This document shows positions 1 through 47,621 of a DNA stretch of 47,621 nucleotides, one piece after another. The notes beneath the pieces are model-generated. The model was not told the origin of the DNA. It did no database searches and was given only the letters and a program-made list of their open reading frames with translations. Source of the DNA: Sphaeroforma arctica JP610 (lineage: Eukaryota); contig NW_014040456.1 of NCBI RefSeq assembly GCF_001186125.1, positions 91,664-139,284 of the forward strand. The letters are read 5' to 3'. Both the position numbers and the translations under genes were made by a program. How positions within the stretch are numbered: the first letter of the stretch is position 1; each line of letters opens with the position of its first letter.

Positions 1-31
<31 letters not shown>
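1..31. repeat. (TA)n microsatellite
   Basis: Pure TA dinucleotide run at the start of the window. Confidence 0.95.
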
Positions 32-33
<2 letters not shown>

Positions 34-844
34 TAATATATATTTATATATATTCGGTATGCTCATATCGACATTGGTCTGTTTGTCCGTGTTGTACTGA
101 TTGTGCCATCTGCCGGCGTGTGCACTATAGTCTGCTGTCCTGTCAACAGGCTTCGTGACTCAAACACGGCCTACCGTCCCTTTGGACTGTCTTGCCTGGC
201 GAGTGTCGCATGTATTGGTATGCATTACATTATTGCATCTGTATTGCAGTGCTCTCCCTGAGAAGTCCTTAGGAACAGTGATTCGCCACATTACGCGTGC
301 AATGTTGTCTTTACCTGCCCAATTAGTGGACTGTATGTTCGATGATATGGCACATATCCGTCCCGATCTCGCTCATGCAACGAGAGGTGTGATAGCAACC
401 TGATAGCTGAACAGTGGGTGGGGTACAACTCATGACCTTTCAGTATGTTTTGCGGTGAAGGCTGATGCTCAGTATGGCGAATGGTAAGGCCCCTATGTAC
501 CGTCCGGCATTCATGGTTTCTAGAGTGTCCGGCTGCGTGTGATTCAAATTTTGCCCACTGTTGTGGAATCCGAAGGTTATAGCTACTTAAGCACTAGATG
601 ATGTCACATCTACGAGACAATTTGTATACATGTTGAGCCATTTCAAATGAACATTATGTAATTGGGCATACTTCACCCCTCAACTGCTAATTTGGGCTTA
701 TTCAAGGCAATACAAACAACCCTCGTAAGATAAAGATGTAGCCACAATTAGTAAGTCTTATTTTTTTAATTCGTCTGTATCCCCTACTACGCTTATATTT
801 TCCTCCACTTACTGGATCTATACCCCCATTATTCTCATTAGCAG

Positions 845-2163
845 GGATAGCAGCAGGCCTGCCTGAGACCGACCTCGACCGCCGCCTAAGCAGTTCAACC
901 GTGAACAGTAACCATAGCAACCCTAACCAACCATATGCTGCCGGTCCCATCATGCCTGATCTAGACTCCAACCTGGCTCTGTCTATGGGTCTTGGTGTGG
1001 GTGCAAACCTCGGGCTGGACACGGATATGGGCCTGGCGGCTACCGGCTTGGGAGTGGGGGGTAACTTGGGGCGTGATAGTGGCTTGAATGTTGACCAGGG
1101 TGTAGAAGCCTTGGCTGTAGATCCCACAAACCTGCACGTGGGCGGCTTTGGAGGGTTCCTTGACATGGGGAATGCGGACTGGCAGAGTGATTTCCTGCGG
1201 TCGTATACCACCGGCGCTAACGATCTATTGGCGAACGGACTCGCGAGCACGCACTTACCTTCGGGATTGAGTACTCAAGCTGACTTGGCCCTCGGCCCAG
1301 GTGCAATGGGAGAGGTGCAGGGCAACGAACCCTCTCTCCTGGCCAACCTAAATGATATCGATGCCAACACCCTGGCGAATTTGAATCTGCCAGACTTGGA
1401 CTTCCAGTCCCTCGCGACAGGCTTCCCGCCGCTTGATCTAGGGTCAAACAACAACGGCTTGGACGGACCTCTTGCCTTGAATCTGCCGTTAAACGTGGAT
1501 GGGGATGTGGGCGGTCTCACTGGGGTCGTTCCGAATGCCATCCAACCCACAGAAGCGATGGAAAACGCCGCACGGATAAGCGCTATGATACAACAACAGC
1601 ACATGTCGCAGCAGATGGCTTTGCTGAATGACTTGAACGCGCACACAAACCCCTCAGTGGGTGTAGGGTTAAGTACAATGGGCATGGGGAACCTTCATGC
1701 ACAGCCAGCACTGAGTGAGGCCGATACGGCCCTGTACCTACACAGAGATGCTAGTACACGCACACAAATGGGAGGTCAACCAGATCAGACGCATGCAGAT
1801 GAGAGCGATCCAGGCACGAAGCATTCAGTGGGGAGTGATCCTCAAGTGTTCCGCACACCAACACATCAACAGATACTACTACGGTCACCGCTACAGCAGC
1901 CACCGCAAGTACACCCGTCGCAGGCTACGAACCAGGTAACCCAAATGCACGCATCGTTTGGCCTGGCCCAAACCACGGACTATGGACTCACGCAGCCTCC
2001 GTTGAATCAGCGTACACCACAAGGACCACACACAGCAGGACATACCGAGACATGGGGGGGGGGGACAGGCACACACGCACAGCAGCGCAGATACACACGC
2101 ACGCGGACAGACAGCACACACTCAGAGCCCCGCACAGACCCCGGAAAGAATACCTGCTCGTGA
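845..2163 (+). CDS. Hypothetical low-complexity protein (G/L/N/D-rich then Q/H/T-rich), probably the last exon of a gene starting upstream
   Basis: 420-codon ORF, GC-richer than its flanks. It is preceded by a pyrimidine-rich tract and tandem AG acceptors (ttctcattagcag, ending at 841/844) in frame with the ORF. No recognisable domain. The C-terminus is uncertain because of the G11 run at 2054-2064. Confidence 0.6.
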
Positions 2164-2964
2164 TATCGAGCCGTCCACCAACTCGCCAGCGGATGGTGGG
2201 AAGGTTGACGAGGCACCGACACCCCCGCTCAGGTAGCCACACTAGACCGAGTGTTGGGTCTGTGTAGTGTGTACTTACTTGCCTGGCGCTGGTGAAAGTA
2301 AATGCTTAATATACGTGACTCGGCTAACCGGCTAGCGCTGTTTGACTTGATTTTTTATCTGGATTCATTGCTAGACCTCAATACTAACCGCAAACTAATG
2401 TCTGTTTTTTGCGCGTGTTCTTTTGAAGCAGCTCTATCAACATGCATCTAGTATATGAAGTATACGTAATTGACCATTCCGAGGTCCCCTGTAGATACCG
2501 TGAACTCTCATTTTCTTGTTCACGTGCCAGTAACATAATTGGATTCGCCAGCAATTGGTAGTGATGTATTCTATTCAGCCGATCGTACATCATTACTGTT
2601 CTAACCTTGGGAGAGCATGTACATACAGAACCCCGACATGATTTTGGGGATTAAACTGCGTAGTTTTCACGGACTTAACTGCCAAATCTTCTCGTACAAT
2701 ATCGTACATACATTCCCAGCACATCGAGATGTGTCATTGACATGTCTATTTTCATGGCTCTGTGACATGTTCATGACAACAGCAATAACAAAGGGCAATT
2801 GCATAATCACGTGATACTGATTTGTACTAACAATGAGAATGAAAACATCTGTTCTCTGAAGAATGTTTTAAAAACATAGTAACGAAGCAAGGTCATTGGT
2901 TTTAGATGACTTGGATTTAATAGGTTGAAAACCAGCATAAGTTGAGTTAACCAGCAGGAGGCAT

Positions 2965-4972
2965 TTAGACCTTGAATCCACGACTCTGACGACGACCACG
3001 AGCTTTCTGTAATGAGACAGGTGTATAAAATTGTGTGAACAAATGATATTACCAGAACATTTCAAAGATATAATAAACAAACAGGACTCGAGAAACTTGT
3101 AGTAATTACATGGTTAAGCGGGGGTCTTACGTCCCATTCGATAACACGGACCAAGTAAGTATCATCATTGTCCTAAATATCTCCTCAAATTGAATACGAA
3201 AGCATCTCAATACAACACCGAAACCACCACAAATATAGTATCAAGAATTCTCACCTCGAACTTGCGTCCCTTTGAGCGAACGTAAGGCTTGGCGTGCGAG
3301 TGAGGTACACCGGGAGCTCCGAAATGCTTGACAGCCTCACGGCTTTTGCGGGGTCCACGGAGAAGCACAGTGTTGGTGCCGGTGGGGGCACGCATGGCGA
3401 GCTGATCGAAAGTTATGCACTCACCTCCGGCCTACAAAGAAAATAAACAAAGAACAGGACAGCGTGAATATACCATCAAATTGAACATTAAACTGCACGT
3501 GCACATACATTGTAGGAATAAGCCGACACAAGGCGGTGACGCAGTGCATACTAAAAAAAGGCTCAGAGACTTGTATTGATTACATGGTTAAGCGGGGGTC
3601 TTACGTCCCATTCGATAACACGGACCAAGTAAGTATCATCACAGCCACCATAGCATATCACAAATTGTTTGAGTTGTACTGTCCAGCAGAACAAGCATAC
3701 TTAGACCAGCTATGCTGCAAGCGCGCACAAGATATCAGAATAATAAAACACATACCTTGACGATACGAACACGGGCATCAGCAGTGAAACGCAGAGCGCA
3801 CACAGTCATCTTGGGAATGGTCTCGATACGGCTATCGCCAGTAACGGTTCCTACAATGACGGCGGTCTTCTCCTCTTTTCCCTTCATGAAGCGTGTGAGC
3901 TTCGACACAGATAGAGGGGCTCGGTTTACACGACTCATATACAGACGCTTGAGGATGGTCTTATTGAAGTCGGAGTCCGTGCGACGGGACAAAAACCGAT
4001 ACAACTTCACCAAGAGAAGAATGTAAACATTCTCCGACTTGGGAGCCAAGCGGTTGTTCTTCTTCAAGTGTCTGTGGTCTAGATCAATTCCCTGTTAAGT
4101 AAGAGTTTGGATTATCGGATTAACATACATGACAAATACGCGCAATCTGTTTACAAGGTAAGCAGATCACTAAACGTACGTCCATGTAGAGGTCTCCCCC
4201 GCCAATTAACCACTTTGCGACTAAGCAAGAACGTGATCCTCTACATCTTTGATTTCAAACGACTCGTTTTAGATCAAGAATGAGATGCGAACAGAGGTTT
4301 CAAGCAGCGCGATACACAGTGCAGTGTGTATAAAGTGGTGGCTTCCGTGCATGTCTGAAGTAAGTAGAATGTGCGTATGGAACACGCATGTGAATAAACT
4401 GCTTCTCGGGAACCAGCACATTTGATTGACTTCCGAGATTGCTAGACATGCATTGCATTGCATTGCATCGCACTCGTTAGCCTGGTTTGAGCATATTTAC
4501 TACCAAACGATTACTTCCGCATGTTTTCGCTTTCACTAGTTCAGTACACTGGGGTCGAGAGCTCGCATAGATTGTAAGCAAGACAAGAGAAATGAAGACT
4601 AAAGAAGCATGGTACAACAACTTGTCGTTGCGTGGAGTGAATCGACATCAAACGAATTGAAGACATATTCATATAGCAACCTTCACCTCACAGAGAATTT
4701 AAAATCAACATGCCAAATTGTAGCGCGGTATCACAGTCAGCTACATTTCTATACTATACGTAATTCTACACGGCATGCATATTATTCTGCAATAACGCCG
4801 TACAATCGGGTGGCAAGAACCTACAGCAAATAAACCGACTAACATAGTAGTTTTAGGGTGCTTCTTACTTATGAATATACTTAACGTTAAACACTACTGT
4901 ATAATCAAACATAAATCCAACCGTACACGTACACAATGAATAAACGAGTAATGCGGACTTCTGGCGTACCAT
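2965..4972 (-). CDS. RPL18: 60S ribosomal protein L18 (eL18); exons complement(4970-4972, 3756-4091, 3255-3431, 2965-3006), 185 aa
   Basis: Spliced translation [45 protein letters not shown]...[79 protein letters not shown] matches eL18. All three introns are GT-AG, phase 0. The ATG-only first exon (caccATG|gtacgc) is the least certain part. Confidence 0.95.
3083..3174 (-). ncRNA. Box C/D snoRNA, U18/SNORD18-like (RPL18 intron 3 copy)
   Basis: Minus strand: terminal stem AGGAC/GTCCT, box C ATGATGA, guide CTTGGTCCGTGTT complementary to the conserved LSU rRNA segment AACACGGACCAAG, variant D box (TCGA). Confidence 0.8.
3560..3646 (-). ncRNA. Box C/D snoRNA, U18/SNORD18-like (RPL18 intron 2 copy)
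   Basis: Minus strand: terminal stem GGCT/AGCC, box C GTGATGA, same guide CTTGGTCCGTGTT, canonical box D CTGA. About 60 nt of the core is identical to the intron 3 copy. Confidence 0.85.
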
Positions 4973-5000
4973 GGTGAATAGAGTGGAGTGCCAAAAGGTC
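4973..5000 (-). promoter_or_regulatory. Putative RPL18 5' UTR with TOP-like pyrimidine start
   Basis: Minus strand reads gaCCTTTTggcactccactctattcaccATG, a short pyrimidine-rich leader typical of ribosomal protein mRNAs. Confidence 0.5.
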
Positions 5001-5299
5001 TTGTACCGTTCTTGTTGATTCGGATTTATACCCTCTAAAACTTAGCTGTCCGTTTTGAAATGTATCTATTTTTAATTTCCATGTGTACCCGCAATCTACT
5101 GTAAAATGCGAGCTTGTTGAGTCTCGACTCTCGACTCTTGAGATGCCGACATGCCGTACGTCCGTGACTCTATGAGGCATGAGGGCGAGGGCCGAGGGAC
5201 CGAGGCCTGCCCAGCTGCCCTGGTTGCAAATTGGAGACAAGTCGTACTTTATTACACAGCCTCTTTTAGTCTTCTTGTGTAGAGGCCTGGACTATTGAT

Positions 5300-5327
5300 T
5301 TTGGACTTTGGACTTTGGACTTTGGAC
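5300..5327. repeat. (TTTGGAC)x4 tandem repeat
   Basis: Directly visible heptamer repeat upstream of RPL18. Confidence 0.85.
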
Positions 5328-6167
5328 TCCAGTTTGATCTTTAAAGTTTGGAGTCTCTACTCCCTACTTTTCTCAGGAGGTGAGATTTGAGAAAGAGAGA
5401 GAGAGAGAATGAGATTGAGAGACAGAGCCTGAGAGAGTCTGAGCCTCTGAGGCCTGACAGCTCTCCCTCAAGAAGTCTCACACACACAACAAGAACTCCG
5501 AAGAAGAGCGAGAATCTAAAAATAAAGAGAGAGAGAGAGAGAGAAAGCATGTCAGCAACTCAGCACTCAGCACTCAGACTCGAATCAGATGTCTGCGAAC
5601 AATATTTTAATAAAAAATAAATAGTATTCTGTTGTTTTTTTTAATATGTTCTTTATTCAAATTGTTTTATATATAAAATAAGAAGTACATGCAAACAGTA
5701 CTTATATAAATATCAAAAATAAGATATTTGTGTAAATATGTATATTTTATGTACATAAATAAATGAATCATAGCCTCCTAAATTGTACAAATGAATACAT
5801 AAATAAATTTTGTATTTTTTTAATAAATACATACATTACTTTGTATTTGTTTACTTTTGTATGTGGTATAAGGTCCTTCGACTTTCCCAAAGTTCGGTCC
5901 TTATTCTCTAAATCCAAAAACGTCCCAAAAATGATTATCACAGCTTTGGCGCCAAAAAATACAAATTCCCAAATTCGGTTTCAGTAGCTTTATTCTTAGG
6001 TTTACCATATAAGCAGTCTTTAGTCCTCTTCGTCCTTATGTTCCTTGTATCCTTAGTGAAAGTCTAAACTCTAACGCTGGACATGGACTCCTTTTATAGT
6101 CCGCCGGGACATATCTCGATCAATTCCCGAACGAACTTGTACTACTAACACTCGTAGTGAGACGGAA

Positions 6168-6482
6168 TGTAGAGTTTGAGAGTAGCTTGCAAGTTACGAC
6201 CAAAGGAAACAATAGACTTCTTCTTCTCAAGTGCGAATCTTACAGCTAGACTCGCATTGAGTCTTTATTTGCGTTTAGTATTTTCTACACTAAACTCAAT
6301 ATTTACTAAAGTGTTTCTCTCACACGCGGGAGTCCCGGTATTATCTACTGGTATTCCCGCTATATTTCTGATCACTCTATCATCAGAAATATTGGATCTT
6401 AGATCCAAAACTCGGTATTTGATAATAATGGATTTTGAGTTTAGGATTGGCTTTTCTGATAATCTGGTCCCTGAATGCTACA
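6168..6482 (-). repeat. Family A LTR (3' LTR of copy 1)
   Basis: TG...CA termini (tgtagag...gctaca). Homologous to 23835-24155, 27506-27825, 42921-43248 and 47188-47531. Confidence 0.9.
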
Positions 6483-7832
6483 GCCCCCCAACTTATGCTT
6501 CTCAGTCTACGTAGGAGTAGAAAGTGACATCTTATAAGACTAGATTGTCTAGAGGTTGGTGTTTTTGTACAGGGAAAAACTTGTCCCTTATGGGGCATAA
6601 GATGAAAATACCTGCCACCATTATCTATTTTATAATATTACTTTTTATATTAATTTGTACTAGATAACAGGAGTACTCTAACACACGCTCATCGGAGTCA
6701 GTCTTGACCTGTGCTCTCGGTTGATCTCAACTCGTCTTAGGAAAACTTATCTAAACGGTGCCTCTCAACCGAGTTTTTATCCTTAACCCTCTGGTGTGTG
6801 GGCAGAGCATGCTTTAAGGTGAAAACGTGGGAGTGTCCTTTGGTGTCGGTGAAACTTGGCTAAGTTCTCCGCCTCGTGCGCTGCCTGTTGCTCACTGATC
6901 GTTTATCTTGTTGTTATTGACGTATTTGACCTGGATTGCCTTTGCTTGCGTTGTAAGAATATCGTAAGAATATCTGGATCTGCGATGTCTGATTCATGTG
7001 TCCAGATACGCTCTTCATCTGCCTATTGTAGTAGGTTGTCCTGGGTTACATCACCTCTTGTGGATCCTCTGTGGTCAAGTATCGAGGAGAATTGAGTCTC
7101 TTCTGGTGGTTGGACTTGGCTGTTGGTAGTGAATTCTTTGAGCTCGCTAGCCTTCTTGGCTAAACCACTTTGTTCATCATTGACCGAGTTAGAATATTCG
7201 GGCGCTTTAGTTCGATCAAGGTTACGGACAAAATACATGTTGCCCTCGCTGCATATTATTTTGTATGGTCCGCCATTTTGTGCTGTTAACTCGTTCAATT
7301 CACCTTGATAGCGAACCATGACAAGGTCCCCTTCCTTTTAGTCTCTTCGATCGTATGCTGCGCGCATCTTCTCTTGATATTGTGCAACGTTATTGTTTAG
7401 TTGTGGCCTGACGGTTTCTTCTACATTTTGCAGTCGTTCTTCCCACGATACTATTGTACTTGGTGCGGTCACTGGCTCATTGCAGTCCGTGAGTTGATTC
7501 TGTCTGCGACCAAAGTATTCGTTAAATCGTTGTGAATTGTACCCTCTTGATGTACGCAGATTGTGGCCCATCTGTAAGAATGGAAGTCGTGAACACCAGT
7601 TATCTGGATTTTGCTCAACGAACTTCCGTAACAGTGGCATGATATCTCTATGTGATCATTCGTTCGCGCCTAAGACTTTAGGTTGATACGGCCGAGAGAC
7701 TAGATGTTGCACTGGCGCTTGTTCAACAACTTTTGAGAGTATGTTGTTAACATATTCAGTGCCATGCTCAGTCTGTATGATTTGTGGTAATCCATGCTCA
7801 CACATAATTGGTACTAGCGTGCATGCTATAAT

Positions 7833-8586
7833 GGTGTAAGATTTGGTCTATCAAGACGATATTAACGCCTTAGAGTAATTAAACGCTTAGGTTAAGTTTA
7901 ATTATTGTGGAATTCGAAGTAAATAAACGAAATGAGTATTTTGGTAGAGTTATGTATGCCTCGTGAAAACAGCAATACTCTGAGGGATTGTGAGGCTGAG
8001 ACATTGCCTATATATAATCCTCTCAGTACTGTTTTCGCCGAAGGGATTTTAGTTAGTGTTTCGTTGTCGCTCTATTAGAAACTATGGTATGTTTCGTTGG
8101 GGCGAATCCGAGAGACTCATAAAAACCTATCTGTAGAAAAAAAGAATAGAAAAAAGAAAAATACTCTTGATGTCCATAGTTAGTGCATTAACCAATAACT
8201 TGCCACTTATCAGAATTGCCGACTTGGCCTTCATCAGACTGGCACATCTGGTTGGCTGAACGGAGGTTAAACTAGGTAACACTAATAGTCCCTAGAAACC
8301 TATATTCGGTTGAGCCATCTCACTACCGAAGTATTCAGATATAAATAGATTTGGAAAGTAAAGATAGTTCTATTAATAGAACTAGACCAAATCTTATGTT
8401 TGGTATTTTACTGGGGCCTTTTAATGGCCTTGTCCAAATATCTGATATGTAAAATGGAAAAGGTATTAATTAATAAAACCGTTAAAAACCATTTAGGAAA
8501 CTTAAGTTCCTTCTACTATAGTGTATGTACTGCTTAAGAGTACGTTTATAACATAGAGTCTAATGTGGAGGCCCGGCTATTACACA
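7833..8586 (-). repeat. Family B 3' LTR
   Basis: Direct repeat of 15668-16436; ends ttacaca, followed on + by ggccccaccc (PPT on minus). Confidence 0.9.
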
Positions 8587-10593
8587 GGCCCCACCCAGCT
8601 TTGAGACCCAGGAGAAGCAAGCTGCTCACTCAAGTTGATTATGGATCAAAAAGCGAGAAAGGAAAAACGGGTCGAAAACATTAAGTAGCATAACATATAC
8701 TTAATGTTTCTCAGGCGGAGAAGTTTAGCGTTCTCGATTACCCTGTGAGTTTTAGACTTAGGTCCAATAGGTCCATGGTGGTCGTCTGGACGTTTCTTAC
8801 GCTTCAGTGTCTTAAGCACATATAAAGGGTGAGCATTAAAGCTCGGGATAAATGCTATAGGCTGGTAAGTTTTAACTTACGTGCCTTCAGACGATGGAAA
8901 CATGCTATCTTTTTCAGCTTGTGACTTATGCAGGCGTTTACGCCATTTTCGATTATAGGCATTTAAATAGTCTTGATTATCGAAAGCATCTAAACTCAAC
9001 TCAGCGATTGTACCCTCTATAAAGCGTATACGATAGTAAGTATAGCCTCCCTTATCCGTTCTCCATATAATGTCTTTAAATTTAGAATGATCAAGAGGGG
9101 CGTTAGAGTCATGTCTTCTTGCGAGGATTATCTCAGTAGTCGGAATCCGACTAGTGCCTATATTTAAAGCACTGGAACCCTTGGGGTTATTAACCTCGTA
9201 GGTTCCACTTTTAACGTCAGCTACAGATAATATATATGGACCTATCCATTTAGATGTTAATACAGAAGCATCGAAATTACGTTGACGGATGTTAACTCTG
9301 TCTCCAACCTGATACTCCACTATATTTTTGGTAGCATTCCATCTCTATTTTGCCTTTTTAATAAGGCAATATTGCGTGTTTCTCGCAAGCAAGGATATAC
9401 AACGTTATAAATACGTTGTACCTTCTCTAACCAAGGTAACTCATGGTGATTAGGTTCGTCCTTGTTAAAAGGTATTTGTAACTCACTATATGTGCCACGA
9501 AAATAGTGAGCGGGTGTTGTACCTGTAACCGAATCAGCACACTCGTTCATCTGTGTTTGTACCCACTTAAGGTGGTACGGCCAATCATCTGCATCATCCG
9601 TTAATGCAGTACGCAAGAAGAACTTAAGTCTTCTATGGCGCGTTTCATTCGCGCCTTGCGTTCGCGGTTTATATGGCACACCCCTTTTATGGCACATGCT
9701 TGATACGAGTACTAACGATTCCATTACGTCATCGCAGAATTCGCTACCGTTATCAGTACACATTATACCTGGCCACCCGTGGTCAGCAAATACTTGGCAA
9801 CATAGTTCTGCCACGGTCTGCGTACTCTTGTCCTTTAACGGATAGAGCAAGTTATACGGTGACGCCACATCAAAGAAGTGGCATACGTAACGGTCGCCTG
9901 TGTGTTCGGACGTGGGCAGGTCAACCAGATCAATGATGACCCTGCGCCATGGAACATCTTCAGTGACACTCTTAAGTGGTGCGAAACCATAGCGCTTGAT
10001 CTGATTGAGATCACAGTCTGTGCATGACTGATATACTCTGTCAACTAAAGTTGACAGCTTAAGGTGCGCGATCCCATTTCACTTAGCATCTTTAAGTGCG
10101 TCTACTACGTTCTGGTGCTTCAGCTTATGGTTTTGCGTCAGCCAAGCAAGAATGTTTTTATCATTCTGCTCCTCCAGAACAAAGGTAGGGTGTTGAGAAT
10201 CCACTTGCGTGGTCTCTAAGTCTGTAGTGTTTCCAGACACCTGTCCTTCTTTTGCATGAGTGTCATAAGTGAGCTCGTGTGCGTTTGATACACCTCACTT
10301 ATTTAATAGTCGCATTACATGTGTATATGCTTCAGGACTATCTTTCATTAATCCCTTTAAAAATAGGGTTTGAAGACTTCGGGCTTGGACTTTATGTTAT
10401 TAAACAGAGTCCTAGCTAGAGACTGATGCTTCTTAACTGTAGTGTCATTAGTAGATTGTATTTCTTGTACACATACTTCAAGTGCTGTGTTGCCTTTTAA
10501 CTGCTTAACGTTCAATTTAGTAGAGAGTGGAATCTCTGATTCTTTGACCTTGGTAAGGAAGGTCTCAGATAGGGTCCATTAGATTGTTCCAAT

Positions 10594-11155
10594 GGGACCT
10601 ATACGACATATTATAGTATATCTCCAGGGCGTCTTCAGGACGGCTCGGGCACCCTGATATAGGAAAGTATATACTTCCCTATCTAAATATATTGGCTTGC
10701 ATTGTATCATGCTTATTAATGTATTGATACATGGATATTTACTCCGTAATGGGCAATACAACGTGATGGTAGCTTTGTGTATATGAACATAATTTAGTAA
10801 TTGGGCAATTAACTGCCAAGGTGGATTAGCCCACGCATTATGTTCGGAGAGGTCTAGTTGAAGGGCATCTACTAAAGGATGATTTAAAGTCCTGTAATTC
10901 TTAAGTTGTGCACTATGATGTGCAGCAAACATGTCAACTGTATGTGGCCCAAATATCTTTTGAGCCAGTTCAAACCACTGGGGTTACATTTCCACGCATT
11001 ATGTTCGGAGAGGTCTAGTTGAAGGGCATCTACTAAAGGATGATTTAAAGTCCTGTAATTCTTAAGTTGTGCACTATGATGTGCAGCAAACATGTCAACT
11101 GTATGTGGCCCAAATATCTTTTGAGCCAGTTCAAACCACTGGGGTTACATTTCCA
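10594..11155 (-). pseudogene. DIRS/Dam-like N6-adenine DNA methyltransferase-type domain, family B
   Basis: GPHTVDMFAAHHSAQLKNY...NAWANPPWQLIAQLL...ATITLYCP...TPWRYTIICRIG. Contains a 161-bp tandem duplication (10831-11152). Confidence 0.8.
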
Positions 11156-12754
11156 CCAGTGGCTAGTAACTCACGTATGGATTTATTAAAGTCCGGTACA
11201 AAGCGTGATAACATATCCGGTAAATGGTTATGTATCCCTGGTGGATGTTTGATATCAAAATGAAACTTTGATAGTGTATCATGCCATCGGCTCAGTAATT
11301 GAGAGTCTGGCTTCATTTCCTTCATATATTGAAGGGACTTCTGATCACGCATCAGCGTAAAAGCTGTTCCGTATAAGTAATCGCGGAAGTGTGTTAAAGC
11401 TGCTACTATGGCTAGTAGCTCTTGCTTCACGGTTGGATAATTGAACTGTGATGCATTCATTGCTCGGCTAAAGGATGTATATACCTAGGTTTATTATCTA
11501 TAACCTGGTATAGTACACCTCCGAGTGCTAAGTCTGATGCGTCCGTTGCTATTTCAAAAGGCACGCCATCGACTGGTCCTTGTACAACAGGGGCTTGTTG
11601 GACTGCGTGCTTGAGCGCTTTAAATGCGTCATCACACTCTTTAGTCCACAAGTCTCCTAGTTTGCCTTTATGACATCTTAAGTGTCCAAAGGGTTTAAGA
11701 TAGTCAGCCAAGTGTGGTACTCCATCTGAAAAGAAGTTTACAAACCAACACATGCTGTTCACATCTCTTCCTGTAGTTGGTGTTCGCCAATCTAACAGGT
11801 GTTCCACCTTACCGAGGTAGATTTTAATACCTTCCCCAGATATACGGTAGCCTAAGAGCTGTATTTCGCTCATGGCGAAGTGACATTTCTTCTCGTTAAT
11901 CTTGAAGTTTTGTTCGTTGAGTCTCTGAAGGACTGGCCTGACTAATGCGGCATGTTCGCCCTTGGTCTTAGAAAAGATGACTATATCATCTATATAGACT
12001 TGCATGTTAGGCATGTCTACAAACATTTCCTACATTACTTGGTGGAAGAATGCTGGTAAGGAGTGCAACCCGAAAGGTGCACCTCTGAACCTGTATTGTT
12101 TACCTTTCCAGGTAAAACTAAAGAACTTACGATGGGGTTCATAAATTTGCATTTGATGATACCCCTGTGTAAGGTCTATGGATGTAAACACCGTAGCACC
12201 TTCCATTCGTCTCAGTAACTCGTTTATACGAGGGAGATGGAAACTATGAGTCGGCAATAACTTATTTATTGGACTCAGATCTAGACATACTCTGACTTTC
12301 TTAAATGTTCTGTCAGAGTTGTGTTGATCAACTGCCAATAATTCAAAGTTAACTGGCGTTTGTTGGTATAACCATTTCTCAACTTGTTCTTTAACGACAA
12401 CTTCGTGTCTCCAAGATACATATTTTCTTGAAGGGTATTTGAGCTTAGTAAAGTCTACCTTGGTTAAATCAAGGCTGACATATCCGTCGTTAAAACGGAA
12501 TTTTGCCCAATCTGTGATTTTTATCTTCTTATTTACTAGAATCAGATCCATGATTTTGTCCGCAAAGCCAGGTATTAATGCCTTGACTGTGTCTGACGGG
12601 GGCTTATATGGTTTCAGACAATTATCGTCTGATTGATCCTTTAATGGATCTATGTTATTTGGAAAACCAGTTACAGTTATACTCAGAGTGAGTAAGTCAC
12701 TCATTCCGACTATTAAGTCGTACTTCTGTGACATCTTAACTATCACAGCTTGGG

Positions 12755-13044
12755 TAGGGATAATATTATTTATTTCAAAAATGGCAAGTATGTATGATAC
12801 AATGTATGAACATATGGTATGGCTCTCATAGTCGCTGTAGTGGTTCAGGAAAGATTGATGGGAAGAAGTGGTCAGTAAATTCCCGTTTGGAGCTTGGGCC
12901 AAATGAGTCGACAATGGAAGATATGTGCTGAGTCAATTCGGGCCGGTGTTGACAAAAAACTGTTACTATCGAATGTTCCATATATTCGCTTGCTGACCTA
13001 CTAAGTAGAGTACCCACCTTTGTGGTACGGATCGGGTCTGCGCC
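12755..13044 (-). mobile_element. 5'-truncated non-LTR retrotransposon 3' end inserted in the family B protease
   Basis: ~290 bp interrupting the protease region. Its first ~100 bp (+ coordinates) match 28560-28661, and its start matches the left end (28987) of the LINE-containing insertion at 28987-30785. Confidence 0.65.
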
Positions 13045-15667
13045 GTGTAGTGCCGCTGATAATTCTATCATCGGCCAGGGAGATTTTAACATCTGTGGCC
13101 ATGGTATCACACTTAGAAGTTTTGTCATATGCTAAGATTAGGTGAGTAGTTTGAGTGCGCCTTTCAATGTCTTTCATTAATGCAAAGCGGTCGGATATAT
13201 ATGAAATTTCTGAACCAGGATCAATCAATGCAAGGACTTTATTTCTATTGCAATATACAAGTATTATTACACGCTCGTCTAAAGAGTCGTTGTATTTCCT
13301 TTGTAACGATTGTACCTGGTAGTACTTTCACTCCAACTCAATGTCGGGCTTTTTGTCACAAGACTTGGCGTGATAGCCATTGGTCTTGTCACACTTGTCA
13401 CACTTAGTAAGAAAGTGTGTACAGGTGGGTGCTCAATTGGTACATGTCATACCCACACTGTGCGTCGGCACATTTCTTAATCTCCTTAAATGAAGGTTCC
13501 TTGTTCTTCGCCTCCGCGCGTGCCCGTTTATTGTTGCGTTGATTGAGTGGAGTCGCGAGCACGTGTCTGGTTAGGACGCGTCTGATGAGGTTTATCATCT
13601 GACGTCTGGCGTGAGAGGTATCCTTGATCAGCGAGCTCGCGCGGTTTCTTCTTTACCGCCTTTCCCTTCGAGGTTACTCGGTGTGCGGGGAAAAGATTGG
13701 ATACAGTATCCTAAAACTGACCCCACGTAAGTCGGGATAGATGAAACTTTGTTTCATGTCCCTTGTCTCGAGCCTCAGTAGCGTATTTATGTCGCAACTC
13801 GGTGTACAGACTTTCACGGTCGTTATTCCCTATGTTCTTACAGAAAACATGCATAACCAGGAACTCGTACCATCGCTGCGCCTTGTCCTTTTTTATATCT
13901 GGACGTTTAAGGTCAGCATCAAGTTTCAGAATATAACTCTGAATAGGAGTATTCTCAACTGGTTCAGTTAAGATTGAACTCAGTCCTGGACTTCGCATGT
14001 CCTTGCTTAATAAGGACGTAACCAACCAACACACAGCTGGCCAGTCACGACAAGTGTCTAGCTCGTGCTGGTGTCGCTGCAGGATCAAGTAACTTGTTCC
14101 TGTAGGGTCAAACTACTACATTAAAGCGGAAGTCCATTGCTGGGGAGTGATATCATTCGTCTCCAGCATGACCGTAAACGCATTAAGCGTACGGGTTAGC
14201 GTGTCGAGGTCATTGTTGTTTATAAACTCGACCTACTTGCTGTTGGCATCCCAGTTCGACTTAAGTCGACTGATCTGTCCCTTGCACTTCTGGTAATCCC
14301 TGCAGTCTTGCCCACGTTGGGCCTGAAGTAGCTGATCGATGCGCTTCTGCTTGATCGCGATCATATTAGCATAATATGATACGTCATCAGCACGGTGCTC
14401 GTCATGGGCGATTTCCATCTTAATGGTGTAATCGTCGACCGATTTATTAAGTTCGGTCACCTCGACAGAGTGGAAATCCTCTGCGGGCTGGTGTAATGCT
14501 GTGCGATCGAAGCGATTAAATTCGACATCGTTAACACACTTACGGGGGTGTTTATTACCCCTTGTAAAGTCCAGGGTCGAGGCCTTTCGGTGCTCTGTCC
14601 CTCAGATAGTAGTTGGTATTGTAATCGTGGGTGCTTAATGTGTCTGGATAACATACCCAGTCTTAACTGGTTTCCGACGATTGTCATCTCAGTTGGGTAA
14701 AGGTGGCGAAGTATTTTTACCTGCCTCTGGGTCTATAATACCCTCAAGGACGGGCAACTCATGGCCGGGTGTTAGAACAGGCGAGTAATTAGCCTGAAGT
14801 TCTGGTGGTAGTTTCTCGTAAGGTATAGATACGCTGAGTACGTCTGGCTCATCTGCCACAGGTGTAGCGCTCAGGCCTTTACGCTTTTCGGGCGTAATTG
14901 CCTGTCGACGTTCTGTCCACTTCTGTAGGGCTTCAGTAATGCCCGGAAAAACATGCTCGCGTAAGTTCTATGTATGTTTTTCTGATCTATACATTCGATC
15001 TACATGTTCAACAGTCATGCCTTTCATAAGGGCGACTAACTGGTTCTTAAGATCAGTGTTTTTAGTAATTAACTTACTTATGCGCGATGGTTCAGTGGTC
15101 TCGGACGTAGATTCGGGTTTGCCACTTGAGCTTGCCTCCTCTTCTGATTCCGGTATAGGTACCTTCTGAGATTCGTCTTTGTCCCCTATGATTGGGGACT
15201 TTTCTTTCTGAGTTTCGTGAGAAGAATTGGTTGAGGCGTCTTGAGACGTGTCCCTTGTTTCACTTCTTGGCTTTGTAAATGCAAGCTTTGAAGTTGAAGC
15301 AATAGTTGGCCCTCGGGTTCTGTCTGTAGTAGTAGTATTCTTAATCGGAGTGGCTACATCCTTATCCGAAGCATTGTCCTGTTGACTATTATTGTCGGAG
15401 ACAAGTGCTTCGGCTACGGTGCGATTAAACGCATCGGCAGCGGCGGCGGTTGCTTCTGTGGCAGCGCTAGCTGCTTCTCTCTCCATCTTCTTACGTTCAG
15501 CCTTGCGTTTCTTTGCAGGTGTATTGTCTTTCTTTGTCATAATCTTAACTTATGACTTCAGTCTTTTTCTCTTAAGGAATGACTGTGCTTAGGAAAAAGA
15601 ATTGTGGTAGTTATCTACCTTTACGTTCAAGTAGTCTAAGTAGTTATTTCCTTTGCTTTCTTTAAAA

Positions 15668-16436
15668 TGTGTAAGATTCGGTCTATCAAGGCGATATCAA
15701 CGCCTTAGAGTAATTAAACGCTTAGGTTAAGTCAAAGTATCGTGGAATTCGACGTAAATAAACGAAATGAGTCTTTTGGTAAAGTTCGGTATGCCTCGTG
15801 AAAACAGCAATACTCTGAGACATTGTGAGGCTGAGACATTGCCTATATATAATCCTCTCAGTACTGTTTTCGCCGAAGGGATTTTAGTTAGTGTTTCGTT
15901 GTCGCTCTATTAGAAACTATGGTATGTTTCGTTGGGGCGAGTCCGAGAGACTCATAAAGTCCTATCTTTAAAAAAAAAAGAATAGAAAAAAGAAAAGTAC
16001 TCTTGATGTCCATAGTTAGTGCATTAACCAATAACTTGCCACTTATCAAGAATTGCCGACTTAGCCTTCATCAGACTGGCACACCTGGTTGGCTGAATGG
16101 AGGTTAAACTAGGTAGCGCTAATAGTCCCTAGAAACCTATATTCGGTTGAGCCATCTCGCTAACGAAGTATTCAGATATAAATAGATTTGGAAAGTAAAG
16201 ATAGTTCTATTAATAGAACTAGACCAAATCTTATGTTTGGTATTTTACTGGGGCCTTTTAATGGCCTTGTCCAAATATCTAATACGTAAAATGGAAAAGG
16301 TATTAATTAATAAAACCGTTAAAAACCATTTAGGAAACTTAAGTTCCTTGTACTATTAAGAGTACGCTTATAGTTTACGTACTGCTTAAGAGTACATTTA
16401 TAACATAGAGTCTAATGTGGAGGCCCGGCTATTAAA
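15668..16436 (-). repeat. Family B 5' LTR
   Basis: Direct repeat of 7833-8586, begins tgtgtaag; last few bases degenerate. Confidence 0.9.
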
Positions 16437-16889
16437 GTAGCGCTGATTTGTCCATCATTAGACGTAATATGACATACGATGAGTGTACATCAAGCCATGC
16501 TAACACATATATGTGTGTCCTCTGTTGGAATCCAATAGTGGTCCTATGGTGTCCACTTGGACTCTGTTGCCTTGAAAAGCGGCTGTGATTGATTGTAAGG
16601 GATGAAATCCCTTTTGTGTATCTTATTTTTGAGACATGGTATGCATAGGCAAATGAACTTGTGTACATGTTGTTGGATATCAGGCCAATCATGTGCATCT
16701 GCTTGTAACTTGTAGATTGTTTCCTCAGGAGTTTAATGTCCCAAATTGTGGTATTGCTCGATGATGATGACAACACGTGTCTCGTATTCTGTTGCCTGTG
16801 GGGCATCTTCAGAGTGAACTGGTTCTGATGCTGCAACGTGTATGGCAGGTCGGGTTGTTTCCGCGTTGAGATAAACTATGGAGACTTCA

Positions 16890-17263
16890 CTTCTATCTTT
16901 GCGACTAATATGACACCCCATGGGGTCTTGCCACAAGCCTTTTTGCCTTCTTTGAGGAAAATATTGTTTGTGTTTTCCACTAGCATCGAACTTTGGAAAC
17001 CACGTTGCATTGGGGTAGTATGGTACACATATCGTGATGCTGATTGCCTCTTTGCTGACTTTGACAAGGACATCAGGTATGAGTTCCCATGGTTGGTTCG
17101 TCAATGCATTCACTTTCTGGGCTCATTTTTGTTGTAGCGCATTCTGTTCTTTGGTGCAGTATTTATCTGTGTGTGCATTGTGTGCCGATACAAACAGATC
17201 CCCCGTGAATTCCCCAAATCGTCGTTCAGTTTCTTGGTAAAATCTGGGGTGTAGCATTCAGCC
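16890..17263 (-). pseudogene. DIRS/Dam-like methyltransferase-type domain, family A copy 1
   Basis: MLHPRFYQETERRFGEFTGDLFVSAHNAHTDKY...NALTNQPWELIPDVL...ITICVPYYPNATWF...CGKTPWGVILVAKI (frameshifted). Confidence 0.78.
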
Positions 17264-17640
17264 TGTGGCTGATTGTACTCTTGGCTATCATTGTATTGTA
17301 TCATTTGCTTCTTGTAATACCTTTGAAGTTTATTGAAAATGTCTTCATGTAGACGCGACAACATGTCTCCCATCTGATTGACCTTGCCTTGGACATGTAT
17401 GATGGAGAAGTGGTGGTGGAATGTTTTTGCTGTCCATTTGACTAGCATTGGGTGTAACGTCTGTTGACTGTTCATTAGCGTGAGCGCTTTGTGATCGGTC
17501 CACAGTGTTATGTTCCCCCTATAATGTATTCGGAGAAATGCTGCAGGTTGTATACCAATGCTAGTAGCTCTTTAGTATTGTACTTTTGAGAAATAGAGAA
17601 TATCTCTTCTAACTCCATCGATTACTTGAAATAAACATTC

Positions 17641-18247
17641 TTCTATGCTTGTTAGCGTGCGATGTGGGGGAGTATAAGTAAAGTGCAAATGTATCTAAAG
17701 AATGACATTATTCTATGCTTGTTAGCGTGCGATGTGGGGGAGTATAAGTAAAGTGCAAATGTATCTAAAGAATGACATTATTCTATGCTTGTTAGCGTGC
17801 GATGTGGGGGAGTATAAGTAAAGTGCAAATGTGTCTAAAGAATGGTGCGTTCGAATGAATTTATCTATGATCTCACTCTCAGTTATATACTCATGGTGTT
17901 TGTACTAGTGTTCAATCACTTGGGTTGGCCAGGGTTAAAACCCATATGATCAGTATGAGAAACCTTACGCAGATCACTTTAACACTCGGATATATTTTCT
18001 AGAAATAAATATATCATATTATCTGCTACTACACTCAGTCTCGGACCTCGGCTTTCGGCGAGCCGGTGGCCCGTGTTCTATATATAGAAAAATTTGAGAA
18101 GAGGTCTCAAATTACTCTTAGGTTCTCATAGGCTGACCCACCTATACGTATATTAATTTGAGAACAAGTCCCAAACTACTCTCGGGCTGACGACGTAAAT
18201 TGTTGTTAACGTATCTAGAAATACGTCTACTTCTTTAGTCTCTCAAC
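17641..18247 (+). mobile_element. Insertion in family A RNase H: 70-bp tandem repeat x3 plus a putative Copia-like PPT and 3' LTR remnant
   Basis: Splits the RH coding sequence (DASDCG|..LFQVIDG). Repeat units start at 17641, 17711 and 17781, each with GGGGGAG. The segment has a TATA-like tract and ends tctcaac. Confidence 0.5.
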
Positions 18248-21200
18248 GCCGCAGTCACTAGCATCATTCATTATTTGAAACGGTACCCCATCGACAGGGT
18301 ATGCTAGTGCCGCTGAACATGCGATGGCTTCTTTGAGTTCTTCCCACTTCTTTTTGAGTTCCGGAGTCCATAACATGGATATGTTCTGGTTCATTTTTCC
18401 TTTCATAAGATTCTGGAAGTGTTTCTTTGTGTGGGCAAAGTTGGGGACGTGGTCGCGCATGTAATTTGCTAGTCCCACCGTTTTGTGCAGATCTCTCTTT
18501 GTTCTGGGTAGTGGCCAGTCCATCATCCTTTTCTGTTTTTCAGGATCTGCTTTGAGTCCTTGTGTGGTGAGTTTCACACCTAGAATATTGATCACTTTGA
18601 CCGCGAAGGCACACTTGTTGTGGTTGAGTCGGAAGTTTACTCCATTCAGTTGTTTGACTACTTCATACATTCTTCTTCTGTAAGACTCGCAATGACTATG
18701 TCATCTGCATACACTTGCAATCCTTTGATGTCTATGAGCAAGCTTGTCATGACTCTCTGGAACTGTGCTGTGAGTGAGTGTAGTCCAAACGGCGCTGACT
18801 TGAACGAGTATTACGCTCCTCTCTACGAGAATGTGAAAAAGTGTTGGCTTGCTTCGTCTACTAGAAAATGGTGAAACACTCTTGTGATATCTAGCTTAGC
18901 TTCGAGAAGAATTGTGCTCCATGTAGGTTGTGTAGTACTTCCGTTATTTTTGGTAACATAAATTTGTCTTGTTCATATTGATAATTGATCTCACGTAAGT
19001 CTAGGCATGTTCTTACTTTCTTGAGGAGACCTGTATAGTCCTGTTCACCTGTTGATAACAATGGTAGATTCACCGTTATCGGTGTGGTGCGTTTGTATAT
19101 GTGACCATCTGTAAGCCACCTTTGTACGATTTCATCTGTTTGCGGAATGTATATGCTAGGTACAAAATTGACTTTAGCGTGCCTCATTTGTCTGACGTTA
19201 ACTTCATTTGTAGGTACTATGACTGTGGATCCTGGTAGGTTGCAATGTACGTCAGAAGGTATATTCGCATTGGTATCTAGAAGGTCTGTAGGTGACTCTT
19301 TGAATTCTTCTTGTTCATGCTCCGGGTCCTCCTCATGTGGTGTGAGGAGTGATTCCCATTTTGCATCTGTTGGTATAAGTGGATTAATTAATCCTGCTAT
19401 GTATATACCTATGTATGGTAGAATATCCATACAGAGAAATATTGGTGCCTTCTTGTTTTGTAGATCCAATACTTCAAAACACTGAGAGGTTTTCCTATCT
19501 CGATAATTAATGTCACAAACTTCAGTTGATCCTGTGCGTTGAATTCTTGCATCTGTTTGTGCTAGTTGTATATAACCCGGTTGCGCTTTGACATAGATTT
19601 GTAGTTCTGATACTACACTCTTGTCCATGCATGAGCGTTGTGCGCTCGAGTCTACTAATGTATTGTATGTATTGCCATTAATTTGTATGTCAATGTGTAA
19701 ACGTTGGTCTCGTGGTGCGGGAGGTAAGGATAAAGGTTGATAATTTAAATCATTTGCATTTATTAACAACGTTCCTTCATCTGTATATACATTGAGCCTG
19801 TCAGCCAGGTCAATCATGTTCGCTTCCGCCCACCAGTTGTTTTAGTGCTCGTCACCTTCTGTGATGTCTTCTACCTTCCCAGAGGTAATGGACAGTCATG
19901 CTATTGCACATCCTTCTTGGCCCGCTCCTCAGCCTGTTTGGCTTGATTTCCTTTTTTCTTGGGACATTTACTGAACCGATCTGGGGCTGGCAACACCAGA
20001 CAGACAGTAGGGACATATACGCTCTTCACGTGCCCCTCTCTTCTCTTGTGCCTGTCCCACTGGCTTGTTTTGGTTGGGTGCACCGTTGTCCGGTTTATAC
20101 CGTTTGTTAGCAGTGGTAGTGCTATTCTCATCTTGGATGGTTGTCTGTGCGTTTTGACGCTTGTTCTGCACTCGCAACTGTTCCCTCAACATTCGGTCTC
20201 CTTGCATCTTGGATGCCGCTCTTATTTTTGCCTGTCATAATATGAAACTTGGTGTGTTCTATATCTGACAAGTACCCTTCCCTTCCATCAGATTGCTTGT
20301 CTGCTCTGATTAGAGCTCCACCTGTGTTTGTTGTCCGTAGTACATAAGTGATTGGTACCTTAGTACTCTGAGGAGTTGGAAGTGTATGGGTTCCGTGTCT
20401 GAGTTGCGGTAACTCTCCTCTAACATCACCATTGTCTTATGCGCACGCTCTGTGCGCACTTCGACGTTCAGCTTCTTGTTCTGCATGTCATTGAGAAACT
20501 TCTCCAACAGATAGTCTACTGGGTAGGGCATGAGTCTGTCAATAATGATCCTATTGAATTGCTCAGGTTCCTTGATGCGCTTAGTCGTATGTTTCTCAGA
20601 ATCTCTTAAGTTATTGGGTACTGACTTGGTCTTCTCCGTTGCATCAGTGGAATCTAATAGGTTTCTCGTTGGTGCTGGGTACTGACACAGCGGCATGAAC
20701 TTTGCTACGAATAGATCTCTACATTGCGTAGTGAACTCTATGATGTCTGCACAATTTTCCATTCTAAAGTAACTATCTTTAGGTAGCTTGGAAAATTCTG
20801 AAGTCTTTAGTAGTTTTGCAAGAGGTGGTTCATTTATCTGGTCGCCTAAGCGTGAACGCATGAGCTCTAACTCACTAATGTATTGACTTTTTGTATGAGA
20901 TCATCTTCATTATCGTCACCACAATCGTTGATAGCTATTTCATATCGTCTTCTGAGCTCCACATCCACGAGTGGCATGCGTCGTTTTGGCTGTTGGTCAT
21001 GAATCCCTACCCTCATCTTGTGTAGCGTCGGTATAGGCACCGGTACTGTTTGTTCCAATTTGGATACAACCCTACTAACTAGGATGTAAAAATCCTAAAA
21101 ACGCTTGTCTATTTCTAGACGCATTACTGAGGCTAGTATGGGAACTCCTCCAGGTGTAGATTGGTTTGACCCACTACCCGGGTTTGGTTCCCCTTCTGAA

Positions 21201-23834
21201 ATATCCCCTGCACCATCTGTACCCATACCTTCTTCTTTATATGATGGTGTGTGGCTATTGCAAGTTATTAGTGAAGACTCTTGTTGCTTTCTGTGCGAAT
21301 GTGCGCTTCACCCCCCTTATCTTGTCTAATAGCTTGTATAAAATAAATAAAATATGAAGTGTTTTTACTTACTATTGTCGTCTTATTTCTTTGCTGCACT
21401 TCCGTGTGAAGTGTTTACCGTATTGTGTGGTACGGTAGCTTATTACCTTGTTCTCTGTATTTATGAGGGTGTAAACAGTGTTTGTTAGTCAAGCTTATTC
21501 CGTCATATGAGGAATTACTTATGATTGTTCCGTCATATGAGAAATTGGTTTCTCATGTGATCTTAATGAGATGTTCGGTCTTTGTGACGTCACCGTGAAA
21601 GTTCGGCCCTTTCGACGTCACCCCTGAATGTTCGGTCCACTGAGGATGTGTGGTCTTGTACCGAAATTTCTATGTATGTGTGTGGTATCTGTGATGTTTG
21701 TCCTTATTGACTTTACCAGAAATGTTCTCTGTTTTACCACACTTACTTGATGTTCACGTTACTTTTGTGTTTATTACTTGTATGATGTCCAGTCCTGGAC
21801 CAATTCGGTGTGCTTCTCAGGCTTCATTGTTGATCACTGTCTTGCGAATTTAGTCCGATCTCCTGTGTATATTGTGTGTGTTCGTACAACGAGATTTCGT
21901 TGACTCTGGATGCTCATCACCTTGGTGTCACTTCACCTTCTATTTTAGTTTTTATGAACTGTAAATGCGTCTAGTGTTGTGTGTGGAATGGTTTGTTCCT
22001 GCTCTCTGAATTGTGTTATTGTGATCTTTCTGTGATTCGATCGATCTTGGACGTGCTGTTGGTGTGTGTGTGGAATAAATTATTCCCTTGCCTCACCCAT
22101 ATCTGTCTTCATCTACTTCTAACTTGTTGAGGTAGTTTCGATCACTTCTGACGTTGTGTTTGTACTAGGTGCTTCCTATGTACTATTTGGAATGGATCAT
22201 TCCTGTGTACCATTTAGGCGAGCGTGTCACGAAATGAAATGTTCCTACGCAATATCAGATGCTAGAGATTTGTGTCCTCAATTTCCTCGTGTATTTATGA
22301 ATGATGTATTTGCTATTGTGTGTCACAATACTGTGCTTTCTTCTTCGTGATCTCATGAACTGGTTCGGTGCTATGTCACTTGTTTGACATTTATATCTAG
22401 TATGAAATGCTTATTTGTGGAATCTTGGTATCTGATGTCTTGTTCTGTCTTATAGCGCCTTGAAGTGTATAGTGTACTATCGCATGGCTTGTTTTTTTAT
22501 AGTGTTTTATGAATACTTTACCCGCTGTTACTTATTGTGATTCAATCTTTGAAACTCCTTAATTAAATACACACTGACATTTGTTGTGATTCAATCTTTG
22601 AAACTCCTCAACCATTTGATTAATACTGTGCGCATCTGATTGTTCTTGAACTTTCTTGTTCAATGATCGAGTGTGTGTTATTCTATTGAGTAATTATTTT
22701 CTTCTCCTTAATTGAGAAAACTTGCTTCGTACATGTAATTAACTTGTCTTTATTGAGAATACTTCGTTGATGGAAGTTGCTTCATATAATTGACTTGTCA
22801 ACTATGTGTCCTGATTGATCAGAAGCGATAATCTCCAATCTTGATATGTTGTCTATCTCTCTTCTGACCACTATCTATTCTTAAGCCAGTACAACTACTT
22901 AAATTAACTAGTTTTTGCTTTGTTACCCTTCGTCATTCCATGTTTGGACACTGTTGTGACAAGTGCATGTCTTTTCTAATGCAAGTAGATGCCTGAAACT
23001 CAGGCCTTAGATTTTGAGGTAGACGTTGGTTTCTTACTCATCTGTGTGTGAGAGAGAGCTAAGTTGATTCCTGTTACTATGTTCTGTCGTTCTACGTTAG
23101 ACTTTTGAATGTAGTATATTTCTTGTACTTATTATTTCGGTTTTACTGGCGATTTTGCTCTTATCAGTACTGAATGTCTTATACTTACTTAGGTTGCGAT
23201 CGAGTGTTGTGCTAACATTGAATACTACAGGCTGCTTGCGCGTGTTGTTTTTGTCTTTTAGTTAATAATTCACTGCTAGTTGTGTGCACAAATTCTCACA
23301 ACTCGCTGTGTATAATATCATTGCATGTATTGTTATACTAGTTGTATATCTCGTGGTTTTTGTGCATTGATGTGCAGTGTCCCTAAGTTCAGTATATTTT
23401 CTTGTTCGAAAACTGCCTAAAAATCCCCAACATTGATTAATTAATCTATGTGACACTACTACATAATTTTACTCCCTGAGATACTTATTTGTTCACAATA
23501 AAGCTTATAACACCTTGTCACATGTCCAGCTTACTTCTAGAACACGTTCTATTTACATTGGTTGTTGTGCCAAGGTTCTTCTATCGCTTGAGTGGTTCCC
23601 CTCTTCTTCTTTCTGTCTTCCGCAATCTCAGGATATCGACTTATTTTTCGACTGTGGACCCTCTTTCTTATTCAGGTCCCCTTTGCTTCTCTTCGGCTTC
23701 TCTCTTTTATAATAAAGTTTATATCACAAACAGAGTTTCTTTATGACAGGAGTGTATTCTGCATCATCTCTCACACCTATTTCAGTGTGTTGGGATTCTT
23801 GTTGACTTATCTAAGTAAGAATATTGTCAAAAAA

Positions 23835-24155
23835 TGTAGAGTACGGAGAGTGGCTGAAAGGTACGAGTCAAAGGATACAATAGACCTCTTCTCAAGTACA
23901 GTCATCTCAGCTAGGAAAGTCTCTAGTCTGAGAGAACCGGACTGAGACTTTATTTGTGTTTTTACTAGACTCAGGATTTACTCGAGTGTTTCTCTCACAC
24001 GCGGGGTCCCGGTATAGCTTACCGGGTTTACCGCTAATATTTCTGATGACTAATATCAGAAACATTCCATTCCTACTTCCAAAACTCAGTATTTGATTAT
24101 TATGGGATTTGGGATTTGGATTGGCTTTTTGATAGTCTAGTCCCTAGTTGCTACA
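23835..24155 (-). repeat. Family A LTR (5' LTR of copy 1)
   Basis: TG...CA termini, homologous to the other family A LTRs, adjacent to family A leader sequence. Confidence 0.9.
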
Positions 24156-27100
24156 GTCTGAAGGGATCTGACCATTTTGGCCTAACAAGTCAGAGAGAGA
24201 TTCTCTGAATCCTTCTGGTTCATGCTCAGGGTCTTCTTTATGTGGTGTGGGAAGTGATTCCCATTTAGCATCTGTTGGTATTAGTGGGTTGATTATCCCT
24301 GCTAGGTATATGCCTAAGTATGGTACAATGTCCATACCAAAATAGAATTGGCGATTTCTTGTCTGGGAGGTCGAGGACCTCAAACCAGTTTGGTGTTTTT
24401 CTACCGCCGTAATCCATATCACATACTTCTGTTGAACCAGTGCATTGTACCCTTGCATCTGATGGTATTAGCTGTATGTAGCCAGGTTGTGCTTTTACGG
24501 ATGAGTATAGTTTTGTTACTACACTGCGATCCATACAAGAGCGTTATGCTCCTGAATCTACTAGTGCGTTGTTTGTGGTGCCATTGATTTGTATGTCTGT
24601 TTGCAATCTTTGGTCTCGTGGATTAGGAAGTAAAGAAATAGGTGTGTACGCACTATCATTTGTATTTACTAACAGCGTTTCTTCATCAGTGTGTGCATTC
24701 ACAATGTTTACCATGTTTATCATGTTAGTCCGACCACCAAGCTTTCCATAGATCTTCATCCATCTCCTGCATATTGTTGCCCATTTGTAATGGCCAACTG
24801 GTCGATATGGACGGTTTGAGATTGTTGCGCTGCTCGAGCTTATGCCTTTAGACGGTTGCTTTCGCCTTTGTTGGGGCACTTGCTGTACGCATGTGGTGAA
24901 AGGTTTGTACCGCAGTGTGGGCAAGGTTTTGGCCCTCGTGGTGCTGGGGTGTTAGTGGCCTGTCCTATGGGATGGTCTCTGCCTTGTCCTCCTTGTTGAC
25001 CACCACCTCTTGGTGGTCCTCCCCTTCTTGGTGCCCTCTCCCCCTCCCTCCCCTCTGGGTGGACCCCCTGGAGGTATGTCCAGTCTTGGACGAGTGGCTC
25101 GCGGGTCAGAAACGGTTGCGTTTCTTGCTCGCTTGTTGTCACGCTTGCGATTAGCTTGTAATATGGTTGCCTGTCTAATCATATCTTCAGTGAGTTCATG
25201 AAATACCTTCTCTGAAATGCCAGACAAGTGTTCACTACTACCATCCGGTTTTGTTTGTGCTTTGATCAGTTTGTCTGTTTTTGCTTGCAAACTGTACATG
25301 ACTAGTACTGGGTAACGTGATTCCTTGAGGGGTTGCTAATTATTAATGAACTCTCTCTCAGTGCCTTTGTAACGCTTCTCTAACTCAATCATTGAGCGAC
25401 GCAACCGTACTACTCGTACTTCAACATTCATGCGAGTATCATAGAAGTCGTTGAGCCACTTCACTAGTAGATAGTCTACTGGAGTGCGACGCAGGTTGTC
25501 AATGATTAATGTATTGTAGTCTTCCACATCAGTGAATTCTTTCCAAAGCTGTTTGGAACTACGTATATTATTGAGTGCAGTACGCGGTATACTTCTATTG
25601 CGTCTGTCTGTCTGAGCAATTCTTGTACGAGTGATAGGTACTGTACCAATGGCATGTTTGTGCTCGCGAACAAGTCTTTTGCTACAGATACAAACTCAAT
25701 CGTATTACGACAATCAGCCATGCTGACATACTTACCTGCTGGTCACTTAGGAAATTCACTCATTTTGAGGAATTTGTCCATCTCTGGTTCTGAGATTTTA
25801 TCCCCTTCATGTGATCTAATTAGAGTTAACTCGCTCATAAAGCCACTCATCGCAATACACTCATCGTGATCACTTTTATCACAGTTCTTTATAGCTTTAT
25901 TGTATAGCTCTGATAACCATTGATCTAAAACTGGTATCAATCGTTGGGTTGATGGTCATGAACTGCTTTGCGGAGTTTGTGGAGTGCTCGTATGTCAATG
26001 GGGTTCTCCGCTGTTTATGCATACAACTTGTCCACTAATATGTCTACAATGTAGAAGTTGCCGTCATATATGGTCTTGTCCATGACTATGTTGTACTTAC
26101 TCATTGCTGGATCCAAAGGAGCTCTTGCTGGTGTGGGCTTATCATCTATGCGCATCCCTGTGTGAAGTGGTAGTGCGAGAAGATGTTTGTGAGACTGACA
26201 TTGTGTTTGGTTGTACTGGCCTTGTTCTGGCGGTGCGAGTCGTGCTCTCCGTGTGTGTGTACGGCTTGAGCTCACTTGTGTCCGTAGGCTCCTTCGTGAT
26301 GCTCGTGGTCGTTGGTATGGCGCAGACGTCATTGACTGTTTGGTATTTGGTTAATCATCATTGTGTCAGCCGTGTTGTATTTGTTTGTTGTACCCTTGGT
26401 ATGTTATCTGTTGTTATTCTCTAGCTTAGATAAGCTATTGTTATCTTCTTGTAGACATAGATTAGCCCTTCCCTGGTGTTCACACACTTTCTGTTGTGAA
26501 TTGTGCTACTTACCTTTGTGGTGGTATGTGTTGTGGTGTTCTGTGGAGTAGTTGTATGTAGTATCCTGCACTTGATCTGTTCAACTTGACGTTCTCTGTG
26601 ACACCTGAGTTTATATGGAGTGTTTTCGGTTTTAGGGGATACACTTTGGTTTATCTTGGTCTATTGGTGCGTTTGTCATAAACCTGTTTTTTCTTGTAAA
26701 CCTAGTGGTTGGTGTGTACAACTGTGGTATATGTTTTTTACTTTCTGTTTTTGATATGTATTCTCAGTCCCTTTTGCTATACCTCTTCGTAGAATAGTGT
26801 GTAGAATATGTTTTGGTCTCCTATTGAGTACCAAACTTGGTGTCTTGAAGTATGATTTGTGCTTAATGTCTTGAAGTATGATTTTTTCTTCAGTCGTTGT
26901 CTTCCACGAGTTAAAGGACCAGTGACGACTGTGTTCTTCCGAGTTTATTGTGGTGTACATACTTCATGTGGTGTGCATACTTCACTTCTCTGAGTTATTG
27001 AATCAATACCGAATGGGTCGATGTCGTTAGATCTTAGTGATGGGTTGTCACTGTATTGTGCTGCCTGCCAATGCTTCTTTTATTGTGTGAAGTTTAATTG

Positions 27101-27505
27101 CTTCTTTTCCAATATCGTGTCTTTCGATGTAGTATGTACATACCTGAACCGTGTCCGTAGTGTGTGTACCGTGCACATGAAGACTGTCTTTCTTGTTCTA
27201 CGATGTTCAATGTGTTGTTGATATTTATTAATTCTATTGATAGGTATAAATTTGTCTCCTACTTGAACTGTGTACCTCTATGAGTAGTTCCGTTATCAGC
27301 TTGTTTTGTATACGATCTAGCGTAGTGGTATATTTGTGCATCACTTATGTTGTCTCTGACACTGGGACATTAAAAGTGGTTTGACGTTTTGTGTGCATCT
27401 GATTCGATGGCGATATTTATTCAGTTTTAGCTAGTGACTGTTCACTCTTGTATCAGTGTTTGTTAAGTCTTGCTTATCTAAGTGGATACTCATATCACTC
27501 ACTCT
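24156..27505 (-). mobile_element. Fragment of a divergent family A-related Gypsy element (leader, gag, protease), cut by family A LTRs at both ends
   Basis: gag similar to family A (PVDYLLVKWLND...NVEVR), knuckle CPHCGTNLSPHAYSKC, protease NALVDSGA, and INPLIPTDAKWESL shared with family A. Confidence 0.8.
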
Positions 27506-27825
27506 TGTAGCATCTAGGGACCAGACTATCAAAAAGCCAATCCAAAACCCAAAACCCAGAATAATCAAATACTGAGTTTTGGAATTAGGATTTAAATATG
27601 TCTGATATTAGAGTCATCAGAAGTATTAGCGGTAGAACCGGTAAGCTATACCGGGACTCCCGCGTGAGAGAGAAACACAAAAGTAGATCCTGAGTCTAGT
27701 GAAAACACAAATAAAGACTCAGTTCCTCAGGTTAGGGACTTTTCCTAGCTGAGATAACCGTACTTGAGAAGAGGTCCATTGTATTCCATTGTCTCGTACC
27801 TTTCAGGAGCTCTCCATACTCTACA
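27506..27825 (+). repeat. Family A 5' LTR of copy 2
   Basis: tgtagca...ctctaca, internal AATAAA, reverse complement of the other family A LTRs. Confidence 0.9.
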
Positions 27826-28235
27826 TTTTTAACAATATCCATACCTATATAAGTCAACAAGAATCCTAACACACTGTAATAGGTTTAAGAAAAGAAGCAG
27901 AAGACACTCCTGACATAAAGAATTTCTAATTGTGAAATAGACTATTACAGAAGGAAGAGGCCGAAGAGAAGCGAGGAGATCTTGAAGAAGAAAGAAGGTC
28001 CACAACGGTAGGACAAGAGGACACCTTGGAACTCAGAGGAATAGGAGAAAGAAGAATAAGACCTCGGCACAACGTCTGAGGTAAATAGAAGTGTTCCAGA
28101 AGTAAGCTGGACATTTGACGAGATGTGATAAGCTTTATTGTGCACAAAGAAGTGTCTCTTTGAGTGCAAAAATTAGAAAAGTGTCACGTTGATTAATTCA
28201 TCAATGGTGGAGATTTTTAGGCCATTTTCGAACAA

Positions 28236-29008
28236 GAAAATATACTGAGCTTTAGAGACCCTGCACGACAATGCACAACAACAGTGAGATACACGAATAA
28301 GACAAAGACATTACACATATTAACAAATGAGAAGATGTGCACATAATAGACACTTAACTATTAACTCAAAGACGAGTACACATCAGCAAATAGCTTGCGA
28401 TGTTCAAGGGTAGCATAACACTCAATCACAATTTCAGAAAATAATAAGACATTTTGTTAAGACATTCTGCACTGAGAAGCTAAAATCACCAGTTAATCAG
28501 AAAGAATACATACAAGAAACACACTACAGACAGAAGTCTAGCGTAGAAGGGTCGCATAATAGGGATAATATTATTTATTTCAAAAATGGCAAGTATGTAT
28601 GATACAATGTATGAACATATGGTATGGCTTTCATAGTCGCTGTAGTGGTTCAGGAAAGATTTGAAAATATACTGAGCTTTAGAGACCCTGCACGACAATG
28701 CACAACAACAGTGAGATACACGAATAAGGCAAAGACATTACACATATTAACATATGAGAAGATGTGCACATAATAGACACTTAACTATTAACTCAAAGAC
28801 GAGTACACATCAGCAAATAGCTTGCGATGTTCAAGGGTAGCACAACACTCAATCACAATTTCAGAAAATAATAAGACATTCTGTGAAGACATTCTGCACT
28901 GAGAAGCTAAAATCACCAGTTAATCAGAAAGAATACATACAAGAAACACATTACAGACAGAAGTCTAGCGTAGAAGGGCCGCATAATAGGGATAATACTA
29001 TTTATTTC
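28236..29008. repeat. Tandem duplication with 427-bp period, next to the gap
   Basis: 28663-29008 is a near-identical repeat of 28236-28581. Confidence 0.85.
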
Positions 29009-30785
29009 NNNNNNNNNNNNNNNNNNNNNNNNNNNNNNNNNNNNNNNNNNNNNNNNNNNNNNNNNNNNNNNNNNNNNNNNNNNNNNNNNNNNNNNNNNNN
29101 NNNNNNNNNNNNNNNNNNNNNNNNNNNNNNNNNNNNNNNNNNNNNNNNNNNNNNNNNNNNNNNNNNNNNNNNNNNNNNNNNNNNNNNNNNNNNNNNNNNN
29201 NNNNNNNNNNNNNNNNNNNNNNNNNNNNNNNNNNNNNNNNNNNNNNNNNNNNNNNNNNNNNNNNNNNNNNNNNNNNNNNNNNNNNNNNNNNNNNNNNNNN
29301 NNNNNNNNNNNNNNNNNNNNNNNNNNNNNNNNNNNNNNNNNNNNNNNNNNNNNNNNNNNNNNNNNNNNNNNNNNNNNNNNNNNNNNNNNNNNNNNNNNNN
29401 NNNNNNNNNNNNNNNNNNNNNNNNNNNNNNNNNNNNNNNNNNNNNNNNNNNNNNNNNNNNNNNNNNNNNNNNNNNNNNNNNNNNNNNNNNNNNNNNNNNN
29501 NNNNNNNNNNNNNNNNNNNNNNNNNNNNNNNNNNNNNNNNNNNNNNNNNNNNNNNNNNNNNNNNNNNNNNNNNNNNNNNNNNNNNNNNNNNNNNNNNNNN
29601 NNNNNNNNNNNNNNNNNNNNNNNNNNNNNNNNNNNNNNNNNNNNNNNNNNNNNNNNNNNNNNNNNNNNNNNNNNNNNNNNNNNNNNNNNNNNNNNNNNNN
29701 NNNNNNNNNNNNNNNNNNNNNNNNNNNNNNNNNNNNNNNNNNNNNNNNNNNNNNNNNNNNNNNNNNNNNNNNNNNNNNNNNNNNNNNNNNNNNNNNNNNN
29801 NNNNNNNNNNNNNNNNNNNNNNNNNNNNNNNNNNNNNNNNNNNNNNNNNNNNNNNNNNNNNNNNNNNNNNNNNNNNNNNNNNNNNNNNNNNNNNNNNNNN
29901 NNNNNNNNNNNNNNNNNNNNNNNNNNNNNNNNNNNNNNNNNNNNNNNNNNNNNNNNNNTCGAACAATGTGAACATGTACGTAGTCGTTACAATCATAGCA
30001 CAGAGCCGGATTGGTGTAGACTCGAAGCAGCGATTGAAGCTGTCGTGTCTGGTTGTGTCTTGGTTTGAGGTTGGCGGTTTACCCGTAACCCGTTGGTAGT
30101 AGTATTGGCGCCGGGCCATTGCCGCGATCTCCTTGTTGGACCAACGGTTTGTTGAGTTCTTCCGGATGTCGTCACAGCGTTGGTGGAGGGCTACATGGTC
30201 GGGTGTACGCCTGCCCGTGGTTTTGTGTACAGTTTTCAGGTGAGCATAGATACTGAACAGGAAGCGCAGTGATGGTTTATCGTGGGCCCAGGCGGGTTGC
30301 GTCAGAGGGGTAAGTGGATTTGTGCTGGCCATTGAGTCGACTTGTTTTCCCAGGAAACCTCCGAGGTAGTCCGCGAATGGTCGCGCGGGGAGCAGGCCGC
30401 AAAAGTGAAGTAAGTTTGTTCGATGTTTGGGAAACCGAGGGTATTTAGTGCCCGTGATGATGGCTGCTGCTTGGATGAGTGCTGAGTTAAAGCGCTCGAA
30501 TAGGAGGTCCAACGCATCCTTCCATATAGGCGGAGCCCAGGCAATAATGTTCAGCCCATATGTAGCCGTGGATAGGATGAATGTTTTGAACATCACCAGT
30601 CGGTTGCAGGGGTGTCGCCAGCTGAAGCCTAGAAGCCATAAGCGCGGAAAGAGGCGATACCCAGTGACAATGCTGCAACCAGGGATTCCATATGTCTAGC
30701 GAGGTTGATTCCTGGTACTCCGTGAGAGAGTGGGAACCCCAGGTATTTGGAGTGTTTCGGTTCGGCATGTGTGGGCGCCAGTTTC
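28987..30785 (-). mobile_element. 5'-truncated non-LTR (LINE) retrotransposon inserted in the family A leader
   Basis: Minus strand encodes an RT C-terminal signature, SKYLGFPL...RLVMFKTFILSTATYGL. Family A leader sequence is continuous across the insertion when compared with 23000-23100. Spans the gap. Confidence 0.75.
29009..29958. other. Assembly gap (950 N)
   Basis: Run of N. Confidence 1.
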
Positions 30786-32484
30786 AGTAACAGGTACCAA
30801 CGTAACTATCAAGGACCCATAGAGATGAGTACGAAACTAACGTACACATCAAAATCTCAAGCCTAAATTTCAGCCATTTACTTGCATTAGAAAGGCAGGA
30901 ACACGTTAAGAGTGTCCACACACAGAATGAACAAGAGTATCAAGCATAACTAAGCATTCTAGATAATCATACTTGCCAATTAATCATTCTAAGCAATCAT
31001 ACTCGCTTAAGAATGGGTGGTACCAATAAATGAGATCTGTAAGATCCTAAAACAAAAAAATACTCACTTTAGGTAGAAAAGTACACATACTTGACAACTC
31101 AATTACAAGCAAGAGGCAATCTCTAACAAAGTATTCTCAATAAATGAGAAGAAAACAAACACCCAAGTCCAGAATATACATACGATTTTTGAACAAGGAA
31201 GTCCAAGAACAATCAGATGCGCATAGCATTAATCAAATCATTGAGGAGGGTTCAGAGATCGAATAACAACAAAGGGCCATGGGTAATTTATTAGGGAGTT
31301 GCAACAATAAGAGTTAAAACAAATAATAGTGATCAATCGATTCATAAACAAGACAAAGACAAGCAGTAAAAAATTACACAATTCGCGTCAAACTATCATA
31401 AGGAGGCACAAGACATTAGATACAGAGAATTTACATACAAATAATATCATTGTCAAACAAGTTACATAACACATAACCAAACCAAGCGATAATAACAATG
31501 AGAGCACAGTATGGTAAGGCATAATAGCAAGTACAACACTCATATCAAAAAGGAATTTAGGTCGCAAATCTCGCGAATCTGATCAGGCACAGGAATAATC
31601 CATTCCATGGCCTGATCACATAAATGGTGCACAAGAATAATCCATTCCACATAGCACACAAGAAGCATACAGTGCACACACACCGTCAGAAGTGACTAAC
31701 AATAAGTTGGAAATAGACAAAGACAGCCATTGATGGACAAGGGAACAATTCAAACCCACTCACATCATAAAGCAAGTCTAAGATCGATCAAATCACGAAA
31801 AGATCACAAGACATAACTCAGTGATAGGAACAAACCATTCCATACACAACACTACGCATTACAGTTCATCAAAACTGAAATAGCAACAGAGGTGACACAA
31901 AGTGATGAGAATCTAAATTCAAGAAATCTCGTTGTACACACACAACACACACAGGAGATTGAACTAAATTTGCAAGACAGTGATTGACAATGAAAGCCGG
32001 AAAGCACAGCAGGCTGGTCTAGCACTAGACATCACACAAGCAGCGCACACAAAACGAAAAGTACGCATCAAGTGGGTATAGTACAACCGAGTACAGTTCT
32101 GGTATAGTCAATAAGGACAAATATAACAGATCCCACATACATACATAAGCAGTTCGGTACAAGACCACAAATGTCCAGTGGACCGAACATCAAGAGGTGA
32201 AGTCAAAAGGACCGAACTTCCCCGGTGACATCACTAGGACCGAACTTCTACATGTGACGTCACTAGGAATGAACATCTCATTAAGATCACTTGAGAAAAT
32301 AGTTTCTCACATGACGGAATAAACACTAGTGACAATAAGTTCTCACGTGACGGAATAAGCACAAGTGACGTCACACGTGACGGAATAAGCTTGACTAACA
32401 AACACTGTTTTCACCCCTCATAAACACAGGGGACCAAGCAACAAGCTACCGAGCCATACAGCAAGGTCAACACTTCCCGCGGAA

Positions 32485-35400
32485 GTGCAGCAAAGCAACA
32501 GCAATATAATTGTAAGTAAAACAAATCAAAATTTCATTTATTATGACTTATTACTAAAGACGGGGGATGAAGCGCGCGCTTTCACACAAAACATAACCAG
32601 AGTCTTTATTAATAATCCACTAACACCCACACACCAATGCAGGCTTCTGGAAATGCCAACAGCAACCAGAACAAACGTGTACTGTGGGGGGGGGGAAGGG
32701 AATGCAGGCGCGGATGACGTGGAAGTCTGTCCAATGGAAGGGACAAGCCCAGGCAATAGTTCGGGCCAACCTACACCGGCGGGTGTACCCATTGTAGCGA
32801 CAGCAATGCGTCTATAAGTAAACAAGAATATCTGTCAAGGCAATCATGTTCTGATGAGTCGGTTTGTGTCCAAATTGGAAATACAGCACCAGTGCCTATA
32901 CCGACTCTACACAAGATGAGGGTAGGCATACATGACCAACAGCCAGAGTGCCGAATGCCACTAGTGGATGCGGAGCTCAGACGACGATATGACCAAGCAA
33001 TCAACGATTGTGGTGGTGATGAGGACGACAAACTTATTCAAATCAGTCTGTACGTTAGTGAGCTAGAGCTCATGTGTTCTCGTTTAGGCGATCAGATAAA
33101 CGAACCATCTCTCAAGAAATTACTCAAGACTTCGGAATTTCTCAAGATGCCTAAAGATAGTTTCTTTAGAATGGAAAATTGCGAAGATATCATAGAGTTC
33201 ACTACACAGTGTAGTAATATATTCTTAGCTACGTCAATCCCATTGTGTCAGTGTTCAGCAATCCCATTGATGCAACGGAGAAAACCAAATCAGTACTCAA
33301 TAACTTAAGAGATTCTGAGACACAAAACTAGGCACTTCAATGATCCTGAGCAGTTCAATAGAATCATTATTGATCGACTCAGATCGCACCCAGGAGACTA
33401 TCTATCGGATAATTTTCTCAATGACATGCAGAATAAGAAGATGAACGTCGAAGTGCGCACAGAACGTGTGCACAAGACAATGGCGATGTTAGAGGAGCGT
33501 TACCGCAACTCAGACAAGGAGCCCGTACACTTCCAATTCCTCAAAGTCCAGAGGTACATAGCACTGAAGTACTATGGATTGCAATCAGTTGTGGACATCC
33601 TAATCAAAGGAGACAAGCAACCGGATGGAAGTGAAGGACACTTGTCTGACATAGAACATACCAATTTTCATACTATGACTGAGACACACATAAGAACGGC
33701 GGCTATGACACAAGCAGAGCGTATGTTGCGGGATCAGGCGCGAGCAGCAAACAAGCGCAACAGCGCACAGACGAACAGGCAAGTGGTGGATAACTCTACA
33801 AACGCTAACAAACGGCACACGCCAGATGATGGTGCACACAACCAGAACAAGCAAGGGGGGGCATACAAAGAAAAAGAAACGAGCACGTGAAGAGCGTGCA
33901 TGCCCCTATTGTCAGAAAATGCCAACAGCGAATGTCCTGAGAAGAAAGCAAATCAAGCCAAGGAGGCTGAGCAGCGAGCCAAGAAAGTTGTGCAGATAGC
34001 AAGACTGTCCATTATATCTGGCAAGGTGGAAGACATCACAGAAGGGGATGAGCACTGAAGACACTGGTGAGCGGAAGCAAACATGATTGACCTGGCTGAC
34101 AGACTCAATGTATTTACAAATGAAGAAACGTTGTTAATAAATGCAAATGATAGAAATTATCAACCTTTATCTTTACTTCCCGCACCATGAGACCAACGGT
34201 TACACATTGACATACAAATCAATGGCAATACATACAATGTACTAGCAGACTCGGGTGCACAACGCTGATGCATGAACAAAAGTGTAGTATCAGAACTATA
34301 TATGTTAGTGCGCAACCGGGGTACATACAACTAGCACAAATGGATGCAAGAATTCAACGCACTGGATCAACAGAAGTTTGTGACTTTAACTATGGAGGTA
34401 GGAAGACCTCTCAGTAATTTGAAGTATTGGACTTACCAGACAAAAAGACACCAATGCTTCTAGGTATGGACATTCTACCATAAATAGGTATATACATAAC
34501 AGGGTTAATCAATCCACTTATACCAACAGATGCAAAATGGGAATTGCTCCTCACACCACATGGAGAGGACCCAGAGCATGAACAAGAAGGTTTCAGAGAG
34601 TCACTTACAGACCTTCTGGATACCAATGCGAATATATCTCCTGATGCTCATTGCAATCTACCAGGTTCCACAGTCACTGTACCTGCAAATGAAATCAACG
34701 TCAGACAAATGAGGAACGCTAAAGTCAACTTTGTTCCGCACAAATACATTCCGCAAACGGATGAGAATGTGCAACGATGGCTTAAAGATGGCCACATATA
34801 CAAACGCGATACGCCCACAACGGTGAACCTACCGTTCTTATCAACAGGTGAACATGACCAAACAGGTCGCCTCAAAAAAGTAAGAACATGTCTAGCCATA
34901 TGCGAGATCAGTTATCAGTATGAACAAGACAAATTCGTGTTACCAAAAATAAAGGAAGTGTTACACAACCTACAAGGGGCACAGTTCTTTTCAAAGCTAG
35001 GTCTGGAGAATTTTACCATTTCCTAGTAAACGAAGCAAGCCAACACTTTTTTACATTCTCGTGGAGAAGAGCGCAGTACTCATTCGAGTCCGCGCCGTTT
35101 GGACCACACTCACTCACAGCACAATTCCAGAGAGCCATGGCGAATCTGCTCATATCTATCAGAGGAGTGCAAGTGTGTGTAGATGGCATATTCATTGCGA
35201 GTCTTACCGAAGAAGTACACCGCAAGTCAATTCGTGAAGTAATCAAGTGACTGAATAGCAACATTCTTGAGGTGAAAGTCACCACACAGGGACTCAAAGC
35301 AGACCCTGAGAAACAGAAAAGAATGATGGACTGGCCACTGCCGAAAACAAAAAGAGATCTGTACAAGGCAATGGGACTAGCAAATTGCATGCGAGACCAT

Positions 35401-36758
35401 GTCCCCAACTTTGCCCACACAACGAAACACATTCGGGACCTAATGAAAGGAAAAATAAACCAGAACATATCCATGTTGTGGACACCGAAACTTATAAAGA
35501 AGTGGGAAGAACTCAAAAAAGCCATCGCCTGTTCAGCGACGCTAGCATACCCTGTTGATGGGGTACCGTTTCAAATTATGAACGATGCTAGTGATTATGG
35601 CATAGGAAGGTACTTATTTCAAGTCATCGATGGAGTTAGAAGAGACTTTCTCTAGTCCTCAAAAGGCTTGAATCCAGCTGGCACAAATACCAAAGAGCTA
35701 CTAGCACTGGTATACAGCCTGGAACACTTCTCTGAATTAATCAAAGGGGGGGACATAACACTGTGGACAGATCACAAAGCGCTCACGCAAATGAACAGTC
35801 AACAGACGTTACACCTAATGCTAGCCAAATGGATAGCAAAAACGTTCTACCACCATTTCTCCATCATACATGTCCCAGGCAAGGACAACCAGATGGCAGA
35901 TATGTTGTCACGTCTCCTTGAAGATACTTTTAGTACTAAAGAGTCAAAAGTATTACAACAGGCGAATGAGGCAACTCATAATAGCCAAGAGTACACCACC
36001 TTGGAAACGAACATACCCATAACCATATCGGATATAGACTGGATGTTACATCCCAGATTCTATCAAGAAGCGGAACGAAGGTTTGGGGAGCTCACAGTAG
36101 ATCTGTTTGCATCAGCACACAATGCGCACACAGATAAATACTACACCAAAGAACATATTGCGATACAACAAAAGTGGGCGCAGGAAGTGAATGCATGGAC
36201 GAACCCATCATGGGAACTCATACCTGATGTCCTTGACAAAGTCATTGAGGAGGCAACCAGCATCACAATATGTGTACCATATTACCCCAATGCCTCGTGG
36301 TTTTCAAAGTTCTTGTCTTTACTAGAAGAAGACCCTATGCTAGTAGAAAACACAAACAATACGTTCCTCAAAGAGGGCAAGAAGGCTTGTGGCAAGACCC
36401 CATGGAGTGTCACATTAGTCGCAAGGATAGGAGCTAAGTTTCCATACTTTGACTCAACGTGGGAACAACCTGCTATACACGTTGCAGCGTCAGAACCAGT
36501 TCACTATGAAGACGCACCACAGGAAACAAAATATGAGAAACGTGTCGATCTCATCGAGCAATACCACAACTTAGGACATTACACTCCTGCGGAAACAGTA
36601 CACAAGTTGCAAGCAGATGGACATGATTGGGCTGATATCCAACAACATGTACACAAGTTCAATGACGGATGTATACCAGGTCTAAAAAAACCCCCCTCAA
36701 AAAGGTATTTCACCCTTTACAATCAATTACAGCCGCATATCCAAGCGACAGAGTCCAA
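32485..36758 (+). pseudogene. Family A copy 2 gag-pol (gag-PR-RT-RH-MT-IN N-terminus), disrupted
   Basis: ORF fragments 32892-33890 (gag), LADSGA (~34245, PR), 34544-35655 (RT/RH). ORF 35668-36855 runs uninterrupted from RH (WTDHKAL...NQMADMLSR) through MT to the IN H-X3-H motif. Confidence 0.9.
36037..36432 (+). pseudogene. DIRS/Dam-like methyltransferase-type domain, family A copy 2 (open frame)
   Basis: DWMLHPRFYQEAERRFGELTVDLFASAHNAHTDKYY...NAWTNPSWELIPDVLDKVIEEATSITICVPYYPNASWF...GKTPWSVTLVARIG. Confidence 0.85.
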
Positions 36759-37082
36759 TGTAGTAAGTCGTAAAGACAACTGTATCTCAGCGTGCTCCCC
36801 TCGTACAAGGGGAGGCTTGTTCATTTATCGAACTATTCCTGACACTATATTTTGATCATGTGTTTTCCTATTCAGATTTACTCTGAACGGATAAACCCAG
36901 TTTCAAAATATAGTCTCTAAACCCCTAATACACTATTCCTGACATTATATTTTGATCATGTGTTTTCCTACTCAGATTTACTATGAACGGATAAATCCAG
37001 TTTCAAAATTTAGTCTCTAAACCCCTAATACTAAATAAACCCTAATCCCAAATAAACCCTGTCCAGGGACCTCCTGACAACA
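36759..37082 (-). repeat. Family C 3' LTR with ~100-bp internal tandem duplication
   Basis: Homologous to 41357-41595; unit actattcctgac...cccctaatac occurs twice (~36832-37031). Confidence 0.88.
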
Positions 37083-37329
37083 ACAACCCCAAACTGAAAC
37101 ACAATTTGTGGGCCAGCTTTAAGAATTCGAAAGAGTATCCTGAGCAGGCTAGTGTGCTGGCATTTAACCTCAGAGAGCTAGAGGGCTCGGTTATTTATTC
37201 ACCACTCGAGCTGGTGACTAAACATTAGGTACATGTAACTACCCTAATATATGTATATCTATAAACAACTGGGTGTTATTTACAACTGGTCACTGCGACA
37301 TTTCCTGGCTCGTGTCTGTGTATCCTTAT

Positions 37330-37470
37330 GATAAGCTACAATGTCATTAGCATCGTCAAAAGCATCGGCTGTTTCCCATGTTGGCACTCCCTCACGCCAA
37401 CGTACAAGGTATTCCAGCTTACCCGTATCATCGTTCGTCCGATGTTTGATAATGTAACGGAATGCTGCGC
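37330..37470 (-). pseudogene. Integrase C-terminal chromodomain, family C
   Basis: FRYIIKHRTNDDTGKLEYLVRWREGVPTWETADAFDDANDIVAY fits the chromodomain pattern (I..HR...YLVRW.G..TWE). Confidence 0.8.
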
Positions 37471-37635
37471 CACCTTCATGTCACAGAGTGTGGTGGACCA
37501 ACCGTAGTAACTCTACGCGAACCGGCTTCCCTTTAAAATCCTGGGGGGCGGCTTCGTTAACTTGTCCGTATATGTCGTAGTGATTTTATGCAACGTAGGC
37601 AAAATCGTATCATGCAGCTGGTCCAGCCGTTGTGC

Positions 37636-40161
37636 CTACGTGTCATTGGTCACGGGTTGTTGCTCGGGAACAACGTCGGTAAAATCTGCGAACGGAACAT
37701 GACGGCGGCCAAAATATACGCTAAACGGCGCGCTTTTGTGTCGTCGGGAGATACGCAAATTCTGGTAAAGCATGGTAAAAGGTAGCCGTTCGTCCCATGC
37801 CTGAGGTATTGCCTTACAGCAGATGCGTATAGAGCGTGTTATCTCCGTGTGTCGACGTTCTGTTGCGCCCAGTACTTGCGGTCTGTATGGTGGTGAGATC
37901 TTATGGTGTATACCCACTTCTTTGACAATAAGAGCTACCATGTTATTAGTAAACTCCGTCCCCATATCGGTCTGCAGCTTGCGTGGGAATCCATGTTCAC
38001 CGAAGATGGCCAGTAACATTTGAGCGGTTGTTTCCTTAGTCTTATCGGGTGTGGCGCGTAATATCGAGTATCCGGATGCGACGCCTAACACATGTAAGAC
38101 AAATTTATACTGTCGGGAGGATGTCACCGACATTGGGATATAGTCCACCTGAATATGGTCCCATGGGTACTTCACATCAACACTCATCATTGGATGGAAC
38201 CCTTTACGCAAGGTGTCCTGGCCCAAACACTGACCACATTGCCATTTGATTTCAGTAGCTAATTCTAACGCCCCCGGCCAGACATGTCCTTTCTGCTGCA
38301 ACTGTTGGACAGTATCGGCGGCGCCGTGATGGCCTTGCTCATGATGCGCCTGTGTGAGTTGTGTCCGCCGTTGTTGTTCCATCGGAGTGGCATTCACGAA
38401 CGCTAGTTGTACCGCTTCACTTGCCAACGCAACGGAAATCTCCCGCGCAGTGTCCAAACATTGATGGTATGGTGTGTGACGAGGATCGGCGTATATTAAC
38501 CGTTGGGTGAAGCTCTCTGCTAGTTGGAATCCCGACGGTGGGCCCACTCGTGCCACCACCGTGTGGCCCCATGGAGTCTTCCCGCAAGCATACTTCGCAT
38601 ATTTCAGAAATGTATGCCGGGTTCGGGGTACTACCATGGGCTCGGCTTGCAGTAATGATTGGAAGAGGTCAAACCATGGTGCTCGAAGGGTCCAAGGTAG
38701 GCATACCGTTGCCGTGGCTCCATCTGTTTTGATCTTCCGTAGCATGCGGTGTATCAGTTTCCATGGCGGGTTCATCCATCCATCGACCAGCGCCCAGTCA
38801 TGGTCAAATTGCGGTCATTTTTAGTCCAGAACCTGGGCAGCTGAGCGTTGTGAGGTACTGCGAATACGTCTATATTGTTATGGCCATAGACACGTTGAGC
38901 CTGTTCAAAATAGCTGAGAAATAGTTGCCAGCAGTCTAGATACAGCACCTCTGGTACATCCGTCTCCACTGTTCCTTCATGTATCCGACTGAGCATGTCC
39001 GGCAGTACATTATTCTCCCCTGTATATGCGAAATAGTAAAATCAAAAGGCGCTATTATATGATGCCAACGCTGTAACATAGGGTTAAGCTTCAGTTGGGT
39101 GTTCATATATACTAAAGCCTTGTGATCCGTAAACACCGCGAAGAGTTGTCCGTTGAGGTAGTCGCGGAAGTGTGTCAAACCATAAACTAACGCCAGGAGT
39201 TCCTTCATCGGCGTTGTATAGTTCTGCTGAGCGTGATTGAGGGTTTTACTGAAGAACATGAGGTAGTGTTTCTTACCCTCCACCCACTGAAATAGCGCTC
39301 CCCCTAGTCCGTAGTCACTAGCGTCCGTCTCGAGGTTGAGTGGGACTTTATCTACCGGGAAGTGTAATGCTACTGCGTACACTATCGGATCCTTCATCGC
39401 TTGCCAAGCGTCCGCATGGCGTCGCTCCCACCTGTCTCCTATCAGTTCGGTTGGTTTGAGCTTACAGAATTCACGTAGTGGCGCCACCACGTGTGCAAAA
39501 TTGGATAGGTGAAATTAGCCAGGCCCAACGCAGAGGCAATGTCCTTGTACCGCTAAGGTGTTAGCCAGTCTAGAAGTTTGGCCTGTTTCTCAAAGTCGAC
39601 ATCAATCCCCTTCGCCGAGACTTTCTTGCCCATTATCATAACTTCCGCAATTGCAAAATGACACTTGGCCGGATTCAGTTTGAAGCTATGGTATGTCAGT
39701 CTCTTGATCACCTCCTTCACTGTAGCCACGTGTTCTTCGTAATCGTCGTTGGCTATTACTATGGTGTCGATGTAGTGGTGGACTGGCAAACAATCGAGTA
39801 TCGTACTATGTGTTCGTTGAAATTGCTGTGTCAGCACGTGCAAACCGAATGGTGCCGATGTGAACGAGTACTGACATCTGTCGTGTGTGAAGCTGAACAG
39901 ATATCTAGAGTCGGGATATATCGGGAGTCTATGGTATGCTGCCGATATGCCGAGTGTAATATAGTACTTCCTGCTCTTTAATCTAGAAATGATCTCATTC
40001 ACTTTCGGTATCAAGAACTGGTCTCCTGGTATCAGTGCGTTGACCGCTCGCACATCTAGGCAGACGCGTACCTTCTTAACGTTGCCCTCACTGTCGAATG
40101 TCGGAACCGCTAGAAGTGGAAGACTAACCGTCGTCGGTATCGTACGCTTCGTGATCACCAA
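37636..40161 (-). pseudogene. Family C pol (RT-RH-MT-IN), disrupted
   Basis: RT (APFGL, HHYIDT), RH (ETDASD, FTDHKAL), MT (IDVFAVPHNAQLP...NPPW), IN (HHEQGH...CGQC, HIQVD, QTDMGTEF, LGATER). Confidence 0.9.
38540..38937 (-). pseudogene. DIRS/Dam-like methyltransferase-type domain, family C
   Basis: DCWQL...YGHNNIDVFAVPHNAQLPRFW.../NPPWKLIHRMLRKIKTDGATATVCLPWTLRAPWF...GKTPWGHTVVARVG; the second half is in frame with the integrase. Confidence 0.85.
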
Positions 40162-41356
40162 GTCTTTTAATCATTCCTGTACTTATCGAATACGAAATTG
40201 CGTGTTGACCTTCTCATGCTCATTGCTTGCTCGTGCTACTGGTATCGCCACCTCACTCCCCTCTAAGCGACAACGTGCATTATCCTCAATAGCGGCGTTC
40301 GTTTCTGAAACTGTGGCAAGTCGTGCCCGCACTCCGTCTGGTTCGGTAATATCGGGGGCCTGGCGGCGAGCCACTGGCTTGAGAAGGTCGTCGAGCTCTG
40401 TTGGGTCGATAGGTGTCAGCGGTGATTGTATCCCTCCCAGGTATAATCGTCGATGCCGTCGGGTAGATTCATCAGTTCAAATGACCAGTTGATAATCTCG
40501 TATCCAGTGCCCTATTTGTTCTTCTTGTGTCCCTTAACCTCTCATGCCTTACCTAATGTCCTTACTTCTAAGTTCTCGTTTCTACTTAACATGTTTAGAC
40601 TGCACTTTCTATACACAGGTCTACGTAGGCAACACTAAGAACAACCTTCAATGTTACACTAGTGCGTGCATCCTCTTTACGTACCTTGTCGATGTTCCTA
40701 TTGCTTCCCAACTGGGTGCTGTTTTCAACTGAAGACACCTACCTAAACATATTCTGCACTCTTCTTTTGTCGCTGTGTACGTCCTGCGGATGTATCGCCG
40801 TCCAATCCGGTGTATAACCAAATCGATGCGATGGAATTGACCTTGGTGTTGGTCTCTTTTGATCTTGGCCCAACCCTTCCTGTCTCCTAATTCTATTAGT
40901 TCCGGGTGTCGTTTCCAGTGGAACCTTCCCTTCAGACTTCCTCTCTTTGCTTTCTGGTGACGCCACCCTAACGTTCAATCGGGCGGGATGACTGCGATTG
41001 TATAGTATCTGTCTACGGTTATGTAGTCCCATTCATCTTGTGTTTCTCTTAATTTCCTGAGTTCCCCCCAACTTCTTCGGGTTCTGAAGCACTGCTTTCG
41101 TTTGTTAACAGTGCTGGCATACTGTCACTAGTGTCACTGCTTACAAAAGCACTCTCTGTACCGTCTCATCTTCGCAATTCTATTCCATGGGTCGCCATTT
41201 CCGTGGACGATGTCGATGTTTATGTCATCTCTTTCCTCCCTTTTCTACTATAAAATTTTATTTTACTGTATTACTCTGGGTCCTATGGGCCCCCGCTAGT
41301 ATCTATTCTTCTTCAGGATATGTTCAATAATGTCCAACCTACAAGTAAGTTAAAAA

Positions 41357-41595
41357 TGTAGTGGATCATAAAGATAACTGTATCTCAACGTACTCCCCTC
41401 GTACAAGGGGAGGCGTTGTTCATTTATTGAGCTATACCTGACACTATATTTTGATAATATGTTTTCCTACTCAGATTTACTTTGAACGGATCCAGTTTCA
41501 AAATATAGTTTCTAAACCCCTAATACTGAATAAGCCCTAATATTAAATAAACCCTAATCCCCAAATAAACCCTGTCCAGGGACCTCCTGACTACA
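41357..41595 (-). repeat. Family C 5' LTR
   Basis: tgtagt...gactaca, homologous to 36759-37082. Confidence 0.9.
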
Positions 41596-41599
41596 CCAA

Positions 41600-42360
41600 G
41601 TGGACACCATAGGGCCACTATTGGATTCCAATAGAGGACACACATACGTGTTAGTAAGGCTTGATGTATATTCATCGTACGTCATTTTGCATCCAATGAT
41701 GGACAAATCAGCGGCTACCATAGCACGCACACTGGTACCAATTATGTTTGAACATGGGTTTCCACAAATCATACAAACGGACCAAGGCACTGAATACGTT
41801 AACAACATACTCTCAAAAGTTGTTGAACAAGCGCCAATGCAACACTTAGTCTCTCGGCCATATTAACCTAAAGTCTTAGGCGCGAACGAACGATCACATA
41901 GAGACCTCATGCCACTACTACGGAAATTCGTTGAACATAATCCATGTAACTGGTGTTCACGACTTCCATTCGTACAGAGGGGCCATATTCTGCGTACATC
42001 CAGAAGCTACAAGTCACAGCGCTTTAATGTGTACTTTGGTCGCAGACAGAATCAACTCACAGACTACAATGAGCCAGTGACCGCACCCAGTACAGCAGTA
42101 TCTTGGGAAGAGCGACTGCAAAATCTAGAAGAAGCCGTTAGGCCACAACTAGAGAGCAATGTTGCACAGTATCAAGAGAAGATGCGAGCAGCATACGATC
42201 GGAAATACCAACATAAGTATGTAAACTCCCAGGAAGAGGACCTTGCCATGGTCTGCTATCAACGTGAAATGAACAAGTTAACAGCACCAAATAGCTGACC
42301 ATAAAGATAGTATGCAGTGAGGGCAATGAGTATTTTGTCTGTAACCTTGATGGGACTAAA
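41600..42360 (+). pseudogene. Family A copy 2 integrase core (continuation after element C)
   Basis: VDTIGPL...QTDQGTEY...LGANER; homologous to 7190-7832 plus 16437-16560 on minus. Confidence 0.88.
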
Positions 42361-42368
42361 GCCCCCGA

Positions 42369-42486
42369 TCTACCGCTAAAATTTCTGATTGCTCTAATAT
42401 CAGAAATATTACAATCCTCAATATTTGATGATCCTGGGTTTTGGGATTCGGATTGGCTTTTTGATAATATGGTCCCTAGATGCTAC
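42369..42486 (-). repeat. Partial family A-type LTR
   Basis: Matches the taccgcta...ccctagatgctaca end of the family A LTR. Confidence 0.8.
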
Positions 42487-43248
42487 ATCCTTACACTGAA
42501 CAATTTTTTCACTGAGACACGATACTTACACTTGAGTGTTTAAGAACACCACGCTTGAACACGATAGGGTTATAAACACGATATGGTTACCTTGCTAGTT
42601 CTTCTGCCTGGTATCTTTGATTTCTCGGCTGACTTCTTATTGGTTTCTTTGTGCCCAATTTCCTGCTAACATCCAGTGGTTGAATTTCTTCTTTTCTCTT
42701 CCCTACATCTGTGGTCAGAGTCTTCTCGGTTTCCTTGTTGGTGCCTCTTCTTGTCTGGTTATCTTCTCGTCTCTCTTCTTAATTATTGAGACACCTTGTA
42801 GGATATTAAAAAAGTTTTAAATTTATAGGAAACACCTTGTGGGGTACTTCACTCGTTCTTTCATTTTGTTTGTAGAGTGCAAGTTATTTGACTTATCTAA
42901 GTAAGGATATTGTTAGAAAATGTAGAGTATGGTAGCTGAAAAGTACGAGCCAATGAATACAATAGACCTCGTCTCAAGTACGGTTATCTCAGCTAGGGAA
43001 AGTCCGTAGTCTGAGAGAACCGAACAGAGTCTTTATTTGTGTTTTATATTTCACAAGACTCAGGATTTTACTCGAGTGTTTCTATCACACGCGGACTCCC
43101 GGTTTTGCTTACCGGTTCTACCGCTAATTGTTTCTGATGACTCTAATATCAGAAATATTCCAATCCTAATTCCAAAACTCAATATTTGATGATTCTGGGT
43201 TTTGGGAGTTAGATTGGCTTTTTGTTATTCTGGTCCTTATATGCTACA
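42487..43248 (-). mobile_element. Family A-type 5' LTR (42921-43248) with truncated leader
   Basis: TG...CA LTR; adjacent gacttatctaagtaaggatattgttagaaaa matches the sequence next to the LTR at 23835. Confidence 0.82.
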
Positions 43249-44632
43249 CTAGCGCTATTGACTACGAAGTGTTCTTCGTGGTCATCACAGAAGGGAATTG
43301 TGCGCTGTACTTGTACAGCTGCAGTATTTCGACCACAATCCCAAAAAGAGAGCTCGCAGCGACGGAGTAGTAAGGCTGCACAATAGTTTATCGGTTGCCT
43401 CATCCAGAAGTGCAGGTGCGACCTCCAAAACTTCGGACCCTACAATTATCAAAGATGGGATGGGCACACTTGCTAGAAATCGATTATTTGTCTTCAAACG
43501 TAAGTTAGTAGGTGAGCAAGCATCTATGCCATACTCAGTCCTTTCGCCTTGGTCTTCTATTTTTGTTTTTGTGTGTGTGCATAATCTGGTATCCTTCTTC
43601 TCCGCTGCCGACGTGGCTTTTCCTGGGTCTTTTAATTTCTTTGTTAGACTCTCCAGCTACTTCTTATACTCCCTTTGTTAACGTACTACCGGAGCAGCAT
43701 CACTAACAGTAGCTGTATTGGGCTTCTTGCTTTGCACTTCTTTAGAATTGTGCGTGTTTGTAATATTGGTAGGTTCTCTCAGGGCTATATTTCGAGTCTT
43801 TTCTTCGTGCTTACGTGCGGCAACTTTTTTTTTTGCTGCAATGTCATCGGGTGGTCTTCGAGGCTTGTACGTCCTTTTGACATGGACGGACGCATCGGAC
43901 TGCTTGTCTGCGTGTGTTAATTTGTGTGCGCTACGTTCTTCATTAAGCGGCTGGGTCGCTTCGATGGTTGACGGGCCCACACTACTTACAATCATAGTAA
44001 CGGTTCTATTCGTATCACGCCATCGATTCACTGCAGGACTTGTTGTTGCGGGTCAGGTTTTGCATTCATCAATGTCTCTTACTTTTGTTGTCTCAACTGA
44101 TATGCTTAAAAGGTCTGCGATCACAGCTATCTTAACCACGATGAATGTAGTGGTGCTCGGGTAGAAAAGGACATACTAACGTATAAATACGTGCATACTA
44201 TCAGTTTTATACTTGTTTAAAAAATATCGGTATATGGTGCAATCGCACATACATCATCGTCAGAGATGCTCTCACTTTGAAAGACAATAGAAAACTCAAT
44301 ACTTGTCCGATCCAGGGGATAAATACCATAAACGCATTTTGTTGATTGTAATAAAAATAGTAGCTCGCACTTTTCTTTGTACATATTGCCAAAAGGGGGG
44401 AGGAAGGGTGGGGTTGAAAATTTTGAGCGGTGCTAACTTGCTTTTGGTTTTGGGCACTACCCTGGGTTGGAATCAACAACATAGTTTTTTTATAGTTCAA
44501 CTAAGTCTATCAAACTTCTTTATATCTGAATAAACAAACAAAACATATATAGATATAGAAAGTACTTACATTTGTTCGACACATAAATACAATAAATACA
44601 CTCTTGGGGAACATAACTTATATTGCCCGTTA

Positions 44633-47187
44633 GGCTATGGGCCTTTCTTAGGCATTTGATACTCAATTAATCATGAACGACAACACTGCAACTATCGCAG
44701 TCCCCGCAGCCGCTGGATGCTTCTATCGTTCAGTGATGACAACCACGATGTCGGCTCGACGATATTCGCGTTGCCTTTTCCACTGCCAAACAAAATGAAC
44801 TACCAGTTCTAGAATTTGTCCAAGATGGACAACCACAGACCCCCCCCTCGGGTCAAACCCCCATCGTGTACCTGCCCGCACATGTTCACTTCCACACAAC
44901 CCGATTCCGTACTACCGCTACTGAAGCTGGCACCTATGCATAAGCTCGCCAGATTCTCTTACGATCTGCCTTACTCACTCGACCTCGATGAAATGATATC
45001 TGATCTATGGACACTTTTGCAAATACCGCGCAATTTGTATTTCCAAAAATTGGCTACCGTTGCACTACATATCAAGTTTGCTCATTTAGAGACATTCAAG
45101 GTGTGATCCAGGACGACGAGAACATGTGCACATGGGCAAATCGTTGTCTCAAATCGAAACGTACTGCCGCACACCAGGATAATTGTGTATCTTCTGTATT
45201 TATACCAGATGCTTTCCTTTTTGGCCTCGACCAAGCTGCTCAGGATCAAGCTCGCAAATTCCTTGTCACTAATACTTGCACTAATATCTCACCACTCTAC
45301 ATTTGCGAGTGGATTGAGACATGGCGGCAAACCGACCCGCACGCTAGCAACGTCGCTTTTCTCTCATTCGTCCGTCATCCAACTCGCAACAACCGGCCGC
45401 ACACGTCCAATTCAGACGTGCTCAAGAGACTAGATGATCTCGCGATCACACTGGTTACCACGTAATCCGCCCCCTTGGTTCGTCTGTATGTCTGCTTGAA
45501 TACCACCCACTCTGACAGCGACTGCCCTTCCGGATGCGATTGTTGTGAAAGTTCTGTTCACCGCAATGTATCATGCGATGCCGGTTCCTTAACCTACAAT
45601 TTATGCTTCATCAATGGACATTCTGCTAAAGTCTGCTCAAAACGCGTCGCAAACAAATCCGCTTCCAACTATTACGAAATAATCGCTCAATTTCTTTACG
45701 TACTACCTCCACTGCCATAGTACATCCACATGACCCGCTTCTTATCGACGATGGGGCCACAGTTAATTATCTACACTCAACTGCCCGATATTTACTTCGT
45801 GATGTTGAAACCAGCCATTCCCACTACTTCTCGCTGATGATTCTCTCACCCACGTCACCGAACGAGGTATATTCCCAGGTTTAGGTTTGACCTACCTCAG
45901 CCCTTCACTATCGCAGTAAATGGTCTTCCAAAACAGACTCCAGGACAATTGATATCGACTAGAGATCCCTGATAATCGCCGAATATGTCATATTCATCAT
46001 TCTGACCCCTCAGTATCCCTGCCACTCGCCAAGGGAGGGTACAGCATTACATACGAGCGGCTCGAAATCTCGCAAGTCTGTCATTTTCTCCGCCGTCCCT
46101 CAAATCATTCCGTCTGACCGACAATGACGCTGAACCCACAGATTCTGACACCGAATTTTACACGGAAAATAGCGCTGTTGCTGAACATTCTGCTAATTCT
46201 ATTCCCCAACTGTTGGTGTTGACAAAGAAGACTGAATGCTAAACAGGAATCATTGGCGATCGGCCACGACCCACAACGACTTTGAACCGAGCATCGACAT
46301 TTATACATAACCTACCAGTTCACAGTAACCCCGGTATGTTGCGAGGGTGGAGAAATAAATGATTTTCGGAAGGTAAATTTAATTACGGAGAAATGCTACA
46401 ATGGCAACTCCAGATGGACTGATATCAATGGTCTGATTCGCCTCAACGTCTCTATCGGCTCCACTATTGCCATCTGTGTGCCACTCCGCCTCTGTGCAAA
46501 GTGGTGGCCCCTCTTCATTTCTCGCATTCAAAGTTCGCCGTACATTATTCTGAATACTAATAAGACATTACACCAATATGACACCACCGCTGTCGATCAC
46601 CCTACTTGGAGACATACGTCCTAGTGGCCAAATTGAGACCCTGACATCCTCTCATTGCTCCCAAAACTGCTCTTTAATTAGCAATTGAGTTTATAAATGC
46701 CAACCCCAAATTCCCAAAACATTGCCAAGTGTGTCTTAAAAGAAAACTCAAGCGCAAGGCTGTTGCTCATCATACCTTCAACACCGTATATGGTCCGGCC
46801 GAGTAATTTCATATTGATTTGCAAGGCCCCATGCCTGCCGATCGTCATGATAACAAGTACGCACTCAAAAAGATCGGTGATGGCACGAAATGCGGCCTCC
46901 ACAATATTTTGCCGAACAAACATAATGTTACTAACGACGTCAAGGCATTTTTGGTCCAGTTCCCCTCCCACTACAAACCACGTCGGCTCATCGGATAATG
47001 TTTTCCAGAGTGAACCTACACGCGCCATGCTGCTCGAACGAAATATAGATCTGCATCGTACATCGACACACACACTACAGCTCAGTAGTAAAGTCGAGCG
47101 TGCCCATGGCACCTTGAATCAGCACACACGCACATTGCTATTGAACTCTAAAGCAGCCGCTACCACTTTGGAGCCGGGATAGAGCAT
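44633..47187 (+). mobile_element. Ty1/Copia-like retrotransposon, 5' part (PBS-gag-PR-MT-IN), decayed and cut by a family A LTR
   Basis: GGCTATGGGCC at 44633 resembles the copia tRNA-iMet-half PBS GGTTATGGGCCC. Cys/His knuckles at ~45490-45640, protease LLIDDGAT at ~45740, integrase CQVCLKRKLKRK...FHIDLQGP...KY and T.QLSSKVERAHGTL...RTLLLNS. No RT between PR and IN. Confidence 0.72.
46250..46640 (+). pseudogene. Degenerate DIRS/Dam-like methyltransferase-type domain in the Copia-like element
   Basis: Manual translation FEPSIDIYT*PTSSQ*P ... GNSRWTDINGLIRLNVSIGSTIAICVPLRLCAKWWPLFISRIQSSPYIILNTNKTL...PTWRHT/LVAKL aligns motif by motif with the MT of families A, B and C. Confidence 0.6.
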
Positions 47188-47531
47188 TTGTAGAGTATAG
47201 AGAGTAGCTGAAAAGACACAACTAAACGATACAATATACCTCTTCTCAAGTACGGCTATATCAGCTAGAAAAAGTCCTTAGGCTGAGATAACCGAACTGA
47301 GTCTTTATTTGTGTTTTTTGATACACTAAACTCAGGTTTTACTTGAGTGTTTCTCTCACACGCGGAGTCCTGGTATAGGTTGCCGGCTCTACCGCTATTA
47401 TTTCTGATGACTCCTGATGACTCTCATATCAGGAATATTTGAATCCCGATTCCACAACTCAATATTTGATGATTCTGAGTTTTAGGGATTTGAATTGACT
47501 TTTTTGTTGTTGTTGATAATCTGGCCCCTAG
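47188..47531 (-). repeat. Family A-type LTR interrupting the Copia-like integrase
   Basis: Begins tgtagag, homologous to the other family A LTRs, right end degenerate. Confidence 0.82.
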
Positions 47532-47621
47532 TGTAATAATCTCCTCTCCATGTGCTTCATGCAATGTGTCCTAGTTCTGGTTTTTATTTGTTTCAGTGTT
47601 GTTCTTGTCTTTGACACTTGG

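What the first reader, a model, noticed from the sequence alone, without database searches (positions are those of the whole stretch)
35668..36758. Gypsy chromovirus Pol with a DIRS/Dam-like adenine methyltransferase fused between RNase H and DDE integrase
Seen: one open frame runs from RNase H (WTDHKAL...ADMLSR) through DW.L...VDLFAS.HNA...NAWTNP[S]W...TICVP..P.ASWF into the integrase H-X3-H zinc-finger start. The minus copy (16890-17263) has NQPW; each variant is one substitution away from NPPW. Established: D-L-F-A (SAM binding) followed by NPP[WFY] (catalytic) is the amino-methyltransferase signature, and this phage-Dam-like MT is known downstream of RT-RH in DIRS1-type tyrosine-recombinase elements. 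Canonical Ty3/Gypsy Pol goes directly from RH to IN. Inference: a true LTR, DDE-integrase element carries its own 6mA writer in Pol and could methylate its cDNA or insertion site, for example to mimic an active-chromatin mark or to mark self. I am not aware of this architecture being described, but I cannot check the literature.
Basis: partly seen in the sequence, partly recalled or inferred. Interest (0 to 1): 0.93.

Follow-up and report, generated by a model that had tools for sequence, protein, structure and literature searches.

The report
Decayed Gypsy retrotransposon with adenine methyltransferase
This is a broken copy of a Gypsy-type jumping gene whose replication protein carries an adenine-methyltransferase domain between RNase H and integrase; the design is real but was described in a 2026 preprint, likely for this same lineage, and what the domain methylates is still untested.

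Summary
Real, but already described. The frame at 35656-36855 holds RNase H, a Pfam Dam domain (40.7 bits, cut-off 28.1) and the start of an integrase zinc finger. Its integrase core resumes at 41597, after a nested element. Four Gypsy copies of three families in the window share this order, and intact 1288-aa relatives read NPPW. RT trees put them with Gypsy, not DIRS. RT and methyltransferase trees group them with Abeoforma whisleri proteins; the nearest named domain is from Sphaeroforma arctica (73%). This is likely the 'Ichthyosporean DAM-LTR lineage' of bioRxiv 10.64898/2026.05.21.726589. The scan also found Gypsy-Dam before on other DNA. This copy is dead (NPSW, stops, frameshifts).

Three additions. 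(1) The lineage has a divergent C-terminal chromodomain, which the preprint says it lacks. (2) Three intact Ty1/Copia polyproteins in public data also carry Dam; the preprint never mentions Copia. A fifth, decayed element here (about 45487-47188) may be Copia-like, unproven. (3) The nearest solved fold is the RNA cap methylase PCIF1, so an RNA substrate stays open, though phage Dam-like models match better.

The parts
35656..36855 (+). Element A: open frame with the RNase H C-terminal part, methyltransferase and integrase zinc-finger start (fragment of a broken pol)
36034..36432 (+). Dam-like amino-methyltransferase domain of A: DLFA at 36100, NPSW at 36202, PW near the end
34122..35907 (+). 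Element A protease, RT and RNase H, with stops and frameshifts; pieces 62-69% identical to intact P0002
41597..42375 (+). Element A integrase core (rve E 5.6e-12), resuming after nested element B; cut near 42375 by an LTR fragment
27506..27825 (+). Candidate 5' LTR of A (TG...CA); an N gap near 29000-29960 lies between it and the coding region, so the link is inferred from the match to A'
36759..41595 (-). Element B, a second Gypsy-Dam family nested in A's integrase. LTRs 36759-37082 and 41357-41595 (93% identical), 4-bp target duplication CCAA. MT 38930-38539 with NPPW but frameshifted; rve; chromodomain 37480-37304 (Pfam Chromo E 2.9e-5)
6168..24155 (-). Element A', sister copy of A (about 80% DNA identity). 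LTRs 24155-23835 and 6482-6168 (85%), no target duplication found. MT 17254-16894 with NQPW; integrase and chromodomain-like end 7844-6930
7835..16436 (-). Element C, a third Gypsy-Dam family nested in A'. LTRs 95.5% identical; RT, RH, MT 11150-10594 with NPPW and an internal 161-bp tandem duplication, rve, chromodomain-like end 9101-8925
45487..47188 (+). Element E, heavily decayed. Zinc-knuckle-like motifs (45487, 45595), protease-like words by eye (45741-45920), MT C-half 46376-46621 (25.9 bits, shuffles at most 0), integrase-like 46720-47155 (marginal); no RT or RNase H signal. Possibly Copia order; unproven

Best explanation
The stretch is a decayed copy of a Ty3/Gypsy LTR retrotransposon with a Dam-like adenine-methyltransferase domain between RNase H and integrase, likely of the ichthyosporean DAM-LTR lineage, whose intact members would likely methylate adenines in their own newly made cDNA or RNA:DNA intermediate. 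Shown here: the domain order PR-RT-RH-MT-IN-chromodomain in one frame in intact relatives; Gypsy-type RT and DDE integrase; a predicted SAM-dependent amino-methyltransferase fold; NPPW in intact relatives; conservation as strong as RT. Inferred, following the preprint's model: Pol is packaged in the particle, the MT acts on the reverse-transcription product, and after integration the host enzyme AMT1 keeps the 6mA mark, so the new copy stays transcribed. This copy cannot do so (broken frame, split integrase, altered motif). Confidence is about 0.95 for the identity and about 0.5 for the DNA-marking mechanism.
For: Pfam Dam above cut-off between RH and IN. Intact 1288-aa relatives P0001 and P0002 (76% in the MT region) have PR, RT, RH, Dam and rve in one frame with NPPW. 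The best PDB sequence hit of P0002 is Ty3 Gag-Pol (E 7e-60). In the RT tree all 4 window RT pieces lie in a 16-row clade (SH-aLRT 98) with A. whisleri P0012 and P0013, apart from 22 DIRS-like RTs (99). The MT tree gives a matching clade (99/96), with S. arctica SARC_09892 (P0007, 73%) beside copy A. The model has pLDDT 93.6 and matches phage DNA N6-adenine methyltransferases best (E 8e-10, TM 0.75). MT identity of P0002 to A. whisleri P0013 is 45%, against 43% for RT; dN/dS between A and A' is 0.23 in MT, against 0.15-0.25 in the other pol parts and 0.42 in gag. The preprint reports more 6mA and more expression on DAM-LTRs than on other LTRs in S. arctica and A. whisleri.
Against: No activity has been shown: the preprint's heterologous assay in dam-minus E. 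coli gave no rise in 6mA. The 6mA enrichment is a correlation that host AMT1 alone could produce. The domain is only about 135 residues, and the preprint says eukaryotic DAMs align with only part of the prokaryotic enzyme. The closest solved structures are RNA methylases: PCIF1 Z 10.1 and DIMT1 9.5, against T4 Dam 7.9. The host was not identified directly; no genome was held.
Confidence: 0.55

Rival explanations
1. Same element, but the MT acts on RNA, as PCIF1/CAPAM does: it N6-methylates the cap-adjacent or internal adenosines of the element's own transcript, or the RNA strand of the hybrid, to stabilise it or get it translated or packaged.
For: PCIF1 ranks first among solved structures in two searches (Foldseek E 2.3e-4; Z 10.1, rmsd 2.9 over 136 residues), followed by rRNA m6A methylases. 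Pfam PCIF1_WW matches 4 of 68 homologues scanned. Iyer et al. (PMC4738411, passages) place the DIRS1 MT in the PCIF1 clade. It would explain the negative assay on E. coli genomic DNA.
Against: Predicted phage proteins annotated as DNA N6-adenine methyltransferases match far better (E 8e-10 to 5e-6) than viral PCIF1-like proteins (7e-4 and worse). PCIF1 and DIMT1 are within 1 Z unit, and a shared fold shows no substrate. 6mA on DNA is enriched over DAM-LTRs.
Confidence: 0.22
2. The domain is catalytically dead or non-catalytic in all copies and is kept as a SAM- or nucleic-acid-binding module of Pol; the 6mA over these elements is written by host AMT1 because they are transcribed.
For: Negative heterologous assay. 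Iyer et al. judged DIRS1 MT copies likely inactive. Earlier scan notes report Gypsy-Dam families that lost the motif yet kept the domain (not tested here).
Against: NPPW and D-x-[FM]-A are kept in deeply diverged families (A-type relatives, B, C, A. whisleri) and in three Copia proteins; 113 of 150 homologues have NPP[WFY]. That is what is expected of a working active site.
Confidence: 0.2
3. The arrangement is an accident: a DIRS fragment inserted into a Gypsy copy, or a misassembly.
For: The region is a nest of broken elements with an N gap.
Against: The same in-frame order occurs in three families in the window and in intact single-frame relatives from separate sources. No tyrosine recombinase hit among 144 frames of 75 aa or more. 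The MT is under purifying selection.
Confidence: 0.02

Closest known systems
Ichthyosporean DAM-LTR lineage (Fernandez-Moreno et al., bioRxiv 10.64898/2026.05.21.726589; Pirum gemmata, Abeoforma whisleri, Sphaeroforma arctica)
   Same: Ty3/Gypsy organisation with a DAM domain in pol and an NPP-aromatic motif. RT and MT of the window's elements group with A. whisleri proteins, and the nearest named MT is from S. arctica.
   Different: The preprint says this lineage lacks chromodomains. Here B, A', intact relatives and A. whisleri P0013 have a divergent one, below Pfam's cut-off. This copy is decayed. I could not see the preprint's figures or supplements, so I cannot say whether this exact family is listed.
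Chlorophyta DAM-chromovirus-like clade (same preprint)
   Same: Gypsy with DAM and a C-terminal chromodomain.
   Different: Different hosts by the preprint's account. The Gypsy-Dam proteins with strong Chromo hits (P0030, P0044, P0045, P0110) fall outside the window's clade in both trees; their hosts are unnamed.
DIRS1-type retrotransposon MT domain (PF05869)
   Same: Homologous domain placed after RT-RH.
   Different: The window's elements have an aspartic protease, a DDE integrase, direct LTRs and a Gypsy RT; no tyrosine recombinase was found.
PCIF1/CAPAM cap-specific adenosine N6-methyltransferase (PDB 6irw, 6irx)
   Same: Closest solved fold.
   Different: 13% identity; the element's domain is about 135 residues against about 480 for PCIF1; substrate untested.
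Phage Dam-like N6-adenine methyltransferases (PF05869, phrog_111)
   Same: Best profile and predicted-structure matches.
   Different: Fused inside a eukaryotic retrotransposon polyprotein.

Membership tests
Ty3/Gypsy LTR retrotransposon | pol order PR-RT-RH-IN | tested here: met
   P0001/P0002 domain order; colinear pieces in A
Ty3/Gypsy LTR retrotransposon | Gypsy-type RT | tested here: met
   Ty3 is the top PDB hit of P0002; RT tree separates the window's RTs from 22 DIRS-like RTs. The DIRS label was given by architecture; no curated reference set was used.
Ty3/Gypsy LTR retrotransposon | DDE integrase with zinc finger | tested here: met
   rve at 41591-41863, E 5.6e-12; weak H2C2
Ty3/Gypsy LTR retrotransposon | Direct LTRs, TG...CA, target-site duplication | tested here: met
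   LTR pairs for B, C and A'; 4-bp duplication for B only; A has one candidate LTR
Ty3/Gypsy LTR retrotransposon | Primer-binding site (tRNA or self-priming) | tested here: inconclusive
   By eye, no tRNA-type start after the 5' LTR in 5 of 5 copies; no self-complementary match above shuffles; copies are old
DAM-LTR (bioRxiv 10.64898/2026.05.21.726589) | PF05869 domain at E below 1e-5 in an LTR element with Gypsy RT | tested here: met
   E 2.5e-10
DAM-LTR (bioRxiv 10.64898/2026.05.21.726589) | NPP-aromatic catalytic motif | tested here: not met
   Not met in this copy (NPSW) or A' (NQPW); met in B, C and intact relatives. Read as decay of this copy, not as a family difference.
Ichthyosporean DAM-LTR lineage | DAM and RT group with ichthyosporean elements | tested here: met
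   Clades with A. whisleri proteins (RT and MT) and an S. arctica protein (MT)
Ichthyosporean DAM-LTR lineage | No chromodomain (as stated in the preprint) | tested here: not met
   Divergent chromodomain found, also in A. whisleri P0013 (27.3 bits with a profile built without it). Likely a detection-threshold effect in the preprint, so I do not treat it as defining.
Ichthyosporean DAM-LTR lineage | Host is an ichthyosporean with AMT1 and 6mA over the copies | not testable with these tools
   No genome held; host inferred from relatives only
Chromovirus | Chromodomain at the integrase C-terminus | tested here: met
   B: Pfam Chromo E 2.9e-5; the profile of six C-termini hits 48 PDB sequences at E up to 1, by name all chromodomain proteins, best 2.4e-5. 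Absent from A itself, which is truncated.
Chromovirus | RT/IN placement in the chromovirus clade | not tested
   No curated chromovirus references were available
DIRS1-like YR retrotransposon | Tyrosine recombinase, no protease or DDE integrase | tested here: not met
   No recombinase hit in 144 frames of 75 aa or more; protease and rve present
Ty1/Copia (element E) | Order gag-PR-IN-RT-RH | tested here: inconclusive
   Zinc knuckle lies about 600-700 bp before the MT and no RT/RH signal is upstream, whereas A, A', B and C all give one. Copia PR profile gave no hit, the integrase scores were marginal for both Copia (4.3 bits) and Gypsy (6.9), and the RT end is cut off.
Ty1/Copia (P0060, P0066, P0182) | Copia protease, SH3 and RVT_2 after integrase in one frame | tested here: met
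   Pfam Pol_BBD, Dam, SH3_retrovirus and RVT_2 all above cut-off in 3 of 3; LTRs not examined

The most novel reading that the evidence does not exclude
The domain is an active, compact N6-methyltransferase that marks the element's own RNA or RNA:DNA intermediate rather than chromosomal DNA, as its closest solved relative PCIF1 does, and it has been captured by Ty1/Copia elements as well as DIRS and Gypsy, at least once and perhaps again in this host (element E). The Copia part alone is about 0.7 likely to be real and undescribed (three intact polyproteins); E being Copia about 0.45; the RNA substrate about 0.2.
Probability: 0.15. Interest if true: 0.7.

Novelty: already known. Interest (0 to 1): 0.3.

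Why it matters
The architecture itself adds little: it was reported in May 2026, probably for this lineage. The side results matter more. A chromodomain in the ichthyosporean lineage would mean these elements pair a methyl writer with a chromatin-reader-like module, correcting the preprint's description. Dam in intact Ty1/Copia polyproteins would extend the capture to a second LTR superfamily, which a screen built on RVT_1 would likely miss. The open question is what this widespread, conserved domain methylates; intact NPPW copies (P0001, P0002, P0013, P0066) give substrates for a direct test on DNA, RNA and hybrids.

Tried and rejected
No genome was held for this window, so copy number, AMT1 and the host could not be checked. 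Single-sequence folding failed (pLDDT 37.9); folding with a 72-row alignment worked. The PDB has no sequence-level hit for the MT. P0002 found no metagenome locus; P0182 found one 1.5-kb locus that covers only its C-terminus, so LTRs of the Copia-Dam elements were not seen. The Atlas search on P0002's MT gave unnamed clusters and one row with Dam in 11% of members (score 0.88; lead only). No RNA holder was listed for the stretch. For element E: no Pfam hit on read-through frames except a weak zinc knuckle; no homologue among long proteins; no significant tblastn match to P0060 or P0066; Copia PR profile negative and integrase class unresolved. E's MT fell with the ichthyosporean clade in two trees, but on a long branch, and grouping it with the Copia MTs was not rejected (p-AU 0.5). 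Self-priming and tRNA priming sites were not found. Target duplications were not found for A' or C. Whether other copies of family A in the same organism keep NPPW was not determined at read level. DIRS identity and chance insertion were rejected (see rivals).

Full report
Observation. The stop-to-stop frame 35656-36855 (+) is 399 aa. Pfam finds RT_RNaseH at 10-61, Dam (PF05869) at 129-220 with 40.7 bits against a cut-off of 28.1, and a weak integrase zinc-binding hit at 295-340. PHROGs gives phrog_111, DNA methyltransferase, E 5.9e-11. DLFA starts at 36100, NPSW at 36202, and the minus copy has NQPW at 17098.

Anatomy. The window is a nest of LTR elements beside a host RPL18 gene. Element A, the finding, matches intact relative P0002 in pieces from protease to zinc finger at 62-70% identity, with stops and frameshifts. 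It is split at 36758 by element B (36759-41595, minus; LTRs 93% identical; 4-bp duplication CCAA). A's integrase reads ...DRVQ before B and QVDTIGP... after it, and its core at 41591-41863 hits rve at E 5.6e-12. A is cut again near 42375. Its sister A' (24155-6168, minus, about 80% DNA identity) is split by element C (16436-7835; LTRs 95.5% identical). A profile from three outside relatives finds the methyltransferase (MT) in A, A', B, C and a fifth place, E, at 46403-46618 (19.5 bits; best of 30 shuffled windows 2.2). B and C keep NPPW, though B is frameshifted inside the domain and C has a 161-bp tandem duplication there. No tyrosine recombinase was hit among 144 frames of 75 aa or more.

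Intact relatives. P0001 and P0002 (1288 aa, 76% identical over the MT region) carry PR, RT, RH, Dam and rve in one frame, with NPPW. A search of 1.84 billion representatives gave 1118 hits at E up to 0.001. Of the 150 listed, I scanned 98 with Pfam (30, 68); P0002 was scanned earlier and 51 proteins under 300 aa were left out. Among 150 domains extracted from 152 outside proteins, 113 read NPP[WFY] and none NPSW, so A's motif is best read as decay. The MT is as conserved as RT between distant families (45% against 43% for P0002 versus P0013), and dN/dS between A and A' is 0.23 over 120 MT codons, like RH and IN.

Placement. P0002's best PDB sequence match is Ty3 Gag-Pol. In an RT tree of 46 rows, the four window pieces lie in a 16-row clade (SH-aLRT 98) with Abeoforma whisleri P0012 and P0013, apart from 22 rows I labelled DIRS-like by architecture (99). 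The MT tree of 60 rows gives a matching clade (99/96; bootstrap not fully settled), with Sphaeroforma arctica SARC_09892 (P0007, 73%) next to A. The host is therefore likely S. arctica or a close ichthyosporean. This is inference: no genome was held, and RPL18 was about equally close to fungi, animals and plants.

Fold. With a 72-row alignment the model reached pLDDT 93.6. Among predicted viral structures the best matches are phage DNA N6-adenine methyltransferases (E 8e-10, TM 0.75); PCIF1-like viral proteins follow at 7e-4. Among solved structures PCIF1/CAPAM ranks first (E 2.3e-4; Z 10.1, rmsd 2.9 over 136 residues), tied within 1 Z with DIMT1 (9.5), and T4 Dam is at 7.9. The fold confirms an amino-methyltransferase but not the substrate.

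What is known. bioRxiv 10.64898/2026.05.21.726589 (I read parts 1-4 of 5 of the text and section 20; figures and supplements not seen) reports DAM domains in Ty3/Gypsy elements, names an 'Ichthyosporean DAM-LTR lineage' in Pirum, Abeoforma and S. arctica, finds more 6mA and expression on these elements, and got no activity in E. coli. Iyer et al. (PMC4738411, passages) place the DIRS1 MT in the PCIF1 clade and judge it likely inactive; the preprint's text has 0 mentions of PCIF1. De Mendoza et al. (PMC5890265, passages) note Dam-like MTs in DIRS only. Earlier notes of this scan record Gypsy-Dam elements in six other windows, all filed under the preprint (unchecked).

Addition 1: chromodomain. 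The preprint says the ichthyosporean lineage lacks chromodomains. B's C-terminus hits Pfam Chromo at E 2.9e-5, just under the cut-off. A profile of six C-termini (three relatives, B, A', C) hits 48 PDB sequences at E up to 1, by name all chromodomain proteins, best 2.4e-5. It scores A. whisleri P0013, which was not in the profile, at 27.3 bits. Against this: Pfam alone shows nothing for P0002, P0013, P0014 or C and only E 0.001-0.08 for five others. By eye against HP1, the central Trp is kept and the other two cage aromatics are mostly missing, as in group II retrotransposon chromodomains (PMC3350952, passages). What it binds is unknown. B's 4-bp duplication differs from the 5 bp reported for Capsaspora chromoviruses (PMC4007536, passages), and placement in the chromovirus clade was not tested.

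Addition 2: Copia. Two of the 98 scanned hits, P0060 (2098 aa) and P0066 (1838 aa), plus P0182 (1887 aa), are Ty1/Copia polyproteins with Pol_BBD, SH3, RVT_2 and Dam above cut-off. P0066 and P0182 have Dam between protease and integrase; P0060 has it before the protease. Their MTs form one clade (100/99). P0066 has a second full-length cluster member from another source. Hosts and LTRs are unknown. The preprint's text has 0 occurrences of 'copia' or 'Ty1'. Four paper searches (listings only) and one search of scan notes (which showed only cytosine-MT Copia notes) showed no Copia-Dam report; subscription journals, Repbase and the preprint's supplements were not searched.

Element E in the window may be another case. 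It has a C-x3-G-H-x4-C knuckle at 45595 (2 of 1000 shuffles), protease-like words by eye, the MT (25.9 bits; 40 shuffles at most 0), an integrase-like stretch, and no RT or RNase H signal, which A, A', B and C all give. Three of four runs hold the stretch in one contig with no differences (they may be this DNA's source), so it is not a misjoin. But the Copia protease profile missed it, integrase scores were marginal for both classes, and its MT could not be placed. It stays a lead; a deleted Gypsy derivative is not excluded.

Mechanism. Shown: architecture, predicted fold, conserved active-site motif in intact members, purifying selection, and decay of this copy. Inferred: that the domain travels with Pol in the particle and transfers a methyl group to adenine N6. 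I put the cDNA or hybrid substrate first (0.55) because phage DNA methylases are the closest models and 6mA is enriched on these elements. An RNA substrate (0.22) and a non-catalytic role (0.2) remain open.

Verdict. A real feature of an already described kind, in a dead copy. Interest 0.3, carried by the chromodomain correction, the Copia extension and the open substrate question.

Noticed in passing
P0060, P0066/P0172, P0182 (database proteins): Intact Ty1/Copia polyproteins with a Dam domain reading NPPW, in two different positions (before or after the protease); not mentioned in the DAM-LTR preprint's text. Hosts and LTRs unknown.
   Followed up: partly
window 45487-47188 (+): Decayed element E with zinc knuckles, an MT remnant and an integrase-like stretch but no RT/RNase H signal; possibly Copia order.
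   Followed up: partly
P0031, P0037 (database proteins): Gypsy-like polyproteins with an AP endonuclease and Dam placed before a very divergent RT (protease detected in P0031 only), then RH and an integrase zinc finger.
   Followed up: no
P0106, P0089 (database proteins): Dam after the integrase in P0106; Dam next to a dUTPase in P0089.
   Followed up: no
window 2965-4094 (-): Host RPL18 gene with introns; two introns each hold a C/D-box snoRNA-like copy (3559-3647 and 3084-3173), weakly matching SNORD18 (E 0.15 and 0.47, below the gathering score).
   Followed up: partly
window, just inside the 5' LTRs of A, A', B, C and the LTR at 42921-43248: No tRNA-type primer-binding site by eye and no self-priming match; four of five begin with a run of T. 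The priming mode is unexplained.
   Followed up: partly
window 24162-27505 (-), 42369-43248, 47189-47506: A further partial A-like copy (gag and protease, cut by A's-type LTR) and several extra LTRs of the A family, showing repeated insertion into one region.
   Followed up: no
window 742-2163 (+): A 473-aa low-complexity frame with no Pfam match, probably part of a host gene.
   Followed up: no
window 29961-30695 (-): A 245-aa frame next to the N gap, at higher GC, with no Pfam match; it interrupts the A-like sequence.
   Followed up: no
window 17635-17844, 10831-11152, 36832-37031: Tandem duplications inside elements: three 70-bp units in A', two 161-bp units in C's MT, two 100-bp units in B's left LTR.
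   Followed up: no

Follow-up and report, generated by a model that had tools for sequence, protein, structure and literature searches.

A probable Copia-side retrotransposon remnant with a Dam-like methyltransferase directly before its integrase in Sphaeroforma arctica

Has the Dam-like methyltransferase (MT) that Gypsy-like LTR elements of ichthyosporeans carry also been borne by an element of the Ty1/Copia superfamily? The question is raised by positions 44633-47187 of a 47,621-nt stretch of the Sphaeroforma arctica genome (the window, meaning the whole stretch analysed), whose surroundings are dense with nested, decayed retroelements. An ichthyosporean DAM-LTR lineage that includes S. arctica has been described by Fernandez-Moreno et al. 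(2026, bioRxiv 10.64898/2026.05.21.726589), who describe a transfer of Dam from DIRS elements into Ty3/Gypsy-like elements. We conclude that 44633-47187 is probably what remains of an LTR retrotransposon, now dead and truncated, that has an integrase of Ty1/Copia affinity and, directly before it, a decayed Dam-like MT. With one decayed copy as the whole basis for a Copia-Dam reading, we consider the element, on balance, a Copia variant of the DAM-LTRs.

The recognizable parts of the element follow one another on the same strand with no reverse transcriptase (RT) between them, and every domain of the copy shows decay:

44633-44643, + strand: primer-binding site (PBS) for half tRNA-iMet, 10 of 11 bases
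44673-45720, + strand: decayed gag in several frames; first ATG at 44673, longest open stretch 45004-45465
45733-46075, + strand: probable aspartic protease remnant, marginal, in three frames; Asp in the catalytic position at 45750
46076-46232, + strand: acidic linker between the protease segment and the MT
46233-46635, + strand: Dam-like N6-adenine MT remnant; solid over 46406-46618, N-terminal half frameshifted and stopped
46636-47182, + strand: integrase remnant of Copia type; His 46645, CxxC 46723, Asp 46816, Asp 46994, Glu 47096
47189-47504, + strand: high-copy dispersed repeat that takes the place of the element's remainder, cut at about 47188

An assembly chimera was ruled out by a single contig that covers 44200-47257 without a mismatch to it in runs X14 and X5; two contigs cover it in X11. 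From 47189 onward, summed contig depth, which is not equivalent to copy number, leaps from ~124 to ~39,500, and the repeat that begins there has four further long copies and one short copy in the window at 68-80% identity. Up to the window end, neither an RT nor an RNase H nor a 3' LTR of the element was found, and a comparison with Dam-Gypsy polyproteins gave no match to an RT or RNase H of the element; the recovery of other copies and of a downstream Copia RT, which the preliminary description had suggested, yielded no intact copy and no such RT. Because the 3' end of the element is lost, paired LTRs are not to be expected, and the 1.4 kb that precede the PBS (43250-44640) occur only once in the window. 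The pair 42921-43223 and 47189-47504 was rejected as the element's LTRs: its members are 80% identical, no nearer to each other than to other window copies, and lie 1.4 kb from the PBS. The dispersed repeat itself is non-coding, 300-360 bases long, and occurs at 6168-6482, 23802-24155, 27506-27857, 42888-43248 and 47189-47504; contig depth indicates that it is very abundant in the genome. Pfam searches of 10 open stretches and 10 further readings of the element returned nothing at the cut-off.

The sequence at 46406-46618 is a genuine remnant of a Dam-like (PF05869-type) MT and covers its C-terminal half. With the MT of Gypsy element B as tblastn query, this segment was found at E 6.3e-7, compared with E 0.45 for the next non-MT match in the window, and an eight-row MT profile built without the copy itself scored it at 25.8 bits (i-E 3.2e-9). 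The profile match to the A, B and C MTs on which the preliminary description had staked its call was thus far above chance: the best of 1000 shuffles of the region reached 5.7, with any domain reported in 925. A frameshift-tolerant aligner gave scores of 52.8 with a mixed profile, 56.2 with a Gypsy-only profile and 24.7 with a DIRS-only profile, the last of which is independent of window sequences, and none of 150 shuffles was as high in any of the three. Aligned end to end, the MT profile spans 46233-46635 with a score of 55.2 that none of 300 shuffles equalled. Taken alone, the N-terminal half is marginal, with shuffles as high in 46 of 300 cases (mixed profile), 9 of 300 (DIRS-only) and 117 of 500 (local mode). 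Of the motif-by-motif match that had been proposed for 46250-46640, the part from NSRW to LVAKL was therefore borne out, and the N-terminal half stayed marginal; since that half scores weakly, IDIY in the place of VDLF is plausible by position only. The domain ends near 46635 with LVAKL, beyond a frameshift. Contrary to the statement that the segment lies outside the open reading frame track, part of it sits in a stop-to-stop frame at 46286-46624. The catalytic NPPW is replaced by NSRW, so this copy is without the Asn-Pro-Pro triplet that serves as a criterion for DAM-LTRs, and the Pfam family PF05869 itself misses the decayed domain.

The obvious comparison is with the Gypsy elements of the same window, which have the order RT-RNase H-Dam-integrase and MTs that PF05869 detects (40.7 bits in B, 22 in A). 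Over 71 ungapped residues the remnant is 28, 28 and 32% identical to the MTs of A, B and C, which are 31-48% identical among themselves. Codon positions 1, 2 and 3 agree with those of B and C at ~0.45, 0.6 and 0.3, third positions being near saturation. From this low identity and the pattern of codon-position agreement we infer that the remnant represents an old MT lineage of its own, and that it was not recently derived from an adjacent element.

These neighbours have features of their own. For the MT of a Gypsy element at about 36 kb, the best match is SARC_00333 of S. arctica (84% identity); two intact 1288-residue polyproteins, each comprising protease, RVT_1, RNase H, Dam and integrase, match it as well. 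Inverted copies of one Dam-Gypsy family lie at 16400-22700 (- strand) and 31100-36700 (+ strand), 71-89% alike in the listed arms, and both have lost NPPW, with NQPW and NPSW in its place. Dam-Gypsy C ends in a chromodomain (PF00385) at 37304-37480 on the - strand (26.5 bits, cut-off 25.1), which is weak in the intact relative P0002 (E 0.015); the ichthyosporean DAM-LTR lineage is described as being without chromodomains in the text of 10.64898/2026.05.21.726589. The MT of element A holds an exact 161-base tandem duplication at 10831-11156, which may be real or an assembly artefact. Direct repeats at 7834-8582 and 15669-16434, 94-99% identical and ~7.8 kb apart, are likely the LTRs of Dam-Gypsy A, and no tRNA-type PBS was obvious beside the 5' LTR copy.

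Several comparisons place the remnant with Gypsy-borne Dam domains. In pairwise comparison among 141 MT domains, its five best matches were all Gypsy-borne (47-37 bits), the best DIRS match reaching 30, and a profile search gave 28.0 bits with Gypsy-only rows versus 3.5 with DIRS-only rows. In the MT tree the remnant joins seven Gypsy Dam rows against 23 DIRS rows with support of 100/98. The tree's outgroup comprised 25 non-Gypsy rows (11 picked, 10 of these as best scorers to the copy, and 14 random), two of which were dropped for a missing anchor motif; its DIRS rows came from 150 profile matches that follow a single DIRS protein, because the profile contained a whole DIRS polymerase row, and were not selected from Ichthyosporea. 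The remnant thus groups with Dam domains carried by Gypsy elements, in the window and among their relatives, and not with those of DIRS. Whether it is nested within the Gypsy MTs, as had been asked of it, or sister to them stands at 65/65, a bootstrap value that is not quite settled; the grouping with Gypsy MTs was upheld, and because nesting and sisterhood are so placed, the Gypsy-to-Copia direction is only inferred. For the same reason we considered whether the MT was captured independently, from ichthyosporean DIRS or another source with no Gypsy-to-Copia step. The choice of DIRS rows and the derivation of ichthyosporean DAM-LTRs from a DIRS lineage given in the text of bioRxiv 10.64898/2026.05.21.726589 leave room for such a history, which the gap between the Gypsy-only and DIRS-only profiles and the ungapped 71-residue alignment with Gypsy MTs, C-terminal tail included, make very improbable.

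If the MT has Gypsy kin, what is the element that carries it? The first indication lies at its 5' end. Ten of 11 bases at 44633-44643, 40 bases ahead of the first ATG, are antisense to the tRNA-iMet anticodon arm, the probe having been taken from the text of PMC5648532 and not from the host's own tRNA (no tRNA genes were found in the window). When the 400 bases upstream were shuffled 3000 times, seven shuffles gave a match of this grade; one more occurs in the window, at 1023, so the copia-type PBS reported at the outset held up. The second match lies inside a 473-codon open frame (742-2163, + strand) for which Pfam gave nothing at E 1. Among the Copia reference loci, ten carry the motif in a looser form, with 12 occurrences in all; the Gypsy loci, too short for a fair control, carry none. 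In plants, according to the part of PMC6317226 that treats them, half-tRNA priming has been found only in Copia lineages.

Gag and protease add less to the classification. The gag knuckles that had been seen are indeed present: one exact CCHC knuckle at 45535-45576, the sole one in the six frames of the window, is flanked by degenerate ones at 45493-45525 and 45595-45636. The zf-CCHC_4 match (E 0.018) falls under the cut-off, and a Copia gag profile was equalled by two of 100 shuffles, over the knuckle part only. The protease named in the preliminary description is marginal. Three settings were tried, one of which, end-to-end alignment to a Copia profile, gave 12 of 300 shuffles as high (101 of 300 with the Gypsy profile); local alignment, with 62 of 300 shuffles as high, or 34 of 400 with looser penalties, did no better than chance. 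The acidic linker that follows shows, over 46111-46179, a faint similarity to the segment joining RNase H and MT in Dam-Gypsy polyproteins (16.0 bits, 11 of 200 shuffles as high).

The integrase is more informative. It carries three stops and one frameshift near 46990 and retains the DDE-type motifs HIDLQGP, SDN and VER; the Copia signature first read from HIDLQGP and VER was corroborated by a score of 54.4 against a Copia profile, which none of 100 shuffles equalled. With X at the stops and the frameshift, the translation scored 55.4 bits on a 19-row Copia profile, compared with 27.6 on 13 Gypsy rows, 38.7 when four local Dam-Gypsy rows were added to these, and 14.7 on the four local rows alone. 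In a leave-out control all 19 Copia and all 17 Gypsy rows were placed correctly, with margins larger than that of the decayed copy. The top eight pairwise matches were all Copia. A first tree placed the element on the Copia side with support of 99/99; of 1000 bootstrap trees, 987 kept it out of the Gypsy clade and nine joined it to local Dam-Gypsy integrases. In a second tree with three Bel/Pao rows added, Copia and the element formed one group (91/99). A Bel/Pao identity was rejected, with -1.5 bits on the three-row profile and a position outside the Bel clade.

References for these comparisons were taken from contigs of eukaryotic origin filed under prokaryote assemblies: 85 loci with a Copia RT motif, 30 Gypsy and 7 Bel/Pao loci, of which 19, 13 and 3, respectively, were kept as full integrase segments, with no Gmr1-type Gypsy among them. 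The motifs used as Copia labels (WHxRLGH, HxDxxGP, LYGLKQ and the primer motif) were checked against these loci, and all eight Copia-motif loci examined for RVT_2 were positive. Eukaryotic Copia, Gypsy and Bel/Pao contigs were in fact present inside many prokaryote assemblies (L048-L169).

Could the integrase nonetheless have been misplaced by long-branch effects, the element being an internally deleted Dam-Gypsy that lost RT and RNase H, or a Gmr1-like Gypsy? It forms the longest end branch (2.18) of the first tree, the second drew a long-branch warning, and AU tests fail to reject a Gypsy grouping (p 0.298) or a place in the local Dam-Gypsy clade (p 0.178). The RT is unseen, the protease is unclassified in local mode, the reference set is without Gmr1, and an MT before an integrase is the Dam-Gypsy order. 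We nevertheless regard a Gypsy identity as improbable, given the profile margin (55.4 versus 14.7-38.7), the nine bootstrap trees in 1000 that join the integrase to local Dam-Gypsy, the uniformly Copia top pairwise matches, the half-tRNA-Met PBS, and a spacing between MT and CxxC that is unlike that of Dam-Gypsy elements. By profiles, trees and pairwise matches, and notwithstanding the AU values, the integrase falls with Copia, which is the outcome that the phylogenetic check proposed earlier had anticipated.

The spacing of the domains shows where the MT was accommodated. From the protease Asp to the integrase CxxC the element has 324 codons, versus 92-243 (median ~170, mostly 163-188) in 18 of 25 Copia references; the excess of ~155 codons is about one MT domain. 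From His to Cys the zinc finger has 26 codons, inside the Copia range of 21-40. From the last Trp of the MT to CxxC there are 39 codons, versus 88, 89, 89, 92, 111 and, in the decayed A, 200 in six Dam-Gypsy elements. The last MT strand adjoins the zinc finger, with ~3 codons to the zinc-finger His. The N-terminal part of the finger is marginal (25 of 300 shuffles as high), and its first His, present in all 21 references that cover the column, is unrecognizable in the element, which suggests that the integrase may have been damaged where the MT joins it. Two readings fit the missing His: a tight natural fusion that later decayed, or a one-off junction that did harm when it formed.

The second of these readings leads to an alternative, namely that an ordinary Copia element gained a piece of Dam-Gypsy MT by recombination, or by nested insertion and deletion, and died as a chimera that never belonged to a replicating MT-bearing family. 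Besides the lost His, the heavy nesting of elements in the window, the weak likeness of 46111-46179 to a Gypsy RNase H-MT linker and, by contig depth, the single-copy state of the locus at high identity would fit such an event. So would the lack of intact relatives in protein, viral-contig and metagenome-contig searches. Word-indexed searches for relatives among longer proteins gave none among 11 candidates for the MT piece and 34 for the N-terminal integrase piece. The ESM Atlas yielded no usable match for the MT piece or gag, and a PDB sequence search with the C-terminal integrase piece gave none. Exact look-up of three open frames in a sequence collection found none of them. Among viral contigs, none of 36 stretches matched the MT piece, 46 PBS matches were all without retroelement motifs or MT, and the Copia RT motif was absent; among metagenome contigs, one of 439 matched gag, over 15 residues that we take as chance. 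On the other side, the insert is about one domain long, lies on the same strand and between domains, is without flanking Gypsy RT, RNase H, integrase or LTR, and is distant from all Gypsy MTs of the window (28-32% amino acid identity). Extra contigs in X14, X11 and X5, at ≥80% identity, cover ~70 bases of the MT (around 46500) as well as several gag stretches, and over those 70 bases no MT of the window exceeds 56% identity. These contigs are a hint of a diverged sister copy, with separate loci for MT and gag also possible. Weighing both sides, we think a one-off chimera unlikely and a Copia variant of the DAM-LTRs the better account of the locus.

Capture of Dam by Gypsy-like LTR elements is known from the 2026 preprint, and a Copia-side carrier is likely what is new here. 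Like the published DAM-LTRs, the element has a Dam-like domain in the pol of an integrase-encoding LTR-type element, and the nearest kin of this domain are Dam domains of Gypsy elements in the window. Unlike those Ty3/Gypsy-like elements, it has an integrase that falls with Copia and an MT behind the protease region, with no RT/RNase H before the MT and thus none of the RVT_1/Gypsy organization, and its route of acquisition would be from LTR element to LTR element. As described in the text of 10.64898/2026.05.21.726589, the preprint's RT tree uses RVT_1 only, its screen needed a Pfam-detectable Dam, and 46% of Dam sequences are orphans; because of that screen and the RVT_1 classification, a Copia carrier may have been missed or left among the orphans. 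The words 'copia', 'Ty1' and 'Pseudoviridae' do not occur in the main text of 10.64898/2026.05.21.726589. No Copia-Dam element was found in the literature searched, and the preprint supplements, which lay outside that search, may list some.

Other known systems resemble the element in part. The MT of DIRS (Dam, PF05869; PMC3783388) belongs to the same Pfam family as the window's Gypsy copies, and a DIRS-only profile detects the remnant; DIRS elements, in the account of PMC3783388, use a tyrosine recombinase and have neither protease nor DDE integrase, unlike the element with its DDE integrase and tRNA PBS. The half-tRNA-Met Copia elements treated in PMC6317226 (Osser, Bryco and Gymco-II of plants) share with it the PBS, the gag knuckle and a protease-like segment followed by integrase, and differ from it in lacking the ~155 extra codons with the MT and in having the RT and RNase H that are missing here. 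MT matches were absent from all 85 Copia-motif reference loci. Some Copia polyproteins among the references carry a domain between integrase and RT, a chromodomain in L099 and a Tudor-like domain in L067. Cytosine MTs borne by retrotransposons (SymbioDIRS-Dnmt3, SymbioLINE-Dnmt and KnitGypsy-Dnmt3) are described in PMC5890265, in whose text Symbiodinium Copia is without any DNMT domain; these too are MTs captured into retroelement polyproteins, the enzyme in their case being an unrelated C5 type.

We propose that the Dam domain of a Copia family would have come from a Gypsy element of the same lineage that already carried Dam. Retroelement RNAs present together in one host would have recombined, or switched template, so that the domain entered the linker between protease and integrase. 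It is likely, judging by the MT and integrase affinities, that the MT domain passed between retrotransposon superfamilies, as the preliminary description had suggested; a move between superfamilies fits the MT tree, and that it took place in this genome is no more than a possibility, given the 28-32% identity and the near saturation of third codon positions. MT and integrase would remain one protein, travelling on new cDNA, because the ~3 codons at their junction leave little room for a protease site. The preliminary description's argument, that an MT lying just before the integrase in both superfamilies may work with the integrase or pre-integration complex, is a fair one for this genome. By analogy with the published DAM-LTR model, in which Dam marks replication intermediates and host AMT1 then holds insertions open, the MT would mark cDNA, or the hybrid of RNA and DNA, with 6mA, and AMT1 would keep the insertion in open chromatin. 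That model is itself proposed and not proven in 10.64898/2026.05.21.726589, where eukaryotic Dam domains expressed in E. coli added no 6mA. A 6mA-marking role is the best function available for the MT by this analogy and is unproven. The present copy performs none of these steps: all its domains are broken, and it has NSRW for NPPW.

The weight of the finding is limited by its source, one broken copy from which the RT is missing. We suggest tentatively, and at somewhat less than even strength, that ichthyosporeans once had, and may still have, a Ty1/Copia family with an N-terminal Dam on its integrase, acquired from Gypsy DAM-LTRs. If so, this would be a third retroelement group with Dam and the first hand-over of Dam from one LTR superfamily to another, and the existence of a Copia carrier would mean that the benefit of Dam is independent of Gypsy architecture. 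The tight junction of MT and integrase would indicate the cDNA-integrase complex as the site of action, and the fusion would be a natural methylase-integrase that marks new cDNA at integration.
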